A stretch of DNA of 64,000 nucleotides. It comes from a virus. Lineage: Duplodnaviria; Caudoviricetes. The notes beneath the pieces were generated by a model. That model was not told the DNA's origin, searched no databases, and saw nothing but the letters and a program-made list of their open reading frames with translations. The position numbers and the translations under genes were made by a program. Below are positions 1 to 64,000 of this stretch, piece after piece. The DNA lies in IMG/VR virus record IMGVR_UViG_3300026176_000228, positions 1 to 64,000 of that record. One strand, 5' to 3'. Numbering within the stretch: position 1 is the stretch's first letter; the number at the start of each line of letters is the position of its first letter.

Positions 1-167
1 CGGCAATGCGTGGCCTGGATCAAGCAGGCCGGTTGGCTCTACCGCAAGAACCAGGACGATGGGCACATCATGGTGCGGTGTCCTGAGCATCAGGAGATCA
101 CGCACGACATGGAGGCTGAGGATGGATACGACAACCCCTGACCCGCAAGAGACAGCAGGACAAATCA

Positions 168-434
168 GTGATGGCGAAAAATCCTGGAAGAAGCATTGAC
201 ATGAAGCCGGGCTACGAGTACGTGCAATGCGCCAGGTGCGGCCTGTGGGTTGCCGCAAACTGGCTGGTGCGCCATCGCAAGAGCGGCTGTCAGAAGGGCG
301 GAACGATCCGGTACAGCGTGATGCCAACCTGCTCACATCCGGAACTGCGCTTTGACACGCTGGGATTGCGCTGTGCGCTGTGTGGTTATGTGTTCCCCAG
401 CAAAGCGCCGGTCGTAATCACGAGCGGGACGTAG
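168..434 (+). CDS. Hypothetical Zn-finger protein
   Basis: ORF with CxxC motifs (CARC, CALC); no family recognised. Confidence 0.5.
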   Translation: MMAKNPGRSIDMKPGYEYVQCARCGLWVAANWLVRHRKSGCQKGGTIRYSVMPTCSHPELRFDTLGLRCALCGYVFPSKAPVVITSGT

Positions 435-753
435 GGGGGGGGCAATGCACAATCGAGTGATTAGACTGCGCGGTCAGATTCCGTGCAATGGAACCTGGGG
501 GTTCGGAACTATCTGGCAGGCGGCCAGTTGGCGTGTACGTAGGCGGTCTGCATTGGCACGTAAGCGTATTGCTAGACGGAGATTAAAGTGTTCTGGCGTC
601 TAGCGGCTCGCGTTTTATGGCTCGTGCCGTCGTTGCGACGTGAACACGCCGACTTTGAGCGTCGCGCCTGGGATGCTGGCATGGCGTCTATGGAGTTCTC
701 ACTGTGGCTTCGTGATGTCTGGTTTCACGGAGCCTAACGGCCCTTAGCATAAG

Positions 754-802
754 TATCAGCTTTACTTATACATAGAATGAGGCCGTATAAGTAAAGCTGA
801 TA
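754..802. repeat. Perfect 18-bp inverted repeat (tatcagctttacttatac / gtataagtaaagctgata)
   Basis: Arms 754-771 and 785-802, immediately upstream of a promoter. Confidence 0.85.
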
Positions 803-811
803 AGGGGAGAC

Positions 812-841
812 TTGACAAAGCAGAACAGTATGTGATACAAT
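812..841 (+). promoter_or_regulatory. sigma70-like promoter
   Basis: TTGACA(812-817)-18 nt-TACAAT(836-841) with TGn extension. Confidence 0.65.
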
Positions 842-860
842 GTATCATAGAAAGGGTGAA

Positions 861-1058
861 ATGGTTGAGTTATTGACTGAGGCAATTCGAGTAAGGCTCA
901 CGCGCAGGCAACGCCTCTGGTTAGATACACATGCTAAGGCCGGTGTATCCCCCAGCGTGTTGGTGCGTGAGGCTTTGGATGCTTATATCGCGAAAGATGA
1001 TTTTTGGCATATGCCACTTCGATCAATTGAAGCAGCAGAGGATGTTGCAAAAGAATAG
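861..1058 (+). CDS. Ribbon-helix-helix (CopG-like) DNA-binding protein
   Basis: IRVRLT...GVSPSVLVREALDAY RHH pattern; ATG 861 follows aaaggg RBS. Confidence 0.7.
   Translation: MVELLTEAIRVRLTRRQRLWLDTHAKAGVSPSVLVREALDAYIAKDDFWHMPLRSIEAAEDVAKE
1004..1017. promoter_or_regulatory. Dispersed palindrome copy 1 (TTGGCATATGCCAc), inside the RHH gene
   Basis: 13/14 match to the motif found 10 times in the window. Confidence 0.6.
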
Positions 1059-1188
1059 TCTCCAGTGAGTAGTGGCATACGTCTGGAGACCATTCCGGTA
1101 AACGAGAATGTACTTGTATTTCTCACTACTAGAATACTACAAGTCACATTCTCCTGTCAAGCATATATAGGAGAATCTAAAGAATATC

Positions 1189-1779
1189 ATGGGTGAAAGT
1201 TCTAAACAGTACCGCTGGCGACCACCTACCTTCTTCAAGGAAGACCGCGATATCATCTTCGGGTACGAGAAAGAATTTGCTTCTTTGGTTAGCTGGATGC
1301 GTTGTTCGGATACCGAAGCCGCCAATCAAATTTTTCTAGCGGGCATGGAAGCTAAATCCCAAGAACGTACAGAAGCTACCAGTATGAGCAGCAAGATAGC
1401 TTCTTTTTCTAGGCGCAACGAGCAACACCTTTTCGATATCAAGCAACTGCGTAAAATCTTTCAGGAAGAATACGCGAGTAAGGGTGCGGATGAGTTTATT
1501 GCAGATTGTTTAGCTGATGGCATCAGTCAAGCTATCTGTGATGAAGTCTTGGAAAGTTTCATTACCCCAGAGTTGAGTTGGCGCGAAAGAGCAATTGATT
1601 GGCTTACTAATGTATGCTTGGTATCGGGAGATTGCAAGGAAACCGGTACCATCAAGCGTGAGGCTTTACAAGCCAACATCATTTCTGACCCCGAATTAGA
1701 TTGGAATAAGCTCCGTGTATTGGCTAGTGAGAAGGGTTTTACGGGTAAATTACGGGGAGTTTGGCGTCTACCGTCATGA
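1189..1779 (+). CDS. Hypothetical protein
   Basis: 196-aa ORF preceded by aggag. Confidence 0.7.
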   Translation: MGESSKQYRWRPPTFFKEDRDIIFGYEKEFASLVSWMRCSDTEAANQIFLAGMEAKSQERTEATSMSSKIASFSRRNEQHLFDIKQLRKIFQEEYASKGADEFIADCLADGISQAICDEVLESFITPELSWRERAIDWLTNVCLVSGDCKETGTIKREALQANIISDPELDWNKLRVLASEKGFTGKLRGVWRLPS

Positions 1780-1782
1780 CTG

Positions 1783-1864
1783 TAATATACGTTGATGTAA
1801 AGCAATCAATCGTATTCTTACAACTTCGTTATTACTACAACTTGCTTTACATCAACGTATATTA
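1783..1864. repeat. Perfect 23-bp inverted repeat with 36-nt loop
   Basis: taatatacgttgatgtaaagcaa (1783-1805) / ttgctttacatcaacgtatatta (1842-1864). Confidence 0.9.
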
Positions 1865-1887
1865 TTATTATCATGAATGGAGCATGT

Positions 1888-2817
1888 ATGGCAGAGAAAC
1901 TAGATTTTGGCCCCAATATAACTGATGCTCAATCATATTCTTCATACGGATACGATGTTGACAGACTTGAATATAAAGAGAATTATGCACGCTGCGAATA
2001 TATGATTGAATTACCCTGGTACAAAGAAATGTTGGCTTTCAATGCCGAGAAACAAGCATTATCTAACGCCGTAATTGATGGCATTACTTTTTCTGTTACA
2101 CCATCATTCAAGGATTATGTTGTCAAAAGAAAGAAATCGGCTTATATTTATTTTCTAGTGGACTCCGAGGGTAGCTTACTGTATATCGGCAAAAGCACCA
2201 GTTTGTGTGGTCGTATTAGAAGTCATATCAAAGCTGGTATTATTCCATTTGTGCGAGTAGTTGCAATTCGACTGGATGATTACTTAGAGAAGTCAAACAC
2301 TGAATTGTCTCGCTGTGAGGATTATTTTATCAAGAAGCTCAATCCTCCCTATAATTTACAGGGCACCGAGCAGTTCAAGCGCGGTAAACTAAATCCACGT
2401 TTCAGAAGCAACACATGGGCGGGTTGGCGAATCGATGTTGTTATCCAGGATAAAAAAGCGGAAGTAGACGAACAGAAGGAGGTTTTTGCTGGCATCGTAA
2501 AGATGCTTGGTATCGGTGTAGTTGAAGCTAAAGCTGAAATCTTTAAAGAGGGCATGTACCGTATTGTGCATGATCCTAAGTATAAAGAACAACGCGATGA
2601 GGATTTGTTTCTAGCTCAATCTATGCGTGAATTACGTGCTGAACTTGACCGTATTGATAGACTAAGTAGCCTCTATCATCGCATGGTGGATGCTTATCCC
2701 GATGGAGAAGAGCGATTTACGCAGTTCTGCATTGATACTAAAGTCTCTGATGAAGACCAAAAATTAGCTAGACGACAAACAGAATCAAACCTAAAGCGTA
2801 ATGGTGATTTCCGGTAG
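1888..2817 (+). CDS. GIY-YIG nuclease domain protein
   Basis: AYIYFL...LLYIGKS...RIRSH...E..FIKKLNPPYN GIY-YIG signature; start 1888 after ggag (alternative 1873). Confidence 0.8.
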   Translation: MAEKLDFGPNITDAQSYSSYGYDVDRLEYKENYARCEYMIELPWYKEMLAFNAEKQALSNAVIDGITFSVTPSFKDYVVKRKKSAYIYFLVDSEGSLLYIGKSTSLCGRIRSHIKAGIIPFVRVVAIRLDDYLEKSNTELSRCEDYFIKKLNPPYNLQGTEQFKRGKLNPRFRSNTWAGWRIDVVIQDKKAEVDEQKEVFAGIVKMLGIGVVEAKAEIFKEGMYRIVHDPKYKEQRDEDLFLAQSMRELRAELDRIDRLSSLYHRMVDAYPDGEERFTQFCIDTKVSDEDQKLARRQTESNLKRNGDFR

Positions 2818-2841
2818 AATTGGGAAATCTAATCTTTACTT

Positions 2842-2855
2842 TTAGCATATGCCAA
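2842..2855. promoter_or_regulatory. Dispersed palindrome copy 2 (TTAGCATATGCCAA)
   Basis: Directly upstream of the methyltransferase RBS. Confidence 0.75.
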
Positions 2856-2868
2856 AAAAGGATGCTTT

Positions 2869-3528
2869 ATGGAACCAACCTGGAGTTCGGATAATGGGAA
2901 TGTGCAGTTGTATTTAGGGGATAGCCTCGCTGTGCTGCCGACGCTGCCCGCCGATAGCGTTGACCTCATCCTCACCGACCCGCCGTACAACGTAGGCATC
3001 AAATACGGCTCAACCTACAACGACAACAAAACACCGGATGAGTTCAGGGCATGGGCCGCAAGCTGGTTCGCTGAATGTCGCAGGATTGCCAAAACGGTGC
3101 TTATCACTGGGCAAGCAAGGTTGCCAGATTATGCGCTGATTGAGCCGTGGAAGTGGTTGTTAGCTTGGTGGAAGCCTGCCGCTATGGGACGTTCGCCGGT
3201 TGGTTTTTGCAACTTTGAGCCGATTGCGATGTGGGGGAAGGGCAGTAATGCGGGGGTGGACGTTATCAAGGCTCGTATTGTGCCAGATGCGGCGCTATCA
3301 GGGCATCCATGCCCTAAGCCTCTTGATTGGGCACTAGGGCAACTGGCATTATTTCCCAATGCTGCAACCGTCCTCGACCCGTTCATGGGCAGCGGGACGA
3401 CAGGAGTTGCAGCGGTGCAGACGGGGCGCAAGTTCATCGGCATTGAGATTGACCCTGATTACTTTGAAATCGCGAAACGACGTATCATCGAGCAACTGGA
3501 ACACAATTCTATCTTTGACCTAACTTAA
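2869..3528 (+). CDS. DNA amino-methyltransferase (beta class, DPPY)
   Basis: LILTDPPY...HPCPKP...VLDPFMGSGTTG. Confidence 0.92.
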   Translation: MEPTWSSDNGNVQLYLGDSLAVLPTLPADSVDLILTDPPYNVGIKYGSTYNDNKTPDEFRAWAASWFAECRRIAKTVLITGQARLPDYALIEPWKWLLAWWKPAAMGRSPVGFCNFEPIAMWGKGSNAGVDVIKARIVPDAALSGHPCPKPLDWALGQLALFPNAATVLDPFMGSGTTGVAAVQTGRKFIGIEIDPDYFEIAKRRIIEQLEHNSIFDLT

Positions 3529-3549
3529 TCTTCAAAAAGAGAAGGCTAA

Positions 3550-3990
3550 ATGACCTCTAAACTCCAAAAACATATCGCAACGACCCAAGCTCAATTGCAA
3601 GATTTTGACTTCGCGTCCGAGAACGCAGGCAGGCTCGCGCTCGCGGTCGCGCAGAACGACATCGCGGAAATCCAACTGCAACTCAAGTTGGGGAGAAATG
3701 ATTTACGCGGTGATGAACAACGCGTCTGGTATGAGAAAACCAGTAAGGCCCTGACTCATCGCATGAATGAAGCCCGGCTTATCAAGGCTTGGATTCGGGA
3801 TAATCTAGGCAAGGTAGACCAGGCTAATCTGGATGATAGTGTGGTGGCACTCTTGAAACTGTATCGCATCCTGCAAGCCCATGTCCGGTTTCAGGAGATG
3901 GATGAGGACGAGCAGGAAGAATTCAAGTGCGCGCAGGATTTACTGTATCGCGCTTTGGGGACGACTAATATTGCACAGGTGCAACTCTAA
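3550..3990 (+). CDS. Hypothetical helical protein
   Basis: 146-aa ORF in operon context. Confidence 0.7.
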   Translation: MTSKLQKHIATTQAQLQDFDFASENAGRLALAVAQNDIAEIQLQLKLGRNDLRGDEQRVWYEKTSKALTHRMNEARLIKAWIRDNLGKVDQANLDDSVVALLKLYRILQAHVRFQEMDEDEQEEFKCAQDLLYRALGTTNIAQVQL

Positions 3991-4775
3991 TGCATCCCAC
4001 CTGGCAATCAGAAGATGAGCGTGTGCAATTATACCAAGCTGATTGTCGCGATGTTTTGCCTTTACTATCAGTTGGTGCAGCTAATATCGCGATTACTTCA
4101 CCGCCCTATAACATGCGGACTAGAATCCGAAATGGTGTATATACGGAACGTGAAATCGGTCAACACTTCTCGCGTAAGTATACCGACTTTCACGACGCGT
4201 ATCCCATCGCAGAATACTACGATATACACAAGGCTATCATCTTAGAGCTACTGCGCATCACCAGTATGAGTTTTATCAATATCCAAATTGTAACTGGCAG
4301 TAAAGAAGCCTGGTTCGCGCTCATCGGTGATTTTCGCCAGTATCTCAAAGATATCGCGATTTGGGATAAAGGTAGTGGTCAACCCGCGATGCATGATAAC
4401 GTCATGAACCGCGGTTCGGAGTTGATTTTGATTTTGGAATCCGCGATGACGGCAGGACGTGCCTTTCGGCGGTCCTACTTTCCGCGCGGCACGATGCCGG
4501 ATATCTGGCGACTAGGGCGCGGTGGCAGTGGCGAAGTAGATGGTAACGGGGCGGTCTTCTCAATTAAGCTAGTCAATCAGATATTACAAGGCTGGACATT
4601 ACCGGGTGATACCGTGCTTGACCCATTTATGGGTTCTGGTACGACGGGTATTGCAGCCCTGCGCGCGGGCAGGAAATTCATCGGTATTGAATTAACTGAG
4701 AGTGGTTTTGACCTGGCCAAGAAGAATCTGGTTCAGGAACTAGAACAGCAATCTATCTTTACGTTGGGAGCCTGA
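3990..4775 (+). CDS. DNA amino-methyltransferase (SPPY, probably N4-C)
   Basis: ITSPPY...VLDPFMGSGTTG. Confidence 0.92.
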   Translation: MHPTWQSEDERVQLYQADCRDVLPLLSVGAANIAITSPPYNMRTRIRNGVYTEREIGQHFSRKYTDFHDAYPIAEYYDIHKAIILELLRITSMSFINIQIVTGSKEAWFALIGDFRQYLKDIAIWDKGSGQPAMHDNVMNRGSELILILESAMTAGRAFRRSYFPRGTMPDIWRLGRGGSGEVDGNGAVFSIKLVNQILQGWTLPGDTVLDPFMGSGTTGIAALRAGRKFIGIELTESGFDLAKKNLVQELEQQSIFTLGA

Positions 4776-4776
4776 C

Positions 4777-5055
4777 GTGATTAGAATTTTAGACTTCGGC
4801 GCGACATGGTGCGCACCCTGTAAAACTCTACGACCTACCATCGAGCGCATCGCGCGCGAGTATGACATTAGTATCGAAGAAATTGACGTAGACCAAGACA
4901 GTAATACAGCGGAGAAATACGGTATCGTTTCTCTGCCAACTGTCTTGTTTTTGACAAACGGTCAAGCGGTCACAACTCTTTATGGTTCTAAAGTTAATTA
5001 CGCGTCTATCACGCGCGTGTTAGGTGAGTTGGGGCTGCATCGAACTAGAACCTGA
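4777..5055 (+). CDS. trxA: Thioredoxin
   Basis: DFGATWCAPCK active site and cis-Pro SLPT. Confidence 0.9.
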   Translation: MIRILDFGATWCAPCKTLRPTIERIAREYDISIEEIDVDQDSNTAEKYGIVSLPTVLFLTNGQAVTTLYGSKVNYASITRVLGELGLHRTRT

Positions 5056-5444
5056 TGTTGTCCGGTATAGTTCTGGCTCTAGTTTTACTGCTCAATACCT
5101 GGACTGGTGATGCCACTTGTTATGGAAAGGGAATTTTTCAGAAAGTTTGGGAGTATCGCAAAACTTACCTAGCGCCCTGTCCTGAATGTGTGGGCTATGC
5201 TGCGTTAGCTGACCCTAAGTATACCGGCAGTAAGATATGGGTTAGTGATGGCGTGCATTTCAGTGGGAAACTGCATGTCATCGACAACGGTGTGTTTCAT
5301 ACGCCCGGTCGGATTGTCGAGTTAGATGCTGAAACCTGTGCCGCGTGGGGCATGCGCGCGCCACGTAGAGTCACAGTCCAGTTCTATCCCTGGCTAGTGC
5401 AGTATCCGCGCGATTGGGTGCCGCCGAGAATACAAAAGGAGTAA
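5055..5444 (+). CDS. Secreted or membrane-anchored protein, possibly double-psi beta-barrel (RlpA/3D-like)
   Basis: Hydrophobic N-terminus; VIDNG...RIVELD pattern. Confidence 0.5.
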   Translation: MLSGIVLALVLLLNTWTGDATCYGKGIFQKVWEYRKTYLAPCPECVGYAALADPKYTGSKIWVSDGVHFSGKLHVIDNGVFHTPGRIVELDAETCAAWGMRAPRRVTVQFYPWLVQYPRDWVPPRIQKE

Positions 5445-5449
5445 TTGTT

Positions 5450-5463
5450 TTAGCATATGCCAA
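5450..5463. promoter_or_regulatory. Dispersed palindrome copy 3 (TTAGCATATGCCAA)
   Basis: Overlaps ATG 5457. Confidence 0.75.
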
Positions 5464-5681
5464 ATTACGAAGTCATCAGCTTAGGCTTAGAACCTCAGGT
5501 CTTGGAGTACACGGATTACACTGTCGCACAGGCTTATTATAACGCCTGTTCAGGAATGCGCTTTCTCAGAAAGGTTTCCGATGTTCAAACTAACAGTTTT
5601 GTTGACTATTGTCTTACTCGGCTTAGTGCCCGCCTCCCGCACTTTCGCGGCCAGTTCACCGCAGATGAGTTCCCAGGCTAG
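5457..5681 (+). CDS. Hypothetical protein
   Basis: aggag RBS, but overlaps the next ORF by about 100 nt. Confidence 0.4.
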   Translation: MPNYEVISLGLEPQVLEYTDYTVAQAYYNACSGMRFLRKVSDVQTNSFVDYCLTRLSARLPHFRGQFTADEFPG

Positions 5682-6009
5682 TTATCAGGGTCAAGGTCCG
5701 GTGCAGGTGTGGACGGAGCATGTCTTTGATATTCATACGATTCGCAATCGTCCTGCGGCCTTGCAGAAGTTTCTCAAATCCTGTCGTGAAACCAGCGGTT
5801 ATCAACCGGATGGGCAACTCGCCAAAGCTATCTTCAAGAATGCTAAAGGGCGTTGGATGATTCGGATGATTAGGTTGGAGAGTCGTGTGATGCCCGCGGT
5901 GTTGTTTCCAATTTACTACGATAGTGTCGGGATGTGTTTTAGGCGAGTAGATAATCAGCAGCCGATTCGTGGTGTGGGTGGTGTCTGTCGGAATTATGGG
6001 ATTAGCTAG
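5581..6009 (+). CDS. Hypothetical protein with signal peptide
   Basis: aaaggt RBS; N-terminal hydrophobic stretch ending in an AxA-like site. Confidence 0.6.
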   Translation: MFKLTVLLTIVLLGLVPASRTFAASSPQMSSQASYQGQGPVQVWTEHVFDIHTIRNRPAALQKFLKSCRETSGYQPDGQLAKAIFKNAKGRWMIRMIRLESRVMPAVLFPIYYDSVGMCFRRVDNQQPIRGVGGVCRNYGIS

Positions 6010-6017
6010 GTAAGGGG

Positions 6018-6078
6018 TCGCGCGCGCGCGTATTAATTAATAGTATCTATATTATATAGTATCGCGCGCGCGAGGCTG
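6018..6078. repeat. (CG)n - AT core (TTAATTAA) - (CG)n element, copy A
   Basis: tcgcgcgcgcgcg tattaattaa... cgcgcgcgcgaggctg; related copy at 7286-7336. Confidence 0.7.
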
Positions 6079-6081
6079 AGA

Positions 6082-7395
6082 ATGGATGGGAAGATGACTT
6101 ATCAGATTATCCAGGGTGACGCGCTAGAGATTGCTAAGACGCAGCCGGATAATAGTGTGCATTGTATAACTACTTCTCCGCCGTACTTTCGGCTCAGGAA
6201 ATATTCAACCGCGGTTTGGATAGATGAAGATGAGCAGTGCAAGCATGTACTTACTGGTCAAGTTTGTGGTAAATGCGGCGCGCGCTATATAGACCAGCAA
6301 ATTGGCATAGAAGATTCGGTCAGTGATTATATCGCGCGGTTGGTGGAGTTGTTTCGCGAACTGAGACGGATTTTACATCCTAGTGGTGTAGTGTTCCTTA
6401 ACCTCGGAGACAGCAGAGCAGGTTCAGGTGGCTCAGGTGGGGATTATAACAAGGGTGGTAAGCGCGCGGGTCAGCCTAGGTTCGCGGGTACGCGTAGCAG
6501 AGATACGCATTTCAAAGCTAAGGATTTGATGATGGTACCCGCCCGCGTTGCGATAGCTTTACAAAATGACGGTTGGTATCTTAGGTCCGACATCATTTGG
6601 AGTAAACCCAGTGTGATGCCGGAATCGGTGACGGATAGACCTACGCGCTCTTACGAACATGTTTTTTTACTCACTAAATCACCTAGATATTTTTGGGATA
6701 GTTGGGCTATTAGAGAAAAAAGCGTTACGGGTTTTACGCGCGCTAGAAAACGACCTAATGGCCTGAGCGTTGTTGAAGAAAAAGAGGGTGAATATGGTTT
6801 TACCTCTTGCGGCATAACTGACACCCGTAATAGTCGAGATGTTTGGGTTATCAATCCAAGTAGTAATACGGGCATCAAACATTACGCCACGATGCCCGTA
6901 GAACTGGCTAAGAAATGTATTCTCGCGGGAAGTTCAGAGTATGGCGTGTGTAGTAAATGCCTGGCTCCGTACCGGAGAATCATCAAACGCACTCCTGGCT
7001 ATTCCAAAGAGTGCCCTAAGACCCAAGCTGCACATGAAGCCCGCGGTGGTGGTAAGAAGTTTACGGGTACAGTCGGTAAATCAGGTGGTGGACGCACTGA
7101 TGGTACAGTTGAATTTCTAGGTTGGGAACCGACCTGTAAATGCCAAGACGCGACCGTAATCCCCTCTGTCGTCTATGACCCTTTCGCGGGTGCAGGCACA
7201 ACGATGCTGGCCGCGGAACTACTCGGTCGTAACAGTCTTGGCAGTGAATTAGGCGCGGGGTATATTGAGATGGCGCATGAGAGGATCGCGCGCGACTTAA
7301 TTAAATATAGTAAGCTACCGCGCGCGCGCGAGGCTGTAGCTGAACCAGAGGTTCTGGGTATCTTTAGCTTAGAAGGGATAGAAGATGAAAGTTAG
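6082..7395 (+). CDS. DNA N4-cytosine-type methyltransferase with Cys-rich insertions
   Basis: ITTSPPY, LRSDIIWSKP, HYATMP, VYDPFAGAGTT. Confidence 0.92.
   Translation: MDGKMTYQIIQGDALEIAKTQPDNSVHCITTSPPYFRLRKYSTAVWIDEDEQCKHVLTGQVCGKCGARYIDQQIGIEDSVSDYIARLVELFRELRRILHPSGVVFLNLGDSRAGSGGSGGDYNKGGKRAGQPRFAGTRSRDTHFKAKDLMMVPARVAIALQNDGWYLRSDIIWSKPSVMPESVTDRPTRSYEHVFLLTKSPRYFWDSWAIREKSVTGFTRARKRPNGLSVVEEKEGEYGFTSCGITDTRNSRDVWVINPSSNTGIKHYATMPVELAKKCILAGSSEYGVCSKCLAPYRRIIKRTPGYSKECPKTQAAHEARGGGKKFTGTVGKSGGGRTDGTVEFLGWEPTCKCQDATVIPSVVYDPFAGAGTTMLAAELLGRNSLGSELGAGYIEMAHERIARDLIKYSKLPRAREAVAEPEVLGIFSLEGIEDES
7286..7336. repeat. (CG)n - AT core - (CG)n element, copy B, inside the 3' end of the methyltransferase
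   Basis: tcgcgcgcgac ttaattaa ... cgcgcgcgcgaggctg. Confidence 0.65.
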
Positions 7396-7588
7396 TGTTA
7401 CATTCCATGTCTCAGACATGGCACGGCGCGGTATCAACTGGAATCGCGGTCGTCCTGGTTTAGCCACGCGCGCGGATATACAAAATGCTATCGGTGCGAC
7501 TGTAGATGTTTGGCTGGATGATATGGCTCAAGAGGGCTACGAGGCAGATAGTGAATCCGAAGAATCAGGAGCAGAAGATGACGGATGA
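7385..7588 (+). CDS. Hypothetical protein
   Basis: Overlapping-stop operon arrangement. Confidence 0.6.
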   Translation: MKVSVTFHVSDMARRGINWNRGRPGLATRADIQNAIGATVDVWLDDMAQEGYEADSESEESGAEDDG

Positions 7589-7769
7589 TGATTGGAATGT
7601 GCTGATGCAAGAGAAGATTACGCGCGCACCCTGGTGGAAGCATAAGCCTTACTTTCACTTTGGACTACGCGAGGATTGTCCTTATATCTGGTTTGGTTAT
7701 TGGCTGATTACTTGGGATAGAAGTTATCAAGGCATGTTGCGCATTGATATTAGCTTTTTGCCGGATTAG
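7578..7769 (+). CDS. Hypothetical Trp-rich protein
   Basis: aggag RBS before ATG 7578. Confidence 0.55.
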   Translation: MTDDDWNVLMQEKITRAPWWKHKPYFHFGLREDCPYIWFGYWLITWDRSYQGMLRIDISFLPD

Positions 7770-7778
7770 GAGTTTACT

Positions 7779-7982
7779 ATGCTAACTGATGCTGAATTTC
7801 TATTGTCCGTCGCGCATATTCCCGATAGCGAAGTCGCGCAGGATATTCGTGATACCGAAGATGAAATTTACGCCTTGAGACGCGAAATTAGAATGCGCGA
7901 ACAAGGCATTGAAGAACGTCAAGCATTTATTGCCAAGCTAAGGCATTTACAGGAACTACGTGCGAAAGCAGGAGTTGTTTGA
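7779..7982 (+). CDS. Hypothetical coiled-coil protein
   Basis: aggag RBS; heptad pattern. Confidence 0.65.
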   Translation: MLTDAEFLLSVAHIPDSEVAQDIRDTEDEIYALRREIRMREQGIEERQAFIAKLRHLQELRAKAGVV

Positions 7983-8779
7983 TGCATCAATACCTAGACA
8001 TGTTGCGCTATATTTTAGCTCATGGTGAAACGCGTGTAAATCGCACTGGCATAGATACCATTGGCGTCTTTGGTTATCAAGCGCGCTATGACCTACGTGA
8101 ACGCTTTCCCCTACTGACTACTAAGCAACTACACTGGAAAAGCATTGTCGAAGAACTGCTCTGGATGTTACGCGGCGAGACGAATATCAGGAGTCTCCAG
8201 GCTAAGGGTGTGACTATTTGGGATGAATGGTCGTCGCCTGATGGAGAGCTAGGGCCAGTTTATGGATTTCAGTGGCGACACTGGACTACTGATATTCGTT
8301 GGGAAGTGGATCAAATCAGCGACCTAATAAGTAATCTGAAAAGTAATCCCTTTTCACGCAGACATATCTTAACCGCGTGGAATCCTAGCACTGTCAATAA
8401 TTGTGCTTTACCACCCTGTCATGTCATGGCACAGTTCTATGTCAATAATCACGATGAACTGTCCTGTATGATGACGCAACGTTCATGTGACGCCTTTTTG
8501 GGCGCGCCGTATAATATCGCGTCCTACTCCCTACTCACCTGTATGCTGGCACAAGTTTGCGGCTTGAAGCCAGGCCAATTCATTCACTCAATTGGTGACT
8601 TGCATGTCTACAAGAACCACTTGGGAGCAGTCAAAGCCCAACTGATACGCGTTCCGCGTCTTTTACCGGTCCTAGAACTCAATCCTTCTATCACGGACAT
8701 TGACGCGTTCACCTATGAGGATTGTAAAATCCTAGACTATCACCCGCATCCCAAGATTGCGGCTCCAGTGGCGGTATAA
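7982..8779 (+). CDS. thyA: Thymidylate synthase
   Basis: RTGIDT, FPLLTTK, ELLWML, GPVYGFQWR, ALPPCH, QRSCDAFLGAPYN. Confidence 0.97.
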   Translation: MHQYLDMLRYILAHGETRVNRTGIDTIGVFGYQARYDLRERFPLLTTKQLHWKSIVEELLWMLRGETNIRSLQAKGVTIWDEWSSPDGELGPVYGFQWRHWTTDIRWEVDQISDLISNLKSNPFSRRHILTAWNPSTVNNCALPPCHVMAQFYVNNHDELSCMMTQRSCDAFLGAPYNIASYSLLTCMLAQVCGLKPGQFIHSIGDLHVYKNHLGAVKAQLIRVPRLLPVLELNPSITDIDAFTYEDCKILDYHPHPKIAAPVAV

Positions 8780-8780
8780 G

Positions 8781-9224
8781 ATGGCGCAATTCAATCCCGC
8801 CAATCACTTTGGCTTAGACCAAGAGTCTTACTCTGAAATCGAACACGCGTTACGCGCGCTAGACCCTGGTTTCTCGATGCATCGCTTTGTCGAAGATCGA
8901 CCTGAGTTTCACCAGAAGGTCAAGGCTAAACCGGTAGTCATAGAAGCTACGCCAGTCGCACCAGTCAAGACTAAGGTCGCGCGTGTATATGACTATATCG
9001 CGGAGTGCCAACCTGCCAGCGCGCGGGCGATCCGTAATGCAACAGGTTTAGATCATCGCGAAATCAGCAGTGTCTTGAATAAACTGTGTCGTCGCGGACA
9101 ACTGGCTAAACAACCGATTCCTGATGGCAATGGCAGGATGGTGTATCTGATAGTGCCAGAGAAGCCGTATCTGTCTGCGGAGAAGTTTCAATCTTGTAAC
9201 GGCACAACTGAGGATGGGGATTAA
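8781..9224 (+). CDS. Winged-HTH domain protein
   Basis: SARAIRNATGLDHREISSVLNKLCRRG. Confidence 0.6.
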   Translation: MAQFNPANHFGLDQESYSEIEHALRALDPGFSMHRFVEDRPEFHQKVKAKPVVIEATPVAPVKTKVARVYDYIAECQPASARAIRNATGLDHREISSVLNKLCRRGQLAKQPIPDGNGRMVYLIVPEKPYLSAEKFQSCNGTTEDGD

Positions 9225-9225
9225 T

Positions 9226-9423
9226 ATGCAAAAACCCTATTATCATTTACTAACCAGTAGCTTGTTTATCGTAGGCATTATGGCCCTAACGAGTTACGCT
9301 CTGGAGCAGGACATTCTTTTAGACTGGATGCGACTTCCCTTTTTCTCACTCATGGTCTTGGCATTGCTGATGCAACTGACTGTTTTTATCCTTGCAGTTA
9401 TCACGATTGTTTTAGGAGACTAG
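9226..9423 (+). CDS. Small membrane protein (2 TM)
   Basis: Two hydrophobic segments. Confidence 0.55.
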   Translation: MQKPYYHLLTSSLFIVGIMALTSYALEQDILLDWMRLPFFSLMVLALLMQLTVFILAVITIVLGD

Positions 9424-9538
9424 CTGTAGAATGGCCCTGTGGCTGCGCTGGGCGTTCACTGGGGCGTGCTGCACTCCGAAGTCGTAGTATTTGACCTTGC
9501 CCTTGAAATTGACCGTCTAGAGAGGTTTTCGTGACATT

Positions 9539-9670
9539 ATGTTTACTAATGGTAAATTTGGCACCACACCTATTGAACAGATTGGTGGTCCTAAGCCACC
9601 TAAACTGCCAGTTCTGCCACCCATTACGAAACGCGAACGCGTACCAGTCAAGTCACCACGCAAGAAATGA
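9539..9670 (+). CDS. Small Pro/Lys-rich hypothetical protein (43 aa)
   Basis: agaggt RBS-like sequence; MFTNGKFGTTPIEQIGGPKPPKLP... Confidence 0.3.
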   Translation: MFTNGKFGTTPIEQIGGPKPPKLPVLPPITKRERVPVKSPRKK

Positions 9671-9826
9671 TTCTAGGACTTAGCAAAACCGATTGACGAC
9701 TAACTGTAGAATGCCCTTCTAAGACCTGTACGCTATCACTGGGGCGTTTTACTACGCGTTGAGTATAAAACTATGACCAGGGCTAAATACGCCTGTTTTT
9801 GGCAGTTTAGCCCTAACTAAAGAGGT

Positions 9827-9840
9827 TTAGCATATGCCAA
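9827..9840. promoter_or_regulatory. Dispersed palindrome copy 4 (TTAGCATATGCCAA)
   Basis: Overlaps the start codon of HTH gene 9834. Confidence 0.75.
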
Positions 9841-10091
9841 AAAAGAGACGCCGCGAACCGGCTAAAACAGTCTCAGACAGCGAATTACTGACCATCATTC
9901 AAGAATTCACCAACCTGTATCAATACGCGCCCGATGATCTGGATATCGCGCAACGCAGTGGTTACACGCGCGAATCTATGTATAACCGTCTCCGTAAAAT
10001 GGAGAGACAGAACCTGATTCAACGCCTGCCCCTGAGTGCTAATGAATATTGGAGCTACAGTTGGCGCGTTAATCCTACAATGCCTCTCTAA
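9834..10091 (+). CDS. LexA-like winged-HTH DNA-binding protein
   Basis: IIQEF...YAP...DIAQRSG...MYNRLRKMERQNLIQR resembles the LexA DNA-binding domain. Confidence 0.7.
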   Translation: MPKKRRREPAKTVSDSELLTIIQEFTNLYQYAPDDLDIAQRSGYTRESMYNRLRKMERQNLIQRLPLSANEYWSYSWRVNPTMPL

Positions 10092-10192
10092 GGCCCGTAG
10101 AGGCACCAAGGTTGAATTCTACTGTAAAATTCGATAAAAACATACGTCCACTTCTGTAGCGGGGCGTAGAGACAATCCTGGGGGATTTACCT

Positions 10193-10414
10193 GTGGCAAA
10201 TAACCTAAGTTATCGTTGTGAAATCTGTGCTCTTGAACTTGACTCTCAGCACTATAAAATAGTAGGCTGGACGATGGGGGATTGGCGCAATATCGCCCTC
10301 TGCCCAGAGTGTTATCAGCGCGGCAGGGCTGAGGAACTGTACGTGCAGAAAACTAAGTATGTTGTGGTGCACGGGCGGAGTACGCGTTGGGAAGATGTGC
10401 TCGCGCTTAATTAA
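10193..10414 (+). CDS. Small Zn-finger protein
   Basis: CEIC...LCPEC. Confidence 0.55.
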   Translation: MANNLSYRCEICALELDSQHYKIVGWTMGDWRNIALCPECYQRGRAEELYVQKTKYVVVHGRSTRWEDVLALN

Positions 10415-10442
10415 TTAAGTTAATTAATAGAAAGTCAGACCT

Positions 10443-11009
10443 ATGTCCATTACTATTTACAACTGCGACTATCATGACGTAGCACAATGGAAATTCAGTG
10501 ATGCCATCATTACTGACCCACCTTATGATAAACCTTGCTCCAAGGTGGAATTACTGAGCTATACCACCGGACATGTTTTGGTGTTCTGCGCGCCAGAGAA
10601 TCAATATTTTGTGGCAGATGAATACGCGTTCTGGAACAAGACACCTAGCACTAAAAACTATATCAAATCTCTAGGACGTTTTATCGAAATCATCTTGATT
10701 CTACGGCAAGGTATAACTTTCAATAAACTACACTGGTCGCAGATGACCGGCATCTATGATGACAGGTTGATCGAGAAGCCAGAGCATCCCTACGAAAAAC
10801 CCCTAGCTCTGATTGAACGCTTGGTCAGAATTTACACCAATCCAGGCGATACAGTTTTTGATCCCTTCATGGGTAGCGCCACAGGTGCTCTGGCTTGCTG
10901 GAATCTAGGCCGTAATTATATCGGTTGTGAACTGGATGCCACCAGCTATCAGATTGGTGTGCGCAAATTACAAGCGCACAAGGTTGTATTTGAGGAAGGT
11001 ACCATCTAG
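10443..11009 (+). CDS. Compact DNA amino-methyltransferase (DPPY)
   Basis: IITDPPY...HPYEKP...VFDPFMGS. Confidence 0.9.
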   Translation: MSITIYNCDYHDVAQWKFSDAIITDPPYDKPCSKVELLSYTTGHVLVFCAPENQYFVADEYAFWNKTPSTKNYIKSLGRFIEIILILRQGITFNKLHWSQMTGIYDDRLIEKPEHPYEKPLALIERLVRIYTNPGDTVFDPFMGSATGALACWNLGRNYIGCELDATSYQIGVRKLQAHKVVFEEGTI

Positions 11010-11522
11010 ATGACTCTAACCCTACCTAATATCTATCAAATGCACGCGCTAGTCTGGAACTTACGCGCGGAAATCTCAAATCAGTGGACCACCCCTGACA
11101 GGCGCACCGCGACTCGCTTTTTAATAACAGAGGCCGCTGAGCTTGCCGATGCCTATCTACGCATGGTTGGTGGCTACGCGCGCAATAATCATAAAGACCT
11201 CGCGCTGCCCGCGGAACTCGCGGATGTATGGCTCATGGCTCTGACTGCGATGGGGCCAGAATATCACGAAATCAATCTCCAAATGACAGCTTTGGATGAC
11301 CAACGGCTCTATATTCTTGGTCTGGACGATGAACTTGACCTAGGCAACGCGATTGATATCCTCTGTGAAGATGCCGCGATTCTACCGCGCCGCTTTAACT
11401 ACGGCACGCTCAAATATGTCTTTTACGACTGCATCATTTTGGGTGAAATCCTTAAAGTTGATGCTTATACTATCCTGGAACAAAAACTCCAGCAGATTCG
11501 GAGTAAATATGTCACCGACTGA
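11010..11522 (+). CDS. MazG-like / all-alpha nucleotide pyrophosphohydrolase
   Basis: EAAELADA...ELADVW acidic metal-binding motifs. Confidence 0.65.
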   Translation: MTLTLPNIYQMHALVWNLRAEISNQWTTPDRRTATRFLITEAAELADAYLRMVGGYARNNHKDLALPAELADVWLMALTAMGPEYHEINLQMTALDDQRLYILGLDDELDLGNAIDILCEDAAILPRRFNYGTLKYVFYDCIILGEILKVDAYTILEQKLQQIRSKYVTD

Positions 11523-11784
11523 ACCTACTATCCTACGTCATGACAGAATCTTTAGCCTGCTGCAAATGGGTTATAGCAGGCTCGATCCCAATCTATTAGA
11601 CTATTGCAAGGAAGAAATGCAGACTGACTTCAACGCCAGTTTAGGCGCGCTGCTCTCTGATGGTCAACCGCGCGTCATTCAGTGGTTAGGTTGGGAAGAA
11701 AAGATTTATAATCATACTATTCATCTTAGCGGCAGTTATAAGATTACTGTCCTAGAAAGTGATACTGATGCCAACACCGACTGA
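11509..11784 (+). CDS. Hypothetical protein
   Basis: ggag RBS before ATG 11509. Confidence 0.5.
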   Translation: MSPTEPTILRHDRIFSLLQMGYSRLDPNLLDYCKEEMQTDFNASLGALLSDGQPRVIQWLGWEEKIYNHTIHLSGSYKITVLESDTDANTD

Positions 11785-14700
11785 TTTCGATTTACAAGCT
11801 CCTAGCTGGCGACCTTATCAATACGAGACTGTGCAATGGGCGCGCGAGCCCAAACAGCACAATGGCGTGTATGTCGCGCAGATCAACGAGGCACCGACAG
11901 GGTGCCACCGCATTGGTCAATCTATTCTCATGGCAAATCTATCAACTAAAAAAGTAGAAGATGTAATGGTTGATGATTTAGTCATGGGAGATGATGGTCA
12001 ACCACGTAGAGTTTTATGTCTAAATCGTGGTATCGGAAGAATGTATGAAATATCCCCTACACACGGCGGCGATAGCTTTGTCGTCAACGAAGATCATATT
12101 CTGACTTTGGTCAGAACAAATATCAGTACTCATGGCAGGAAAGTAAGACGAGATTGTATTGATGGTCAAATACTAGATGTCTCGGTAAAAGAATATCTGA
12201 CTTGGAGTAAGTCACGTAAGCATATCTATAAACTCTATAAAACTGGTATTACAACCACACGAACTTCTGATTGGATTATTGAACCTTACTTTTTGGGCTT
12301 ACTGCTTGGCGATGGTTGTCTTAGTTCTCATGGAATTAATATAACCACTATGGACGAAGAAGTAGTCGCAGAATGCTACAGACAAGCGGATAGATTTGGG
12401 CTTAGAATCACTACTCAAACTAAAGAGCACAATAAAGCTAGTAGCTACTTTTTTGTTTTGCCAAATCATTCGTCCAAAAAAAGAGATTCGGTTTTTCATA
12501 ACGAAATTGGTTTACTAGGACTATTAGATAGTGGTTCTGATGGTAAATTCATTCCACCTGCGTATCTACGAGCATCCACTGAGGACAGATATGCTTTACT
12601 GGCTGGTTTACTAGATTCAGATGGATATCTATCTAAAAGCACAGTGTATGACTATATAAGTAAATCAAAGCAATTAGCTAATGACCTAGCATTTCTAGCT
12701 CGATCACTTGGTTTTTCAGCTAATGTTAGTGAATGTAAAAAGTACTGTCAAACCGGTGGTGGCGGCACATATCATAGGGTTTGTATATCTGGTAATATCA
12801 TTGAAATACCGTTTCGTATCGCGCGTAGAATACCGCCCTCTGAAAGACAACAAATTAAGAATCATCTTAGGTCTGGGTTCAAAGTAAAAGAATTAGAAAC
12901 TGAACCTTACTATGGATTTACGCTAGATGGTAATGGCAGGTATTTACTCGGAGATTTCACGGTTACTCATAACAGCGGCAAATCTATGAGTGCCTTAGCT
13001 GCGGGTCATAAGATAGGTCAAACCGTCATCCTGACCCATACGCGCGCGCTACAATCCCAGTATGAAGCCTCTTATCCCAATTGTGTGGTCTTGTTTGGTC
13101 GCAACAACTATCCCTGTGTCTACGAAGAAAATCCACAGGGACTCGACCTGACCGCGCAAGACTGTTCCTTCCCTAGCAAACCCTCAGACTGCCCACAGTT
13201 CTATGACTGTGGCTATCATACGCGTAAAAAGCATGCGCGCGAAGCCCAACGCGCGGTTCTCAACTACGCGTACTGGCTCATCACTTATCAAAAATGGCAT
13301 CCCGCATTACTGGTCTGTGATGAAGGCCATAACATTCCCGATATCATCCTAAACCATGTCGGGACTGAAATCAACGAACACCAGCGCACCACCTGGCGAC
13401 TACCGCCCTTTCCCTTGCTCAGCGGTGAGCCAGTCAATGGCCTGTTCAAGCCTAAGAATTACGCGGAGCCTTCTGAGGTTGCGCGCGATTGGTTAGATGA
13501 TTGCAATACTATCGTTACCCAAGCCGTAGGCACCTTGAATTACAAAATCAAAGTAGATGGCGCGAATCAACGTCTCATCGCGCAGAAACGCGCCGCCGAG
13601 AATCTATCAGGACGCATTGAAGCCTGTCTGACGGCCCTCGCGACGACTCCTGGCGAACATTGGTATATCAACAGTGGGCCAGGGGTCGCGTACTACCGCG
13701 GAGAAGTTACACCCGGCTTCAACTGCAAACCTCTTACGGCCAGATATGACTTCAAACGTTTCTGTGCCCCGACGCAACAGCAACGCTTACTCATCATGTC
13801 GGCAACGATTGGTAATGAAGCCGTGTTTGCGCGTGAGCTAGGTGTAGAAGAATTCGACTTCTATCGTACACCCGCGGTATGGCCCGCGGAGACGCGACCA
13901 GTCCATGTCTTAGATGTGCCTTCCATGGGCAAAGGTGCCGCAGATAAAGACCCTGGTATTTGGAACAAGCAGGCTGACGCAATTAGTAAAGCCATTCTCA
14001 ACCTACCGCGCCACTGGTCGGGGATTATCCTGGTATCGCGTAAATCTGAAGCTAACTTGCTCGCCAAGCGTTTAGCCGACCGCGGTTTACAAGAGCGTAT
14101 CTGGGTGCCACCGGGAGCCGATGCACAGGATTATAAACCCACTAATGAACAGCTTGCCGCGTGGCAGGAGAGATTGGAGGAAGTACCTAATTCTATCGCG
14201 GTCGCGTGGAGTTTCTGGGAAGGGGTAGACGCGAAAGAGAGTCAAATATTGATAGCTGCAAAATGTTTGGCGTCTGATATGCGTATCTTTGGACCAGATG
14301 GGTATAAAGATATAGATTCCATCAAACTGGGAGATAAGGTTTTTGGTACTACCCCAGACGGCGAACTGATCGAAGATACTGTAGTTTCAATTATTCGCAA
14401 GCCCTATACCGGGGAAATGATTCATTTCCACAGTAAAGGTTATGACGTTACCGTAACACCGGATCATCAAATGCTAGTAACTCATATAAAAAAGGATAGT
14501 CCATATGAGAAAATAGATGCCGAAGCAGTAAATACAAGTCATATGCTGCCTCTTAGGGCTACATCGTGGAATGGAGAATCCCTGCCTGACCAATTTACTT
14601 TCGAGGAATTTTTTGACGAAAAAACAATAGTTTACTGTCAGTTACTGGACTTTAACACCAATAAGACTTGGTATAATCAACTTCCTAGTCCTTTTGTGTT

Positions 14701-15727
14701 TGAGTACAGATACAAGTTATTCAAAATAAAATGGACTGATTACGCTGCCTTACCCTCGTCTATACAACAGAGAACTAAACCGGTTTGGTATTGTGATGGT
14801 GCTCAATCTAATAAACTACCATACTCCATTGACAAGAGAACATTATTGGAACTAGCGGGCTGGTTTGTTAGTGAAGGTCATAGCCAAAATTTAAAGGAAT
14901 ATTGTTACGAGAATGGTAACAGGGCTGGTCAGACATGGCGTATAGCATTTACGCAAAATAAAGGCCAAGGATTGGATGCTATCAGAAATTTACTACTAAA
15001 TGCAGGCATTCAATTTTCTGAACACGAAAAAACAGAAAGATGCGCGCGACTGACCATTCACAGTAAAGTTTTGTATAGAGCTTTCACTGAATGGTTTGGT
15101 GTCGGAGCCAAAAATAAGAAAATTCCACGCTTTATCCTAAATTCATCCAGTGACGATCTTAGAGTCATGTTCGATGCCCTCATTGCTGGCGATGGTATAG
15201 TATTACCAACTGGCAAGTCGTATAGTTACCAAACTACTTCTCTGTCTCTCAGGGAAGCGATGATAGAGATAGGATTGAAATTGGGTTTCGGTGCTAGATT
15301 TAGACCGGTACAATCTGGCTGTTGGTTAATTAGCTTTCCTAGTTTTATGCTGAAGGGGACCATTAATCAAGAGAATAAAACTAGAATTCCTTACGATGGA
15401 GAGGTATGGTGTGTAACAACGAAAAAAACCGGTACTATATTAGTCGAGCACGATGGTAAGCACACTTTTGTAGGTAATTGCCCATTCGCTTTTAGAGGTT
15501 CGGCTTACGAGATGGCCCGCGAGCGTTATGATGGAGCCTTTGCTTTACAGCGCGTCGCGTGGCAGTTAGAACAAGGCTTAGGTCGCGTCAGACGCGGAGA
15601 CGCGAGTGACTATGACGATCCCGCACGTGGTATCATTCGCACATATGTAGCTATCGCAGATGGTTCTTGGACGAGAATCAAAAAGTACTTGAGTTCGTCC
15701 ATGTTAGAAAGTCTTGTCATAGACTAA
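11768..15727 (+). CDS. DinG/XPD-family Fe-S SF2 helicase precursor with two inteins (about 557 aa after splicing)
   Basis: Q-motif WRPYQ, Walker A APTG|SGKS, GRNNYPC..C..C..C cluster, DEGH, SAT, QGLGRVRRG. Confidence 0.88.
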   Translation: MPTPTDFDLQAPSWRPYQYETVQWAREPKQHNGVYVAQINEAPTGCHRIGQSILMANLSTKKVEDVMVDDLVMGDDGQPRRVLCLNRGIGRMYEISPTHGGDSFVVNEDHILTLVRTNISTHGRKVRRDCIDGQILDVSVKEYLTWSKSRKHIYKLYKTGITTTRTSDWIIEPYFLGLLLGDGCLSSHGINITTMDEEVVAECYRQADRFGLRITTQTKEHNKASSYFFVLPNHSSKKRDSVFHNEIGLLGLLDSGSDGKFIPPAYLRASTEDRYALLAGLLDSDGYLSKSTVYDYISKSKQLANDLAFLARSLGFSANVSECKKYCQTGGGGTYHRVCISGNIIEIPFRIARRIPPSERQQIKNHLRSGFKVKELETEPYYGFTLDGNGRYLLGDFTVTHNSGKSMSALAAGHKIGQTVILTHTRALQSQYEASYPNCVVLFGRNNYPCVYEENPQGLDLTAQDCSFPSKPSDCPQFYDCGYHTRKKHAREAQRAVLNYAYWLITYQKWHPALLVCDEGHNIPDIILNHVGTEINEHQRTTWRLPPFPLLSGEPVNGLFKPKNYAEPSEVARDWLDDCNTIVTQAVGTLNYKIKVDGANQRLIAQKRAAENLSGRIEACLTALATTPGEHWYINSGPGVAYYRGEVTPGFNCKPLTARYDFKRFCAPTQQQRLLIMSATIGNEAVFARELGVEEFDFYRTPAVWPAETRPVHVLDVPSMGKGAADKDPGIWNKQADAISKAILNLPRHWSGIILVSRKSEANLLAKRLADRGLQERIWVPPGADAQDYKPTNEQLAAWQERLEEVPNSIAVAWSFWEGVDAKESQILIAAKCLASDMRIFGPDGYKDIDSIKLGDKVFGTTPDGELIEDTVVSIIRKPYTGEMIHFHSKGYDVTVTPDHQMLVTHIKKDSPYEKIDAEAVNTSHMLPLRATSWNGESLPDQFTFEEFFDEKTIVYCQLLDFNTNKTWYNQLPSPFVFEYRYKLFKIKWTDYAALPSSIQQRTKPVWYCDGAQSNKLPYSIDKRTLLELAGWFVSEGHSQNLKEYCYENGNRAGQTWRIAFTQNKGQGLDAIRNLLLNAGIQFSEHEKTERCARLTIHSKVLYRAFTEWFGVGAKNKKIPRFILNSSSDDLRVMFDALIAGDGIVLPTGKSYSYQTTSLSLREAMIEIGLKLGFGARFRPVQSGCWLISFPSFMLKGTINQENKTRIPYDGEVWCVTTKKTGTILVEHDGKHTFVGNCPFAFRGSAYEMARERYDGAFALQRVAWQLEQGLGRVRRGDASDYDDPARGIIRTYVAIADGSWTRIKKYLSSSMLESLVID
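11903..12973 (+). mobile_element. Intein 1 (357 aa) with LAGLIDADG endonuclease, inserted in the Walker A motif
   Basis: Starts CHRIG, block B VNEDHILTL, LGLLLGDG and LAGLLDSDG, ends VTHN followed by Ser; AT-rich. Confidence 0.93.
14264..15478 (+). mobile_element. Intein 2 (405 aa) with LAGLIDADG endonuclease
   Basis: Starts CLASD, block B VTPDHQM, LAGWFVSEG and FDALIAGDG, ends FVGN followed by Cys. Confidence 0.92.
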
Positions 15728-15729
15728 AC

Positions 15730-15743
15730 TTGGCATATGCCAA
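15730..15743. promoter_or_regulatory. Dispersed palindrome copy 5 (TTGGCATATGCCAA)
   Basis: Intergenic, just after the helicase stop. Confidence 0.75.
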
Positions 15744-15762
15744 ATATCTAAGAAAGGTTATC

Positions 15763-16098
15763 ATGAGCAAAAAGTTGCAACGTAAATCCTTCCGTAAATG
15801 TGTCCTCGCGAATATTCGCGATATCACCACTATCTCACAGAAACCCTACACCCAAGTCACCATTGTAGTTAGTGACGAGTCCGGTGTCGATGGTTCGTTC
15901 TTCTCACCCGCGCGCGAGTTTCATGGTTTCAGTAAATGCAACGCGGGTGATGCTTGGGACGCAGAACTAGGCTATAAGATCGCACACGCGCGCGCGGTCA
16001 GAGAAGCGATTGACTACATGGAACAAGATACCGAAAAAGAAGCTTTTGTCTCTAGTATAGAAAAAGTTTTAGACCGCATCTTTCGCGATAGCTTCTAA
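15763..16098 (+). CDS. Hypothetical phage protein
   Basis: aaaggt RBS; GFSKCNAGDAWDAELGYKIA motif. Confidence 0.7.
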   Translation: MSKKLQRKSFRKCVLANIRDITTISQKPYTQVTIVVSDESGVDGSFFSPAREFHGFSKCNAGDAWDAELGYKIAHARAVREAIDYMEQDTEKEAFVSSIEKVLDRIFRDSF

Positions 16099-17066
16099 CT
16101 TTTAGCTGACCATCTGCGTCCCACGCCACAAGAGCAGGCGATTCTAGCATCTCCGCGAATCAAATCGCCTGCTCTTGTCTGGACAATCCCGCCTAAGCTA
16201 AACCCAATCAAGCACGTCCCGCCATCACAGAATACGGGTTCCCCACCGCTAACAGTATTCCACACGGTATTATCCCATCCTACTACCGGTTGTCCACTCA
16301 TATTCTCATACCAACTGCGCAGGACTTCATAAGGATAGGTCGAAGGACCGGTGCGCTCAACCCTGCCGTGATTGATTTGCATAATCTCAGGATGCTTATC
16401 CATGACTTGCACTAGCCGTTCCAGATTCGCCATCGGTGAGACATAGCCTGCCAACGCGCGCAGCATCGCGATATCTTCCGGCCAGTCTACTTCCACGCGA
16501 TAATTCCTGAAATAGAAATTCTTGGGTGGCTCATGATAAATCACCTTGAATTGGTCGCGGTTAGAGTGAAAGTAAACATCCACATGCTCGCGCGCGGTCG
16601 AACGCTGCACAATTTGTTCCCACGCGGCGCGACTATAAGGGAACTCGCGTGAGCCATACAGCGGTTGCACATGGGGAGCCAAGGCCCACTGCATAATATC
16701 GCCAGCTTGTTTCTCACAGACTTCTATGGCACGTAGAATCAATTCCCCAGCCATAAAGGGACAATCCCCTAAACCACGCAAGACCCACTTAGCTTCAGGA
16801 TGATACTGCTTGAGCGCGTCATCCATGCGCGAAACCACATCCACTTGTTGCCCGCGGAACACCGGCACATCTAAGGTCCGCGCGTACACGGCCAAGGGAT
16901 CATCGCTGCGTAGGCGCGTGGTCGCGAGAATGACGCGGCCAATCTTACTTAGACGTTTGATAACCCACCCAATCAAAGGTGTGCCACGGACATCCAGCAT
17001 GGCTTTACCGGGTAAACGTTCGCTGCCCATGCGGGCGGTGAGAATAATCGCTAAATCTTGGTTCAA
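16095..17066 (-). CDS. CMP-nonulosonate cytidylyltransferase (SpsF/PseF/KdsB-like) with C-terminal Cys-rich extension
   Basis: ILTARMGSERLPGKAM, RGLGDCPF, REHV, VEVDWPED. Confidence 0.88.
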   Translation of the reverse strand: MNQDLAIILTARMGSERLPGKAMLDVRGTPLIGWVIKRLSKIGRVILATTRLRSDDPLAVYARTLDVPVFRGQQVDVVSRMDDALKQYHPEAKWVLRGLGDCPFMAGELILRAIEVCEKQAGDIMQWALAPHVQPLYGSREFPYSRAAWEQIVQRSTAREHVDVYFHSNRDQFKVIYHEPPKNFYFRNYRVEVDWPEDIAMLRALAGYVSPMANLERLVQVMDKHPEIMQINHGRVERTGPSTYPYEVLRSWYENMSGQPVVGWDNTVWNTVSGGEPVFCDGGTCLIGFSLGGIVQTRAGDLIRGDARIACSCGVGRRWSAKS

Positions 17067-17198
17067 GGTCGGTCCTCAATATGAAAAATGGGAGCCAAAG
17101 CATCGGCTTCCGCGCGCGCGCGTCTAATATCATCCGCGGTCCAGTAATAACCCCACGGCCAGAGATGCATGCGCAACCAGCGTAGAAAATAGAATAAT

Positions 17199-17879
17199 TT
17201 ACCACACATTGTGTCCTTGCCCCCCATCGTAAGTTAGAATCTGTCCAGTAAGTCCGGGCTGCTGATATAGTGACACAATAAAGCGTGCGACATCCGCGGA
17301 TTTCAACAAGGGCGTCAGGAGCCGTGAACTCATATACGCGCGCTCGCGTGAATCGTTAGTTACCTGCTGCATCATGGTATCGCATTGACCTAAGCGCAGG
17401 GCAACAGACCTGAAACCGCTGTCGCGTTCTTCCTGTGCCACCGTTAGCGCGAAAGCTTCTAAACCAGCCTTAGATGCCGCATACAACCCCCTACCCGCGC
17501 GTGGCGACTCCGCATGAATCGAGCTAATATACACCAATAGCGCGCTCGGTTTCAGACATTCATACTGAAGCAGATGATGCGTCATAGCGATTGAGCCTTC
17601 CAGATTAGTATCCAGCACGTAGCGATAATCTTCATCGGTGTAGTCTATGACTGGCTTGATACGCGTGGTGCCATGCGCGAAAACTACTAAATCAAACTTA
17701 GCTTCCGCCATGTGGCGCACGATATAATCCGTGGCCCACCAACGCGTCAAGTCCAGCGCGATACTCTGCTGTTGGCCCTGGCGCGAGAGGCGCTTAACGA
17801 GCCAATCTTGACTTTCTAGTTCTGTGACAATCGCGCGACCCAGATTGCCTGTCGCACCGGTTACTAAAGCTTCAAACAT
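17199..17879 (-). CDS. Short-chain dehydrogenase/reductase
   Basis: TGATGNLG, ISS, YAASK. Confidence 0.9.
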   Translation of the reverse strand: MFEALVTGATGNLGRAIVTELESQDWLVKRLSRQGQQQSIALDLTRWWATDYIVRHMAEAKFDLVVFAHGTTRIKPVIDYTDEDYRYVLDTNLEGSIAMTHHLLQYECLKPSALLVYISSIHAESPRAGRGLYAASKAGLEAFALTVAQEERDSGFRSVALRLGQCDTMMQQVTNDSRERAYMSSRLLTPLLKSADVARFIVSLYQQPGLTGQILTYDGGQGHNVW

Positions 17880-19080
17880 CCATGTCTCCTAACTCACTTG
17901 CTGCCATGGTTGCATAAGCCCACGCTTGCTCCGTGGTGTCACCTGCGGTAATGATGAATAATTGTCTATCCGCGCAGTTCTGCCATTTCTGAATCGGGCC
18001 ATACGCGCGCGCGATGACATCCTTGACACCGGGCCTGGTCTGGAGCATGTGGACATGCTTAGGTTGTAGGTCAAAACCCTCAGGTAATGTGGGCGCGTAC
18101 GCGACACTGTACTTGAGCCATTTGGGTACCAAGTCCCGCCTATCAATGCGACCCGTCAAAGCATAATCCGCAAGGACTTTGACTAAATCACGCCCAGTCG
18201 CGTAGACTTGCGTATGAGTATGGTCGAAACCACCACTCCAGCGCGTCGCGCATTCCAAGATACACCAACCATGGTTTTGGTCATACATGAAATCAATTTT
18301 GAAGGGGCCAGTCTTGATATTGAGCTTCGACGCAGCTTCTTGGGCTAATTCCAGCATTCTAGCATCGGGTAAAGGTGCGGGATTGAGATGCCCCAATTCC
18401 AGAATTCCATCAGGTGCAAATTTACGCTCAGCCCCGTTGATATAAGTAACTTGCCCGTATTCGACAAACCAGTCTGTCGCGCGTTCGGGGCCAGAGAGAC
18501 ATTCTTCAATGACTACCGCGGTCGCGTATTTATTATATTCACGCGCGTAAGTAATGGCGTCTCTTAGCTGTTCAGGAGTATAGCACTTGGTAATCCCGCG
18601 CGAAGCTGAGTTATCCGCGGGTTTGACGATACAGGGAAAGGGTGATACACCTTGCTCGGTACAGCGTGCGTACCAGGAATCTATACCGTAAGCCGTGGTA
18701 TTGATTTGCCAGATGACTGTAAAAAGCGGGTGTGGCAAATCCAAGGTCACGCGCATTTTAGCTTTATTACGCGCGGTTTCCGCAGCTAAATAACTACACG
18801 CAGGTAAGTTATATATCTCAGCCAGCAGTGAAACTGTCGGACCGGCATCAATCGCGTCTGCAACCACTGCACTGGGCCGATGCTCTAATTCTTGCGCGTA
18901 CATACCATGCGCGTTGACATCATGGGTATCGAGTTGAATTACCGCGTCCGCGTATTCTGCACCAGCACAGTTGATATTTTTATCAGATACCAGGACATCT
19001 AAACCACGCTGCTTGAATTCCTTGATAATAGGAATTTGCAGTAGTCCACCACCAATAACCCAGGCGAAATCATTTTTCAT
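17872..19080 (-). CDS. ATP-grasp ligase
   Basis: IGGGLLQ, NKAKMR, CIVKPADNSASRG, IEECLSG, ILECATRWSGG. Confidence 0.88.
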   Translation of the reverse strand: MKNDFAWVIGGGLLQIPIIKEFKQRGLDVLVSDKNINCAGAEYADAVIQLDTHDVNAHGMYAQELEHRPSAVVADAIDAGPTVSLLAEIYNLPACSYLAAETARNKAKMRVTLDLPHPLFTVIWQINTTAYGIDSWYARCTEQGVSPFPCIVKPADNSASRGITKCYTPEQLRDAITYAREYNKYATAVVIEECLSGPERATDWFVEYGQVTYINGAERKFAPDGILELGHLNPAPLPDARMLELAQEAASKLNIKTGPFKIDFMYDQNHGWCILECATRWSGGFDHTHTQVYATGRDLVKVLADYALTGRIDRRDLVPKWLKYSVAYAPTLPEGFDLQPKHVHMLQTRPGVKDVIARAYGPIQKWQNCADRQLFIITAGDTTEQAWAYATMAASELGDMDV

Positions 19081-19081
19081 A

Positions 19082-19537
19082 TTACTCGCTTTCTGATAAT
19101 TGACGCTTGATAGCCCATACTAAAGCTTCGTGAACTGTAAAACTACGCTCGGCCATACCTGCATTACAATCCTCGCAAAGCCAGGCTAAGTTATCCGTAT
19201 GGTCGGCCCACTCAAGCGGCAAGCCATTAGTCCGAATATCTTTCTCGCTCAATAAATGCGCGACATGCATCGTGGTTGCACTTGCGTCTGCACCGCAAAA
19301 CTCACAACGATGATTGACGCGTCTTGCAATTGCATAGCGTACACTTAATTTAATACTATTAGAGCGCATGGGCGGGGGAGCAAGACCTTGTTCGTGTTTT
19401 GGAGCATTATATTGCCATTTATCACAAGCAGCACACCTTACCACCCCTTGTCCATTAGTGGGTGTTAAAATACCAAGTAACCCCCCACATCTTATACATG
19501 GTTTACGGAGTGGGTAATTCTCTGTTACTGCATCCAT
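19082..19537 (-). CDS. HNH endonuclease with N-terminal Zn ribbon
   Basis: CEFCG...HVAH...DNLAWLCEDCN. Confidence 0.8.
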   Translation of the reverse strand: MDAVTENYPLRKPCIRCGGLLGILTPTNGQGVVRCAACDKWQYNAPKHEQGLAPPPMRSNSIKLSVRYAIARRVNHRCEFCGADASATTMHVAHLLSEKDIRTNGLPLEWADHTDNLAWLCEDCNAGMAERSFTVHEALVWAIKRQLSESE

Positions 19538-19551
19538 ATTACTTCTATCTA

Positions 19552-20460
19552 TTATACCTTTCGTGCTACTTTCTTAGCGACCAACAAACTCTCTCTGCCC
19601 CAACCTAATTTCCGATACAACACTCCATATAACCGCCACGCGAGATTCCCCGTGCGCTTTTCAAACTCCAACCGCTTGCGGTGCAACTTCCGACCCAATT
19701 CATCATTCCCAATATACTTATAACCCATCAGGTAAAACAATTCCATCGGAAATGTCGCACCCGCATAAGTTACCTGGAAACCCGCAACTTCAAGCAGATC
19801 GCGAATACTTTTTCTAGTAAAGTAATTCAAATGCGGCTTCTGAATATACCAGTGCCCCTCACGCTTGGCGACTTTCTGCTGTAGAGGATTGAACTCATTG
19901 GGCACGATAACCATGATCTGACCTTGCGGTCCTACCAAGCCATTGCGTAACTGCATGACGAATACCAAGGGGTCCAAGATATGTTCTAGCACCAGAGCTA
20001 AGCGCACACTATCAGTCGTGCGCCGCACTAGCCAGGGTTGCAATTCATCCAAACTAGCCAAGGTACGACTAGGCAGCAAGCTGACCTTACGCGCACTGGC
20101 ACTCGGCTCGACACCCCAGGCTTCCCCGTAATGTTGATTGTAATAATGCAGCCAGTCACTCTGCCCGCTACCAATATCGTAAACTACCGGCGCGCAGACA
20201 GTTGCGCCGCGTCTCAACAGTTGACTCTGCCACTGAAAAGCACTCTGCCACAGACCGGCTTTGTACTCCCTCTCAGTTTTCTCGAACCAATCAGGACTGC
20301 CTGCACGGTAGAACTCATCATGCTCATAATAGGCGTCTACATCACTCTGGGACGGCAGGGGCATTTGATGGATGTAACCACAATCGCGGCATTGAATCGC
20401 GCGGATGCCGTTATGCTCCCACTCGCGTAAGGTTGTATGTTTTACTTGACGATCTGCCAC
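19552..20460 (-). CDS. Class I SAM-dependent methyltransferase (sugar-modifying type)
   Basis: CRDCG ribbon, VYDIGSG, GVEPS, VLEHILDP, IVPN, HLNYFT. Confidence 0.85.
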   Translation of the reverse strand: MADRQVKHTTLREWEHNGIRAIQCRDCGYIHQMPLPSQSDVDAYYEHDEFYRAGSPDWFEKTEREYKAGLWQSAFQWQSQLLRRGATVCAPVVYDIGSGQSDWLHYYNQHYGEAWGVEPSASARKVSLLPSRTLASLDELQPWLVRRTTDSVRLALVLEHILDPLVFVMQLRNGLVGPQGQIMVIVPNEFNPLQQKVAKREGHWYIQKPHLNYFTRKSIRDLLEVAGFQVTYAGATFPMELFYLMGYKYIGNDELGRKLHRKRLEFEKRTGNLAWRLYGVLYRKLGWGRESLLVAKKVARKV

Positions 20461-21263
20461 GTTTCCTCCAGTGCGGCCTGGACATTCAAAGCCAGCTTAA
20501 CCGTGCCCTTAGTATCCGTGCCCGCCATATACTCACTCCACATGCGCGCGAACATCTGATTATCGGGCTGCACATTCATGTGGCACAGGCGTTCATCCTT
20601 ACGCGCGAGACTGATATCGTTGACGCGTTCAGTGGGCGCAATCGTCACGCCATCTATCAACTTGAACCTGCCGTGTCCGTCGTAGAACTCGCCATTGACC
20701 AGCCAGTACTCGCGCAACGCGATAGACTGGTAATAATCATTCACGTTATGCAGAGCATCCGTGACTGCCAATTCATCTTCACCGGTAATATACGCGGTCA
20801 TTACTAACGCGTGACTGATATGGTCAATCAAGAGCGACCAGTTGGGCAATTCCGCACGGTACTGCACACTGCGAATCTTGAGTTCATCATATTCCATCAA
20901 ACGACTGACTTCGCGCAGGGCTTCGATTTGCGGATGCCAGAGCCAGTTATAGGCCACCATAAACTGCTTCGGCAATTTGGCATATGCCAAAAGATTAAGT
21001 TGCTCTAAATCACATAAGGGTTTCTCACATAGTACTGGCACACCTAATTCCGCGCACGCGGTCAACTGCATAATATGCATATTAGGTGGCGAAGCAATTA
21101 CCACACGATCCCAGTCGCTTTCCTGTAGAGCTACACGCCAATCCAGATAATTCGCGCCAGTGGCAGGATTAGGGTCCACTGTTGCTACGGTCAAACCTGC
21201 ATGCTCAGCATATTGTGCGTGGCGTCTACCGGCGCGACCATAGCCTAGAATCAAACAATTCAT
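20442..21263 (-). CDS. Gfo/Idh/MocA oxidoreductase
   Basis: GYGRAG, IASPPNMH, LCEKP, VAYN, DHISH. Confidence 0.88.
   Translation of the reverse strand: MNCLILGYGRAGRRHAQYAEHAGLTVATVDPNPATGANYLDWRVALQESDWDRVVIASPPNMHIMQLTACAELGVPVLCEKPLCDLEQLNLLAYAKLPKQFMVAYNWLWHPQIEALREVSRLMEYDELKIRSVQYRAELPNWSLLIDHISHALVMTAYITGEDELAVTDALHNVNDYYQSIALREYWLVNGEFYDGHGRFKLIDGVTIAPTERVNDISLARKDERLCHMNVQPDNQMFARMWSEYMAGTDTKGTVKLALNVQAALEETWQIVK
20977..20990. promoter_or_regulatory. Dispersed palindrome copy 6 (TTGGCATATGCCAA), intragenic
   Basis: Exact match to the motif. Confidence 0.7.
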
Positions 21264-21661
21264 TCAACAAAACCTCTTTCTGGATCAAACGGTTCTGCTT
21301 GGTAATCTCGCAAGGGAAGTATGATATTTGAATCGGGGTCTTGTTTTAGATTCTCTAGTAATTCCCCTACTTGTTCGATGGCCGTTTCGATTTCAGATAA
21401 AGATATAGTCAAACTGGAATCTCTACGTAAAAACCATGTCAAGCCTAAATTATCTCGGATAGCACAATATCCATCGCTGTTCCATGGAATAGCGATATCG
21501 TATGTTGGACAAAAGTAACCATTGTGTGGATCGAATGTTTCAAGTAACTTCCAATTAGTATCATCTTTAAGATTGTCTTTTGAATAACAATAATGTGTAA
21601 AGCCGTAAGTCAAGGCTTCGTCTCTGGCCCATGTATAATCATGACGACGATTATTAGCCAT
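21260..21661 (-). CDS. Hypothetical AT-rich protein inserted in the sugar cluster
   Basis: ATG 21661 after aaggg; lower GC than neighbours. Confidence 0.6.
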   Translation of the reverse strand: MANNRRHDYTWARDEALTYGFTHYCYSKDNLKDDTNWKLLETFDPHNGYFCPTYDIAIPWNSDGYCAIRDNLGLTWFLRRDSSLTISLSEIETAIEQVGELLENLKQDPDSNIILPLRDYQAEPFDPERGFVE

Positions 21662-21662
21662 T

Positions 21663-22523
21663 TTAGCCCTTCCTGGTTTCCAGTAGTGGCCGCAGACCAT
21701 CATAAGGGTCACTGCGCCACAGGCGTTCATGATACTCACTCGCGTTGATGGACTTGCCATAGAGGCCTACCGCGCTGGTAGCAATATCCAAATCATGCTT
21801 GAGTTTCACTACTTCCACAGGTGTCCAGCAATGCCCCATCTGCGTCTCAACGCCATCCGTATCTGCCAAGTCAAAATGTAATTCTATGACGTTGGCTTGC
21901 TGGCCTAAGACCGCCTGCATGACGACCGGCAGCGAGTGGCTATGGTCCGACCAGCCTATCGCGCGCACACTGTAATTGGTCTTGAAGGTTTCGCGTAGGC
22001 TCGCGATAGTTGCCAGATTACATTCGCCAGGCGGGACAGGATAAGCTGAAACACAGTGCAATAGCGTGATATCGGTACAGTTACCGCCATACAAAGCATT
22101 GACCGCGTTGATAATCTCAGGCACAGTTGCCATGCCTGTTGAGAGCGTTACTGGCTTACCAGTCTGCGCGACTTGGCGTAAAAAGTCGTGTTGCAGGACT
22201 TGATAACTGCTGACTTTGTAGAAATCTACGTAGTCATAAAGTTCTTCTACCGCGTGCGGGTAAAAAGGCGTGCAAGCAAATTCTAGGCCATAATCATGCG
22301 CGGTACGAGACAGAGCAGATAACCAAGAAACAGGTAATTCCCATTCTTTGCGCGCGCGGAGTTCAGGTTTCTTATGCAAGGCCCACGGCGCAAAGAGTTG
22401 GTCAAGCTTGAATAACTGAAACTTGACGGCCTGACAACCGACTTCCGCAGCGGTTTCGATAAGCTTCAACGCGCGCGTGAGATCGCGATTGTGGTTAGAT
22501 GAGATTTCCGCGATGAGTTTCAT
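21663..22523 (-). CDS. neuB: Nonulosonic acid synthase (NeuB/PseI/LegI/SpsE family, no SAF domain)
   Basis: IAEISSNHN, KFQ, YKVSS, LSTGM, LHCVSAYP, GWSDH, IELHF. Confidence 0.93.
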   Translation of the reverse strand: MKLIAEISSNHNRDLTRALKLIETAAEVGCQAVKFQLFKLDQLFAPWALHKKPELRARKEWELPVSWLSALSRTAHDYGLEFACTPFYPHAVEELYDYVDFYKVSSYQVLQHDFLRQVAQTGKPVTLSTGMATVPEIINAVNALYGGNCTDITLLHCVSAYPVPPGECNLATIASLRETFKTNYSVRAIGWSDHSHSLPVVMQAVLGQQANVIELHFDLADTDGVETQMGHCWTPVEVVKLKHDLDIATSAVGLYGKSINASEYHERLWRSDPYDGLRPLLETRKG

Positions 22524-22526
22524 GAA

Positions 22527-23741
22527 TTAGCGATTCCTAAACAGCACAGTCGGTAGCTTATCGCGCATCAGCGTCTCTAACTTCGCACTCCCCATCGCGT
22601 CCACTTCTGCGCGAATCACCTTCGCGGCCTCATACGTCTTTTTCTCATCATCCAAGGTATGACACAGATTCGGGAAGTTAGGCCGATTCATCAGAATCCC
22701 CTGCTCGGCCATGCGCCGGATAAAGTAAGCCTTCTCGGAATCGCTCGCGAACTGCATCAACGACCGCGGCGCATGTCCGATTACCTGCCAGCCTGCCGCG
22801 CGCATGTCGGTCATCAAGGCGCTACCCATCTCATAAATCTGCGCGACCGATTGTTTATTCCAGTTCTCCAGAACATACTTGGCCGCGGCAAGACTCATAG
22901 CGTCACCAAAGTTGGTTGAAGATACAAATACCGGGTCATTGCGACTAAACCAACTCATATACTCCGTAGGGCCAACCAGCGCGGCAATCGGAAAGCCATT
23001 ACCCAAAGCTTTGCCTAAACATATTAGATCGGGTTGGACACCATAGACTTGACTCGCGCCGCCCATCGCGTAACGAAAACCGGTCACGACTTCATCCATA
23101 ATCAGTAGACTCTTGTGTTGATTGCAAAAGGCACGCAACTTTGTGTAATAATCTTTTTCTGGCTCTACGATACCTTGTTCCAGAATGACGCCAGCGTAGT
23201 CGTAATTTTCAGGTAAGGCGTTGAAATCAAAACTTTGAATCCACTCATGCGCATCGTAGATAATGCCATGGGCGGGAGTAGTGGTGGCAACAAACGAATC
23301 ATGCCAACCGTGGTAGCCTGATGAGGCCACTGCTTGGTGTGAGATTTTCATCGCGCGCGCGAGGCGAATAGCGGCATCACAAGCATCACTGCCAGTCTTG
23401 AGCCAGCGCACCTGCAAGGGTGTATTAGCCCAACCCGGTACGTGCTGTTGCATTTGATGCACCAAGAGTTCTGCGACTTCTTCTTCAAGATAGGATGGCA
23501 GCGAGAAGCTTAGCCCCCGCCGCGCGTGATACATCAGGTAATTTGACCACTTAGCCTTCGCGACCCCATCCCCATGACCCAGTAAACACGCGCCTAGACT
23601 GCTCACCCAATCGAGATACCATTTGCCATCATTGCCTTTGAGATACGCACCTTGGCCTTCGCGAATATATTGAACCGGAAAATCTACGCCCCAAAAATCA
23701 GGTGATTTCGAGAATGTAGAGGCAATCGGTGTGTATTTCAT
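22527..23741 (-). CDS. Class III PLP aminotransferase (GSA-mutase-like)
   Basis: GQGAYL...YLDW, KTGSDA, GYHGWHD, DEVVTGFR, PDLICLGKALGNG; start MKYTP after aaaggt. Confidence 0.9.
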   Translation of the reverse strand: MKYTPIASTFSKSPDFWGVDFPVQYIREGQGAYLKGNDGKWYLDWVSSLGACLLGHGDGVAKAKWSNYLMYHARRGLSFSLPSYLEEEVAELLVHQMQQHVPGWANTPLQVRWLKTGSDACDAAIRLARAMKISHQAVASSGYHGWHDSFVATTTPAHGIIYDAHEWIQSFDFNALPENYDYAGVILEQGIVEPEKDYYTKLRAFCNQHKSLLIMDEVVTGFRYAMGGASQVYGVQPDLICLGKALGNGFPIAALVGPTEYMSWFSRNDPVFVSSTNFGDAMSLAAAKYVLENWNKQSVAQIYEMGSALMTDMRAAGWQVIGHAPRSLMQFASDSEKAYFIRRMAEQGILMNRPNFPNLCHTLDDEKKTYEAAKVIRAEVDAMGSAKLETLMRDKLPTVLFRNR

Positions 23742-23751
23742 AGCAACCTTT

Positions 23752-24531
23752 CTAGTACTGACAATGGTCTTCCATAAAATCAACTACATGTTCTACGCCG
23801 TACAAAGGCGGCTTCATTGTAGGACAACCAATATACTGATGCTCTAATTCAGTCCAAGCTTTACTGATATTACCGCGCGTGACATATGGTAGGCCGTAAA
23901 TACTGGCCTCATCTGCGTGTTCATTAGATTGCACTACTGACACCACGCGACAGCCCAAAGCCAGAGCTTCAAAAGTAGTCTGCCCCCAACCGCAAATCAC
24001 GTTTTGGTGGTCATTGAGTAAATCCAGCATTTCCGTATGCGTTGGCGCGACTATCAAATTAGCGTCAGGAGTTTCAATTGTGCGGCCAAAATTAGGTCCA
24101 ACCACAACTGTCGCGGTGGTTGCGCGTGCGCTTTCGATTAATTTTTCAGTCAATTTCCAACCATCATAGCCGCCCATCGAAATCAACAGTTTCCTGCTCT
24201 TAAGTCTAGGCCATGCAGTTAGTTTTCTAATGCTCGCGTCAAGCAATAAATACTTACTACCCGTCAAAGTCCGCGGACGGGGTGAATGCAAAGGATGCCA
24301 AGACCAATCCTCAGGCTCCTGTGGCAACATGCCCATCAGTAATCTTTGCGCGCCCATGGGTGCAGCATGCTCGCGCGCGGTAAAATCACTGGGATAATCC
24401 ACTACCAACCAATGGGGATCGCGATCAGTAATTTCATGTCCGCGCGCACGTAATTCCTGCGCCAGAATCTCACACCTGATTTTATGTCCTAGAACTGTAT
24501 CATCATTCAGGTAATCCAGTCTCACTCGCAT
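23752..24531 (-). CDS. PseG/SpsG-like UDP-sugar hydrolase (GT-B fold)
   Basis: LGHKIRC..LA, LVVDY, GSKYLLL, LISMGGYD, GQTTFEA. Confidence 0.75.
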   Translation of the reverse strand: MRVRLDYLNDDTVLGHKIRCEILAQELRARGHEITDRDPHWLVVDYPSDFTAREHAAPMGAQRLLMGMLPQEPEDWSWHPLHSPRPRTLTGSKYLLLDASIRKLTAWPRLKSRKLLISMGGYDGWKLTEKLIESARATTATVVVGPNFGRTIETPDANLIVAPTHTEMLDLLNDHQNVICGWGQTTFEALALGCRVVSVVQSNEHADEASIYGLPYVTRGNISKAWTELEHQYIGCPTMKPPLYGVEHVVDFMEDHCQY

Positions 24532-24538
24532 CGTTAAC

Positions 24539-25468
24539 TCAATTCTCTAGCTGGGCTAGTAACTCCTTGGCTGTAATTCTCCGCGCCGTCTGTGATTTGA
24601 ACTCATCTGCCACTTCAAACTTACCTGCTTTATTATGCACAATTCGATATAATTTTGGCAACACTGTTTCGACGCACTCACCGGGTGCGACTAAGACTTC
24701 ATGCACTTTTTCACCCGCGCCTAAGGGCAACAGCAGCCATTTGGTATAATCTGGCTCAAACTGTTCGGCCAAGTCATGCAGACTGAACGCGGGGATATCA
24801 CCAGGGACAAACGTCTCACCGCCCTGCATTTCACGTAAAGCTTGCTGCACCAAATCTACTGCTTGAGACTTGAGCATAAAGAAGCGCGTGGTATCAGGTG
24901 TACGCACCATGATGGGTAAACCGCGGGCTACCTGCTGTCGCCAGATAGGGATGACTGAGCCATTGGAACCCATGACATTGCCATAGCGTACTGCGGAGAA
25001 CAAAGTCGTAGCTGTACTATGACTATTCCAAAGATATTCCGCGATGGCCTTAGTGTGACCATACAGGTTGGCGGGGGCCGCACATTTGTCCGAGGAAATA
25101 AACAGATTCTTCCGCACTCCGGCTAACTGACATTGCCGTGCGACGTTTAGTGCGCCATCCACGTTAACGCTCTTGAACTCCAGGCTCTGCACTTGCCCAA
25201 CATCGACTTGTTTCAAGGCCGCGGCATGCACGACGATATCACGCCCTCTAACCGCGCGCGCGATCACTTCGGGATCGCGGATATCCCCCAAGAACAATTC
25301 CACTTGCGGAAATTGCTGGCGAAACAAGGTCTGCTTATGGGGATCGCGCGATAAAATCGCAACAGAAAAACCTTCCGCGAGGAAGGCTTTGGTCAACGCA
25401 TACCCAAGTGTCCCGGTGCCTCCGGTAATCAGGCTGCGCGGATGCAGGTTCCCGTCTGCGTGTGTCAT
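24539..25468 (-). CDS. UDP-GlcNAc 4,6-dehydratase (PseB/CapD family)
   Basis: ITGGTGTLG, GDIRD, HAAALKQV, SSDK, YGHTK, RYGNVMGSNGSVIP, TRFF, GEKVHE. Confidence 0.92.
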   Translation of the reverse strand: MTHADGNLHPRSLITGGTGTLGYALTKAFLAEGFSVAILSRDPHKQTLFRQQFPQVELFLGDIRDPEVIARAVRGRDIVVHAAALKQVDVGQVQSLEFKSVNVDGALNVARQCQLAGVRKNLFISSDKCAAPANLYGHTKAIAEYLWNSHSTATTLFSAVRYGNVMGSNGSVIPIWRQQVARGLPIMVRTPDTTRFFMLKSQAVDLVQQALREMQGGETFVPGDIPAFSLHDLAEQFEPDYTKWLLLPLGAGEKVHEVLVAPGECVETVLPKLYRIVHNKAGKFEVADEFKSQTARRITAKELLAQLEN

Positions 25469-25496
25469 ATAACTAGCTCCGTGTAAGTATTATAAA

Positions 25497-26303
25497 TTAG
25501 GAAGTACGAATATCTACAAACTCTGCGACCGCGGGGACTTCGCGCAAAGCATCGGCAAACACCACATGTGTATTCGAGGCCATCTTCATTCTGCGCCAAA
25601 AGGCATAGTTGAAATCCGCGGCATGCTGCGTATCAACATCTTCGGAAAACCAGACTACCGTATCCACTAAGCCCGCGAGTTCGTCTGCAACCGTCGAAGA
25701 GCTACAGGTTGCCAGGACAATCACTTTCACGCCATCTAACACGTTATGCCAGAACTCCGGGGGTGCAATGCCATCACTGAGCAAGATACCCTCTGATCCG
25801 GCATGGGCGGAAATCAGAATCCAGGGGTATAACGTATTGTCCTGTCTGCGCCGCCGTAACTCCGCGGTAATACTGGCTTGGGTCGCGCGTACTAAACGAT
25901 GGAACAGGACTTCCGCGCGCCGAATCGCAGCCCGGTCGCGCTGAAAAATATCCATATCATCGCCACTGATGATCAGCAGTGGCTTAGGTGGCAAAACTGG
26001 CAAGGGTGCAATCTTGAGTTGGGTTTCCAATTCTGCCACGCGCTGAGCCAAGCGAATATTCTCGGCTTCCAATTGCTCAATGCGCCGGTCTGACGCGTCC
26101 AATTGCCGTCGCAATGTATTGACGGTAGCAGTGAGGTCTTTAATGGTGGTCGCCATATTGATATCTTCTTGCGATGCAGGCAGTAAAGCAGCAAGGCGGG
26201 GTGGGTGACGCACGACATACCATAAGCCTACCGCGAAAAACGCCAGCAAGCCTAAAAATATAGCTACATCATGGGAATTAACAGTCACGGAAACGGGCCT
26301 CAT
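25497..26303 (-). CDS. Membrane-anchored coiled-coil protein with CHAT/caspase-like domain
   Basis: TM helix, heptads, then ISAHAG...VIVLATCSS His/Cys pattern. Confidence 0.65.
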   Translation of the reverse strand: MRPVSVTVNSHDVAIFLGLLAFFAVGLWYVVRHPPRLAALLPASQEDINMATTIKDLTATVNTLRRQLDASDRRIEQLEAENIRLAQRVAELETQLKIAPLPVLPPKPLLIISGDDMDIFQRDRAAIRRAEVLFHRLVRATQASITAELRRRRQDNTLYPWILISAHAGSEGILLSDGIAPPEFWHNVLDGVKVIVLATCSSSTVADELAGLVDTVVWFSEDVDTQHAADFNYAFWRRMKMASNTHVVFADALREVPAVAEFVDIRTS

Positions 26304-26661
26304 TAGCGATTTCTAAGGCAAATACTATGCTCAACGCCATGCTTATATTAGCTTCCCAAACATCAAAAGCCAACAATAGCCAGAAGCAGGCAACCAGGAC
26401 TGCAATGATTCGACCTGTATAAGAAGCCCGCTTAGTGCAGCCGCGCGTAGCAAGCAAAGCCAGAGACATCAAGAGCATCAAAGCTCCGTATAGCTCAGAA
26501 GGCAAGATATTGACTGGCTGCGCAGTAACGTGCGGTAACAGTCGTAAGCCTTGCACCGCGCAGCAGAGGGCGATAAAATCGCGCACGCCATCGCTGCGCG
26601 AAGGTTGCAATTCGTGCCAAAAACGCCGTAGTAAGGTCACGGTTCTAACTCGCGGCGACAT
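26278..26661 (-). CDS. Membrane protein (3-4 TM, holin-like)
   Basis: Several hydrophobic helices. Confidence 0.6.
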   Translation of the reverse strand: MSPRVRTVTLLRRFWHELQPSRSDGVRDFIALCCAVQGLRLLPHVTAQPVNILPSELYGALMLLMSLALLATRGCTKRASYTGRIIAVLVACFWLLLAFDVWEANISMALSIVFALEIANEARFRDC

Positions 26662-26824
26662 CAGTTGGTGGTAGAATTTCCACGGGCGTGGTATTGATTT
26701 GGATATTCAGAATCATATCTTCCAGAGCCTGGACCACGGACAACATCTTACCTACCGTTGTACCGGGCTGAATGTAAATTACACCATTAGTATACACTGT
26801 AACTAATATATTTGCATCTGTCAT
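26645..26824 (-). CDS. Small hypothetical protein (59 aa)
   Basis: aaggag RBS; MTDANILVTVYTNG... fills the intergenic gap. Confidence 0.55.
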   Translation of the reverse strand: MTDANILVTVYTNGVIYIQPGTTVGKMLSVVQALEDMILNIQINTTPVEILPPTDVAAS

Positions 26825-26834
26825 TTTGTACTCC

Positions 26835-28292
26835 TTAGCTACTGGTTGGTATATTGTAAAAAGGTAAATAATAATAGGTGTCAGCCAAGGGACTGGTCGC
26901 AGAGTTATCTTGGACGTAAATCTTCAACCAACCCATCAGGCTACCTGTGACCGGTAAACTAGCTGAAACCAATAAGGATTGCGCGTTCTCGCCCGATGCG
27001 GATGTGCCGATAAAACGCACGAACTCGCGGTCTACCGCGGCCTGCTCCAGAGTTAACGCGGGTCGGGAACCACTGATGGATTGCTTGACGTGCAACTTGC
27101 CGGTCGGCGCAGCTAACCCTACACCTACCAAGTCGGAGGCCGCTGCGCCGTAGAACATGAAATCATCACCGCTGCCGCGGATTTGGAAGCCGTAACTGCC
27201 GGATTGGGCGTTGAAATCCAACGCCCCGCTGTACTGTGAGATATTGCCTGCCAGAAACAGGCTCCCGACGCCTTCGGTGGCATCCAGCATAATATTATCC
27301 GAGTGTATGTCAATTTGCGGTATGCTACCCAGCCCCTCCAGGCAGATGATGCGTCCGCGCTGTGATGCGCCTTCCATCCAGGTAATGGCCCGCGTGATGG
27401 ACTCGCTGCCGTAATTCAAAAGTAGACCCGAACTAGAGAGTGACAAGTCACCATCCGCGACTAAAAGCACACCTTCGGTACCTAAACCGAGATTACCTAC
27501 GGCATCCCAGGTTAGCTTGCTTGCGCCTGCCAGCCAGCCGGAGCCATCGCTGTCGAGGTGTACGGTTTCCACGGAGCCGCTGTAAAGCTGTATGTCGCCC
27601 GCGATATTGAAACGTCCTAAAACTTGGTCATACAGGTTGATGTGGAAGCCACTGGCTGAATCCAAGCCAATCCAAGTGCTGCCGCTGCCGTAGACACCAA
27701 AGGCCGCGCCAAGAATCGAGCCACTGGCAGCATAGCCGTAATCGCCATCCAGCAAGCCCAATTTACCGTAGGTCGCGACTGCGTTGCGAAAGGTGATATC
27801 CGTGCCGGAAAACTCGCCATGAAAATCAGTCGGATCGCCCGCGATAAATAAGCCCGACGCGGCGTTGATTTGACCCTTGATTTCCGAGCCATAACGTAAA
27901 TCAATCGTGCCTGCGTCGTAATCCATATGAAAATGTGCGGCGTAAGGATTGCCCCAGAGCAGGTCGCCCGCGGGATAAGTCGTATTGCCTACCGTAGTAT
28001 CACCAGTGAACTCAATCATACCCGCGGTAGGTCGCGCGCCCGTCTCCCAACCAAGTACAGTGTAGAAGGCCAGCGCAGGTGTACCGCGTTGTTCAACCAA
28101 AATCGAATCACCGGGATAGTACACACTATCAGGCGGCACCATAACCTTGACGCCGCCCACGCCTCCAACTTCACAAATCAAGTAGCCTACACCACGGCCT
28201 ACATCATCTACGGGCCGCTGTGTAACCCGCGCGGAGAGCTTATTCATGCGCGCCTGAAAGCGTTGCTTGAGCAAAGCGTTAATCTTCGACAT
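26835..28292 (-). CDS. Minor tail / tail fibre protein
   Basis: Gly-rich beta repeats, VGVGLAAPTGKLHV motif; follows the tail tip gene. Confidence 0.7.
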   Translation of the reverse strand: MSKINALLKQRFQARMNKLSARVTQRPVDDVGRGVGYLICEVGGVGGVKVMVPPDSVYYPGDSILVEQRGTPALAFYTVLGWETGARPTAGMIEFTGDTTVGNTTYPAGDLLWGNPYAAHFHMDYDAGTIDLRYGSEIKGQINAASGLFIAGDPTDFHGEFSGTDITFRNAVATYGKLGLLDGDYGYAASGSILGAAFGVYGSGSTWIGLDSASGFHINLYDQVLGRFNIAGDIQLYSGSVETVHLDSDGSGWLAGASKLTWDAVGNLGLGTEGVLLVADGDLSLSSSGLLLNYGSESITRAITWMEGASQRGRIICLEGLGSIPQIDIHSDNIMLDATEGVGSLFLAGNISQYSGALDFNAQSGSYGFQIRGSGDDFMFYGAAASDLVGVGLAAPTGKLHVKQSISGSRPALTLEQAAVDREFVRFIGTSASGENAQSLLVSASLPVTGSLMGWLKIYVQDNSATSPLADTYYYLPFYNIPTSS

Positions 28293-28309
28293 TAATTACC
28301 TTCTCTTTT

Positions 28310-28323
28310 TTGGCATATGCTAA
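28310..28323. promoter_or_regulatory. Dispersed palindrome copy 7 (TTGGCATATGCTAA)
   Basis: At a gene junction. Confidence 0.75.
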
Positions 28324-31175
28324 TAAAATCTGCGTGCATCTACTTGCGCGGTCCAATGCTTCTGGCCCCCACCTTGGCTCCAACTATAATGGATACCTTC
28401 GACAATCCAGTATTCGATAATACTGCTGGTCGTACTGGCTTCCCAACTTAATTGAATAATATAGCCCGGCCTGAGCCATTCACCCGGCCCCTTGATAGTG
28501 AAGCGCGCGCGGCGAGTATCAGTTTCGCGCATCTGAAGTTTGTAAGCCATATCCTGCGCGTAAGCACTGTTGGGTACAGTAATGTCGGTAAACTCCTTAG
28601 TTGTCGTGCCGGTAGCCCCCGGTGGTACCGTGACGCGCTGCAAGGGATTACCTAGGCTATCTGTCGCGATGAGAGCCACGCCAGTGACATCTGGTAAGCT
28701 ATCTTCGATATTGTAGTCATCACGCAGTTCATTACGCGTAAATTCACAGATGATCCCGTAATTCAAGCCCCCGACATAGTAGTACGCGGCCTGGTCTAAA
28801 CCACCCGGCCACCACGGATCGCGTTCTATCAGTATTTTACCACACGGATGATAATGCACCACACAGCCATGTGCACGCGCGAGGTCTTCAATGACGCCGG
28901 TAATCGGCGCAATCGCGGAGCTAAAACTATGCACATAGCCCCAACCGTCGAAGGTGTCATTACGTACATCCGCTTCAGTGAGCCAAGAATAGTTAGCCAA
29001 TAGATAACGAATCGCTTCGGCGGCAGTGCTCTGTTGTGCGCCTTCTGGTGTTGTAACCAAAGGCAAGCTTTCATTGATGGTCAAGTCATCGGGATAAACT
29101 TCAATTTCATTGACCTTCGCACGCGCGGGTTCAGTGTCGCCCGCATCAGGATACATTTCATGAATCAGAACTAAGATTGAACGAATCCAGCGCGAGGTAT
29201 CCGTAATTGGCTCCAAGTAGATATCGCTCATGCTGGTGTCAATCGGTCCAACATAACCATTCAGACCATTAAAGTACTCTAAGTGTGGTTCTAGGTAGTC
29301 TGCCTGCCAAAGAATATTGGTAGGGTCCAGGCCATCGGGTGACGCGGTGTCGGGATAGGGCGAGAAATAGACCGACAAGCGCTTGATCGCGGTGGTGCCA
29401 ATGGGACGGCGAATCTTCAGAGAGCTTACCAACCAGCCAGTTTGAGCAATACCATTTGCATAAGGATAGGCTAACGCACCAACGACATGATTGTCAGTTA
29501 ATCCCGTGACCTCCGTCAGCGCGGTGCTGGAACGACTCGCGTATTGAAACACATCGCTTTCAATGACACCATAACCACTGGGGGGCCAGCCTTCCACGCC
29601 CTCATCGAAGGTAATAGAAGTTGTGGTTGGGTCAATCGCTGTAGCCAGGGTTGAAGTATGTGCGTCGAGTTCTAGTAAGACCCACTCAAATTGATTAATG
29701 GTGTATTTGTCACCAGGGCGCGGGTAATCTGATGCAATCCAGTCTGCGGCAGTATTGGAATCGTAATTATTAGAACCATAACCGGTCCCCACACCACCAC
29801 CAGATGGCAAGCGACGTATAGATTGACTGGTAGATGGATTAGTAACCGTGACTCCAACCCATAGTTCGCCGCTACGCGTACCAGGTGGAAAAGCTTCATC
29901 ATAACCCCACTTGACACAATCCCCATTACTGAATTGCTGATACCAGTAAGGTGACTGATAGATATAACCCCCATTAGGATTGAGTGTAAATGGTAGTCTT
30001 TGACTGGTATCCAGATTCATCTTAAAACGATAAGTATCCGGTAGAGGATTGTCCTGTAATTCATAATTAATAATCCGATAACACTCTGGTAGAGTATCAG
30101 CTTCAAAGATATGCGCGGCTCCATTGCCGCCCCCGGTATACTCCTCGAAACGCTTCCGATTGGCGCAGACCACCACGCGCTGCCCGCGCTTCAGCGCAGA
30201 TGTATGACCGCTTAAATGCAACGCAACCGGAATCCCATCCGCGTTAAAAGTCGCAATCCAGTCGTCAGCCCATGCGCCGCCACCGATATACAACTCATCA
30301 GCTAACGCGACAATCTCAAACCACCAACATTTTTCGGGGTCATAACCCGTGACCGGCATGAAAAAAACTTCATCGATCTTAAGACGCTCTTGCTCAACAT
30401 GGTATAAAGGCAGTTCATCCGCAATCACGCTCGGTGGATATTGTGCAATCCAAGGTGTGTTTAGACGGCCATCTACGATGTTGCCACTGTCTACGTTCGC
30501 GGTCGAGCCAATAAACTCACTATTAGGAATTTCCTCCGCAGGCACCGCCAAGGTACTGGAAACCGTAATACTACTACCTTGGGCGAGATTAGTTTTGCCC
30601 ACAGTAATACGTGGCGCGTCTGTAGTTTTGAGCGAGATATTAGTGCCCTTAATCTCACGCTGCCAGCGCATGCCATGCTTGTAGTTATCGGTATAACCCC
30701 CCGACGCGACACAGCCTAGCCACCAGAGTCGCCAACCTGAGTCATAGCCTGTAAATGTCACCTTACGCATGCAAAGCAAGGCTTGGCCTACTCCAAAGTA
30801 CCCTGCATCATAATTCTCGCCATGCAGCGTGCTGGACCATGTAATTTTATTGTCATCCCATTCGTAATCAAAGGAACCATTGAAATGAATATAGGTTGTT
30901 ACTTCGACCCACGGACTCGCGGGCGTGATTTGTTCCGTACCAACATTCCAGCCCACCGGATCACCATCCACGGGAAAATTATCTGCGATGGTTAGAGTTT
31001 TGAAGCTATCACCTAAAGCAAAGAAGCGCAGCTTGATATCGTAAGCCGCGGCCGCGTTGCTGGCCGCAATTTCAGGCGCAGTTAAACCCGCGATACCTGC
31101 AACCGCCGAACTAGGCGTCTCTGCGCCCTTGAGAATGGCCGTACTCTCTAAACCATACTGAATAATCGGCAGCAT
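28320..31175 (-). CDS. Large tail tip / baseplate hub protein
   Basis: 951 aa downstream of tape measure and Dit-like gene; C-terminal LRPGYIIQL...IVEGI hub motif. Confidence 0.75.
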   Translation of the reverse strand: MLPIIQYGLESTAILKGAETPSSAVAGIAGLTAPEIAASNAAAAYDIKLRFFALGDSFKTLTIADNFPVDGDPVGWNVGTEQITPASPWVEVTTYIHFNGSFDYEWDDNKITWSSTLHGENYDAGYFGVGQALLCMRKVTFTGYDSGWRLWWLGCVASGGYTDNYKHGMRWQREIKGTNISLKTTDAPRITVGKTNLAQGSSITVSSTLAVPAEEIPNSEFIGSTANVDSGNIVDGRLNTPWIAQYPPSVIADELPLYHVEQERLKIDEVFFMPVTGYDPEKCWWFEIVALADELYIGGGAWADDWIATFNADGIPVALHLSGHTSALKRGQRVVVCANRKRFEEYTGGGNGAAHIFEADTLPECYRIINYELQDNPLPDTYRFKMNLDTSQRLPFTLNPNGGYIYQSPYWYQQFSNGDCVKWGYDEAFPPGTRSGELWVGVTVTNPSTSQSIRRLPSGGGVGTGYGSNNYDSNTAADWIASDYPRPGDKYTINQFEWVLLELDAHTSTLATAIDPTTTSITFDEGVEGWPPSGYGVIESDVFQYASRSSTALTEVTGLTDNHVVGALAYPYANGIAQTGWLVSSLKIRRPIGTTAIKRLSVYFSPYPDTASPDGLDPTNILWQADYLEPHLEYFNGLNGYVGPIDTSMSDIYLEPITDTSRWIRSILVLIHEMYPDAGDTEPARAKVNEIEVYPDDLTINESLPLVTTPEGAQQSTAAEAIRYLLANYSWLTEADVRNDTFDGWGYVHSFSSAIAPITGVIEDLARAHGCVVHYHPCGKILIERDPWWPGGLDQAAYYYVGGLNYGIICEFTRNELRDDYNIEDSLPDVTGVALIATDSLGNPLQRVTVPPGATGTTTKEFTDITVPNSAYAQDMAYKLQMRETDTRRARFTIKGPGEWLRPGYIIQLSWEASTTSSIIEYWIVEGIHYSWSQGGGQKHWTAQVDARRFY

Positions 31176-31177
31176 AA

Positions 31178-31594
31178 TTAGCGATCCGGCGCAGGTGTTA
31201 ATTCATTGATGACGATCTGCACGTCAAAGTAAAACGTCTGCGGTGAACTGGAACCCGGTCGTACGCGACCCCAGGTTGGACGCTCCAGGTAGCCTTGCCA
31301 GTTAGTCCACCAACCCGTGCGCGGATCTACCGCACTGATATAGATAAAGCTATCTTCGACCGTGGTATCAGTCTGCATGTTATGCCAAAAGTTCATGCCG
31401 CACGCGGTCATGATATTAGATTTCAAGCGTAAAACAGGCTTGCCCACTGCTGCGCAACGCCTGCCGTTGCCATCGTAACTTTCTGGTGCAGGATATTGCA
31501 CAGTCAGATCGCCCTCGTAAGTGCCATGATAAGCCTCAGTTGGGATATCCACCCACGCACCCGCACCCGCGCTGTAATACTTGAAATCAGCCAT
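31178..31594 (-). CDS. Distal tail (Dit-like) protein
   Basis: Position directly after tape measure; size. Confidence 0.55.
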   Translation of the reverse strand: MADFKYYSAGAGAWVDIPTEAYHGTYEGDLTVQYPAPESYDGNGRRCAAVGKPVLRLKSNIMTACGMNFWHNMQTDTTVEDSFIYISAVDPRTGWWTNWQGYLERPTWGRVRPGSSSPQTFYFDVQIVINELTPAPDR

Positions 31595-34500
31595 TAGTCT
31601 TCATCCTCATTTAACGCGTCTAAAATCATGAGTTCAACAGTGCGCTTTAGTGCGCTAGAGTTACGCGCGCGGTTTACAAAACCGCCTTCAAATTTATCGA
31701 AAGCCCGTTCACCCTGCGTAGCCAGAGTCGTATCAGCGATGATCGCGGTTTCCATACCCTTGCTAATCAAAGGAATCACGCCCTTGAACTTATCCGAAGT
31801 TAGAATCGCGTCCAAGTTATTCAGGCCCAACATCGGTGACATGACATCTAATTTAGATGCACCTGCGGCAGTCGCGAATTGCGCCTGCACCGCGGTAGCC
31901 ACCTTGGTCATATCCGGTACCGAGAAATTACCTTCGCCATCCTCTTTGATGCCCAGCAGGGAGTTAAGATTCTTCTGATCTAGTTCAGGATGGGCTTTGA
32001 GCAATGCGTCTGCGTACGCCAATTTGGACGCCGCGGCGATTTTCTCCATATTGATGGTATCAACTAACTTCTGCTCGTCAATAAACTGTGTCACGTCAGG
32101 TGTAAAGATACCTTGCTGGAATTTCTTGACGATATCTGTGGCCTTAGCGACCGCATCCTCAAATGCCATACCCCCAAAGTACATCTGATACCACTTCTTG
32201 GTATCCGCGCCCTCAGTGGGCTTACCGAGATTCATGGCGATGTCTTGCAGGCGGTAGATGGCTTCAAAGGGGCCATTGGCACCCGGCGCGAGTGGACCAC
32301 CCCCAAAAGTACCACCGCGCAGATCACCTAAACCTACCGAGAATTGACTACCCTCATCAAGTTTGGATTGGATACCGTCGATGATTTCTTGGGCGAGGTC
32401 TTCACCGGCTTTTTTAGCTTCGGCACCCTGATCCTCCAAGCCACTCAAGTCCACTTCGGGACCGGGCAGTAGTGGTAGCACCGCATCGCCAAGCTGACTT
32501 TGCATTTGCAGCATCGCGTCCGTAACGGCATTACCATATTGGCGCGCGATATTATCCGGTATATCTTCAATATCTACACCCGGTAGACCCCGGCCTGGTC
32601 CAGTTGGTTGACGCCGTGAATAACGAATATGCGCGAGGTCTAAATCTTCCAGGGTCTTTTTCTCGATTTGATATTGTTTTTCGACTTGCTCCAAAGCCTT
32701 TTCGTATTTTTTGATTTGCCCTACAGAATCAGCCCATGGCTCACCTAGTTTGAAATCCTCGATTAGCTTGGTAGTGTCATAAAACTCATCAAAGGCTCCC
32801 CGTACCGCGGCGATGGCCCCTGCAAAGTTACCTCGCGCCAAGGAGCCAAGGGCTGTTGCTAGTGATGCGACTCCCTGCAAGGTATTCTTCAGGGATTCCC
32901 ACATCAGTTTGAAAGCTTCGGCTACCACAATACCGGCAATCTTGCCGTATTCACCTAGAATACTAAAGCTTAGATAGAGGGATTGAATTGTGCGCTTGAA
33001 ATTGACAACCAGTAAGGCCACCGCGCGGAAGGCTTCACCGAGTACCTTGACGATATCGATACCGCTTTCCATCTCGCCCCAAACGACTGTCCATTGAGTT
33101 GCGAAACCGGCACTATCCAGAGCCATGAAAATAGCTTCGAGTTGGACCGCGATACCACCAATGGCGTCCGCGCGGCGCGTGAGTTCAGTCAAGCCATCGG
33201 CTAGGCCCAGTACATTTTCCTTCCAGAGATAGAAGCCAACTGTAGCGGCAGTTGCAACCGCGGCGACAGTTACCAAAATACCCGCCACGGCCCCAAAAAT
33301 ACCTAAAGCACCTGACAGCACTGCGCCCACGCCTGCGGTACCCGCCGCGACGCCTTTGAACGCGGTAACTAATCCTAAGACGCTCGCGCCTAATTTCGCT
33401 ACCATAGTTACGGGGGCCAAGAGTGCGCGCGCGAGGGCCGTCAGGATCACTGCGCTAGAGTTCATAGCTGTACCCAGAACAATCAAGACTGGACCTAAGG
33501 CAGCTAAGGCTAAGGCTAATTTGAGCAGCTTACCCTTGGATTCATCACTGAGGCGCGCGAATTGATTGATGAGAGGCTTGAGATTGACATTGACAAACTT
33601 CATAATCATGGGCAGGAGTTGTTCGCCCAAGGCAATCGCAATGGCGGTGATATTGTTTTTGAGATTCTGAAGCTGCGCGCTAAAACTCTTGGTTTGAATA
33701 TCGAAAATTTGCCTGACCGAACCGGCTGAGTTCTTGAGAATCGCCAGGTCGGTGTTGAATAACGACAGGCCATCGGACAAGAGCGCAAAGGCACCGCGCA
33801 CCCCGCGCATTTCGCTAAATAGTTGCGCGATTAGCTCTTCGCTACCGCCAGTCTTTTGCCAGATATCCGCGAGAACCGTGCCCAGCCCTTTCTTGAGCGC
33901 CTTAGCCGATAAATCAATACCCAGGAATTGCGCCAGGTCCATTTGCGCATTCGAGGGTTTCAAGAATGTCATCAAAATACGATTGAGTGAAGTTGCGGCT
34001 TCCGAAGGCTTGATACCGCGCTTGGTCATCGCGGTCATCGCGGCCATGGTGTCCTCAAAGGGCACCTTGAGCATACCCGCGGCTCCGATAAAGTCACCCA
34101 TTTGCTCGGTTAAGTCTTCAAAGCGGAAAATACCAATATCTACCGCGCGCGCCATCTTGTCAGTATATGAAGTCGCGTTATCCGCGGAATCATTATAGGA
34201 CTTGAGCGCAATTGCTACGGCCTTAGCAGTTTGTAATTGGTTAGCCATGCCCGCGGTTGCCGCCATCGTAGAGGCGTCGAGGACTTTTTGCGCGTCAGCC
34301 CCATAAAAAGCCGCGGATTGAATCTCGTAAAAAGCTTCAGCTAACTCCTGTGGTGAGGCTACGGTCTTGGCAATATCTGTGGACATGCCAATGAATTTCT
34401 GGCCTAGACTTTCTAGCTGGGATTCAGTTTGTCGCCCAATGGATTGAATATTGCGCAGTGATTTTTCGTATTCAATTGTAGTTTTAGTCGCGGAGACTAA

Positions 34501-34800
34501 ACCCGTAAAAATCGGTGCGCTGATAAGCGCGGTGGTCATCAAGCCCGTCGCGGAGATGGTTGAGGCTAAGCCTTGCCAGCGCGCGCGGAGATTAGTCACC
34601 GCGACCGTCGCACGCAGAGTGGCTTCAGTCAGGCGATCTACGACCGGTACAGGTAAACCCTGCGCGACTAAACCAGCATTGGCCCGTCGTAGTTTAGCTA
34701 AATTCGTCGCGTAACGACTTGCCATCCGATCAACTTCTTTGGATAGCAAGTCCACGCCACGAATGACAATAATCGCGTTGCCTAGACCTTGTACAGGCAT
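31594..34800 (-). CDS. Tape measure protein (TP901 family)
   Basis: 1068 aa, helical and Ala-rich; EAATSLNRIL, hydrophobic TM-like region. Confidence 0.93.
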   Translation of the reverse strand: MPVQGLGNAIIVIRGVDLLSKEVDRMASRYATNLAKLRRANAGLVAQGLPVPVVDRLTEATLRATVAVTNLRARWQGLASTISATGLMTTALISAPIFTGLVSATKTTIEYEKSLRNIQSIGRQTESQLESLGQKFIGMSTDIAKTVASPQELAEAFYEIQSAAFYGADAQKVLDASTMAATAGMANQLQTAKAVAIALKSYNDSADNATSYTDKMARAVDIGIFRFEDLTEQMGDFIGAAGMLKVPFEDTMAAMTAMTKRGIKPSEAATSLNRILMTFLKPSNAQMDLAQFLGIDLSAKALKKGLGTVLADIWQKTGGSEELIAQLFSEMRGVRGAFALLSDGLSLFNTDLAILKNSAGSVRQIFDIQTKSFSAQLQNLKNNITAIAIALGEQLLPMIMKFVNVNLKPLINQFARLSDESKGKLLKLALALAALGPVLIVLGTAMNSSAVILTALARALLAPVTMVAKLGASVLGLVTAFKGVAAGTAGVGAVLSGALGIFGAVAGILVTVAAVATAATVGFYLWKENVLGLADGLTELTRRADAIGGIAVQLEAIFMALDSAGFATQWTVVWGEMESGIDIVKVLGEAFRAVALLVVNFKRTIQSLYLSFSILGEYGKIAGIVVAEAFKLMWESLKNTLQGVASLATALGSLARGNFAGAIAAVRGAFDEFYDTTKLIEDFKLGEPWADSVGQIKKYEKALEQVEKQYQIEKKTLEDLDLAHIRYSRRQPTGPGRGLPGVDIEDIPDNIARQYGNAVTDAMLQMQSQLGDAVLPLLPGPEVDLSGLEDQGAEAKKAGEDLAQEIIDGIQSKLDEGSQFSVGLGDLRGGTFGGGPLAPGANGPFEAIYRLQDIAMNLGKPTEGADTKKWYQMYFGGMAFEDAVAKATDIVKKFQQGIFTPDVTQFIDEQKLVDTINMEKIAAASKLAYADALLKAHPELDQKNLNSLLGIKEDGEGNFSVPDMTKVATAVQAQFATAAGASKLDVMSPMLGLNNLDAILTSDKFKGVIPLISKGMETAIIADTTLATQGERAFDKFEGGFVNRARNSSALKRTVELMILDALNEDED

Positions 34801-34810
34801 AATCTACACC

Positions 34811-34847
34811 TTATAAAAAAGTGCGTGCCGCAGACGAGACACGCACT
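34811..34847 (-). terminator. Intrinsic terminator-like hairpin before tape measure
   Basis: agtgcgtg...cacgcact followed by T-tract on - strand. Confidence 0.55.
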
Positions 34848-35331
34848 CAGAATTTACGCTTGCTCAGCGCGACTTCATACTCATTCGCAACCAGCCAGTT
34901 GCGCAGCACGGCATCTGCGGGTTCTTTAGCCAGTTGCGACGGTAGACAGCTGTAATGCTTACACAGTAACGCTTCCAGGATTTCCCAATTCGCGGGGCCA
35001 CCGTAGCTACAAGCGACGATGGCTTTCCTTAGTTTGGGGCAAGCGTCGTCAGGTGTTCCAGATAAGCATTCGCGACTGCGGACAAGAGTTCGCCGTCCAT
35101 GTTAGCGTCCATCGCGTCGGGAGTCGGCGGGTAAGGCTCACCGTTCTCATCCACGAAGTTCCACTCCAACATGATACGCGCGATGCCCTTGATGATAAGT
35201 TCCAGATCGCCCGATGAGAACCACTTCAGTACACCGATGGGCGGATTGGTACGCGCGGTAAATTCCCAACCCTCCCACGGGCCGGTTAGTTGCACAGTGG
35301 CTTTGTTGATCGGGGCTTTACGGACTGTCAT
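34847..35331 (-). CDS. Tail assembly chaperone long form (gpGT) via -1 frameshift
   Basis: Slippery C CCA AAC (35032-35038) just before the stop; -1 frame reads KLRKAIV...LCKHYSCLPSQLA...KRKF*. Confidence 0.8.
35029..35331 (-). CDS. Tail assembly chaperone (gpG)
   Basis: EWNFVDENGEP motif; between tail tube and tape measure. Confidence 0.85.
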   Translation of the reverse strand: MTVRKAPINKATVQLTGPWEGWEFTARTNPPIGVLKWFSSGDLELIIKGIARIMLEWNFVDENGEPYPPTPDAMDANMDGELLSAVANAYLEHLTTLAPN

Positions 35332-35351
35332 ATAATTAATATTAACCTTTC

Positions 35352-35786
35352 TTAGAATGTCGCCTTGGTAACTGAACCAGAGCGCGATTCGATGGTGCCA
35401 GAGATGGTGATGGCGTTGTCCAGATCAAATGAGATTTCGTAAGTGGACAGCACGCCCGAACCGGAATACTTGTCGTTGCCCGAAGATGAACCTGCGGGAC
35501 CAAAGACAAAGGTATTAGAACCTGCCCACATATTGAACAGAGCTTCATCGATCATCGCGGTATTATTGCCGATGATTTCGTTATCGTAAAAGCCTTCAAA
35601 GTCCAGGCTCCAGTCCGTGATGCCGCCAGAGAGGCGTTCACGCGTGGTGGAGCAGAAGGTGGTAACCTCCGGCGCGTCGCGTTCCTGGTTGAGCGTGATG
35701 GAGTTTAGATCGCAGCCGAGCGCGATACAAGCCGTGTTGCCATAAGAGGCCGCGAGGTACGCCCCGCGGGCAGTAATCTTTCCCAT
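35352..35786 (-). CDS. Tail tube protein (paralog 2)
   Basis: EVTTF...GGITDWSLDFEGFYD, GPAGS..YSG. Confidence 0.85.
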   Translation of the reverse strand: MGKITARGAYLAASYGNTACIALGCDLNSITLNQERDAPEVTTFCSTTRERLSGGITDWSLDFEGFYDNEIIGNNTAMIDEALFNMWAGSNTFVFGPAGSSSGNDKYSGSGVLSTYEISFDLDNAITISGTIESRSGSVTKATF

Positions 35787-35798
35787 GATCTAATCTCC

Positions 35799-36230
35799 TT
35801 AGCCAAACGTCGCGGTGCGCGTTAGCGAACCTGAACGTCCAACCAGTGTAAATGAAATCTTGGCCGCATCTTCTGCGACTTCGTTGATTTCGTAGGTGGT
35901 CAAGGTAGCGCAGGCTGAATACATGGGCGATGTTGAGGTTGAGCCTGCGGGACCAAGCTTGCAGAAAGTCGCGCCGCCATTGGCAAAGACGGAATTCAGC
36001 AAGCAGCCGGTTTCACACGCGGTCGCGGAATAGAAGCCATTCACGGACATTTCCCAGTCCTTGATACCGTCTACAACGCGTTCACGCGCGCTGTTACCAA
36101 AACCAGTGACTTCAGTAGCTTCTGAGGATAGCGAGAGCGTGATCGAAGATGTCAGACCGGAAACGGATCGACATACTCCCGACGCGTCATAAAGGTAGAG
36201 TGACGCGTTACGCGCGACAATTTTAGCCAT
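35799..36230 (-). CDS. Tail tube protein (paralog 1)
   Basis: EVTGFG...GIKDWEMSVNGFY, GPAGS..YSA; ggagg RBS. Confidence 0.85.
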   Translation of the reverse strand: MAKIVARNASLYLYDASGVCRSVSGLTSSITLSLSSEATEVTGFGNSARERVVDGIKDWEMSVNGFYSATACETGCLLNSVFANGGATFCKLGPAGSTSTSPMYSACATLTTYEINEVAEDAAKISFTLVGRSGSLTRTATFG

Positions 36231-36256
36231 GCGATGGCCTCCTGGAAAGGGTAAAC

Positions 36257-36297
36257 AAAAAAGCGGTGGGCATCCATGACAGATTCCCACCGCTTTT
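36257..36297 (-). terminator. Intrinsic terminator between promoter and tail tube genes
   Basis: aaagcggtggg...cccaccgcttttttg on - strand. Confidence 0.7.
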
Positions 36298-36335
36298 AGA
36301 AAATTGTTATTCGATTATCGGTTCAGGATGGTGCT

Positions 36336-36364
36336 ATTATAAACGGCTTTGCAGGCTTTGTCAA
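36336..36364 (-). promoter_or_regulatory. Consensus sigma70 promoter
   Basis: TTGACA-17-TATAAT on - strand. Confidence 0.8.
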
Positions 36365-36372
36365 GAGGTTGT

Positions 36373-36807
36373 TCAAGACCATTCTTTGGCTTGGACGGTG
36401 CCTTCGAGGGGGAGCCAGGAAGTACCGTTGATACTGAGCGCGATTTCGGGATTGCGCGTGAGGGTGATGCGCGGGACCGACACGCAGGTGCCTTGTAGAG
36501 TTTGATCTGCTTCGATGGTTTGAATGATGGTCGTCGCGCAGGAGTAAGTACGCGCGAGGGTGGCTTCGGGGTCGCCGGTATCGCGCACAAAGGCTTTGAT
36601 TTGGAAGTCCCAGATACGTTCGCGGCCCGTACCAAAGGTCATCTCGGCGTCGTCTAAGTTAGTATAAGAGATGAATAAAGCCGCGTAAGCCGCGTTCTCT
36701 AGGATCGCGTAAGAACAGGTGGAAACATTACCTGCCCCAAACGCGGAGGCCGCGGAGAACATGGTGTATAAGGCCTGTGCGATAGATGATGGACTATTGA
36801 CGGTCAT
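36373..36807 (-). CDS. Tail terminator-like protein
   Basis: Position; IEADQTLQGTC motif. Confidence 0.7.
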   Translation of the reverse strand: MTVNSPSSIAQALYTMFSAASAFGAGNVSTCSYAILENAAYAALFISYTNLDDAEMTFGTGRERIWDFQIKAFVRDTGDPEATLARTYSCATTIIQTIEADQTLQGTCVSVPRITLTRNPEIALSINGTSWLPLEGTVQAKEWS

Positions 36808-37328
36808 AACAGACCTCCGGGTGTGCCACTGGAACCGCGAAACGCGGATTGAAAGGCGGCGAGTAAATCTTCGACAATTTCTTTCGGGGCGTCGATTTCA
36901 CCGCGCAGTTGCGCGAAAGCACGTTCATCAAAAGGATTGGGTGCGGTACCAGGATGATGCACGATGGTGATACGCGTGCCGCGCGGTAAGTCAGGCCACC
37001 AGAGATACTTCTTGAAACGCGGCGTGATGATATGCGGGCGTGTCCCGCCCACCATCCAGTTATATTTCAGAGCCGCGTTTGCGCCCGTGGTAATTACGGA
37101 GTAATCCAGTTGGCCCATGCGCTGGACTGTGAAGGAATCGCGTAGATGCTGCGGGTAGCGTGGATCAGGCCGATCCTGATAGGGCGCTTCTTCTTTGAGC
37201 AGTTGCGCGAACTTCTCTGTGGTCTTGCGCACCCAATACACGGCGGAACGCGGCGCGGTTGCGCGCATCTGCGTGAAGGCGTCCGATATCTGGTCAAAGC
37301 CATGCATGTCAACCTGAATGATGGGCAT
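36804..37328 (-). CDS. HK97 gp10-like tail completion protein
   Basis: LRDSF, GTRPHII, VHHPGTAPNPF. Confidence 0.8.
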   Translation of the reverse strand: MPIIQVDMHGFDQISDAFTQMRATAPRSAVYWVRKTTEKFAQLLKEEAPYQDRPDPRYPQHLRDSFTVQRMGQLDYSVITTGANAALKYNWMVGGTRPHIITPRFKKYLWWPDLPRGTRITIVHHPGTAPNPFDERAFAQLRGEIDAPKEIVEDLLAAFQSAFRGSSGTPGGLL

Positions 37329-37331
37329 AGA

Positions 37332-38516
37332 CTAAAGTCCTGCTAATTCGCGAATCCAATTAGCTAAACGCCAGTAAGCTTTGCCGTCTACTGCGCCAAA
37401 ATACTTGGTCACAAACGCAGACGTATCGACCGGCGGCTCCGCAACGCCATCTAAGACTGATACTAACGCATCTACATCCGCAGGGCAAGTCAGGACTTCG
37501 GGATCATTAGCAAAGCCATTGATGGCCGCGAGGCGGATAAAAGGATAGCACGCGGCTTCGACCAGAACATTGGATGGCCCTAGCGCAATCGCGAGGTCAG
37601 TCGCGTTGAGAAACACATCCAGGTGCTGGTCAGAGACGATACAGCGCACGCCATATTCTTCCGCGAGTTTTACATGCTGTTCGACGTTTTGGCTGCGTGG
37701 ATGGCACTTGACCAGATATTGATAGTAAGGTCGTCGTGAGGCCGCAGTAAGAAATGCGCGATAGCCTTCTTCGACTACATCGGTGCAACCGAGCAGGTTA
37801 GTGTCCTGTCGCCAGGATGAGAAGTAGGTGATGACAGGTTGATTAGCCTGGAGATTGAGCAAGCGTTGAGCATCCGCGCGGAAAGGCTTGAGATTCGCGA
37901 AACGGTCTGCGGCCAAGGTCGCAGTCATGCGAATTTCAGCTTTAGGGTCGCGCGCGTGATACCATTGCGCCTGGAATGGCCCTGCTGCCGCGATACGCTT
38001 CGCGGTCACGATATCATGAATATCAGTACCGATAGGTCCGCGCTCATCGGTGTCCATGTAGACCGCGTGCGGGATATGCAGGCAAGGTACGCCATGCGCT
38101 TCCGCCCAAGCCGCCATCAGGCGCGTCGCGGGTTCCACGTCGTTATGCACGACAATCACATCAGGCTTGAGTTCGTCCAGCACTAACGCGACGTTGATGG
38201 TTTCCGGTAAGCGCGGATAGAGATACGGTGCAATCAGTTTCTGAAACATATCCCAACTGGCTTGGTCTAGTTCATCAGTTTTTTCGACTTGCGTCAGCAG
38301 GGCCAGAGTTTGCAGCATCTCCGCGGCATGCGCAAAAGCCAGATCGCGCAGAGGACCAACATTGAGCTCAGAAAGCAGTTGATTCGGGATATCCGCATCC
38401 GCGAAGAGCTTACTGACTCCCGCGTGCGTGGTCCAAATTTCAACCTGACCCTTGAGTTCCTTGAGAATCGGCAGGAATGCGGGCTGCGCGCTAAAGAGAA
38501 TCTTCGGTTGTGGCAT
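37332..38516 (-). CDS. GT-B glycosyltransferase, candidate CMP-nonulosonate transferase
   Basis: VPCLHIPHA, VKCHPRS (HP motif), SNVLVEAA; start MPQP. Confidence 0.65.
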   Translation of the reverse strand: MPQPKILFSAQPAFLPILKELKGQVEIWTTHAGVSKLFADADIPNQLLSELNVGPLRDLAFAHAAEMLQTLALLTQVEKTDELDQASWDMFQKLIAPYLYPRLPETINVALVLDELKPDVIVVHNDVEPATRLMAAWAEAHGVPCLHIPHAVYMDTDERGPIGTDIHDIVTAKRIAAAGPFQAQWYHARDPKAEIRMTATLAADRFANLKPFRADAQRLLNLQANQPVITYFSSWRQDTNLLGCTDVVEEGYRAFLTAASRRPYYQYLVKCHPRSQNVEQHVKLAEEYGVRCIVSDQHLDVFLNATDLAIALGPSNVLVEAACYPFIRLAAINGFANDPEVLTCPADVDALVSVLDGVAEPPVDTSAFVTKYFGAVDGKAYWRLANWIRELAGL

Positions 38517-38709
38517 TGTCACTATGAGATTCCTGTTCCATGGTGGCCGCGAGCCAGCCATTATTGAGTACTTGAATCAGTTCATAGGTAAAGAGTCGGG
38601 GAATATTGACACCTGCAACTTCAAACGGTGGTACATCTAAGGACCAAGTTTCGAGAAAATGCAAGTGTTGTGCATTGACTTCTGCGGCGCGCGCGAGGGC
38701 ATCAGGCAT
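38491..38709 (-). CDS. Hypothetical protein
   Basis: aaggag RBS; lies between the two transferases. Confidence 0.5.
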   Translation of the reverse strand: MPDALARAAEVNAQHLHFLETWSLDVPPFEVAGVNIPRLFTYELIQVLNNGWLAATMEQESHSDNATTEDSL

Positions 38710-40373
38710 TGGTAGGCTCCTTGGGCAACCAGTTGACGAAATGTAGCATAGGCAGTCTGCCGCGTTGAATCCGCACATCTTTGGCGATTTGCTGGTAAAC
38801 TTTTTCGTAAGCAGGCAATTGGTTGATTGCCAGTAGACTGCGATAGTAAGGCACGCGCGCGGTCGCGGTTTCTTGTTCCTGAATCAAATTACGGATCACT
38901 CGCGCCATGGTATCGTACCAGGCTTTGTTGTCATTGGGAATCGCGTAGCCTAGATGCTCTAAGTCGCGATAAGGTTCGCCCTGCGTGCCAATCCACGGTA
39001 CACCTGCCAAGCCGCATTCCAGAGCTTTAATCCAACTTCTGTGCTGGTCGTAGATACCGCAGAGAGGCGCGAGGCCAATATCAAAGGTCTTGACAACTGT
39101 CGGCCAAAGCGCAGGTTCTACACCAGGTTGGAGCAGTTTATTGTCGCGCGGCACCGGCAGCATGTCATAGATACGCGGGTCATTGCCGCAGAGCATAAAC
39201 ACAACCTGTGGAAACTTCTTCGCAATGTCATACGCGGCTTCACGAATTTCCGTACCCCACCAAGAGTCATAGTGCGAGACACTGCCACCCCAACCGATAA
39301 CTACGCGGTCAGTCAATTTGAGTTTAGCTTTTTGTTCCGCACGCGTAGGCATGACTTCCGGCCAGAAAGTATGGTCCGCGTAGTTAGGCAGGTAGTAACC
39401 TTGGACTGCGTAGCTCCAGTCTTGCAACAGCAGACGATTGGGCGCGGTCAAACCATCGCTCTTGCGCAGGCCGCGTTCGAGAATGTCTAAAGGTGCCGGA
39501 TCAAGGTCGTGCTTGTTCTCAATCCAGAACGCGTGCGCGGGATTACTCCAGGGTAAGATATGGTAGGCATCGTCTAAGTCAATCGAGACAGTCTTGCCTA
39601 GACCCTGGAAGTATTCAATCGCGTCAATGACTTTCTCGTTGATGACGTTACGCTGCACGCGTACGTGGTCCGCTTGCATGATCCAGTCTTGGATGACCGG
39701 ATTGATGTAATCCGTGAAACCAGAGACGTGGATTAATTTGGCAGACCAGTCTTTGAACGCGGGATCGTGTTCCGCGCGATAATTGATGGCATTCGCAGGC
39801 GTGAGATCACGCCACTGGCTCACATAATCTGGTCTTCCGACACAGTGTAGGACTATCTCATATTCCTGATAAATTCAGGAACCGGGGCGCTGATGAGGTC
39901 TTATTGTTGGGACTCAACCTCTAAGTCTCTGAACCTTCCGTGATACCTTAGCCCATCACGGCTTGGCTGCGGATTACCCGATAATGTTGCCAACATCTCT
40001 TGGGCTTCCCGATTAGATTGGCTACCCTGGCAATCTAACTTTCAATTCACCCCGTTTTTCAATGCTAGTTACCTAGCAAAGCTGCCACCCAGACAGTTCC
40101 ATTCAGTTTGGCTCGGAAATTAATTTTTGTTACATCTACCTAAGATAGATGGTCAAGTCATTTCTGCTTGACTCTGCATCTTTACTTATACATGCAGCCC
40201 GGACTTTGCCTTCATCCCGTAGGATGCGCCCCATCAAGTCTCTACACCTTCCATCTACTGATGGCTTGGCTCGACGTTGCCCACTCTTGGGGTGTTCATC
40301 GAATTTGAGGCGTTCACTGACTTAGTTACCTAAGTTTCGGACTAACATCCGCGTAGATAAAAACTATTTTCAA
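38702..40373 (-). CDS. GT4-like glycosyltransferase, 3 exons: 40373-40347, 40113-40093, 39820-38702 (388 aa, MKIVFIYAD-SQTEWNC-SQWRDL...)
   Basis: RBS aaagga plus TTG; in-frame after removing two group I introns; DLDDAY, IGWGGS.SH, DIGLAPL, RSWIKALE. Confidence 0.85.
39821..40092 (-). ncRNA. Group I intron 2 of glycosyltransferase (272 nt, ORF-less)
   Basis: 5' exon ends in U (tgt) with P1 ctgtc/ggcag U.G pair; core ggttcagagactt ... gagatagtcc (P7); terminal G. Confidence 0.88.
40114..40346 (-). ncRNA. Group I intron 1 of glycosyltransferase (233 nt, ORF-less)
   Basis: P1 cggat/gtccg with U.G pair; gtgtagagactt ... ggcaaagtcc (P7); gcagaaatgac P9 region; terminal G. Confidence 0.88.
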
Positions 40374-40431
40374 CAGTGGTCCTTTCTCTTATCTAATATC
40401 TATAATCTATTATATCAATTACGCGTTATTT

Positions 40432-40445
40432 TTGGCATATGCCAA
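40432..40445. promoter_or_regulatory. Dispersed palindrome copy 8 (TTGGCATATGCCAA)
   Basis: About 60 nt upstream of the glycosyltransferase start. Confidence 0.75.
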
Positions 40446-40565
40446 ATTCAACTGCCCAATCTAAAGACTAGCCACATGACTTCACATGCCGCGACCCAAA
40501 AGACATAGGCGCGGAAGCTGACCCACAACACATGCCATAGTGCGCCAATGGTAGACGCGTCCAAG

Positions 40566-41150
40566 CTAATCTGTTTCATTGCTGGTAGTATTGTTGCTAG
40601 TGGGTGTCAGTGCGCCAGAAGTCGCAAACATCCCGCGTGCAAAGCGTGGCGCAATACGGTCGCTATCGGTATCGTAGGTGTCTTTAGAAGCCTCTGAAAT
40701 ACCACCTACAAATAATGTACCGCGACTGGTGCTGCGCGTGACGCCCATCGTGGTTAGGTCTAATGCGGTAAATTGACCGAGTTGCTTCCAGAAGTAGTCT
40801 AGCAGCACTTGCCCGCGCGTGCGTTCACCAGGCGTCAGGGTGATGTTGATACGCGTGAGTTCACTCATGCCTGCCGCGTAAAGCATGTTGAGATTACGCA
40901 GCCAGTCACGCGCCGCGGTGCCTTCCGCGACCGGTACATCATAACCCTTACTGCTTAGAGTGCTTTCGATAATACCACAGCCTGAAGATAAATAGCTGTT
41001 GACATTAGCCAGGGTAGGCGAAGTGGATGTGCCGAAACCCGTCGCGGGGCCAAGTAAATTGCGGCACATCCCTGCGATATCGGAAGCCGCGGCGTAGGCT
41101 TCCCCAGGACTGACAAAGGCTGAACCAGTGGTTGAAAAGGTATTAGTCAT
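40566..41150 (-). CDS. Head-tail adaptor (Mu gp36/SPP1 gp15-like)
   Basis: AYAAASD...IESTLSSKGYDVPV; position in the morphogenesis module. Confidence 0.7.
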   Translation of the reverse strand: MTNTFSTTGSAFVSPGEAYAAASDIAGMCRNLLGPATGFGTSTSPTLANVNSYLSSGCGIIESTLSSKGYDVPVAEGTAARDWLRNLNMLYAAGMSELTRINITLTPGERTRGQVLLDYFWKQLGQFTALDLTTMGVTRSTSRGTLFVGGISEASKDTYDTDSDRIAPRFARGMFATSGALTPTSNNTTSNETD

Positions 41151-41162
41151 TTAGAAATATTC

Positions 41163-41840
41163 CTATAAATCCGTGACCGTAATGCTTTGCGGGTTAGACC
41201 AATTCGCCCCGCCCTGCCGCCACACATAGTACGCCCCAGGATCAAGATAGACTGTCACGCGACCTAAAGTATTAGAATAAAGTGTACCGGCTTTGATGCT
41301 GCTGCCCGCGAGGTCATCTGTGACCCACACCGCGACACCTTCTAAGGGTAATGAAGACGCGTCTAGGCATTCGATAGTTACAGTTTCCGAACCGGCACCC
41401 GCGCTACTAGCAACCAAACGGTATACCGCGCCGTCCGGTTCCAGCGCCGTGTCGAGCTTGTCCGTGACTGCCTTGACCGCCGCGACCTCAGAGAGCACGT
41501 CGAAAACCTCGGTGACAATGCTGACGCTGGTGTCCGCGGCCTGGCCTGCTAAGTAGACCTTGACCACGTCGCCTGTTTCGACGGCCAGTGAGGTCGTCAG
41601 CACGGTCAGCGTCGTCACGCCGTTCGCCAGGGGCACTAGCGCCGAGGGCGACTGGTAGGCCGCGCCTGTTCCGCCAATCTGCCGCGTCAGGCACGCGCCG
41701 TAGGAGCCGTTCCCGGCCAGCCCGCTAGCCGACACCTGTACCAGAAGTTCGCGGTCGGCGTCCGCGGTGTAGGTATAGGTCAGCAGCGGATTGCCGCTGA
41801 TGTTCTGTGCCGTCAAGGTGGAGATGGCGATTCTGTTCAT
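41163..41840 (-). CDS. Virion-associated beta-rich protein
   Basis: Start MNRIAIST; VKAVTDKLDT linker and C-terminal Ig-like region. Confidence 0.65.
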   Translation of the reverse strand: MNRIAISTLTAQNISGNPLLTYTYTADADRELLVQVSASGLAGNGSYGACLTRQIGGTGAAYQSPSALVPLANGVTTLTVLTTSLAVETGDVVKVYLAGQAADTSVSIVTEVFDVLSEVAAVKAVTDKLDTALEPDGAVYRLVASSAGAGSETVTIECLDASSLPLEGVAVWVTDDLAGSSIKAGTLYSNTLGRVTVYLDPGAYYVWRQGGANWSNPQSITVTDL

Positions 41841-41842
41841 AT

Positions 41843-42589
41843 CTAGCTCACATACCACTGGCCGAAGGCCGTCAGCGCGCCGCTGATAATGAGGCGCGTG
41901 TCTGCGCCGGTTGTCGAGTACGAATCGTTGTCTGCATACCACGCATAGCCTGCGATGTTGGGATTGCCGTCCGCATACACCCGGAATATCTCAGCTTGCG
42001 CCACCGTGGGTACGCTCCACTCCGTGACCCAGACCTTGTTGATGCCGATGGACTGGCCGTAGGCGATGAACTGCTCGACCTTGGCGATAGCTGCCGCCGC
42101 GTCGCTTGCGTAGGAGTGGCAGCATATCCCGCCGTCCCATCTGGGATAGCCGCCGTAACGCGTGTTGTACTCCGTGCGCATGTTCGCCAGCCAGGTTGTG
42201 CCGAACTGCGGGGAGGGCGAGATCAGCGGCTTGTCAGGGAACGTCGGCTCGACAAAGTTGTGCCAGTGAATCGCGCCCTCGGCAGCGGTCATGTTCGCCT
42301 GCCCGGAGGCTTCGGGTTCGTTGTAGCCAAAGACCGCCACGCCATCAGTGGCCCACTGCCAGTTTTCAGGCTGCGTGTTATCGTCGTAAATCATCAAGTA
42401 CGCTGGCACGCCAGTGCCCTGGATGGGGTTCCACCACCAGTTGTAGTGCCAGTTGGGCTTGAGCAGGGCGATGCTGGCGGCTGGCGTTGCGCCCACAGTG
42501 CCCAGGCCCTGCTTGGGATGGCGCGGGTTTTGCAGGCCCTGCCGCCCCGGCCTGACCCTCACCCGTCCGCCTACGAAGCCGCCCATCAT
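41843..42589 (-). CDS. Glycoside hydrolase, GH128-like (clan A)
   Basis: WHYNW, GYNEPE, HSY, VWVTEW. Confidence 0.75.
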   Translation of the reverse strand: MMGGFVGGRVRVRPGRQGLQNPRHPKQGLGTVGATPAASIALLKPNWHYNWWWNPIQGTGVPAYLMIYDDNTQPENWQWATDGVAVFGYNEPEASGQANMTAAEGAIHWHNFVEPTFPDKPLISPSPQFGTTWLANMRTEYNTRYGGYPRWDGGICCHSYASDAAAAIAKVEQFIAYGQSIGINKVWVTEWSVPTVAQAEIFRVYADGNPNIAGYAWYADNDSYSTTGADTRLIISGALTAFGQWYVS

Positions 42590-43092
42590 GGCAGCACCAG
42601 ACTTTCGGCGTCCGCCACCGTTTGCGGGAAGGCTGTCGTCCCGTCGAACTTGTCCGCCGTGATGACGCCGTCCGCCATAGCTGTGACGTTGACATCCACA
42701 GTCGCCCCGTCAACCAGGCTGTTATTGAGTGCCGCCGCCCGGAAGCCGATCACCGGCCCGCGCCAGGGCAGCACGCCCGTCGCCACACCCGTAAACCAGC
42801 CGAACCCCTCGGTATCGTTGTTGACGGACGCGCCGCCGGAGGCGGGTATCTCGATGGTGTACAGCCCGCCGTCCTGGTGCGCCCAGTCATACGCGCCGCC
42901 CGCAGTAGGTGTGACGACGGTGGCCGTGGTCGCGCCTGCGGTCGTGGTGAAGTGCCAGATAAGTTCCAGGCCAGCCGCGTTGTAAGCCACAGACTCCTCG
43001 CGCGTCTTGAAATCCGTGTCGTCCAGCAGCGGCAAGATGTTCACCGGCACCTCCGAAAGCGCCGCATCCACATCCATCCACAGGTCAGGCAT
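42586..43092 (-). CDS. Virion-associated hypothetical protein
   Basis: aaggag RBS before MPDLWMD; GVITADKF repeat. Confidence 0.65.
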   Translation of the reverse strand: MPDLWMDVDAALSEVPVNILPLLDDTDFKTREESVAYNAAGLELIWHFTTTAGATTATVVTPTAGGAYDWAHQDGGLYTIEIPASGGASVNNDTEGFGWFTGVATGVLPWRGPVIGFRAAALNNSLVDGATVDVNVTAMADGVITADKFDGTTAFPQTVADAESLVLP

Positions 43093-43103
43093 GATTTTGC
43101 TCC

Positions 43104-43775
43104 TTATTGCTGTGCGTAGGCGTAAGCGGGTTTGCCGCTGCCGCCGCCGAGTGTATAGGTAATCACCAGCCGGGGCCGGTTGCCAGTCGTGGCACCATCC
43201 GAGGACGTGAACCGCTTGCGGCAGTTCATCGTCCCCTCGTCCGCGCAAATCAGCCACCAGCCATAGTTGGTGTATGTGCCAGCATAAAACGCTTGACAGT
43301 CGGCCAGTACGTCCCAGCCATAGGCTGTTGCCGGGTCTGTGACCGTCACGGTATCCGTCGGCGTAGCGACAAACTCCGTGCCTGCCGCGCCGCCTGCTCC
43401 GCCTGCCCAGGCTACCGAGCCGTTGGCATTGCGATAGTTATACGTGCTGGCGTTTTCGCCAGTAGGCAGCTCGGCGTTCCCAATGCCCTCGTACCATTCC
43501 ACTAACCCGCGATGCACGCCGAAAACCCGGTCAGAGGTATCCGCTTCTGACTCGCAGTAAAGCGTCAACGTGGCTGCGGTCAGCGTGGCCCCGGCAGGCA
43601 AGCCGGAGAGGTCAAACTGGAACAGGCCGCGGGAGATATTCGGCGGTGCAGCGCCGATATCCCCGATGTAGAGCGGCGATGTCTTGCCATAATTTGTTGT
43701 TGGCGACTGGCTCTGAATCAGCGTGTCCTTCGCCGTATTGACATCGCCGCCGTAGCCGTCCGTGTAAGTTGGCAT
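43104..43775 (-). CDS. DNRLRE/CBM96-like domain protein
   Basis: DTLIQSQSPTTNYG, RGLFQFDLSGLP, AATLTLY, RPRLVITY. Confidence 0.8.
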   Translation of the reverse strand: MPTYTDGYGGDVNTAKDTLIQSQSPTTNYGKTSPLYIGDIGAAPPNISRGLFQFDLSGLPAGATLTAATLTLYCESEADTSDRVFGVHRGLVEWYEGIGNAELPTGENASTYNYRNANGSVAWAGGAGGAAGTEFVATPTDTVTVTDPATAYGWDVLADCQAFYAGTYTNYGWWLICADEGTMNCRKRFTSSDGATTGNRPRLVITYTLGGGSGKPAYAYAQQ

Positions 43776-43787
43776 GATAATCCTCCC

Positions 43788-44054
43788 TTACGTGGCGGCC
43801 AGCGCCGTGGCGAGATTGGCTATATAGAACATATCCCCCCGCGCGAAAGCCGCCACGTCAAGGTACTTGATGAGTTCCGCCTGCGAAGCCTGCTGAATCC
43901 AGGCTTTAGCCGTGAACAACGCCCGCACGTTATAGAGCGTGTCGTGCGTGCCCTCGTTGCGCGTCGCCTCGTACTTGCTCACGAACCAGCCCGGAGCCAC
44001 GCGCTCGTACAACCCTATCGTGTCCTGCATCAGCGGCAGGGCGTTGGTCCGCAA
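43788..44054 (-). pseudogene. C-terminal fragment of a high-GC gene
   Basis: No RBS; begins at the composition junction near 44055. Confidence 0.5.
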
Positions 44055-44316
44055 GTATAACCGGAACGGTATAACCCTTGCTTTGTAGCGTGCTTTCTAG
44101 GATGCCGCAACCCGATGAAAGATAAGAATTTACTGCGGCCTGCGTGGGCACAGTAGACGCGGTGAAGGTAGAACTGGACGCCAAGAGATTGCGGCACATA
44201 TTAGCTACATCTGAACCCGTCGCGTAAGCTTCGACCCAGCCTTCACCATCTAACAAAACCCCAAAATCATATTGAGGCGTAAAATCGCGTAAGCCAGCTA
44301 CAACTTGTTTAGGCAT
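43930..44316 (-). pseudogene. Truncated paralog of the head-tail adaptor fused to foreign sequence
   Basis: MCRNLL...VNSYLSSGCGILESTLQSKGYTVPV matches 40566-41150; similarity stops near 44055. Confidence 0.7.
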
Positions 44317-44516
44317 AACAACCTCAACTTAGTGTGTCTTTGAGAAAGACACTTTGGCGATCAGGAATCGATGCCGCGGTCAGGTTAATGATCTGCCCAC
44401 AAGCACTGATTGTAAAGTATTGGCTCCAGTGTAAACATGAGTTGTAATAGTCGCAGCCATGGAAATCTCCTTTTAGCAAAATTAACTTTTGCGTAAATTT
44501 ATTGCTCTGTTCTGTT

Positions 44517-45119
44517 CTACGCGGGTGTCACGCCTGTGATCGGGCTGGCACTGGATGAGCTGGTCAAGGTAGCTTCCCAAGCTTTAGCCAGGTCATCTTC
44601 CTTAGTCACGGTCATGGTTGTGCCAGAAACCGACCACTTATTGCGCAGGAAACGCAGGGCGTTTAGCGCTGACCGAGCAGCCTCGTCTGTCACTTGTGTC
44701 CAATCACGCTTGAGCAAGGCGTCGGCGTTTTCGACAGCGGTAGGCACGTCGGCAATATCCGCACTCACCGATGCGCCCGCCGGTGCGCCCAGCCGCGCAT
44801 AGCTGTCGCCCGTCTGGTTGATGGACGCCTCGGTAAACACCTGCAATTGGTCAAGTACCACGCCCGACGTGGCCGACTTCGGCGCGAAAATCAGAACCTC
44901 GCCGTTCGTCTCCGCCTGCGTCAGATCGAACACATACCAGCCGGGCATGTTGGTCGCGTCCAACTCGGTCGGGTTCACGTCATCCAACTGGTCAGCCGCC
45001 GCAAAGCCGATGGACTCATAGCAGGTGATATTGGCCGCGTCGCCCGTCTTGGCCGCGCCCGTGGAGGCGGTGTAGGCAAACACCGCAATCTTCTGACTGG
45101 CCGTGTTTTTGTAGAGCAT
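44517..45119 (-). CDS. Virion-associated protein
   Basis: ggag RBS; GDSYARLGAPAGASVSADIA repeat typical of phage structural proteins. Confidence 0.7.
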   Translation of the reverse strand: MLYKNTASQKIAVFAYTASTGAAKTGDAANITCYESIGFAAADQLDDVNPTELDATNMPGWYVFDLTQAETNGEVLIFAPKSATSGVVLDQLQVFTEASINQTGDSYARLGAPAGASVSADIADVPTAVENADALLKRDWTQVTDEAARSALNALRFLRNKWSVSGTTMTVTKEDDLAKAWEATLTSSSSASPITGVTPA

Positions 45120-45120
45120 C

Positions 45121-46221
45121 CTATCTCCCCATCAACCGCGCTACGCGCCGGATCACGCCCCCCGCCCCGGCCTGCACCGCACCCTTATCCGCTTTCGGCG
45201 CTGTACTCGCCAGCCCCAGGAACGTCAGTGGGAAGGCGTCTTCTGTCACCCCCGCGACCGCGCCGTTGATGTCAAAATCCCCGTTCGCCGCGTCCACAAA
45301 CGGCGCGCCCGCCAGCGTATCATTGTTGATAGACTCGACAATCGTCTCTAGCGTGAGCGAGTAATTCGTCGCGTTGTTATAGGCGGCATTGGCGAGCAGC
45401 AGCATCGCGTTTTTATCTACGGTTGAGACTCCCTTACCAGAGTTGCCAGAGAACCCCTGCACGATATTGTTGAGGTTGAGGCTGTTGACCTTGAGAAACA
45501 GCCCCGTACCTGTAGACGCTCCGTCTGACACTATCGTGTTGTGCAGCGCCAGCGCGCCCGCGCCGCGCACTCCGTCAATGTTGCCGGAACGCAGCCGGAT
45601 GACATTGTGCGCCAGCACTGCAGCCACACCGTCCAGCAGCACCACGGCGGCGGCGGGCGTCACGCTGCCGGTGTCGATGTAACAACCCACTATGATGGAC
45701 GGTTGGCTGGAGTAGAGCGCATAGTTGCCGGCTAGGTCGTGCAGGTGGCAGCCTACCACGCGCGTCGTGCCGGATAACAGAACGCCATTGGTGCCTGTGT
45801 TGCCGTAGACCTCGCAGCGGAACAACAAGCAGTAATTACGCAGCCCCGACATGACCACATTCGCGCCACAGTTGCCCATTTTCAAGTCGATGAAATGCAC
45901 GTAATCCGTGTTACTGGTGGTCCAAATCGAGTAGGTCGCATTGCCGCTGATTTCGCCAATGCCGCCGTCATTGGCCGTGGACTTATAGCCGCGGAACAGC
46001 AGTGGAGCTGCCGCGGTGGGCGTGCCGTAGGTGGCGATGGACAATGGCGCAGCCAGCACGTCCGCCGCGCCCGCCTGGACATTGACTTGATCGCCATCCG
46101 TGGCATTGCGCGTAATCGTGTTCAGCGCGTGTTGCGTCGTCGCCCACGGTGTACCAATCGACCCGTTGCCCGTCGTGTCGTTGCCGCTGGCCGGACTGAC
46201 GTAATAGTGCGTGCGTGCCAT
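45121..46221 (-). CDS. Right-handed beta-helix (pectin-lyase-like) tailspike/depolymerase candidate
   Basis: YYVSPASGNDTTGNGSIGTPWAT start, Asn-ladder repeats, DKGAVQ end. Confidence 0.75.
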   Translation of the reverse strand: MARTHYYVSPASGNDTTGNGSIGTPWATTQHALNTITRNATDGDQVNVQAGAADVLAAPLSIATYGTPTAAAPLLFRGYKSTANDGGIGEISGNATYSIWTTSNTDYVHFIDLKMGNCGANVVMSGLRNYCLLFRCEVYGNTGTNGVLLSGTTRVVGCHLHDLAGNYALYSSQPSIIVGCYIDTGSVTPAAAVVLLDGVAAVLAHNVIRLRSGNIDGVRGAGALALHNTIVSDGASTGTGLFLKVNSLNLNNIVQGFSGNSGKGVSTVDKNAMLLLANAAYNNATNYSLTLETIVESINNDTLAGAPFVDAANGDFDINGAVAGVTEDAFPLTFLGLASTAPKADKGAVQAGAGGVIRRVARLMGR

Positions 46222-46232
46222 GCCCTACCGCC

Positions 46233-46601
46233 TTAGATGTTCGTCGGCCCCGCCAACTGGACGCCATACCCGTCCACTGTCTCTTTGTCCGGCCACACGA
46301 CCGCAGACGCCCCGCCGTTGTCGCCGTAGACGGCAGCAACGAGGTTGACGCTCCACGCAAACTTGTCCGTGAAATCCGCCTTCGTCATGGTCAGGTCCGC
46401 GCCCGCCAGTCCGCTGCCGTCCTCGATCACATCAGCGTCCGCAATCGTGGCCCACAGCGGCGCAATGGTCTGCGTGTACGCTTGCACGAGCAACTGCTGT
46501 TGTCGCAGCCCGCGCACCACATCGGCCATCGCCGCCCGGTAGTCCCTGAGAAACTCGTTGACCTGTTGTCGCTGAGTCGGTGTCAAGTCAGTCAGTGCCA
46601 T
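46233..46601 (-). CDS. Hypothetical protein
   Basis: ggag RBS; co-oriented with neighbours. Confidence 0.65.
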   Translation of the reverse strand: MALTDLTPTQRQQVNEFLRDYRAAMADVVRGLRQQQLLVQAYTQTIAPLWATIADADVIEDGSGLAGADLTMTKADFTDKFAWSVNLVAAVYGDNGGASAVVWPDKETVDGYGVQLAGPTNI

Positions 46602-46767
46602 GTTGTAAGTCTCCCGTTACCAAAGGTTCTAGCTCGGCCATGATTTGATCGAGTCCACAGTTGCAATTCACTGGGTGTTCACACGTCTCTTTGTGCTGGA
46701 TGTAACCGCCATCCAGCAGCTTCCCGATCAAGTCGCGAAACACTGCAATGGTTTCCGTGTCGTCCAT
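46588..46767 (-). CDS. Small hypothetical protein (59 aa, HxxxC...CxC)
   Basis: Strong aggagg RBS. Confidence 0.5.
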   Translation of the reverse strand: MDDTETIAVFRDLIGKLLDGGYIQHKETCEHPVNCNCGLDQIMAELEPLVTGDLQHGTD

Positions 46768-46827
46768 GAGTCCTCCTGGTTGTTGGTTTCCCTAACAACA
46801 GCTTATACTTCGCAAGTTCATGCATTC

Positions 46828-47739
46828 TCATCGTCTTCCCATAGTATACCACAAACCAAAGGCAGTCAGGTAGCCTGATTGGTCAAATAAACTGGTATCA
46901 CACTGCACCGGTTGAAAAGCCCACCATTCTTCATTACGAATATAATCCGCGAACCACGCGTGACCTAGAACCTGTGGATCAGCCTCAAAAACCTGGCGTA
47001 GTTTATCAGCTTCTACTAGAGCCGCATTGATAGAGGGTTGACCCAAGACGTTCATAGTAGTACGCGGACACGGTAAGATGGCCCATTCAGTAATCCAGAC
47101 CCCCGGTGCGTTTAGTTGTTGCGCCATCTGCTTATACCATTCCAGTTCAGCTAAGCACTCTGCCGCGGTGGGGAAATAGCAGTGCATCGCCAAACCCTTA
47201 TCGAAGCGCGGGTTAGTATGGTACAGGCGTTGATATTCTGCGACCATATTGCTGAGCCATGCACGGCCCCATGGTGAAGGCGCAGGCGCGATTAATTTAT
47301 GTTCAGGATAAGCTTGTTCAATGCGCCGCCAGAGAGTCGCGTACTTTTGCGGCGAGACATTGCATTGTTGCGGTAAGTCACATTCATTGCCACCCATGAC
47401 GCCTTCAACATACCAGGGTATTGCGGGTAACTCGCCTTCGTCATACCAACCCCACAGCATCGCGAACGCGCGCACTTCCCCATAACATTGACCAGGCTTG
47501 GCTGACCAATCGTAATACCAGTAAGCACTGCTCTGTAAAATAGTGTTACAGTTGCTGTAAGGCGAACTAATGCCCTGCTTGGGTAACTGCAAAGGCATGT
47601 TGACCATGGGCCAGTAATAAGTATAAAAGTTCTTAGCCTCAACTATAGGTATGTAGATTGTGGTATCAGCCTGCACAGTACCGGGTAACAGAAACCACAG
47701 ACATATAATCATCAAAAAGATGACAGTTTTTACCACCAC
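46828..47739 (-). CDS. Secreted GH128-like glycoside hydrolase
   Basis: Signal peptide, IYIPIV motif, WYYDW, GNECD, MHCY, VWITEW. Confidence 0.78.
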   Translation of the reverse strand: MVVKTVIFLMIICLWFLLPGTVQADTTIYIPIVEAKNFYTYYWPMVNMPLQLPKQGISSPYSNCNTILQSSAYWYYDWSAKPGQCYGEVRAFAMLWGWYDEGELPAIPWYVEGVMGGNECDLPQQCNVSPQKYATLWRRIEQAYPEHKLIAPAPSPWGRAWLSNMVAEYQRLYHTNPRFDKGLAMHCYFPTAAECLAELEWYKQMAQQLNAPGVWITEWAILPCPRTTMNVLGQPSINAALVEADKLRQVFEADPQVLGHAWFADYIRNEEWWAFQPVQCDTSLFDQSGYLTAFGLWYTMGRR

Positions 47740-47783
47740 GCTACCTGATTTCTAAGCACAAGATTGCTTGACATGTTTTGTGA

Positions 47784-48122
47784 CTAGATTGGTCGGAGGT
47801 CAAAATGGGCGCGAAAGAGCGATGCGGCCTCGGCTCCCATCGACGCGGAAACTTTGACCGCGTTGCCATAAAGTTCCAGGCTAAAGACAGACGCGACTGA
47901 AGCCGCGATAGGATACAGAGCTTCGTAATCCCAATGCGCGCCGTAGTCACTGGATTGGCGAATACGGATCGCGGACGCGGTGCCTGAAGCATTAGAGTAC
48001 AACAGGCCAACCAGTTTAGCGTAGCCGTGACAGATCGCGCTGCCAGTAACAGTGCCATTGGCCGCGAGAGAGGCACCAGTACTCAGAACTTCCGTGGTAG
48101 CTTGCGCGTATAAACGAGCCAT
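47784..48122 (-). CDS. Small virion (head decoration-like) protein
   Basis: aggag RBS; Ala/Ser-rich beta pattern. Confidence 0.6.
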   Translation of the reverse strand: MARLYAQATTEVLSTGASLAANGTVTGSAICHGYAKLVGLLYSNASGTASAIRIRQSSDYGAHWDYEALYPIAASVASVFSLELYGNAVKVSASMGAEAASLFRAHFDLRPI

Positions 48123-48133
48123 AAGTGGACTCC

Positions 48134-48166
48134 TAAAAAATAACCCAACACACGCGTATTGGGTTA
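48134..48166 (-). terminator. Intrinsic terminator-like hairpin
   Basis: taacccaa...ttgggtta followed by T-tract on - strand. Confidence 0.55.
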
Positions 48167-48243
48167 GAGAGTTAGACTGTCAGCCGCGGGTGTGTACGCG
48201 CGCCATCTAATTAAGACAGTCTATTAATTAATGGTTAATTAAG

Positions 48244-48900
48244 TTATTGATAGAGCAAAAACCGGCGTTGGTTCGCGACTTCAGATAAAATGATTTTGTA
48301 ACGCTTTTCAGCAGTCCAGATCAGAGCTTCATCATCCACGAATTCGTCCGCTTCCTTGATAAAAGGCGGGCGGAAGGGACGGAGTGGATATGTGACCGCA
48401 CAGTTGTCACCGAGATGACGTAGCCATTCTAAAGTGCCGGTATGCATCGCCGTGTGTTCCAGGACATCTAAAGCCAGAGCTAGACTGTGGCGTTGCACCG
48501 CGTGGCCATAAGGAATAAAGGCAGTATTGAGATGGTAACGCGCGCTATGATCGAGAATAAAGTCCTGGCCGATGCCGGGAAAGTCATAGAACGTCACTAG
48601 CTGCGTGGGACGCAGATGCGCGAGGGTTAGACCCGTGAGTCCGGTCGCGCAACCTACATCAATATAGCTGGTATCGTCCGCGGACATCTCATGGATGATT
48701 TTGATAAAGTGCTGGACGTTCGGATCAAGATGCCATTCAGTCGTATAGTATTGATACCACGGTGACTTAGTATAGAAAGCTTCGTCGGGACCGTACGCGG
48801 TGCCTTGCTCGAACTCAACTACTTCGGGATAGTTTTGACCCAGGAGCCAGGTACGAAGGTCCGCGCGTAGCTCCTGAGTAATAGTCGCGATGGCACTCAA
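48244..48900 (-). CDS. Class I SAM-dependent methyltransferase
   Basis: YIDVGCATG, DVLEH. Confidence 0.8.
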   Translation of the reverse strand: MSAIATITQELRADLRTWLLGQNYPEVVEFEQGTAYGPDEAFYTKSPWYQYYTTEWHLDPNVQHFIKIIHEMSADDTSYIDVGCATGLTGLTLAHLRPTQLVTFYDFPGIGQDFILDHSARYHLNTAFIPYGHAVQRHSLALALDVLEHTAMHTGTLEWLRHLGDNCAVTYPLRPFRPPFIKEADEFVDDEALIWTAEKRYKIILSEVANQRRFLLYQ

Positions 48901-49227
48901 TTAGAGCGCCAGGTAGATGTAAGAAAGCGTCACGGTGGACGCGGCGGTAGCACCGAGCGACATGAAGCTTAGCGATGCGGTATTGGTAGCGATAGGGCAA
49001 ACCGCAGTTAGCTGCAAGCCCGAACCACCGCTATTGAGTTGCATGAACACGGTACCGGAGGCCGCTAGACCTGTAATTAGTGCCGAACCGGTGCCCAGGG
49101 TCGAAGCACCCATTGCAGGCACGCAGGCCGCAACAGTGCCGGTCAGGATTTTATCAATTGTAGTGCCGTTACCGACATTCAAACCACCCATCGCGAGCAG
49201 TGGTCGGCGGACACGGAATGAAGGCAT
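48901..49227 (-). CDS. Small virion protein (head fibre-like)
   Basis: aggag RBS; directly after the major capsid gene; GLNVGNGTTI. Confidence 0.6.
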   Translation of the reverse strand: MPSFRVRRPLLAMGGLNVGNGTTIDKILTGTVAACVPAMGASTLGTGSALITGLAASGTVFMQLNSGGSGLQLTAVCPIATNTASLSFMSLGATAASTVTLSYIYLAL

Positions 49228-49276
49228 TTGATTTTCTCCTATAGAAGCAGGCTATAGCATCTGCTCAAGCAGGTTG

Positions 49277-49320
49277 TTACTAAACCTCTGTAGATATGAC
49301 TAAGTACAGAGGTTTAGTAA
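49277..49320. repeat. Perfect 16-bp inverted repeat downstream of capsid gene
   Basis: ttactaaacctctgta / tacagaggtttagtaa. Confidence 0.8.
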
Positions 49321-49339
49321 TAGTAGACATTGTAACAGC

Positions 49340-51156
49340 TTAAACTGCCGAGAAGATCACACTTCCCGCGTCGCTGGCTGTGATTTTTTCCACCACTGAA
49401 TGACTGGCCTCAATCTTGTCCGTGTATTCCTCTTCCCTGCGGAAGCGGCGCACCTGACGACCATTCCATTCGAGCAGGTAGCCTGCCGCGGGCGTCAGCA
49501 GCGCGGGCGCGGATGGGACATAGCCCAGCCACATACCGTCACCCCAGATATACTGCGGGCTACCGGTTTGGCCTTCCAGCGCCGGGTCAAACAGCGACAT
49601 GCCGATCAGAAACTTCTCGAAGCCGAACCACTCGCCAAAGTCACTGGTCATGACGCGCGCGTTCGGGCGAGTGTATTTTACGCGGTCCAGCAGATCGGGA
49701 TGCTGGCGCAGATGCCGCCACACGTCCCAACTAATGACCGCCACATTGGGCATGCGCCCGATAGTCGAGACGACGCCGTTGATCGCATCTTCGATGTCAC
49801 CGTAGGGGTCAGATGTGTCGCTGGACCACTGGGTCGTGGGTGAAGCCGCGTAAGCCCACAGCGCAGAGCCACCCGTGGTTAGGTCAGCAATCCGTTTTTC
49901 CTGTGCGCGCAGGAGTTGGTCCATGACGAATTCAACGGCTTCCGCGTCAGGTCGCAGCGGACTGTCTGCGTTTTGTCGAACTTCCACTTTTGTTACTACT
50001 TACTTGCGTAAGCGGGTAGATCATTTCTGTCTACCTCTACGGGTTCACTTCCCCGTAGGTCGGAGCACATCATCATCCCAGTAGGATGTTGGCTCTATGC
50101 TCTCTACACATTTCAATTCGCATTTGTACTTTGCTAATGCGTATGATATAATGGCATTAGAAAGGTGGTTTTATGGATTCTAATACATACAAGAAACTTT
50201 GGAAGGCTAAGCGCATCGCTGAAGGTCTATGTTATCGCTGCGGTAAACCTCGCACTGACGACCGTAAAATTTGCGCTGCTTGTAACAAGAAGTCTAACCG
50301 CAGGGCTGCTGCTTGGCGAGAACGGGTTTTGATTGAACGTCGCTGTACTAGTTGTGGTGAACCATTAGCAGAGAATGAAACTCGACTCACTTGTTCGACC
50401 TGTGCCGCTAAAAACTCTAAGGCTACCCGTGAAAAGCAGAAACAAGCAATCGCTAATGGCCTGTGTGAAGCATGTCAGAAAAACCCTATTGGCTCTCGCT
50501 CTTCTGTTTGTTGTGATGCGTGTTATGAAAAACGCTTGGTATCACATCGTAAGATTCATAGTAGAATCAACTTTGGCGGTTTACGTGAAGCCGCCCTAGA
50601 GCGAGATAACCATGTCTGCCGCGCTTGTGGGTCAAGCACTAAACTTGAAGTTCATCACCTAGATGGCAATCGTCAGCATAACGAGTTATCTAATTTCATA
50701 ACCCTTTGTCATAATTGCCATGTGCTTTTGACCCGTATGATCGAAGCGCCTAATCTTCCGTTTCTGTATGAACTTGTAAAGGTGCAAATGCGAATTGTTT
50801 AGCTCGGTATTGGCATCTCAGCTTCCACCGAATTAGGCCAATTTTCACCGTCACATTGCTATGGCGGGGGACAAAAGTTTATCCGGAACTAATTTTGAGA
50901 TTGCCCACGTTGGGGTGTAGTAACTGGCTGTCGTTAGATCGTAATCTGCCTCAGCCGACCGCGCACCCGGTGCCCGCTTTTGCACGTCAATGCGTTGCCA
51001 AGCCTGCCGGGGAAATTCCCAGATGTAGTCCGTCTGCTTCTGGACTGGCACGCGCGGAAAGATTTGATCGCCAATGTAAAGTTGATTCTTGTACGCCAGG
51101 CTGAGCGAGGTCAGCGCGGCGTCAAGATGGACATCTCGCACAGAGGGTAGAGCCAT
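49340..51156 (-). CDS. Major capsid protein, 2 exons: 51156-50881 and 49984-49340 (306 aa, ...KLVPD|EVRQNADSP...)
   Basis: VHLDAALTSLSLAYKN, IFPRVPVQKQ, LRQHP, IWGD, PAAGY; in-frame after intron removal. Confidence 0.92.
49985..50880 (-). mobile_element. Group I intron (896 nt) in major capsid gene, carrying an antisense HNH ORF
   Basis: P1 ggataaa/tttgtcc with U.G pair; P7 gagca/tgctc; P10 gaagtt/aacttt; terminal G at 49985. Confidence 0.92.
50173..50802 (+). CDS. Intron-encoded HNH endonuclease with tandem Cys4 Zn-ribbon repeats
   Basis: ALERDNHVCRACG...LEVHHLDG...NFITLCHNCH; own TATAAT and aaaggtgg RBS. Confidence 0.9.
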   Translation: MDSNTYKKLWKAKRIAEGLCYRCGKPRTDDRKICAACNKKSNRRAAAWRERVLIERRCTSCGEPLAENETRLTCSTCAAKNSKATREKQKQAIANGLCEACQKNPIGSRSSVCCDACYEKRLVSHRKIHSRINFGGLREAALERDNHVCRACGSSTKLEVHHLDGNRQHNELSNFITLCHNCHVLLTRMIEAPNLPFLYELVKVQMRIV

Positions 51157-51171
51157 CGTATTATACTCCTA

Positions 51172-51576
51172 TCAATCCGCCCACTTCTGGGGGCCGGTGA
51201 GAAAGATCGTCGCGTTCATGCCACAACCACTCGCGATGGATTCCTGCGCGATGCCCAAGCGGGTCGCGGACGCCGCAGGATTGAGCGCGCCACAAGCGCG
51301 GCCATCCGAAGCGGTCTTGACCCACTGACCGAATACCAGCGGCGAGGCTGCGGATTCGCAGTTGACTTCCACCTTGGTGAAGCCGAACACGCGCACGGTC
51401 GCCATTTCCCCAGCCTTGGGATCATTCTGCAAGACACCTAGTGGTGAACCTGCGACGACATTGGATAGCGAGACTTCGCCAGCTACCGAACCAGCCTTGA
51501 CGAAGTGGTACTGCGAAGCGGAGAGATCAATGGCCGCGATGTAGGTGTGATCAATGCCCCAATATTGGACTGCCAT
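51172..51576 (-). CDS. Capsid cement/decoration protein (DUF2190-like)
   Basis: DLSASQYHFVK, LGVLQNDPKAGE; between scaffold and capsid genes. Confidence 0.8.
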   Translation of the reverse strand: MAVQYWGIDHTYIAAIDLSASQYHFVKAGSVAGEVSLSNVVAGSPLGVLQNDPKAGEMATVRVFGFTKVEVNCESAASPLVFGQWVKTASDGRACGALNPAASATRLGIAQESIASGCGMNATIFLTGPQKWAD

Positions 51577-52461
51577 TTAGCCCTCCTGCGCGGACTTGGC
51601 CCGCGAGCGCACGCTGCGTAGGTAGGCTTCGGCGTCTTTCTTGGACAGCTTGAGAATTTCAGCCTTGGGGTCATCCGACTTGGCAATGACCGCGAGGGCA
51701 TCCGGCTGTTCCGGCGTAAAGGCCGTGCCTTTTTCAATGAAGAGTTCCGCGTCAGCGGCCATGGCATCCACGGACTTCAGTAGATCAGTCCAGAATGACA
51801 GGCGCTTGGCATCCCACTTCGCCAGGGCGTGCAGTTGTTCACCGAGTTCGACAGGAGCGACAGGAATGGCCGCGAAGCTATTCGCCTTGGCGATATAAGT
51901 CTCGCGATCACGCTCTTCGCGCGCCTTTTCGACCTCGGCAACCAGGGCTGCATTCGCTTTTTCAAGTTCCGTGAGACGGCTTTCGAGGGCCGCTTTCTCG
52001 ACGGTGTCTTCCATGGTTGCCTCCGGGTTTGAGGTTTGAGGCTCACTGGCCTCGGATTCGGGTTTAGGTGTGGTCATGGATTCTAGTTCTGAAACTTTTT
52101 CGAGTTGCTTGGCCTCGACTACCGTCTCGGCAGGTATAACTTCAGAAGCAGCTTCAGGTTCTGGCTCAGGTTCTGGTTCAAGTGTAACTTCAGCTACAGG
52201 TTCGACTTCAGTTTCAGCTTTGACTAGTTCGGCCATCTCTGTATCTACGGTTTTCTGGAAGAGTTTGAGGAAACGCGTCCAGAGATTAGTTTCAGGAGTG
52301 GCCGCAGCCGTAATATCGCCCGCTACAGTAGCTACATCATTAGTATCAGACTTGAGCAAGAAGAATTCCTCGCGATTCGCCCCTTGAGTGACCAGCCCAA
52401 GAGTCTCGACTTGGACATCGCTGAGTTCAGTGATGATGGTGTTGTGGTCGTTATCAGGCAT
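51577..52461 (-). CDS. Scaffolding protein with an XkdF-like N-terminal strand
   Basis: ELSDVQVETLGLVTQGANREEFFLLKS, acidic linker, coiled coil. Confidence 0.75.
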   Translation of the reverse strand: MPDNDHNTIITELSDVQVETLGLVTQGANREEFFLLKSDTNDVATVAGDITAAATPETNLWTRFLKLFQKTVDTEMAELVKAETEVEPVAEVTLEPEPEPEPEAASEVIPAETVVEAKQLEKVSELESMTTPKPESEASEPQTSNPEATMEDTVEKAALESRLTELEKANAALVAEVEKAREERDRETYIAKANSFAAIPVAPVELGEQLHALAKWDAKRLSFWTDLLKSVDAMAADAELFIEKGTAFTPEQPDALAVIAKSDDPKAEILKLSKKDAEAYLRSVRSRAKSAQEG

Positions 52462-52517
52462 TTAGCCTACCTCCCGACGCGTATGAACGCGTTCTCTGGG
52501 CGCTCCAACCCGCGGAA

Positions 52518-52748
52518 TTAACCAAGTAACAGGCGGGAGAGCACACTGGGGCGCTTTTCCCCGTAGGTGCGGATGGTCGGTTGCTGCATTTCAACATAGA
52601 GTTGGACCAGCTTGGCAATAGTGGAGAGTCCGACGACTAGAAGTGGAACCCAAGGTTCTTGCACCCAGCTTTCCAACCAACCCGACAAGGCACCTGTCAG
52701 CAAAGTAATGAGCGCAGCCCATGCCGCGCCCGGAAGCTGTACCCGCAT
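52518..52748 (-). CDS. Holin-like 2-TM protein
   Basis: Two TM helices and basic C-terminus. Confidence 0.55.
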   Translation of the reverse strand: MRVQLPGAAWAALITLLTGALSGWLESWVQEPWVPLLVVGLSTIAKLVQLYVEMQQPTIRTYGEKRPSVLSRLLLG

Positions 52749-52780
52749 ATGTAGACCCTTTCTGTATGATGTGCGCTAAT

Positions 52781-52929
52781 AAAAAAATCAGGCGGGAAAC
52801 TACAAGAGGTTCCCGCCTGATTCCACTACATGTTTGACTGGAAGTGACTGCTCCCTTGGGTTTACCCAAGAGCTTCTATGGATTTTCACCAATTCTCACC
52901 AGCCCGTGAGAAATAGAGCGCATCAACCA
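52781..52929 (-). ncRNA. Putative sRNA / attenuated leader (about 150 nt)
   Basis: Promoter TTGACA-17-TATGCT (52964-52936); terminator aatcaggcgggaa...ttcccgcctgatt-T-tract; 14 nt complementary to the start of 58592-59524. Confidence 0.5.
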
Positions 52930-53080
52930 TAAACAAGCATAGCATATGGTGCATGCTTTGTCAAGATGCTGTTTCAAGTTATTTTTAAATAATTTACAAC
53001 GTTAGTACAACGTTAGATCGAAGTAAAACAATTTAGTGGTTATTAAAATATAGTCTAGGGTTTGTGACACTCCGCATGGG

Positions 53081-54223
53081 CTAAAGCCCAACGGCTTCTT
53101 GGGGCACGCACGCCGCAACCGGCCACGTTACGCCCCAGGCTCGCTGTCCGCGGGCCAGCAGATTACGTGCAGCGTTCTCATCTCGATCCATAGATAAGCC
53201 ACACGCGCACCGCACCCAGCGATCTGCTAACGTTAGGTGCTCAAATATAGAACCGCATTGTGAGCAGGTTTTAGATGAATAAGCGGGATTGACTGCCACA
53301 ATTAACTTCCCGGCCCATGCTGCCTTGAAAACTAATTGACTACGGAAGTAACCCCACGAAGCATCTAGAATGCTCTTTGATAAATGATGGTTCTTTACCA
53401 TATTGGTGATTTGTAAATCTTCAATCGCAATACGGTCATAATGTGATACTAAATTATGGACTGTTTTTTTGATGAAATCAGTACGTCGATTAGCGATACG
53501 CCGATGGTGTAACTGCACCGCGCGCTTGGCCCTACCCCGACCTCGACTACCATTCTTGCGACGCGACATACGCCGCTGTAAGACGCGAAATTTAGCTTGC
53601 TCAGTACGATACCATTTCGGGTTTTCGATATGTTCACCGTTTGATATGGTGAGTAATGAGCTAATACCCACATCAATTCCAGCTTCTTGACCAGTTAGCC
53701 CAAGTGGTTGTGGGTCTATCTCACAAGCAAAGCAAACATACCATTTATTCGCTTGTCTACGGATGCGTATGGTTTTGATTCTACCCTCTATGGGACGATG
53801 CCAGCGAACCGCGACGCGTCCAATACCCGATAGTTTCAAACGCCGACCGTCAATCTTGAAACCGTTGTTTAGTTCTTTAAAACCAAAAGAATCATAACGG
53901 CCACGTTCACGAAAGCGTGGATAACCCGGTGTCTCGCCTGCCTTAACCCGGCGAAAAAACGCCTGAAACGCTTTATCCAAATCAGTCGTGACGACTTGCA
54001 AGACATGACTGTGAATCTGTCCAGCGAAGGAGTTTGCCCTGCGGTAGTTCTTAACGTTTGCTAATTGCTCAAACTTGCCAACACTGCGTTTTTCTCCTTC
54101 CCACGCATCTCTGCGTTCCGCAAGACAAGTATTGTACCAGTGACGACAAGTTTCAAGCGTTTGATTTAGTAGACGCGCTTGATTCTTGCTTGGATACAAA
54201 CGGTATTTGTAGGTAATCAGCAT
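53081..54223 (-). CDS. tnpB: TnpB RNA-guided endonuclease
   Basis: YKYRLYP, GIDVG, IAIEDL, CSQCG/CACG, DRDENAARN; RuvC D-E-D intact. Confidence 0.95.
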   Translation of the reverse strand: MLITYKYRLYPSKNQARLLNQTLETCRHWYNTCLAERRDAWEGEKRSVGKFEQLANVKNYRRANSFAGQIHSHVLQVVTTDLDKAFQAFFRRVKAGETPGYPRFRERGRYDSFGFKELNNGFKIDGRRLKLSGIGRVAVRWHRPIEGRIKTIRIRRQANKWYVCFACEIDPQPLGLTGQEAGIDVGISSLLTISNGEHIENPKWYRTEQAKFRVLQRRMSRRKNGSRGRGRAKRAVQLHHRRIANRRTDFIKKTVHNLVSHYDRIAIEDLQITNMVKNHHLSKSILDASWGYFRSQLVFKAAWAGKLIVAVNPAYSSKTCSQCGSIFEHLTLADRWVRCACGLSMDRDENAARNLLARGQRAWGVTWPVAACVPQEAVGL

Positions 54224-54344
54224 CAGCTAGAACTCTCAATGCTAAACGAATTGCAGATGAATCAGTATCTACGCCATAGCGTTCGCGAATCCGTCGAATG
54301 GCCTCGCGATCAGTATCACCTAAATGAATTGTAGTGCGTTTCAT
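54153..54344 (-). CDS. RHH protein, probably translated from a leaderless mRNA
   Basis: MKRTTIHL...SSAIRLALR; TTGACA-17-TATACT ends 6 nt before ATG. The 3' end overlaps tnpB and may be shorter. Confidence 0.65.
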   Translation of the reverse strand: MKRTTIHLGDTDREAIRRIRERYGVDTDSSAIRLALRVLADADYLQIPFVSKQESSASTKSNA

Positions 54345-54431
54345 ACTTGGAGTATATCATTACGATACACATCTGTCAAATTCGATTGAGAGCAAGTCAT
54401 CTGCGATAAATCTGCGATAAAGTTGGCAAAG

Positions 54432-54520
54432 AAAAACAGCCGATGCGAGGGTACATCGACTGTTCTCCTACTACCTTCCACCATCATCCCCAACAGAGGT
54501 CTGTTTGACTGAACTCAACC
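54432..54520 (-). ncRNA. Putative sRNA (about 90 nt)
   Basis: Promoter TTGACA-18-TATCCT (54556-54527); terminator aacagtcgatg...catcggctgtt-T-tract; shares cagtcaaaca with the 52781-52929 RNA. Confidence 0.5.
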
Positions 54521-54552
54521 AACCTTAGGATAACACAGGTGTCATAGGTTTG

Positions 54553-55137
54553 TCAAGGGGTTGGCACACCCCAATGCGCGATAAGCTTGCGTAGACTCAA
54601 CGCAATATCTTCGGTAGCCGCGACTTCGCGTTGCCAGAGGTCTAGAGTGTCTACATCAGGAATGTCAGGGTCGCCGTCGTCATCGGGTGGACTGTCAAGT
54701 AGACGCTCCTGGAAAGTCGCGCGGTAGGAGACATGCCGGTTCCAGGGTAGACCTAGCCCACCTACGATATCGGAGATGATGGTATTGTTTTCGCGAATAC
54801 AGAGCGCGAGGGGGCCGAGGTTAGGCGGCGCGTAGCTGTTCGTAATCATGTGCTGGTTATTGGGATTGCCAGGTAACGCGAAGTTAGCCAGGTCGGGATA
54901 AGGCCACGCGAGCGAGACAGGCTGCGCGATTTGAATGCCTTCCGCGGTGAGGACGGCGCAAGTCGCGACCGTATTGCCTTGCGCGGAGGGTTCATCAATC
55001 AGTTCCACGCGAATGAGTTCATAGCGCGCGGTAGGTTGTAAGACAACTTGCAGTTCGACGCCCGTGATTTGCCCTTGCGCGTTTTGGGTGAGAGCGCGAC
55101 AGTTAGGGGCGCGTGGGTCGGTATAAGCTAGAGACAT
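54553..55137 (-). CDS. Hypothetical protein (possible cell-wall enzyme accessory domain)
   Basis: aaggag RBS; SDIVGGLGLPWNRHVSY. Confidence 0.7.
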   Translation of the reverse strand: MSLAYTDPRAPNCRALTQNAQGQITGVELQVVLQPTARYELIRVELIDEPSAQGNTVATCAVLTAEGIQIAQPVSLAWPYPDLANFALPGNPNNQHMITNSYAPPNLGPLALCIRENNTIISDIVGGLGLPWNRHVSYRATFQERLLDSPPDDDGDPDIPDVDTLDLWQREVAATEDIALSLRKLIAHWGVPTP

Positions 55138-55166
55138 TGAGGCTCCTTCTATTATATATTAATTAA

Positions 55167-55496
55167 TTAAGCTTGTAAGGGCTTAGTGATACTTAAATAA
55201 GCATTACTACACCAACCGGTTAGATAGGGTGGAACTTGAGTTTGCACCCAGTACCAGTTGTTAGCTATAGACCAGACATCTACCTTGGTATGCAGGGCTA
55301 GTTTATCGATGATGGGAGCCGTGAGCGCAGGTTGCAAGCGGAGATTGAGCGTAGTCGCGGTGACAGTAGCTTGACCAAGACAACAGACAGACTGATTATT
55401 AATTGGAAGCTGGCTTACCAAAAACTTTTTCGGATTGTCTAAACGGCTGCTACGCACCGTTTGTATCTCGCGTTTCAGTCTCTGCCGCACGGACAT
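55167..55496 (-). CDS. SH3b domain protein
   Basis: LNLRLQP...WYWVQ...TGWCSNAYL. Confidence 0.75.
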   Translation of the reverse strand: MSVRQRLKREIQTVRSSRLDNPKKFLVSQLPINNQSVCCLGQATVTATTLNLRLQPALTAPIIDKLALHTKVDVWSIANNWYWVQTQVPPYLTGWCSNAYLSITKPLQA

Positions 55497-55507
55497 GTCT
55501 AATGGCC

Positions 55508-56419
55508 TCAGGTACAGGGCTTGCTGGTCATGACGCGATTAGGTAAAGGTACTTGAGTGGGTAGTAGAGTTTGCAGTTCCTGCCATAAGGCATTGGGAAT
55601 GGGTAGCGCGGACCAGGCTTGATTCTGCGCGACTTCGTTACTGTTGGACATGCCGACAATGACTTGCGTGACTGCGGGATGCGCGAGGCAGAATTGTAAC
55701 GCGACCGCACCGAGAGGCACTTGATAACGCGTACAGAGTTCTTGCAGGGTTTGCACGCGGGCCGTGATAGATTCGGGTGTGCCATCGTATTCGTAGAAGC
55801 CCGCGATGGGGTCGGCTAAAATGCCGCCCGCGTAGATGGTGCCAAGTTGGACTTGGATATGACTTTTGCAGCAGTAGTCGAGTAAGGGTAAGGCGGCTTG
55901 ACTGAGTAGATTATAGTCTGCCGCGATTAGGATACAATCGGGTTGATAGGTTTTGACCAGCTTGGTCAGGGTCTGCCAGTGGTGGTACTGGCCGAAGCCG
56001 ATGCGCTGGACTAAACCTTGCGCCTTGAGGTCTTGTAAGACTGGATAGAGGTCAGGTACGGCAGTGCGGTAGTCGTAAGGGTCGTGCAGCAGTAATTGGT
56101 CAGCATGGGTAAGTTGCAGCCGTGCAAGACTCGCGCGCAGGCCGGTGCATAAGCCTTCGGGTGTCAGTGCGGGTCGCACGCCCTGATATAAGGAAAGGAC
56201 TTTAGTTTGCAGCGTGAAGGACTGGCGTGGCAGAGTGGACAGGACTTGACCTAAGCGGATTTCCGACAGACCATCGCCATACTTGGGCGCGGTATCGAAG
56301 AAGGTAATGCCCGCTTCATGCGCGCGCCGAATCGCGGCGGCGGCCACTTCATCGGATTGACTATGGGACGCGAAACAGTCCATACCAAGAGGCGCGGCAC
56401 CGAAGGCGAGTTGCGTCAT
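55508..56419 (-). CDS. Aldo/keto reductase (sugar dehydrogenase-like)
   Basis: FGAAPLG, FFDTAPKYGDGLSE, TKV, LLHDP, ALQFCLAHP. Confidence 0.9.
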   Translation of the reverse strand: MTQLAFGAAPLGMDCFASHSQSDEVAAAAIRRAHEAGITFFDTAPKYGDGLSEIRLGQVLSTLPRQSFTLQTKVLSLYQGVRPALTPEGLCTGLRASLARLQLTHADQLLLHDPYDYRTAVPDLYPVLQDLKAQGLVQRIGFGQYHHWQTLTKLVKTYQPDCILIAADYNLLSQAALPLLDYCCKSHIQVQLGTIYAGGILADPIAGFYEYDGTPESITARVQTLQELCTRYQVPLGAVALQFCLAHPAVTQVIVGMSNSNEVAQNQAWSALPIPNALWQELQTLLPTQVPLPNRVMTSKPCT

Positions 56420-57222
56420 TGGGCTACCTGTTTAACTTTGCGGATGCCTTTGCCACGGATGCTGTAAGCTTTGAGCAGACCGGATTTCACGCGCGGCCAG
56501 AGCGTCGGGCCGAATTTAGTCGCGACCACCCAGGAGCCTTTAGTGACGAACTTAGTAGAGCCATCGGGCAAGGGCCAGTTGATATCAATCGGCGCGATGA
56601 AGGATTCTACGATATGAGCTTCGGATTTCGCGACATCTAGGATTTGATGCTGGATATCATAGTTTTGCGAATTAGACATCCAAGCATGGGCCATTTTTTC
56701 GATTTCTGGAATTTCCATGCGGTCATTTTGTGAATCGACCCAATCCTCTGATGTCGCAGGATAAACTATTGCATAGCCTACTTGTTCCTCATCGGCGGAC
56801 TTGGCAAACATAGTAGCCTGCACGGTGTTAGTTTGCGGCCAAGGATTAACGGCGCGTAGGTGCGGTAGCTCGGCGTCAATGATTTCATTGAAAGTACCTA
56901 GAGCTTCACCAATCGCATGGGATAGTAAAATGCGTTCGTCTTGACCATAGACGCCATCACCGTACATCAGATCAGCCTGGACGGTAAACTCGCGATGCAC
57001 GCTGGCGATCAGTCGGTCAATCACGTTGACGGCTTTTTCGACCTCAACTATAGGTTCAGATTTAGTGACCGGCTTAGTTTTGTCACCACCTAATTCACCA
57101 AGCATATCCTCTACAGTTTGGCGTAACAGACGCAGGAACTCAGCTTCAGTCATAGGCGCGGTTTTAGCAGGCTTAGATAGCGCGTTAGGTTGATGCACTT
57201 GCGAAACAGTTGGTGTCGGCAT
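56416..57222 (-). CDS. XkdF-like prohead serine protease
   Basis: VDSQND, EIEKMAH, DIQH, IVESFIAP, KGSWVV, AYSIRG. Confidence 0.85.
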   Translation of the reverse strand: MPTPTVSQVHQPNALSKPAKTAPMTEAEFLRLLRQTVEDMLGELGGDKTKPVTKSEPIVEVEKAVNVIDRLIASVHREFTVQADLMYGDGVYGQDERILLSHAIGEALGTFNEIIDAELPHLRAVNPWPQTNTVQATMFAKSADEEQVGYAIVYPATSEDWVDSQNDRMEIPEIEKMAHAWMSNSQNYDIQHQILDVAKSEAHIVESFIAPIDINWPLPDGSTKFVTKGSWVVATKFGPTLWPRVKSGLLKAYSIRGKGIRKVKQVAQ

Positions 57223-57255
57223 AAGATTGCTCCGTACTATGATAATTATACAAGT

Positions 57256-57284
57256 ATCATAGCACAGAGTCGTAGGTCTGTCTA
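57256..57284 (-). promoter_or_regulatory. sigma70-like promoter for the protease gene
   Basis: TAGACA-17-TATGAT. Confidence 0.45.
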
Positions 57285-57288
57285 TAAC

Positions 57289-57567
57289 CTATTCTTGTAA
57301 TTCAAGCATTATAGGTGCCAAGTCAACATCAGCATCGCGCAACACCTGAAACAAGCCTGCTTCTAGACCCATAATCTGTTGTTCAGTCAAATCTAACTTT
57401 AGATGTCGATTCAAGGCTTCGATAATTTCATGCAATAAAGTTGACATCTGTTGTTGAGGCACAAGACGTTTATCGATTTTGATGCGTAAAGACGCGGATT
57501 GCATTTCACCCATACAATCCAAGAATGGATCGGTAATTAGTTTATAATCATAACCAAGTATGCGCAT
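57289..57567 (-). CDS. Small zincin-like phage protein
   Basis: TLLHEIIEA. Confidence 0.7.
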   Translation of the reverse strand: MRILGYDYKLITDPFLDCMGEMQSASLRIKIDKRLVPQQQMSTLLHEIIEALNRHLKLDLTEQQIMGLEAGLFQVLRDADVDLAPIMLELQE

Positions 57568-57717
57568 TTATTTGATATCGATCCTGATGTAATAGCTGTC
57601 ACCAGATGGTACGCGATACGCGGTAATAGTATAGCTGGCGATATTAGTTTCCATCTTAGTCGTACGCTGCATCCGAATCTCATCTATGGCATAGGCAATC
57701 CACTCCGGTATGTTCAT
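57568..57717 (-). CDS. Small hypothetical protein (49 aa)
   Basis: gaggt RBS; fills the gap exactly. Confidence 0.5.
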   Translation of the reverse strand: MNIPEWIAYAIDEIRMQRTTKMETNIASYTITAYRVPSGDSYYIRIDIK

Positions 57718-57735
57718 TTGCAACCTCGTTTCTGG

Positions 57736-57945
57736 TTACTTATGTCTTTCTTCAAGTTCCACCGCGCGTATCCCAATACAAGCCAGGACTTCCAGGGCGG
57801 TATCGCGCCCCATGCCGCGATAGCCTTGTTTGACCATCTTATCAGCCATGCGCGAGATAATGGCGCGGTCCTCTGGACTCAGGTTTTTGAAGGCAGCTTT
57901 CGCGGCAGGCACGACCTGCTTGCGTTGGGTATCATCTAGATTCAC
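57736..57945 (-). CDS. Hypothetical protein
   Basis: aggag RBS plus GTG. Confidence 0.65.
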   Translation of the reverse strand: MNLDDTQRKQVVPAAKAAFKNLSPEDRAIISRMADKMVKQGYRGMGRDTALEVLACIGIRAVELEERHK

Positions 57946-58417
57946 GGAGACTCCTAAGAATTTTCTAAGAATTATTCAATTTCTTTAGCTATCGTATTGC
58001 GTGTGTTTCAGCAAATTGAATCATACCACGGCTATGCTCATCCGACACAGAAGTTACACCTTTTTCAACGAGCCAGGCTGGAATAGGTTTACTGCTCCAC
58101 CAAACGGTCTGTGACAACAAATCAGATATCTCATTATCGTTACTGCGCCAGTAAGCCGCGCGAGTGCCATCTGGTAAATCAAAATTACTGACAACACCAT
58201 AATCAATATCAAGGCCGTTCCAGCGTTCCAGTAACCACCCAAAACCATTATCAATATGCCCCTCGCGAGTCCATACCCACGCCTGATCCTTACTTGTTCC
58301 CGCTTCCCAAGTCGCAACCTTCTTCGTAGTACACAAGATGACTGAATGATATGGCATTTTATGAATATCGGGTTGTGGTCCACGTTTAATTAAGTATAGA
58401 TTCACGGAGACTCCTAA
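57937..58417. repeat. 21-bp direct repeat tagattcacggagactcctaa (57937-57957 and 58397-58417)
   Basis: Identical RBS plus first codons of two adjacent genes. Confidence 0.85.
57989..58405 (-). CDS. Hypothetical protein
   Basis: GTG start within the repeated RBS block. Confidence 0.65.
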   Translation of the reverse strand: MNLYLIKRGPQPDIHKMPYHSVILCTTKKVATWEAGTSKDQAWVWTREGHIDNGFGWLLERWNGLDIDYGVVSNFDLPDGTRAAYWRSNDNEISDLLSQTVWWSSKPIPAWLVEKGVTSVSDEHSRGMIQFAETHAIR

Positions 58418-58419
58418 AA

Positions 58420-58433
58420 TTGGCATATGCTAA
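58420..58433. promoter_or_regulatory. Dispersed palindrome copy 9 (TTGGCATATGCTAA)
   Basis: Abuts the RBS of 57989-58405. Confidence 0.75.
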
Positions 58434-58591
58434 ATCTATATTATTAGTATACCAGAAGGAGTCTGTCTACCACAAGCGCACAAGCAAGTTACGGGTATGA
58501 ATCTAGTATGAATCTTGGTTTGAGGTTGCTTCTCTCCTGCCTCTGTGGTTCAGAGGTTAGTTTGGCGGTCATTTAGTGGGCTAAAGTCAGG

Positions 58592-59524
58592 TCAGTTACA
58601 CAAATTTGGTGGTATAGCGGCTAAATAACCCCTGCTAACTGCTTTAGGAGCCATTAATTTGCGATAAGCTAACCAACTTGCGCTAATACTAGTGGTATCT
58701 ATAGAAAATGTTTGCTTGTGGAGTATCTTACGAGCTTTGAGCTTACGTTCCGCGATGATGCGGAAGAAGATTTGTTGGATGGTCTGCTGATAGCTGACAT
58801 GTTCTTCGACAGTGGTAGGAATCAGGTTGATAGTTTCAGCCACAACTTGCAGATTGATATCCTCGATGACTTCATCAGTAATCGGTTGATCGTTCTCGTC
58901 AGTGATAAAAGCATCTTCGATATCTACCACCACGCCTTCAACCTTGGGCTTGCTGGGCTTGGCTCCCAAGTTACCGGAAAGCTTAGCCCCATGACCGTCA
59001 CGGCGCTCGTAGGGTGTATCCATGATTGTCGCGATGTCATAGGTGATAATATCGTCTGTAGTAACCGTTTCTAATTGGGGCGTGCTAAGCGGTGCGGTGC
59101 TAACAAAGAAAACAATGGCTGTGTCATCGGTTTGAGGAATCCGCAGATAATCACTTTTACCCGCAATACCCTGGGCTTTGATAAAGGTTTTCCACTCAGC
59201 CAGGGGTACCCGCATACGATAGAGGGGTAACGCGCGCTTGTTGGCCGCAGCCATGACCCGCATGAGTGTTTCGCGACCCTCTTGCAGACGTAGATTGTTA
59301 CAAAACTCGCACTCACGGTCATGGCAGTAGAAGGGGCGCATGGCGTAGGAGCCAGTGGCATCATGATAGCAGGCATGTCGCACACCACAGTCGCGCATGC
59401 GTTGCTGGCGTTTTTCTTCGCTGTTGCTACCAGACATAGACTTGAAAGCTTCCGGGTCTTCATCGAGAATAAACTTATGGTCGGTAGCGATAGTTGTAGC
59501 TGGCTCTGGGTTCCAGTCAAACAT
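58592..59524 (-). CDS. Rep-like protein with Cys4 Zn domain
   Basis: RMRDCG...CHDRECEFC resembles the Rep_1/IS91 Zn-binding N-terminus; no HUH motif seen. Confidence 0.55.
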   Translation of the reverse strand: MFDWNPEPATTIATDHKFILDEDPEAFKSMSGSNSEEKRQQRMRDCGVRHACYHDATGSYAMRPFYCHDRECEFCNNLRLQEGRETLMRVMAAANKRALPLYRMRVPLAEWKTFIKAQGIAGKSDYLRIPQTDDTAIVFFVSTAPLSTPQLETVTTDDIITYDIATIMDTPYERRDGHGAKLSGNLGAKPSKPKVEGVVVDIEDAFITDENDQPITDEVIEDINLQVVAETINLIPTTVEEHVSYQQTIQQIFFRIIAERKLKARKILHKQTFSIDTTSISASWLAYRKLMAPKAVSRGYLAAIPPNLCN

Positions 59525-59584
59525 AGATTATAACCTCATATGGATTGTTGTATGACATTGGAAAGTTATCTCGTAGTATCATGT

Positions 59585-59735
59585 ATTATACTCGCTGTTA
59601 GGGCTTCTCGTCAATAGCTTTCTTGTTCCAAAAAGGAGTATACCACAACAGTAAATGCATGTCAAGTACTCAATATACAGAAAAACTCAACCCCTTTTAT
59701 AGCATTTGACATGTGATTTATAATAATGATATGAT
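59585..59735. promoter_or_regulatory. Divergent promoter region
   Basis: Minus strand TTGACG-18-TATAAT (59614-59585) and TTGACA-17-TATACT (59665-59637); plus strand TTGACA-18-TATGAT (59706-59735). Confidence 0.7.
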
Positions 59736-59790
59736 GTGTACATACACAGGTACATAGAAATGTACACAACCCAATCTATGAGGTAAATAT

Positions 59791-60024
59791 ATGGCTCGTA
59801 GAACAGAAGGCATTCGGCAAGTCAATTTCTGGATACCGGAGAGTTTATGGGAGAAATTCTATCAGAGCTATCGGATGACTTCGCACAAATCATTACGGAG
59901 CCTGTTCGAGATGATACTGCAACAGTGGGTGGATGGGCCTGGGGCAACTATCCCCAACCAGAAACCGCTATTTCCTACTCCATCACAGGGTACGCCAACC
60001 CAGAGTGGCGCACCAGAAAGCTGA
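59791..60024 (+). CDS. RHH-like regulator
   Basis: QVNFWIPESLWEKF...SLRSLFEMILQQWV; gaggt RBS. Confidence 0.65.
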   Translation: MARRTEGIRQVNFWIPESLWEKFYQSYRMTSHKSLRSLFEMILQQWVDGPGATIPNQKPLFPTPSQGTPTQSGAPES

Positions 60025-60029
60025 AGCGC

Positions 60030-60392
60030 GTGGGTAAACTCCTGATTGCGGCAGTCATGCTCGCGTTCATTATCTTTGGTTTCCTGACCGTCATTGAAGG
60101 GGAGCAGACCAAGCAGGCCACAGCGGAGATGCAAATCAAGCAGGCTGAGCAGCGCATCGTAGAAGCCGAGAGCCGCGCGCGGGAAGCCGAAGCCCAGGCT
60201 AAGGTCGATACTGAAGTGGCACGTCAGGATGGTAAAACCGAACGCGCGCAGACTTATTCTCTGGCGTTAGTCGCATTGAGTGCAGGTTTCAGTGGAACAG
60301 TAGATATGCTACTGTTTTTAGGCTTCATGTTCATTGCGGCGCTGGCGATTCCGGCTGAAATTATCTTCCTGAAGCGGAAAGGTTGGCTGTAG
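60030..60392 (+). CDS. Membrane protein with coiled coil
   Basis: TM-coil-TM; start uncertain (ORF open from 59847). Confidence 0.6.
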   Translation: MGKLLIAAVMLAFIIFGFLTVIEGEQTKQATAEMQIKQAEQRIVEAESRAREAEAQAKVDTEVARQDGKTERAQTYSLALVALSAGFSGTVDMLLFLGFMFIAALAIPAEIIFLKRKGWL

Positions 60393-60515
60393 ATGGTTGA
60401 AATCGAGATTATCGCACTCTTGAAGTTCTTTGTCGCGAGTAGCCTGGCGAGTGTGGTTTTAGGTATACTGTTAGGTGTGGGGCTACTGTATTATAGTAAG
60501 AAAGTGAGTCAATAG
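60393..60515 (+). CDS. Small single-TM protein (40 aa)
   Basis: Abuts both flanking genes. Confidence 0.5.
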   Translation: MVEIEIIALLKFFVASSLASVVLGILLGVGLLYYSKKVSQ

Positions 60516-60758
60516 ATGGCTGAAGTGATTTGGAATGTCGGAACGGAACCTAAACCCGGTATAAATGTGGAAGAAACGATCAATCAACTAATACCAAGTG
60601 CGCTGGTACTGGTAGGAGTTGCACGCACCACGTATGAAATGACCGGTAAACTGAATACCAGTGGTAAGCCCTTGCCAGCTTTACCGGAAGATTTGCGCAA
60701 AGAGATTACGCTGAATGTGTTGCAGATGTATACTGGAAAGGTACTGAAAGAAAGGTAG
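60516..60758 (+). CDS. Hypothetical protein
   Basis: Operon packing. Confidence 0.65.
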   Translation: MAEVIWNVGTEPKPGINVEETINQLIPSALVLVGVARTTYEMTGKLNTSGKPLPALPEDLRKEITLNVLQMYTGKVLKER

Positions 60759-60761
60759 AGG

Positions 60762-61391
60762 ATGAACTTTTCGCGCGTGCTGAATCCTGATCGCCCTAAG
60801 CCGCAGCCGATAATTGCGCGCACTCCGCAGACCACGCCTAACACGCGCGCGCATGTCGAAACACCCTTAGCCTCAACCATCGTCACGGTAATCATCGTGA
60901 TGGGTATTCCCGCCGCGCTAGTGGGCTTATGGCCGGTGCCGCCGAAATGGATTGTACTGAGTATTATTACCTGGCTAGTGATGAACGCGGCTTGGTTCTG
61001 GCAGAGCAATCTATTTCGCGAAACTATGTGGAAGATTGAGGAAGCTACTGGCGCAGAGTTGACTGGCGATGCTATTCGCGGTAAGCCTTACGCGAGTGTG
61101 ATGCACGGCAAGGGTGGTGCGCCCAGGCCGCTGACGCCGGAGCAAATTCTCAATAAACGCTTCAGTGACTTTTTGGATACCGTGTATCGCATTGAGAGCG
61201 CCGCGTATGCGCGTTTAGTCAAAGAAGGTTGGGAGAACAAAGATGAAATCAAACGCTTCAGGGACGCGGCGATTCAAGCGGGGATATTTATGCAGCATCC
61301 CGATGGACGAGTCGAAGCGTTAGTGACCAGGGAGCGCGCGAAACAGATTGAGAGTAATGTTAGGTGGAATGTCAGGGAAGGGGTGTATTAG
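60762..61391 (+). CDS. Membrane protein (2 TM plus soluble C-terminal domain)
   Basis: Hydrophobic pair; RBS. Confidence 0.7.
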   Translation: MNFSRVLNPDRPKPQPIIARTPQTTPNTRAHVETPLASTIVTVIIVMGIPAALVGLWPVPPKWIVLSIITWLVMNAAWFWQSNLFRETMWKIEEATGAELTGDAIRGKPYASVMHGKGGAPRPLTPEQILNKRFSDFLDTVYRIESAAYARLVKEGWENKDEIKRFRDAAIQAGIFMQHPDGRVEALVTRERAKQIESNVRWNVREGVY

Positions 61392-61637
61392 ATGGGCTTA
61401 GAACTCTGGTTCAAGGAAGATATCAAGAATGTACTGTTGGGCTTAGCGGTGAACGCGCCGCGTATGGGGTTGGATTATAAAGATGAGGGCGAGGAATTTC
61501 AAGCCGGGTATAAAGCGGCACTAGAAGCTGTCGCGGTCAGCTTTGGGATTATGGAACCCATGATGCAAGCGCGGCCACAGTATAGAATTGTGCCGCGCGA
61601 GGCACCGCGACTAACCAGTGGGAATGGCAGGTACTAA
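61392..61637 (+). CDS. Hypothetical protein
   Basis: Operon packing; FQAGYKAALEAVAVSFG. Confidence 0.65.
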   Translation: MGLELWFKEDIKNVLLGLAVNAPRMGLDYKDEGEEFQAGYKAALEAVAVSFGIMEPMMQARPQYRIVPREAPRLTSGNGRY

Positions 61638-61911
61638 GATGAATTGTGGTATTTGCGGTATGCCTATCGCGGAAGGTAAAGCTGATCCGCGACAGAAGAA
61701 TCTGCATATATCCTGGACTGTTTGTGTAGATGTACTGTTAGCCGAAGTTACACGCTTGCGTGCTGAACTACAGGAGCATAAGGACAATCCAACGCAAGGA
61801 CTGGCGCAGATTGGTTATCATGACGTAGAAGCATACTATAAAGAAGAAGAGACAGAGTTGAAGCCCTGCCCGATTTGCGAAGGGCGCGGTACGGTACCTT
61901 GGCTAGATTAA
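61618..61911 (+). CDS. Zn-finger hypothetical protein
   Basis: CGICG...CPICEG. Confidence 0.6.
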   Translation: MGMAGTKMNCGICGMPIAEGKADPRQKNLHISWTVCVDVLLAEVTRLRAELQEHKDNPTQGLAQIGYHDVEAYYKEEETELKPCPICEGRGTVPWLD

Positions 61912-61931
61912 GATCGTGGTGATTGTAATAT

Positions 61932-61964
61932 AAGAGGCTCCCAAAAGTGGGGGCTTCTTTTTTT
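61932..61964 (+). terminator. Intrinsic terminator
   Basis: aagaggctccc aaaagt gggggcttctt followed by T-tract. Confidence 0.7.
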
Positions 61965-62602
61965 ATACCTGCCGTACCAATAAGAGGGCGGGGGGTCTAT
62001 TGATTTGAGCCTTAGTGATTTATTGTACTTGTAGCACACAAGCCACTTGGCATAACGTAATAAAGCAACCTTAGTCACAGTAAACATAATATTTTTAGAT
62101 TTGATTTTATGTCAATTATTTTTGTAAAAAACGCGTCCGTCCGGTCCAGCCGTTATACGTCTACGGCTCCAGAGATAGAGATAGGCAACAGGGCAGGGCA
62201 AGGGAGAACTAGAAACAGCCAGCTAAATTATAGAACTATTGGTCTATCTCTAATCCAACCCACTACTCGGAGCAGGTGAGTGTCAGCAGAAACCAGCCAA
62301 CCTCACCAGTCGCCCACCACCCTACCCTACAGTCACTCCCCTACCATGACTATGCGAAATATCCCAAATGACGCTGCTATAAGAAGTGACAACTGTAATA
62401 TAAGAGTAAGGGAAAAATTGAACTACCCTATAAACCAGTGCCCCCCATTCACAAAAACTTGCCCGCACAATTTTTCTTGACCAGTTTTATTGTGTCATCA
62501 TGTCTTGATGCAAGCCAGGCTGTCAACAAGGATGGATGAGAGTAGGGGTAGTCAGCATATATAGATGCAGGGGCGGCTGTCAGCCAAGCTTGTTGCAGAG
62601 GA

Positions 62603-62756
62603 TGACTATGCGCAATGACTACACGCAAGGCAAGGTGTGACGCGTCTATCGCGCGCGTGACGTGCTGGCTACACGCAATGGCTACACGCAGGAGACTTGC
62701 AAGCTTTGCTGCATGTAGGCGTGGATAGGATGACTACACGCAATGACTACACGCAA
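62603..62756 (+). repeat. Three tandem pairs of 13-mer TG[A/G]CTACACGCAA (iteron-like)
   Basis: Pairs start at 62603, 62666 and 62731; single degenerate copy at 62347. Confidence 0.8.
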
Positions 62757-63850
62757 GGGGTTGCACGGAGCGTGGTCAACGTTGGATGCAAGGTAGGGGC
62801 CAGGCTGCATGGGTCATGGTCTTATGACGTTGCATGGTAAGGTATAGTTTACATGCGCTATTGGCAACGTCGCCCTACAAGGTGGGCTGTATCTTGCACA
62901 TGTCAATGGCGCATGAATACACAAGTGGGGTGCACTTGAACATCTGTGCTATGATTCTTAAAACGATTCAACCTTAACAAGAAAATTGAATGCGTTTCGC
63001 ATAGACCAACATGCTATGTTACGCGTAACACGGCATTGTAAGCTCATATCTACCACAAGTCTTGTGATTGCACCATATTGCACTAGATAAAACGTTTTCC
63101 TTCGTGATAGCAGTCATCCAGGATTGACACAAAGAACGTGCGTTCTACAATGTCATATGTACTTGCATCCTGGTATAGTGCAAGTCATGACGCATTGGCA
63201 ATACAAGTGGGATTTAGCCGGTTTTAGCCGCGCGTCTAGGCGTGCGTCATGTAGGATTGCAAGATGAACCTGGACTTGCAGCAACATTACGATGAACCTT
63301 AAAGTTTTGCAATCTAAAATATGTCATGGTAACAAACACATCAAACACGTTTATACTACGTGCGCACGGGCAACCCGCGCAGTTCCACCGCACCTTGACA
63401 ACGTGAGACGCGACCTAAGCACAGCGCAACGCGCCAAGGCAGCGGGTTGCGTCTCACTACATCCCCAAGTCATAAAGGACGTGCTACCACTACGCAAGGG
63501 TAATCAGAGGTTATGGCATACATTCTCCGTATGCTGGCGCAATCGCTAACGTCGATTCGCAGACGTAGGACAGATTGACGCTAACCTACCTTATCCCCAT
63601 GCAAGCATAGCACGGAAATAATGCCGTAAGGCACACTAGCACGGCTTTAGCACAGCATAGGCTAGTGGACGTTAAAGGGATAGACTTCCTTATACTAGCA
63701 CAGACGTGCAAGATTGTAGTTATACGCTGTGCATAGCTTAGGTGTAAGGAAGAGGTTGCATCACTTCCCGCGCTAGTATGCGCAAGGTTGTACAAAGTCT
63801 ATACAAACATTGTGCATATGTGGCTGGCCGTCATAGACCACGCGGGATAT

Positions 63851-63864
63851 TTGGCATATGCCAA
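63851..63864. promoter_or_regulatory. Dispersed palindrome copy 10 (TTGGCATATGCCAA)
   Basis: Upstream of ORF 63918. Confidence 0.75.
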
Positions 63865-63917
63865 AAGGTTCAATCGCAACCTACAATGCGATATATAGCA
63901 CAAGAGGAGATTCTATC

Positions 63918-64000
63918 ATGGCACGCACTAGCAAATCAACACAATCGAACGTGAAGCAGATGTCTGAAGCAATCGCAGAATTCGAAAAGGAGAATCCCAT
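63918..64000 (+). CDS. Start of a gene truncated by the window end
   Basis: gaggag RBS plus MARTSKSTQSNVKQM. Confidence 0.6.
   Translation, partial: MARTSKSTQSNVKQMSEAIAEFEKENP

Follow-up and report, generated by a model that had tools for sequence, protein, structure and literature searches.

Can a tailed phage make its own activated nonulosonic acid, and what would such a sugar be attached to? The question is raised by nine enzyme genes on a single viral contig of 104,755 bp (104.8 kb) from an uncultured wastewater phage, the first 64,000 nucleotides of which form the window analysed here. Sequence comparison suggests that these genes form a conserved phage module that is likely to make a CMP-nonulosonate; this likelihood refers to CMP-nonulosonate synthesis and not to the acceptor. 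The product is most likely a pseudaminic-type (L-sugar) nonulosonic acid with tailoring modifications.

Gene content and setting of the cluster

The whole nine-enzyme set was located on contiguous minus-strand ORFs at 16095-25468 of the window (Table 1), and all nine functions named in the original prediction were recovered there as ORFs with profile matches. The tape measure gene is followed by distal tail genes and then directly by the sugar cluster. Neither a DegT-type aminotransferase nor a PseH/LegH-type acetyltransferase was found in the whole record, so their predicted absence extends beyond the cluster, and no Maf transferase was found in the phage. As the record is ~69% complete by CheckV, missing pathway genes could be elsewhere.

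Besides the nine enzymes, the region holds an HNH endonuclease ORF and a variable ORF of about 133 aa, both absent from the original prediction. Contigs X1 and X6, from two studies, join position 19080 to 19566 through 4 different nucleotides, which indicates related strains without the HNH gene; strains of ~90% identity in runs from fuel cells and wastewater retain the cluster but also lack this gene. The HNH gene is a mobile insertion outside the pathway. Related-strain contigs join 21257 to 21654 (X19) and 21113 to 21654 (X5), and these strains are without the ~133-aa ORF. No homolog of this ORF was found in phage relatives, and it is probably not part of the pathway.

Table 1. Positions in the window and main matches of the cluster genes and associated phage genes.
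Feature	Position	Strand	Match
CTP_transf_3 cytidylyltransferase, C-terminal extension of ~75-120 aa, 323 aa	16095..17066	-	PF02348 8.9e-21
Short-chain dehydrogenase/reductase (SDR)	17199..17879	-	adh_short 2.7e-21
ATP-grasp carboxylate-amine ligase, SfmE-like	17872..19080	-	ATP-grasp_4 6.3e-14
Free-standing HNH homing endonuclease	19082..19537	-	PHROG HNH matches down to 9.4e-8
SAM-dependent methyltransferase, Methyltransf_23 type	19552..20460	-	PF13489 8e-13
Gfo/Idh/MocA NAD(P) oxidoreductase	20442..21263	-	PF01408 2.9e-9
~133-aa ORF, variable	21260..21661	-	no Pfam or NCBIfam match
Short SAF-less NeuB-family nonulosonate synthase, SfmA/PseI type, 286 aa	21663..22523	-	PF03102 2.2e-51
Class III (HemL-like) PLP aminotransferase	22527..23783	-	Aminotran_3 1.4e-36
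PseG-like UDP-sugar hydrolase, short N-domain, 259 aa	23752..24531	-	TIGR03590 8.7e-13
PseB-like inverting UDP-GlcNAc 4,6-dehydratase/5-epimerase, 309 aa	24539..25468	-	Polysacc_synt_2 1e-59; TIGR03589
Tape measure	31594..34800		PHROG tail tape measure 6.5e-50
GT1, GT-B protein, K-x-H-P motif, TagB/TagF-like and 2-epimerase-like, candidate transferase	37332..38561	-	homologs with PF04464, PF02350
GT2, GT4-like group-1 glycosyltransferase	38702..40373 (main part 38702-39823)	-	PHROG glycosyltransferase 2.6e-8

Enzymes of the predicted pathway

The PseB-like protein scored 212.9 bits against TIGR03589 (PseB), short of the equivalog cut-off of 408, compared with 134 against FnlA and 46 against LegB; every specific NCBIfam match (PseB, PseG, PseI/NeuB and KdsB-like) was likewise well below its curated cut-off. 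Its top PDB match was H. pylori FlaA1/PseB (2gn4, 1.8e-45), and counterparts in phage relatives were 33-51% identical. For the PseG-like protein, the TIGR03590 match, below cut-off, covered the C-terminal half only; residues G15-H16-x-x-R19, D45, G183 and E188 were invariant in an alignment with four phage relatives and four bacterial PseG proteins. The phage NeuB scored 163.8 bits against PseI and 157.3 bits against NeuB, both below cut-off, and shared 50-53% identity with members of a large family of ~285-aa SAF-less bacterial enzymes, including those of Shewanella. SO_3261 is SfmA, and its deletion has been used as a pseI deletion (PMC3765264; bioRxiv 10.1101/2023.12.03.569772). Shewanella needs SfmA to glycosylate its flagellin with a 274-Da Pse-like sugar bearing an O-methylated 236-264-Da moiety (PMC3765264). 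The CTP_transf_3 protein was 37-50% identical to homologs of 324-353 aa in phage relatives and formed a long branch whose placement was not fixed by the tree.

The pathway is most likely of Pse (L-sugar) rather than Leg type, as suggested by the PseB score (213 bits versus 46 for LegB), the FlaA1/PseB structural match, the conserved GH..R of the PseG-like protein and the absence of a NeuC-type epimerase inside the cluster. Together with the placing of NeuB in the SfmA/PseI-type family, these family assignments support the originally predicted logic of Pse-type CMP-nonulosonate synthesis.

The aminotransferase matched HemL models at ~1e-51, far under their cut-offs, and its PLP Lys258 and Asp230 were invariant. 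Identity was 41-49% in four NeuB-bearing phage relatives, 29% in a fragment from G006, and only 26-29% to the bacterial cluster aminotransferase. Among its nearest relatives with solved structures are C-6' aminotransferases, enzymes that aminate sugar aldehydes. No aminotransferase besides the class III enzyme was found in this record, in 5 records of related phages or in 5 other viral records. We propose it as a candidate replacement for DegT-type PseC. The bacterial class III aminotransferase, adjoining PseF and an aldo/keto reductase, was additional to DegT in 17 of 20 loci; the phage enzyme could thus aminate a different position, with the PseC step perhaps left to the host.

The ATP-grasp protein showed full-length likeness to the ATP-grasp family of the bacterial clusters (up to E 3e-45, 25-30% identity) and was 25-38% identical in phage relatives; TPP/transketolase enzymes, its companions in most bacterial loci, were absent from the phage. 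Shewanella SfmE offers a precedent for N-acylation by an ATP-grasp enzyme (PMC3765264), which supports the role suggested earlier, and we propose the phage protein as a candidate N-acylating enzyme. The methyltransferase was 36-40% identical in phage relatives and 32-35% identical to the MT23 family of bacterial Sfm-type loci. Gfo/Idh/MocA proteins were 33-38% identical in two relatives (G003 and G004), and the family was present in 33 of 80 viral aminotransferase loci. The SDR was 39% identical in relative G005 and weakly similar to the SfmC-type SDR cluster.

From homology at each step, we infer the following route. The PseB-like dehydratase would convert UDP-GlcNAc to UDP-4-keto-6-deoxy-L-AltNAc, and the class III aminotransferase would aminate C4 in the place of PseC. 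The ATP-grasp ligase would acylate the new amine with a carboxylic acid, replacing the acetyl-CoA-dependent PseH. UDP would be removed by the PseG-like hydrolase, the hexose condensed with PEP by the short NeuB, and the CMP-sugar formed by the cytidylyltransferase. The Gfo/Idh/MocA protein and the SDR may oxidise and then reduce a hydroxyl, thereby epimerising it, and the methyltransferase may methylate the sugar or its acyl group.

At least four diverged records of uncultured phages carry the gene set in the same place, and all keep two GT-B genes (GT1 and GT2), an arrangement newly seen here. Records G002-G006 have in common GT2, GT1, tube genes, tape measure and distal tail genes, and carry PseB, NeuB, class III aminotransferase, Gfo, methyltransferase, ATP-grasp and cytidylyltransferase genes at the same place (25-51% identity), with an SDR in one. 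No DegT/PseC, GNAT, Maf or integrase was found in the diverged phage records with the gene set, and no integrase or resolvase in the six family records, one of them rated 100% complete. Many IMG/VR viral contigs combine PseB with NeuB and a class III aminotransferase: the three lay within 10 kb in 54 of the 80 loci with such an aminotransferase. A weak DegT match occurred in only 4 of these 80 loci and DegT in none of 5 whole records, while GNAT was present in 45 of the 80. No paper describing such phage pathways was found in the literature.

Neighbours of short NeuB in 80 bacterial loci were PseB (41), DegT (52), PseF-PseG (58), MT23 (45), ATP-grasp (45), SDR (37) and Maf (14). The predicted pathway is a phage version of the bacterial Sfm-type Pse pathway, known from Shewanella flagellin modification. 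The non-canonical design put forward in the original prediction thus stands as to the lack of DegT and acetyltransferase, but it is not unique, being the widespread bacterial Sfm-type architecture of these 80 loci.

Possible acceptor of the sugar and alternative readings

GT1 (AF2 pLDDT 93) had fold Z scores of 18-21 to UDP-GlcNAc 2-epimerases/NeuC, GT4 enzymes and TagF/TarL, about equally close to each, so it may be a sugar-modifying enzyme and not a transferase. GT2 was 41-58% identical in relatives, always adjoined GT1, and had Atlas neighbours in Glyco_trans_1_4 families, mostly of tailed phages. GT2-type enzymes normally use UDP- or GDP-sugars. GT1 and NeuB were found together in every related record longer than 45 kb, and both GT genes were kept between head and tail genes in all diverged records with the cluster; this co-conservation may come simply from shared ancestry.

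Tentatively, the acceptor could be the structural proteins of the phage, modified by GT1 and/or GT2. Decoration of the virion is suggested by the late-operon position, by GT-B genes in the morphogenesis operon kept with the cluster and by the absence of integrase, Maf and export genes. In mycobacteriophages, glycosyltransferase genes have been taken to suggest capsid glycosylation (PMC11256854).

Alternatively, an altered CMP-nonulosonate might be loaded by host Maf or other transferases onto flagellin, pili, S-layer or LPS, so that receptors would change in infection, for example excluding other phages or keeping progeny off debris. EpaA and EpaB, the only phage nonulosonate enzymes shown experimentally, convert host capsule Pse (PMC12053666), and the bacterial homologs work together with Maf in glycosylating flagellin (PMC3765264; Maf in 14/80 loci). 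As the phage encodes no Maf, the sugar could be used by a host transferase, and late-operon ends commonly house accessory genes. We nevertheless regard this use as unlikely. Long-term lysogenic conversion is improbable without integrase or resolvase in the six family records, the genes carried amount to a near-complete pathway and not just to one or two modifying enzymes, and two phage glycosyltransferases are kept with it. The cluster also follows the tail genes on the late strand and shows no excess of promoter-like sites; expression at that stage would come late for surface remodelling.

Less probable again is a host-dependent tailoring module, in which the host would give the PseC and PseH steps or ready Pse, the class III aminotransferase, Gfo protein and SDR would add an amino group at an oxidised hydroxyl, and the ATP-grasp enzyme and methyltransferase would decorate it. 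The addition of the bacterial class III enzyme to DegT, its link to PseF and aldo/keto reductase, the C-6' enzymes among the nearest solved aminotransferases and the lack of DegT and acetyltransferase in the record are consistent with this, as is the action of EpaA (a CTP_transf_3-AKR fusion) and EpaB (SDR) on finished Pse at C8 (PMC12053666). However, the phage family has retained genes for PseB, a PseG-like protein, NeuB and a cytidylyltransferase, which would be redundant if the host gave Pse, and the more than 50 viral loci with PseB, class III aminotransferase and NeuB but no DegT fit an aminotransferase that carries out the C4 step.

That the sugar or the two GT-B enzymes serve DNA hypermodification instead of protein glycosylation is very improbable. 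We know of no case of nonulosonate-modified DNA. GT1 and GT2 are GT-B proteins, BshA is among the fold neighbours of GT1, and BshA/MshA-like phage GT-B enzymes glycosylate 5hmC DNA (bioRxiv 10.1101/2023.12.21.572611). The record, however, has no TET/JBP dioxygenase or C5 cytosine methyltransferase, the gene of the thymidylate synthase family encodes a standard ThyA (386 bits against a cut-off of 327), and the GT genes are embedded in the head and tail region and not with nucleotide-metabolism genes.

Fusion of host DNA to the phage contig by misassembly can be dismissed, although the nearest NeuB relatives outside the phage lineage are bacterial (~50% identity): phage genes flank the cluster on both sides, its GC (0.48-0.52) is in the range of the adjoining minus-strand tail/late genes (~0.50-0.52), its position is kept in several independent, diverged viral contigs, and close-strain contigs from several studies span it with adjoining genes on both sides, which bears out the earlier view that this is phage DNA.

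Comparison with known systems

The canonical Pse route of Campylobacter and Helicobacter runs PseB-PseC-PseH-PseG-PseI-PseF. By comparison through TIGR03589, TIGR03590 and TIGR03586, the phage has counterparts of its dehydratase (inverting PseB type), UDP-sugar hydrolase, PEP-condensing synthase and cytidylyltransferase steps. The phage differs in having a class III enzyme instead of PseC (DegT fold), no PseH (GNAT), a synthase without SAF domain, and specific models all below cut-offs.

To our knowledge, glycosylating mycobacteriophages use host nucleotide sugars and have no sugar biosynthesis pathway of their own. The phage resembles them in its two glycosyltransferase genes among structural genes (PMC11256854), but it also carries a putative CMP-sugar pathway, and glycosylation of the virion is here a tentative reading. 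GT1 resembles the Pse/Leg-derivative transferases Tanf_01245, TFUB4_00887 and BFO_1060 of Tannerella forsythia (PMC5420450) in being a TagB-like protein of the GT-B fold whose C-terminal domain contains an H-P motif. In contrast, GT1 homologs do not share a conserved D/E-D/E-G motif, and GT1 scored 22.7 bits against the NCBIfam model of that family (NF046086, cut-off 200), weak matches to which also occurred in 9 of 14 control genomes and are not specific.

EpaA/EpaB of Acinetobacter baumannii prophages (PMC12053666) are also phage-borne Pse enzymes, a CTP_transf_3 and SDR pair like the last two genes of the cluster. EpaA, however, has a fused aldo/keto reductase, and the two genes depend on host psaA-F and alter the capsule of hosts of temperate prophages, whereas a near-complete pathway is carried here by phages without integrase. 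Other IMG/VR nonulosonate cassettes share PseB, class III aminotransferase, NeuB, cytidylyltransferase and Gfo or AKR without DegT. In most of them there is a GNAT, the NeuB includes a SAF domain, and GT4 or Maf-like genes adjoin the pathway, whereas this phage family has ATP-grasp and MT23 methyltransferase genes and no GNAT, with an SfmA-type NeuB in the phage studied here.

The system of S. oneidensis (sfmABCDE, pseB/pseC, Maf-1/Maf-2; PMC3765264; bioRxiv 10.1101/2023.12.03.569772) likewise has a short SAF-less NeuB and SDR, SAM methyltransferase and ATP-grasp genes clustered with PseB, without a recognisable PseH. Its product is a mono-N-acetyl Pse-like sugar with a further methylated moiety. 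The phage is without DegT/PseC, the TPP enzyme (SfmB) and Maf transferase of that system and has an extra class III aminotransferase and Gfo/Idh/MocA oxidoreductase; its PseF and PseG are separate proteins, PseG being shortened, and the genes are carried by a virus, behind its tail genes.

Gene content and phage context of the cluster

Pfam and NCBIfam searches confirmed at 16095-25468 all nine functions that the original prediction had named as a phage-encoded nonulosonic acid pathway. In the ORF list of 12000-30000, minus-strand genes run unbroken from 25468 to 16095. Every specific equivalog model scored below its curated cut-off, a sign that each enzyme has diverged within its family. Besides the nine genes, two further ORFs were found. 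The free-standing HNH endonuclease gene separates the ATP-grasp gene from the methyltransferase gene. In two different studies, related strains yielded contigs in which 19080 is joined to 19566 by 'CGCT' alone; the HNH gene is thus a recent mobile insertion and no component of the pathway. The other ORF, directly after NeuB, had no family match, and a homolog was absent from the phage relatives. Contigs of two related-strain runs (X19 and X5) joined across it, and it may likewise have been inserted, as a mobile or accessory element.

Positions and family matches of the cluster genes and of other genes discussed in the text
Feature	Position	Strand	Match
PseB-like dehydratase	24539-25468	-	Polysacc_synt_2 1e-59, 202.6 bits, above cut-off
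PseG-like protein	23752-24531	-	TIGR03590 8.7e-13, 48.5 bits; cut-off 153.55
Class III aminotransferase	22527-23783	-	Aminotran_3 1.4e-36
NeuB	21663-22523	-	PF03102 2.2e-51, 175 bits, above cut-off
ORF of ~133 aa	21260-21661		
Gfo/Idh/MocA	20442-21263	-	PF01408 2.9e-9
Methyltransferase	19552-20460	-	Methyltransf_23 8e-13
HNH endonuclease	19082-19537		
ATP-grasp	17872-19080	-	ATP-grasp_4 6.3e-14
SDR	17199-17879	-	adh_short 2.7e-21
Putative cytidylyltransferase (PseF step)	16095-17066	-	CTP_transf_3 PF02348 8.9e-21, 75.1 bits; cut-off 22.6
ORF of 1322 aa	11759-15727	+	Hint and LAGLIDADG homing-endonuclease domains
Tail protein	26835-28292		
Tape measure	31594-34800	-	PHROG 6.5e-50
GT1 (GT-B)	37332-38561	-	
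GT2 (GT4-like glycosyltransferase)	38702-40373	-	
Thymidylate synthase	7985-8776		Ordinary ThyA, 386 bits, above equivalog cut-off

The reading of the cluster as phage and not host DNA held. Phage genes flank it on both sides, and the same synteny in independent contigs excludes misassembled host DNA. The record is a single viral contig of 104,755 bp, of which the window forms the first 64 kb; it is designated linear by IMG/VR and about 69% complete by CheckV. Upstream on the same strand were the tape measure gene, two weak tail-tube matches and distal tail genes, and the GC content of the cluster equals that of the neighbouring minus-strand tail and late genes. Scans of 15500-32000 gave 24 promoter-like sites (20.2 expected) and 10 terminator-like sites (16.3 expected), with no sign of a separate transcription unit for the cluster. 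Contigs of X19, an RNA library of a kind that can hold DNA, fell on the methyltransferase, aminotransferase and tail genes. The 1322-aa ORF converges on the cluster from the other side, and its domains indicate that it holds at least one intein. X5 contigs joined 14263 to 15506 with 27 other letters between; some strains lack 1.24 kb there.

Contigs of strains about 90% identical, from microbial fuel cell and wastewater runs, spanned the cluster together with its neighbours on either side. Sequence near-identical to 16095-25468 was best represented in metagenomes of microbial fuel cells (shares 0.25-0.32) and next best in wastewater runs; shares of 0.2-0.32 in such runs indicate related strains and not the exact phage. 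The region 26621-27822 was without cover in the four runs examined, and no contig joined across it. A joint at 23792-24524, which would delete the PseG-like gene, was rejected as unreliable, being found in one contig with 25 letters on the shorter side. The fuel-cell habitat, together with Geobacter-type bacteria among the nearest bacterial relatives of NeuB, is only a lead to the host.

Among GenBank phages the cluster had no megablast match and GT1 and GT2 no tblastn match; NeuB had only three weak matches, and the aminotransferase matched HemL-like genes only. The same cluster was found in a viral database, behind the tail genes of five related uncultured phage records (G002-G006). By tblastn these records have GT2, GT1, a tail-completion-like gene, two tube genes, the tape measure gene and distal tail genes in common with the phage studied here. 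The genes behind the tail encode PseB (33-51% identity), NeuB (25-39%), Gfo (33-38%), methyltransferase (36-40%), ATP-grasp (25-38%) and cytidylyltransferase (37-50%). The class III aminotransferase was 41-49% identical in the four NeuB-bearing relatives and 29% in the G006 fragment; G005 also has the SDR (39%), and weak PseG-like homologs occur in relatives too. GT1 homologs were present in 16 IMG/VR loci. In each of the four GT1-bearing records that exceed 45 kb, NeuB is present and its open frame is short, and a cytidylyltransferase of 324-353 aa was found in three of them and in one 38-kb fragment. The viral scan with the tail protein retrieved nothing.

Different tailoring genes stand between the core genes of the relatives: a split transketolase, an SDR, a second methyltransferase and sulfotransferases in G004, a radical-SAM/SPASM enzyme and a PAPS-reductase-like protein in G003, and a sulfotransferase and a cupin in G005. 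The shared core beside differing tailoring genes indicates that the core is old in the lineage and that the decoration of the sugar is diversifying. Sulfotransferase or PAPS-reductase-like genes were located at L194:12973-13800, L195:128-943, L196:12339-13004 and L192:14280-15050. From such gene content, part of the family may make sulfated derivatives of the sugar. Neither a DegT aminotransferase nor a tyrosine integrase or serine recombinase was found in the six family records, one of which was rated 100% complete. The viral records are all metagenomic and mostly incomplete.

Pathway type and the amination step

The best NCBIfam match of the PseB-like dehydratase was the inverting PseB (212.9 bits against an equivalog cut-off of 407.75), ahead of FnlA (134 bits) and LegB (46 bits). 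In the PDB search FlaA1/PseB was best at 1.8e-45, followed by CapE, with the retaining PglF-type WlaL far lower. The PseG-like protein matched TIGR03590 in its C-terminal half only, and its N-domain is shortened. The N-terminal His of PseG is its catalytic residue. When the PseG-like protein was aligned with its homologs from four phage relatives and with four PseG proteins of bacteria, G15-H16-x-x-R19, D45, G183 and E188 were invariant. The inverting-type dehydratase and the PseG-like protein point to a cluster of Pse type rather than Leg type.

NeuB is 286 aa long, has no SAF domain and scored 163.8 bits with the PseI model (cut-off 340.25). The closest homologs of NeuB, the aminotransferase and GT1 were 86-91% identical and came from Logan contigs, including contigs of 88,294 bp and 38,125 bp; those of NeuB at this level lie on short uncultured contigs. 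Over its full length NeuB is 50-53% identical to a very large family of SAF-less NeuB proteins of about 285-290 aa from Geobacter, Shewanella, Syntrophomonas and many other phyla, and in a metagenome scan with NeuB all relatives were of bacterial type, with identities no higher than 51%. NeuB grouped in the tree with bacterial SfmA-type enzymes (SfmA is the short NeuB of Shewanella flagellin modification), at about 50% identity against 25-39% to the phage relatives (L192, L194, L196). The tree is compatible with replacement of the NeuB gene within a conserved cluster, which may have occurred, but the long branches make this uncertain. In the cytidylyltransferase phylogeny the phage branch had a length of 2.7, and placement was impossible.

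In the proposed pathway the PseB-like enzyme would convert UDP-GlcNAc to a UDP-4-keto-6-deoxy L-sugar, which the class III aminotransferase would aminate at position 4. The ATP-grasp enzyme may then replace PseH by ATP-dependent N-acylation, by analogy with SfmE, the ATP-grasp protein of Shewanella. In bacteria this ligase occurs together with TPP enzymes, which are missing from the phage. The PseG-like protein would release the free hexose, NeuB would condense it with PEP, and the cytidylyltransferase would activate the product with CMP. Gfo and SDR, as an oxidation and a reduction, could together bring about epimerisation, and the methyltransferase would add a methyl group. We infer every one of these steps; the product is probably a CMP-nonulosonate of the pseudaminic type.

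The original prediction had noted that a PseH-type acetyltransferase and a DegT aminotransferase are missing and that a class III aminotransferase is used. Both absences were upheld by Pfam search across the whole 104.8-kb record (about 69% complete), with no match to PF00583 or PF00132 for the acetyltransferase or to PF01041 for DegT. DegT also had no match in the five related records or in five other whole viral records (59-88% complete). The class III aminotransferase is the most unusual component of the cluster. The PLP-binding lysine K258 and the Asp of the DEVVTGFR motif are kept in all aligned class III aminotransferases. More than 120 metagenomic homolog clusters were found (41-86% identity), none from a named isolate. 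A scan of IMG/VR with an alignment of these homologs gave 80 loci. Within 10 kb of the viral class III gene, PseB-like genes occurred in 70/80 loci, NeuB in 58/80 and both in 54/80. A cytidylyltransferase was present in 51/80 (a second type in 13 more), a GNAT acetyltransferase in 45/80 and a Gfo-type oxidoreductase in 33/80; DegT was found near the gene at only 4 of the 80 loci, by weak matches. The class III enzyme, as the only aminotransferase beside the other canonical Pse steps in viral loci, stands as predicted in place of DegT, which supports its replacing PseC.

Dozens of viral contigs of 20-160 kb (L199-L278, e.g. L215, L252, L269) carry a cassette of PseB, class III aminotransferase, GNAT, NeuB, cytidylyltransferase and Gfo or AKR, without DegT, commonly accompanied by genes for a formyltransferase, a PIG-L deacetylase and GT4 enzymes. 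A literature search found no description of such viral cassettes. Different viral contigs of 82-158 kb (L001-L004, e.g. L002:26-11083) carry a canonical Pse set with PseB, DegT aminotransferase, NeuB with SAF, formyltransferase and cytidylyltransferase, and also Maf-like (MptE-like) proteins, GT4 genes and a carbamoyltransferase.

Bacterial loci offer another reading, in which the phage cluster is a tailoring module dependent on the host. Of 20 bacterial loci of Sfm type with the class III enzyme, 17 also have DegT, and the class III gene lies between PseF and an aldo/keto reductase. This context recalls EpaA (CTP_transf_3 fused to AKR) and EpaB (an SDR), prophage enzymes that epimerise pseudaminic acid at C8 (PMC12053666), so the class III enzyme could aminate an oxidised hydroxyl and the phage would need the PseC of its host. 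This is a serious caveat to the replacement of PseC. The host-dependent tailoring module as a whole we consider quite unlikely, as the phage has its own PseB, PseG-like, NeuB and cytidylyltransferase genes. If the class III aminotransferase is instead an unrecognised substitute for PseC, the reading of many unannotated bacterial and viral clusters would be affected.

Glycosyltransferases and the acceptor

The original prediction had favoured decoration of virions over conversion of the host capsule from the lack of export and polymerase genes. The ORF annotation likewise contained no flippase and no polymerase, and Maf (PF01973) had no match in the whole 104.8-kb record. GT1 and GT2 are placed, here and across the whole phage family, with head-side genes on one flank and tail tube genes on the other. 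GT2 is a group-1 (GT4-like) enzyme of a type common in tailed phages. The predicted fold of GT1 is GT-B (pLDDT 93), with nearly tied fold neighbours: UDP-GlcNAc 2-epimerases/NeuC at Z 20-21, GT4 at about 19 and TagF/TarL at about 18.5 (Foldseek, VIA). A PDB profile search gave weak matches, and homologs of GT1 have Pfam matches to the TagB/TagF family. The His of K-x-H-P is invariant, and the EEG (D/E-D/E-G) motif is not conserved among homologs. GT1 gave a faint match to NF046086, a family of Tannerella forsythia transferases for Pse/Leg derivatives (Tanf_01245; PMC5420450), at 22.7 bits (cut-off 200). Weak matches occurred in 5/11 family records and in 9/14 control genomes, so the match is not a specific one. 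GT1 is a reasonable candidate for a CMP-sugar transferase and could equally be a sugar-modifying enzyme.

We tentatively favour a phage-internal target for the sugar, such as virion proteins, because of the late-operon position, the lack of integrases, the co-conserved glycosyltransferases and the precedent of mycobacteriophages, in which glycosyltransferase genes were taken to suggest glycosylation of the capsid (PMC11256854). Virion glycosylation as such is already known in mycobacteriophages. The co-conservation of GT1 and GT2 with the pathway is not independent evidence, since it is seen within one phage family. Remodelling of the host surface through host transferases has a precedent in EpaA/EpaB; it is a poor match for a phage that is apparently not temperate and carries a near-complete pathway, and we regard it as unlikely. 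Glycosylation of phage DNA, for which GT-B enzymes provide a precedent (bioRxiv 10.1101/2023.12.21.572611), is very improbable, as neither a TET/JBP enzyme nor a C5 methyltransferase was found in the record, and the thymidylate synthase that it encodes is a ThyA of the ordinary kind.

Nonulosonic acids shape the recognition of bacterial surfaces by phages, immune systems and other cells. To our knowledge, the dealings of phages with these sugars have so far comprised binding, degradation and one case of epimerising a host sugar. A literature search found no phage-encoded nonulosonate pathway, no class III aminotransferase in one and no nonulosonate on phage particles. The components and the pathway type are already known from bacteria, and one phage-borne Pse-modifying pair is known (EpaA/EpaB). 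New here are the conserved phage family and the breadth of viral loci with PseB, class III aminotransferase and NeuB. A bolder and rather doubtful proposal is that widespread, apparently lytic tailed phages make a CMP-activated, acylated, methylated (in some sulfated) acid of pseudaminic type, with the class III enzyme for PseC, and attach it by their own GT-B transferases to their own capsid or tail proteins. If true, this would be the first sialic-acid-like bacteriophage coat made entirely from viral genes. With the virion as acceptor, sialic-acid-like sugars may serve phages to mask or adjust their particles, and such a coat would be relevant to adsorption, biofilm persistence and the immune recognition of therapeutic phages. 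The phage clusters would also be compact natural gene sets for making unusual CMP-pseudaminic acid derivatives.

Comparison with bacterial Sfm-type and canonical Pse systems

For the bacterial comparison, all ORFs from 80 short-NeuB genome loci were clustered and representatives annotated. The recurrent core comprised PseB, DegT (PseC), short NeuB, PseF and PseG, the last often fused to PseF, and continued with Methyltransf_23, a TPP enzyme or split transketolase, SDR, ATP-grasp and a GH57-like gene; Maf was nearby in 14/80 loci. A class III aminotransferase and an aldo/keto reductase after PseF are optional. In about one quarter of the Sfm-type clusters (L025, L030, L036-L038, L047, L049 and others) this sub-module lies between unfused PseF and PseG, besides DegT, and resembles the design of EpaA.

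The recurrent architecture is that of the Shewanella oneidensis sfm system. sfmABCDE encode a 290-aa NeuB, a TPP enzyme, an SDR, a methyltransferase and an ATP-grasp protein, and are needed for O-glycosylation of flagellin with a 274-Da mono-N-acetyl sugar of pseudaminic type, which bears an O-methylated moiety of 236-264 Da (PMC3765264). Deletion of SfmE leaves a smaller flagellin modification, and orthologs of PseH, PseG, PseI and PseF were not recognised in this organism (PMC3765264). In later work, Pse-dependent glycosylation was lost when SO_3261 (SfmA) was deleted as pseI (bioRxiv 10.1101/2023.12.03.569772); in Shewanella the SAF-less type of NeuB does act as pseI.

The phage cluster differs from the Sfm system in lacking DegT, TPP enzymes, the GH57-like gene and Maf, and its Gfo/Idh/MocA gene stands where bacteria have the aldo/keto reductase. 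No SfmB-type TPP enzyme or transketolase was found among the cluster ORFs; the split transketolase of G004 is in a relative. The phage also has no flagellin. In comparison with canonical PseBCHGIF, the PseB-like dehydratase and the CTP_transf_3 cytidylyltransferase correspond to PseB and PseF, whereas PseI carries a C-terminal SAF domain that the phage NeuB does not have. The likeness to the Sfm system lies in the NeuB of short, SAF-less SfmA type, in the ATP-grasp protein, which matches the bacterial cluster family over its full length (up to E 3e-45), and, more weakly, in the SDR, which matches SfmC-type SDRs at about 1e-9. In its gene content the phage cluster is thus one form of a bacterial pathway type that has already been characterised genetically.

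Follow-up and report, generated by a model that had tools for sequence, protein, structure and literature searches.

Two group I introns lying 21 nt apart interrupt a GT4-like glycosyltransferase gene near its 5′ end, on the minus strand of the window, the 64,000-nt stretch of phage DNA analyzed here. Three independent lines of evidence support this: matches to a covariance model, homologues in which the gene is uninterrupted, and relatives with only one of the two introns. The window belongs to a virus record of 104,755 bases that is 69% complete and derives from an uncultured phage whose genome is 105 kb or more. The original prediction of two tandem ORF-less group I introns, separated by a 21-nt micro-exon and preceded by a 27-nt exon 1, was borne out at its exact coordinates. 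The locus is laid out as follows, in the order of transcription.

40380 to 40386, minus strand: Shine-Dalgarno-like GAAAGGA, 6 nt 5′ of the start codon (read directly).
40347 to 40373, minus strand: exon 1, 27 nt, TTG start at 40373, encoding MKIVFIYAD and ending with U at 40347 (read directly; homologue alignment).
40114 to 40346, minus strand: intron 1, 233 nt, group I without ORF, terminal G at 40114 (Rfam, structure, orthologues).
40093 to 40113, minus strand: exon 2, a 21-nt micro-exon, AGCCAAACTGAATGGAACTGT, encoding SQTEWNC and ending with U at 40093.
39821 to 40092, minus strand: intron 2, 272 nt, group I without ORF, terminal G at 39821 (Rfam, structure, orthologues).
38702 to 39820, minus strand: exon 3, 372 codons and a stop, GT-B fold, GT4-like, starting AGCCAGTGG... 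(SQWRDL...).

Gene callers place the ORF at 38702-39823, with 373 codons and a GTG start at 39823. At the position of the TTG that starts exon 1 in the window, the relatives L245 and L029 have ATG. Both introns contain ORFs of 31-58 aa only, and we call them ORF-less because the longest internal ORF is 58 aa. When the upstream reading frame is continued into either intron, it reaches, 7-8 codons on, a UAA located in the P2 loop; an in-frame stop within the intron is a feature of many phage group I introns (PMC3984707). The sequence also confirmed that the length of exon 2 is a multiple of three and that exon 2 and exon 3 both start with AGCCA, as had been noted. The spliced mRNA predicted from exons 1, 2, and 3 would begin MKIVFIYADSQTEWNCSQWRDL, and the predicted peptide across the joined exons would read MKIVFIYADSQTEWNC...

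To place the exon junctions, we relied on homologues in which the gene is uninterrupted. The protein relatives search returned 481 homologues of the exon 3 protein, and those with a complete 5′ end begin with an uninterrupted MK[IV]xx[IV]YADSxxEWNCS[QE]WRxLxPxDAxN. Alignment of intron-less homologues had been proposed as a check on the junctions; the contiguous YAD...EWNCS[QE]WR is present, and the joined exons of the window match it. Uninterrupted N-termini such as those of P0044, P0075, and P0012 match the joined MKIVFIYAD-SQTEWNC-SQWRDL, and 40 of 71 distinct related genes encode this N-terminus without interruption (YADSxxEWNCSxWR). Across 30 full-length homologues, no variation is seen at A, D, E, W, N, and S, and conservation at C, W, and R is 90% or higher; exon 2 encodes the invariant E, W, and N and the C that is conserved to at least 90%. 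Moreover, each junction is seen closed in natural DNA, since some relatives carry intron 1 alone or intron 2 alone. In L245, whose protein is 86% identical to that of the window, exon 1 and exon 2 are contiguous (MKIVFIYADSSHEWNC; YADSSHEWNC) and only intron 2 is present, inserted at the same phosphodiester bond, after TGT and before AGCCA. Conversely, L029 and L032 have only intron 1, located after GCGGAT and opening with GTTAGTCCG, and their exons 2 and 3 are contiguous (EWNCSSWR). Intron 2 was also found in L243/L244 and in L043/L008. Together, these alleles support the exon and intron boundaries assigned in the window by sequence comparison.

An Infernal search with a group I model, another check that had been suggested, matched both introns to RF00028 (Intron_gpI). 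Intron 1 was matched at 40366..40174 with 43.7 bits (E = 1.2e-9) and intron 2 at 40071..39829 with 38 bits (E = 6.3e-8), in both cases over model positions 1-253, the full length of the model. These two introns were the only RF00028 matches in the whole 104.7-kb record. As 43.7 and 38 bits are both below the Rfam gathering score of 50 bits, scanning the entire window with Rfam at its default gathering thresholds returned zero entries, and the introns were seen with E-value thresholds. The same-site copy of intron 1 in L029/L032 scored 56.3 bits, above the gathering score. At the intron 2 site, the copies scored 72 bits in L043, 45 in L245, and 40 in L243, where the copy ends at the contig end.

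We drew the secondary structures of both introns by hand. The helices, all on the minus strand, are the following.

40351-40347/40342-40338: intron 1 P1, CGGAU with GUCCG, U.G at the splice site.
40335-40320: intron 1 P2, with the in-frame UAA in its loop.
40312-40307/40232-40227: intron 1 P3.
40302-40297/40276-40271: intron 1 P4.
40240-40236/40206-40202: intron 1 P7, GACUU/AAGUC.
40226-40213: intron 1 P8.
40197-40174, 40172-40152, and 40151-40133: intron 1 P9, P9.1, and P9.2, respectively.
40096-40093/40085-40082: intron 2 P1, CUGU with GCAG.
40077-40064: intron 2 P2, with the in-frame UAA in its loop.
40054-40050/39887-39883: intron 2 P3.
40038-40013: intron 2 extra hairpin.
40011-40008/39973-39970: intron 2 P4.
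39961-39938: intron 2 P6a.
39927-39924/39854-39851: intron 2 P7, GACU/AGUC.
39921-39895: intron 2 P7.1, a hairpin between P7 and the 3′ strand of P3.
39881-39863 and 39845-39829: intron 2 P8 and P9, respectively.

The U.G-containing P1, the P7 core, and the terminal G that had been read in each intron are thus all present in the sequence and the drawn structures. Pairs were counted on small MAFFT alignments of same-site orthologues, comprising the window, L029, and L032 for intron 1 and the window and L245 for intron 2; L043 and L243 were left out of the intron 2 count because they were misaligned in P8 and P9. For intron 1, 97.2% of the cells were paired, compared to 30-41% when the partners were slid, and for intron 2 the corresponding values were 97.7% and 30-48%. 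With two to three sequences per intron, we counted nine compensatory pairs in intron 1, including one in P7 (U-A to A-U), one in P4, and four in P9.1, and seven in intron 2, distributed over P2, the extra hairpin, P7.1, and P9. The P7 of intron 2 is invariant between the compared sequences, and the U.G pairs of P1 are retained in the relatives of both introns. The P1 of intron 1 is short (5 bp with a 4-nt loop). Inspection by eye gave no convincing P10 in intron 1 and a P10 of about 3 bp in intron 2; many group I introns can do without P10. Only with boundaries at the terminal G residues, 40114 and 39821, is the conserved reading frame restored.

Neither intron is a duplicate of the other, and they differ in type: P7 of intron 1 runs straight into the 3′ strand of P3, while intron 2 adds a hairpin there. 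Positions 40217-40151 of intron 1 (P8-P9.1, 66 nt) are 82-84% identical to mycobacteriophage introns of the LittleE and Wanda/BAKA type, and its J8/7-P7-P9 pattern is common to 92 viral contigs. Intron 2 is of a type with a P7.1-like hairpin that is widespread among phages, and its 16-nt P3 region is common to 43 viral contigs; its relatives were found only through this 16-nt core pattern, and a BLASTN search with intron 2 against the fetched relative loci at E 1e-5 returned no match. In keeping with mobility, intron 1 and its counterpart in L029 are 81% identical although their host proteins are 56% identical, and intron 2 is 90% identical to intron 2 of L245.

The exon 3 gene is annotated as PHROG 7162 glycosyltransferase. 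Pfam returned no match to the exon 3 protein of the window at E < 0.1, and PF13692 is on record for some homologues. An AlphaFold model of the uninterrupted homologue P0075 (pLDDT 91.4) shows two Rossmann-like domains, and a Foldseek search with this model retrieved MshA, PimA, GlgM, and BshA with E values of 1e-14 to 1e-12. These matches and the predicted fold indicate that the host gene encodes a putative retaining glycosyltransferase, GT4-like and of the GT-B fold. Residues 2-7 of the P0075 model form strand β1 of the N-terminal Rossmann-like domain and residues 8-17 form the loop before helix 1, so that exon 1 encodes β1 and exon 2 the β1-α1 loop. Because residues 2-7 form this core strand in the model, a product started from the GTG at 39823 would lack it. 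Between the window and L245, dN is 0.11 and dS about 2.4, giving a dN/dS of about 0.05. The gene is thus under strong purifying selection, and the interruptions must therefore be removed for the phage to benefit from it. A tblastn search with exon 3 against 50,697 phage records (INPHARED) returned no match; as no INPHARED phage encodes this glycosyltransferase, no cultured relative is available.

The same evidence bears on whether the apparent 550-nt gap might instead be an untranslated leader holding decayed intron relics, with the enzyme starting at GTG 39823 (MSQWRDL...). We regard this as extremely improbable. It is true that this product is the one called for the window's cluster and for the relatives P0001, P0002, P0007, and P0038, and that the Rfam scores lie below the gathering cut-off. 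However, the 16 residues that such an enzyme would miss are among the most conserved of the family (A, D, E, W, and N invariant) and form β1 and the first loop in the P0075 model, and in the window they are present in frame, bounded exactly by the U that precedes each intron and the G that ends it. Furthermore, at L243, the locus of P0002, an intron lies immediately 5′ of the ORF, so its short call is an artefact, and the intron helices stay paired through compensatory changes.

Taken as a whole, the explanation that we consider highly probable is that two unrelated ORF-less group I introns inserted independently, 21 nt apart, within the first 16 codons, splice to leave an mRNA of exons 1, 2, and 3, and may persist as immunity introns. 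Translation of the primary transcript from the TTG would hit a UAA seven codons into intron 1, and an enzyme started from the GTG at 39823 would miss both strand β1 and the EWNC loop. As the primary transcript would then give no active enzyme, each ribozyme must remove itself. Each would do so by two transesterifications, the U.G at the end of P1 marking the 5′ splice site for guanosine attack and the terminal G the 3′ end, yielding the mRNA of exons 1, 2, and 3. From the sequence, we infer that both introns do splice. The expectation that expression of the glycosyltransferase requires the removal of both introns holds, in that the start codon, β1, and the EWNC motif lie in exons 1 and 2.

As exon 2 is 21 nt long, a multiple of three, and AGCCA opens both 3′ exons, it had been suggested that exon 2 could be skipped in frame, and in the window such skipping is a possibility of arithmetic. 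In a stronger form, the two introns would be spliced mainly or only as one unit, giving MKIVFIYAD-SQWRDL as a regulated alternative or as the main product. Phage group I introns are known to skip exons in two cases, Twort orf142 and phage SIOphi, and in the latter more than 47% of transcripts are skipped (PMC11878797). Exon 2, however, encodes EWNC, four residues that are either invariant or conserved to 90% or more, so the skipped product would probably be inactive. The exon 2 codons are kept in every relative, those with one intron and those with none included, and a functional product must therefore contain them. Each intron also occurs alone elsewhere and is thus a self-sufficient unit, which counts against joint removal. 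Splicing as a single unit is, in our judgment, improbable, and we favor two separate splicing events that retain exon 2.

We also considered public sequencing runs, for which Logan contigs were the only material. In four runs, no spliced joint was found and contigs cross exon 2 unspliced, which has no bearing on splicing either way; contigs from RNA-labelled libraries cross exon 2 unspliced at a depth of 2-3. Four runs from two studies hold contigs that are identical to the window across exon 2 and into the intron sequence on either side of it, and runs from ten studies contain the 751-nt stretch at least in part. Two of the runs are labelled "mosquito," and for these the contigs say nothing on habitat. 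One could argue from the weak P1 and P10, the sub-threshold Rfam scores, and the contigs without a spliced joint that splicing of at least one of the introns has been lost and that the glycosyltransferase is a recent pseudogene. We find this very improbable: exon 3 is intact over 372 codons with a dN/dS of about 0.05 relative to L245, the intron helices of the window are fully paired, and identical contigs are found in four runs of two studies, with parts of the 751-nt stretch in runs of ten.

Why the introns persist at this site may be read from the relatives. Sorted by 5′ architecture, the 71 distinct loci fall into 40 that are uninterrupted, 5 that have an intron, and 26 that have a short insertion. 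A conserved neighbor of 170-200 aa (window 40566-41150) immediately precedes the gene in most of the uninterrupted loci. In L245, L033, L034, L014, L044, L061, L073, and L085, a 240-aa LAGLIDADG + HNH_repeat gene lies antisense between this neighbor and the glycosyltransferase gene, and L080 shows a short partial match to this LAGLIDADG gene where its contig ends. L029/L032 and L067 encode, at the corresponding place, a protein of 370-380 aa for which weak HNH_repeat and endonuclease-I-like matches were obtained. The 5′ block is interrupted in 10 of the 12 endonuclease-adjacent loci compared to 11 of the 43 others (Fisher p = 0.0005, close relatives not collapsed). These sequence patterns suggest that the block of about 45 nt is a homing target and that the introns would be immunity elements, as in collaborative homing (PMC3984707); they would persist by breaking the recognition sites of the homing endonucleases. 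In agreement with this, the window and L245 are 92-93% identical over the 120 nt that open exon 3, compared to 76% over the whole of exon 3 and 70% in the upstream gene, and such a gradient around intron 2 is what co-conversion during homing would leave. Constraint on the N-terminus of the protein may contribute to the high identity near intron 2. Neither endonuclease has a homologue in the window's own 104.7-kb record, which is 69% complete, so the evidence for immunity in the window comes from its relatives; its phage would carry two immunity introns without the nucleases.

In the same block, 26 of the 71 relatives have an insertion of 4-21 nt and no intron; the window has no such insertion. 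Of 24 insertions analyzed, 17 shift the frame, 15 open with a stop codon that immediately follows the final conserved codon, and 9 end in a codon whose first two letters match those of the codon preceding the gap (take-off and landing). The tally preferred the stop-first solution among up to four equal ones, a preference that inflates its binomial P, and mis-solved L084 with a trivial 1-nt solution. L033, L034, and L035 have one common 11-nt insertion with site differences of 2-3.6%, a dN/dS of 0.006-0.024, and only synonymous differences in the codons 5′ of the insertion, and L073 and L075 have a common 7-nt insertion at 66% protein identity. We considered several explanations and rejected them. 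Assembly artefacts are contradicted by the recurrence of the insertions in independent metagenomes, and random decay by otherwise intact ORFs with a dN/dS of 0.006-0.024. Stop-codon reassignment does not apply, as all three stops occur and 17 of the 24 insertions shift the frame, nor does a single +1 or -1 frameshift, as several contain in-frame stops. Re-initiation was rejected because most of the insertions are without a start codon, and core-less mini-introns that borrow a neighboring ribozyme because those loci contain no ribozyme. The most economical reading would be that ribosomes pass over the short gaps in the style of T4 gene 60.

Tentatively, then, and with somewhat less than even confidence, we propose that the block of about 45 nt is contested by at least two homing endonuclease families and is neutralized interchangeably by intron 1, by intron 2, or by an untranslated gap of 4-21 nt, which in most cases opens with a stop codon and over which ribosomes would have to hop; the window would be a doubly immunized allele that retains both ribozymes and has lost the nucleases.

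Among known systems, the tail tube gene orf142 of Staphylococcus phage Twort, reportedly described by Landthaler and Shub in 1999 as having three group I introns and exon skipping, is similar in that several close ORF-less group I introns lie in one late or structural-module gene and skipping of an internal exon is possible. The locus in the window differs in having two introns, of different types, within the first 16 codons of a glycosyltransferase gene. Phage genes with paired group I introns likewise have a small internal exon between two introns; their hosts are DNA metabolism or packaging genes, and their introns average about 800 nt, many with endonuclease genes, whereas those of the window are 233 and 272 nt long and have no ORF. 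In cluster J mycobacteriophages, the LittleE capsid intron has an antisense endonuclease gene and the BAKA/Optimus tail-gene intron is ORF-less and 265 bp long, with splicing of both demonstrated by RT-PCR (PMC3706429). The window introns resemble these in being small, ORF-less, and in a virion-module gene, but the host gene and the phage lineage are different. The capsid gene of the window is also interrupted, with an antisense HNH gene inside the interruption; the Rfam search of this region (49600-51300) gave no match to group I introns.

As for collaborative homing, the relative L245 similarly pairs an ORF-less intron with a free-standing LAGLIDADG gene at one conserved target; the window, unlike such a pair, has the introns and no endonuclease gene in its 104.7-kb record. 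The gaps of the relatives can be compared to T4 gene 60, where a coding gap lies within a MobA endonuclease element (bioRxiv 10.1101/2022.08.31.505936), and to the candidate short UUA-triggered bypassing of Streptomyces phages (PMC10732093): they share an insertion that opens with a stop or rare codon, a putative endonuclease target, and a gene under selection. Unlike the 50-nt gap of T4 gene 60, they are 4-21 nt long, and matching take-off and landing codons are found in only 9 of 24.

A glycosyltransferase had been considered an unusual host because phage group I introns are usually found in DNA metabolism genes. This view stands in part: our literature search found no paper on a group I intron in a phage glycosyltransferase gene, but the known hosts already range beyond DNA metabolism and include capsid, tail, lysin, terminase, and psbA genes (PMC3706429, PMC11878797). 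Late phage genes with clusters of ORF-less group I introns are an already known kind; here, the type of host gene is unreported in the literature searched and the micro-exon is very short.

For this gene family, the finding means that the SQWR start placed by gene callers drops the first β-strand and the most conserved loop, an error repeated in many family entries. A candidate virion-glycosylation enzyme in the structural module would depend on two ribozymes 21 nt apart, and the locus is a compact system for the folding of adjacent group I introns, the order of splicing, and the rate of micro-exon skipping. The wider pattern across the gene family is a more interesting lead than the window introns: relatives with one intron, with none, with an adjacent endonuclease, or with a short gap form a natural series for the nuclease-driven spread of introns and possibly of bypassing. 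If the block is indeed contested in this way, splicing and translational bypassing would repair the same lesion side by side in one gene family.

Around intron 2, the window was compared with L245, a relative that carries intron 2 only (L-numbers denote loci of relatives encoding a homologous glycosyltransferase). The 120 nt of exon 3 that lie beside the intron (window 39820-39701; L245 2360-2479) are 92-93% identical in the two, compared with 76% for the whole of exon 3 and 70% for the conserved upstream gene. This gradient resembles a co-conversion tract left by intron homing. Exact matches to the window within 39967-40272 come from two contigs of low depth, both assembled from "mosquito metagenome" libraries labelled as RNA; these matches are confined to the 3′ part of intron 1, exon 2, and the 5′ part of intron 2.

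The block at the 5′ end of the glycosyltransferase gene that encodes YADSxxEWNCSQWR carries a 4-21-nt insertion in 26 of 71 distinct relatives (L007, L009, L012, L014, L019, L023, L024, L033-L036, L040, L042, L044, L047-L049, L059, L061, L062, L067, L070, L073, L075, L077, and L084). Within an analyzed subset of 24 of these, the first codon of the insertion is a stop codon in 15 and the insertion shifts the frame in 17. Despite the insertions, dN/dS among L033, L034, and L035 is 0.006-0.024, indicative of strong purifying selection. We regard the short insertions as candidate translational-bypass gaps. Gene callers halt at the introns or short gaps, and many of the family's database entries consequently begin at SQWR, SEWR, or an internal Met; homologous proteins with a misplaced 5′ start include P0001, P0002, P0003, P0007, P0038, and P0116. 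P0003 is called from Met 49, yet its exon is intact from SQWR.

The capsid gene of the window also looks interrupted, as judged from a partial match to the major head protein profile and an antisense endonuclease ORF just upstream:

49340-49987, minus strand: ORF matching the major head protein profile, at positions 95-312 of 315 only
50173-50802, plus strand: HNH endonuclease ORF

Mycobacteriophage LittleE likewise has an interrupted capsid gene. Rfam gave no group I match in this region of the window.

Several relatives carry additional genes beside the glycosyltransferase:

L245 1262-1984, minus strand: free-standing LAGLIDADG and HNH_repeat homing endonuclease gene
L032 289-1428, minus strand: second inserted gene (370-380 aa)
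L067 1039-2151, minus strand: the same inserted gene, present in L029 too
L046 1024-2262: TnpB gene (OrfB_IS605 and Cas12f-like TNB domain)
L036 1744-2343, L047 1771-2361, and L042 987-1685: SAM-dependent methyltransferase genes

The LAGLIDADG gene of L245 and its homologs (L033, L034, L014, L044, L061, L073, L085, and L080) are inserted antisense in the interval that separates the glycosyltransferase from the conserved upstream gene, and in almost every case the target block contains an intron or a short gap. The 370-380-aa gene, which adjoins alleles that contain either intron 1 or a gap of 9 nt, matches HNH_repeat, endonuclease-I-like, and DUF790 weakly and may represent a second homing nuclease family. 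TnpB lies directly 5′ of an allele carrying a 10-nt gap (L046 and L012 are one contig); L009 has a near-identical 10-nt insert, but at another site within the block. The methyltransferase genes, found in some relatives, also sit between the upstream gene and the glycosyltransferase, an intergenic spot that accepts varied cargo.

Follow-up and report, generated by a model that had tools for sequence, protein, structure and literature searches.

Does a major capsid gene that has been cut in two by an endonuclease gene lying on the other DNA strand still make a single protein, and if so, how is that endonuclease gene read? The question is raised by a stretch of 64,000 nucleotides (hereafter the window) that forms part of a 104.8-kb IMG/VR virus record of metagenomic origin. 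Between about 49.3 and 52.5 kb the long ORFs of its head module all lie on the minus strand, and it is here that two pieces of a capsid gene are separated by an insert whose own ORF, encoding an HNH protein, runs against them (Table 1). The answer that we favor, and consider probable, is that the capsid gene carries a mobile, self-splicing group I intron, the antisense HNH gene of which is separately transcribed.

The first matter to settle is the join. A sequence-only reading of this locus had proposed that removal of positions 50880-49985 joins KLVPD to EVRQNAD in frame. Uninterrupted homologues confirm this, and the join is exact to the base because in an alignment with these relatives the two exons abut, with gap 0 and overlap 0, at VPD/EVRxNAD, where the slash marks the intron site. 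This is the most conserved motif of the capsid family, and the site falls on the codon boundary between D92 and E93. Excision of the 896 nt from the minus strand yields a capsid protein of 306 aa (92 + 214 codons), which is the modal length among more than 100 uninterrupted capsid homologues, and exon 1 aligns with residues 1-92 of those with 306 aa. Since the exons match profile positions 7-94 and 95-312, the break deletes nothing and duplicates nothing, and once joined they match PHROG 1005 (“major head protein”; Phage_cap_E-like) over its full length. With exon 2 as query, 151 capsid homologues were found, and most of the 120 listed among them are uninterrupted proteins of 305-306 aa. The nearest uninterrupted relative, P0001, has 306 aa and is 96-97% identical, while homologues in cultured Arthrobacter phages, about 33% identical, are annotated as major capsid proteins. 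Without splicing, the exon 1 frame continues for 9 intron codons before it meets a stop; the ligated exons are expected to read ...CCGGAU-GAAGUU... across the junction, i.e. ...CCGGAU-GAAGUUCGA... A related-locus search of IMG/VR with a single capsid fragment gave no match, and a degenerate junction pattern (intron ...TG, then the EVRxNAD codons) was found there in 32 stretches, with 0 relevant capsid alleles.

Table 1. Features of the split capsid gene, its intron and the neighboring head genes. Positions are those of the window.
Feature	Position	Strand	Remarks
Scaffold or protease-like gene	52461..51577	minus	profile match
Cement or decoration-like gene	51576..51172	minus	profile match
Major capsid gene, exon 1	50881..51156	minus	92 codons, ends KLVPD, last base U; phrog_1005 profile positions 7-94, E 5.5e-21
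Major capsid gene, exon 2	49340..49984	minus	214 codons, starts EVRQNAD; phrog_1005 profile positions 95-312 (of 315), E 1.5e-47
Group I intron, 896 nt	49985..50880	minus	after U, ends G (omega-G at 49985); both halves match independent family models
5′ ribozyme half	50796..50897	minus	R2, 33.8 bits
P1	50884-50879/50874-50869	minus	U.G at splice site
P2	50867-50860/50855-50848	minus	GCAA loop
P3, 5′ strand	50841-50837	minus	
P4	50832-50826/50809-50803	minus	7/7 pairs
P5	50822-21/50814-13	minus	2 bp
P6, 5′ arm	50779..50797	minus	inverted repeat; complement encodes last HNH residues
P6, 3′ arm	50114..50132	minus	inverted repeat partner
3′ ribozyme half	49982..50117	minus	R1; includes J6/7
P7	50102-50098/50067-50063	minus	GAGCA/UGCUC, 5/5 pairs
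P3, 3′ strand	50093-50089	minus	5/5 pairs with 5′ strand
P8	50088-84/50078-74	minus	5/5 pairs
P9	50058-52/50043-37	minus	
P9.1	50035-30/50020-15	minus	
P9.2	50012-08/50003-49999	minus	GCAA loop
HNH promoter-like element and RBS	50124..50168	+	TTGTAC 50124-29 (in P6 3′ arm), 17-nt spacer, TGaTATAAT 50144-52, AGGTGG 50163-68; ATG 50173
HNH homing-endonuclease gene	50173..50802	+	209 aa, intact; three CxxC...CxxC zinc ribbons and HNH domain

What is the insert itself? Rfam gave no match to it at the gathering score over the whole window, nor at E values up to 10 with the whole insert, and RF00028 gave none on the isolated intron 3′ half. On the isolated 5′ half RF00028 reached 15 bits (E 0.06), below its gathering threshold of 50 bits, and this weak match places P1, P2, P3, P4-P5 and the start of P6 as they were drawn by hand. 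The same model scores the two ORF-less introns of the window (40174-40366 and 39829-40071) at 43.7 and 38 bits, also below threshold. We attribute the miss to the generality of the model, together with the unbridgeable 692 nt that separate P4′ from the conserved element before P7 and that contain the P6 stem and the ORF. Since the general model was insufficient, family-specific covariance models of the two halves, R1 for the 3′ half and R2 for the 5′ half, were built from 13-15 ORF-less members, using the introns of other phages only. Searched against the 64-kb window, R1 gave a full-length match (50117..49982, minus) of 100.6 bits and E 2.4e-24 with 29/29 pairs standard, and the R2 match (50897..50796, minus) has an E value of 1.8e-6. 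Both matches lie on the capsid strand, in the correct order, one on each side of the ORF. An ORF-less intron that does pass the RF00028 gathering score, at 56.2 bits, was found in an IMG/VR capsid homologue, L023 (present in identical form in L024 and L061), which is 52% identical to that of the window; the P4, P8, J8/7, P9 and P9.1 of this intron are close to those of the window intron. The P4-P5-P4′ word (AATTCGGTGGA...CAATACCGAGC) common to these two introns is present in more than 118 IMG/VR stretches, and judged by this shared word the window intron is a member of a very large phage intron family. That the insert is a group I intron with exact boundaries, as had been proposed, is therefore borne out by the family covariance models, by covariation and by the uninterrupted homologues. 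Two other kinds of element, an intein and a group II intron, were considered and rejected in view of the in-frame stops, the opposite-strand ORF, the lack of a reverse transcriptase, the length of only 896 nt and the presence of group I core elements.

All helices from P1 to P9.2 can be drawn, with mismatches in P2 and P6, and the core from P3 to P8 is complete, including the P3/P7 pseudoknot. At the 5′ splice site, GGAU/AA pairs with UUGUCC at 6/6 positions, with U(50881).G(50872), and GAAGU of exon 2 could form a P10 with ACUUU in the guide region. At its 3′ end the intron has the tail GUAACAAAAGUG, which agrees with that of the family and ends in G. Both the U.G pair at the splice site and the terminal G are found again in a second copy of the intron described below (L282). 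A minimum free energy fold of the full 916-nt RNA recovered 9/11 helices (P2, P4, P5, P7, P8, P9, P9.1, P9.2), including 13/19 of the long-range P6 pairs. Covariation was assessed in an alignment (A7) of 11 R1 matches, the window among them: 92% of its cells are paired, as against 70% after shuffling and 31-40% when the partners are slid, and both sides change in 23/29 pairs. P3 is a clear case, with UUGGC/GCCAA in the window, CUCCG/CGGAG in L101 and CGUCG/CGACG in L096; across the family it pairs at 5/5 positions at a fixed offset in 22/104 copies vs 1.7 in shuffles. The P7 sequence GAGCA/UGCUC, taken in the sequence-only reading for a covaried variant, is indeed one. It recurs in the ORF-less relatives L101 and L123; its first G-C and A-U pairs are kept, and pairs 3 and 4 alone have changed. 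The inverted repeat (50114-50132 / 50779-50797; 19 nt, 89% complementary, 17/19 pairs, 646 nt apart) had been suggested to loop the HNH ORF out of the ribozyme. It does so as the P6 stem, and the HNH gene therefore sits in the P6 loop.

The gene held in this loop lies, as first described, on the opposite strand, where its 209-aa ORF (50173..50802, +) is intact. The protein matches phrog_1271 (E 8e-14) and reaches 18.4 bits against Pfam HNH (PF01844), under the 21.4 cut-off. Aligned with P0122-P0126 and P0129, the residues C149xxC152...EVHH(161-162)...N174...C179xxC182H183 are invariant, and the protein has all of the Cys, His and Asn residues that do not vary within the small family P0122-P0126. 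How small this family is can be seen from an exhaustive search of 1.8 billion representatives, in which there were only five relatives with E < 1e-30, of 207-209 aa and 35-50% identity. An IMG/VR related-locus search with the single HNH protein gave no match, a word-based homologue search returned the self-match only, and a genome-contig scan for the HNH family found distant HNH domains only, with no pointer to a host. At its 3′ end the gene runs into the ribozyme: the P6 5′ arm is complementary to the final eight codons, and the CUA within GCUAAA, the element directly after P4′, is the TAG stop read on the other strand.

Upstream of the gene, the TATAAT and RBS with which the HNH ORF had been credited can both be read in the sequence, and the extended -10, made up of TATAAT (50147-50152) with TG at 50144-45, is perfect and well placed. 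The -35-like element is part of the DNA that specifies the P6 3′ arm. A consensus promoter scanner called no promoter at the HNH gene, because this -35 matches at 3/6 positions only. The word TGNTATAAT occurs 6 times in the window vs 2.4 expected, an enrichment that is not significant for a phage promoter word. From the elements that can be read, it is plausible that the HNH gene is self-promoted. Promoter-plus-ORF cassettes with TTGAC.-TATAAT promoters directly after the P6 5′ arm are also seen in sense-oriented members of the family, L089 and L094. On the + strand 3′ of the HNH gene, the scanner found no terminator-like site.

The scan of one metagenome brought a second example of the same design, in a groundwater contig, L282. 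There too the capsid gene is interrupted, at the corresponding codon boundary (...VAD/EVRENAD), with exons 1 and 2 that are 53% and 52% identical to those of the window, and its 889-nt insert has an R1 3′ half on the capsid (minus) strand (76.2 bits, E 1.5e-18). Inside a 10-bp P6 stem lies an antisense HNH homologue of 202 aa, 39% identical, the stop of which is once more the complement of CUA in GCUAAA. On the + strand there is TTGACA-17-TGtTAGCAT, a better promoter-like match at the same position, its -35 again falling within the P6 3′ arm. The sequences of P2, P3, P4, P6, P8, P9 and P9.1 all differ from those of the window and all still pair, and the intron-side pairs of P1 are UC/GA vs AA/UU in the window. 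We take its P4 and GCUAAAU elements to resemble those of the T4 td intron. In all, two copies of the antisense design were recovered, that of the window and that of L282. Since two far-diverged phages have the whole design with an intact antisense ORF, the arrangement has been inherited and maintained; the conserved layout indicates inheritance under purifying selection rather than a recent accident. A third case is likely to be represented by P0062, a protein of 229 aa from a Logan assembly, which starts ...STSNRL before EVYANAD. By back-translation, STSNRL could stem from reading in frame through an intron tail of the kind AGUAACAGAUUG, which resembles the tails of L282 and L023.

How unusual is this orientation? 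The gene directions were counted in 113 distinct family copies from IMG/VR in which P4′, the conserved pre-P7 element and P7′ had been located, a copy being taken as ORF-bearing if more than 250 nt were inserted into P6 or into the interval from P7 to P7′ (~31 copies). In all ~31 other ORF-bearing copies the longest ORF is in the sense orientation, and only the window has an antisense ORF and lacks a sense one, i.e. 1 of ~32 ORF-bearing copies in this IMG/VR sample. At 80 IMG/VR loci with distant HNH relatives, all R1/R2 intron matches likewise lie on the strand of the HNH gene. The main review of bacterial group I introns nowhere mentions ORF orientation. The statement of the earlier reading that antisense endonuclease genes are uncommon holds within this intron family, where 0/~31 of the other ORF-bearing members are antisense. 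One candidate for a sense-oriented P6 relative, L266, was rejected; its ORF extends from the P7 region into P8, and it is therefore uninformative on an inversion across P6.

Indirect signs of mobility are found in the capsid gene around the insertion site, which is the most conserved peptide of the family. Intron-less alleles differ at the site mainly at synonymous positions, and the sequence GAAGTTCGA after it is common to the two intron-bearing alleles only. Compared with P0001, 7/19 of the first post-junction residues differ, whereas in the other ~195 residues of exon 2 differences are few. Such a cluster of differences 3′ of the site is the pattern that would be expected of a co-conversion tract or of target-site escape. 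The ORF-less intron of L023 sits 28 nt downstream of the D92/E93 site, where it interrupts the codon for Leu in NADSP(L)RP; as different phages have related introns at two sites only 28 nt apart, this capsid stretch is a hot spot.

Brought together, these observations suggest the following course of events. The late capsid transcript would fold the ribozyme, with the 19-bp P6 stem closing a 646-nt loop, and the intron would splice itself out (by means of U.G in P1, omega-G, and P10 with exon 2 GAAGU), leaving an mRNA for the 306-aa capsid protein. As the HNH gene is on the other DNA strand of the loop, the capsid transcript cannot express it. The gene would most likely be transcribed from its own sigma-70-type extended -10 promoter, with its -35 in P6 3′ arm DNA. 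Relatives infecting the same cell would then have their intron-less capsid alleles nicked or cut by the HNH enzyme, and repair would copy the intron in (homing). As to origin, a promoter-plus-ORF cassette was probably inverted across the P6 inverted-repeat arms, or inserted in reverse, and would have been inherited since. If the host-type promoter acts early and the capsid promoter late, the two RNAs may be kept apart.

The HNH mRNA might do more than encode an enzyme. It could act as an antisense regulator, in line with the inference of the sequence-only reading that the antisense transcript could modulate splicing: base-paired to the capsid pre-mRNA at the P6 loop, the P6 5′ arm and the end of P4′, or through convergent transcription, it would tune splicing and thereby the output or timing of capsid production. 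Such a role could be added to the scheme above, and we regard it as rather unlikely. The 3′ end of the ORF overlaps the ribozyme up to the last P4′ pair in both copies, the layout is conserved, and since no terminator-like site follows the HNH gene, read-through into P4-P1 and exon 1 is possible. However, selection on the endonuclease alone explains the conservation equally well, and the early action of a host-type promoter and the late action of the capsid promoter would separate the two RNAs; as regards modulation of splicing, the stable conservation of the layout argues only for tolerance.

Could the intron splice while the antisense HNH gene is nothing but a silent passenger, a cassette flipped across the P6 arms and now decaying? 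ORF-less relatives of the ribozyme are common, the -35 is weak and the scanner calls no promoter, and a gene antisense within the most heavily transcribed late gene is expected to suffer transcriptional interference. Yet a decaying gene would hardly be expected here, where the ORF is intact with all invariant zinc and catalytic residues kept and where L282, at 39% identity, keeps the length, the orientation, the stop position and a better promoter-like element; we consider this account quite improbable. That there is no splicing at all, the capsid gene having been broken up by a free-standing HNH element and its two polypeptides co-assembling, is very improbable indeed: ORF callers do give fragment 2 a GTG start, and in T4-like phages homing-endonuclease insertions are known to divide a gene into two pieces that both function, but this GTG consists of the three final intron bases with no Shine-Dalgarno before it, a complete and covarying ribozyme with correct U/G boundaries and P1/P10 pairing surrounds the ORF, and L282 has the same boundaries.

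A mobile intron that splices and whose HNH gene is transcribed on its own is thus the reading to be set beside known systems. One of the closest is the capsid intron of mycobacteriophage LittleE (Cluster J), the splicing of which was shown by RT-PCR and N-terminal sequencing, and which provides a precedent for efficient splicing of capsid introns (PMC3706429). As in the window, the major capsid gene is split, the intron is of similar size (~0.8 kb), the last base of exon 1 is U and that of the intron G, and an endonuclease-like frame lies on the bottom (antisense) strand. In contrast to the window, that frame is LAGLIDADG-like and not HNH, and the intron is called “most likely group I”; neither a promoter nor the conservation of the antisense gene was analysed in that paper (PMC3706429). 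The td intron of phage T4 belongs to the same broad ribozyme family and has its I-TevI ORF in the P6 loop with its own promoters within the intron, but I-TevI is a GIY-YIG enzyme in the sense orientation, the promoters are T4 middle and late ones, the host gene is that of thymidylate synthase, and translation of I-TevI is controlled by RNA structure (for a review see PMC2988022). I-HmuI and I-HmuII (SPO1/SP82) and I-PfoP3I (Pf-WMP3) are, like the window protein, HNH-type and probably nicking enzymes of phage group I introns at conserved sites of essential genes, although their genes are sense-oriented and lie in DNA polymerase genes (PMC3428280); the window protein differs from them in its three N-terminal zinc ribbons. 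Outside of bacteria, the nuclear rDNA introns Dir.S956-2 and Dsq.L2066 also have an antisense endonuclease gene in a peripheral loop, which is transcribed from an internal promoter and for which antisense interference with the host transcript is at issue (PMC9548176, PMC3679873). These introns are eukaryotic, however, with a His-Cys box enzyme, an ORF in P9.2 or other loops and an rRNA host, and they have at their disposal Pol II vs Pol I, nucleolar separation, poly(A) and spliceosomal introns (PMC9548176, PMC3679873). The antisense His-Cys box genes of nuclear rDNA introns have been studied as an unsolved problem of expression (PMC9548176).

Since phage capsid introns and antisense endonuclease genes have each been documented, the category is not new. 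What the present case adds is a phage case, with an HNH enzyme, for which the support is rigorous, an orientation count showing how exceptional the antisense direction is within one large intron family, a deeply diverged second copy with the same site, orientation, stop and promoter position, and an intron hot spot in one capsid family. As bacterial transcription and translation take place in one compartment, it also offers a compact system in which to ask how an antisense endonuclease gene is expressed without harm to a highly expressed host gene that depends on splicing. A bolder proposal, to which we give only a small chance of being right, is that the intron lineage keeps its HNH gene antisense on purpose, with a promoter built into P6-stem DNA and a gene 3′ end that overlaps the ribozyme core, so that early HNH and late capsid transcription would be mutually exclusive or the HNH RNA would act as a brake on splicing. 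If this were true, intron mobility would be coupled in time to capsid production, and the locus would be a bacterial counterpart to the unsolved antisense endonuclease expression problem of nuclear introns.

Group I introns occur elsewhere in the window too. The gene with the long ORF 39823..38702 has two of them near its start (5′), arranged in tandem and lacking an ORF. The first reaches 86.6 bits with R1 and 44.4 bits with R2, the family covariance models of the 3′ and 5′ ribozyme halves that were built from ORF-less introns of other phages. Because its P8, P9.1 loop CAGAAAUGA and tail GUAACAAAA are identical to those of the capsid intron, the two belong to one subfamily. Among the mobile elements, a 380-aa ORF resembling a TnpB (OrfB_IS605-type) transposon nuclease was also seen, separated from the head module by 600 nt on its upstream side, and looks like a further part of the window's high mobile element load.

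Closely related introns without an ORF are found at the loci L096, L101, L102, L106, L108, L123, L145, L155, L181, and L188. They all split a single conserved gene, whose exons encode peptides such as ...GKNPEDGSKNY..., at no more than two introns per locus (two in L102). The P7 variant of the capsid intron recurs in L101 and L123. Another intron of the family, at L266, carries a sense gene whose product is a distant zinc-ribbon/HNH relative. This ORF starts 5′ of the P7 5′ strand, spans both P7.1 and P7.2, and has its end within the 3′ arm of P8. The P6 region of this intron holds a TTGACA-type promoter-like site.

Coordinates of introns and associated features (window positions unless a locus is named)
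Feature	Position	Strand	Score or source
Imperfect 13-nt hairpin ACTTTGCTAATGC/GCATTAGAAAGGT	50128-50166	+	
Tandem group I introns without ORF (two)	39829-40366	-	RF00028 (Rfam group I model), 43.7 and 38 bits
ORF-less group I intron in capsid homologue	L023:2805-3037 (also L024, L061)		56.2 bits
Same-family intron with sense zinc-ribbon/HNH gene	L266:2283-3126		IMG/VR
Capsid intron bases 3-10, ACUUUUGU	50878-50871	-	
Complement, ACAAAAGU	49993-49986	-	
TnpB-like ORF	53081-54223	-	

Just 5′ of the window's HNH gene, the hairpin contains the promoter-like -10 hexamer in its loop and covers the ribosome-binding site with its 3′ arm; in the intron RNA, the complementary hairpin is stacked beside the P6 3′ arm. 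At the intron ends, ACUUUUGU, the guide region serving P1 and P10, is perfectly complementary to ACAAAAGU, the eight bases directly 5′ of the terminal G. In the MFE fold, the helix formed by the two is a competitor of P1. The complementarity is not kept in the capsid intron of similar design from groundwater contig L282. It may be due to chance, or may be an alternative pairing that would aid 3′ splice site positioning.

The closest intron-less allele, P0001, is 96-97% identical to the window's capsid protein. Over exon 2 codons 1-19 (49984-49928), 7 of 19 residues differ, with only a few differences in the remaining ~195; this cluster just past the junction looks like a co-conversion tract or cleavage escape. 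Five shortened homologues (P0062, P0033, P0034, P0108, and P0110) start at or just past the junction region and may be more intron-bearing alleles. The extra N-terminal residues of P0062, ...STSNRL, might represent the tail of a group I intron translated in frame, exactly at the window's site. In L023, L024, and L061, the capsid homologue (52% identity) carries a related intron, which splits the Leu codon of NADSP(L)RPE after base 1, and whose P9 and P9.1 are near-identical to those of the window's capsid intron. Since this insertion point lies 28 nt 3′ of the window's site, the conserved capsid stretch VPDEVRxNADxPLRP is an intron hot spot.
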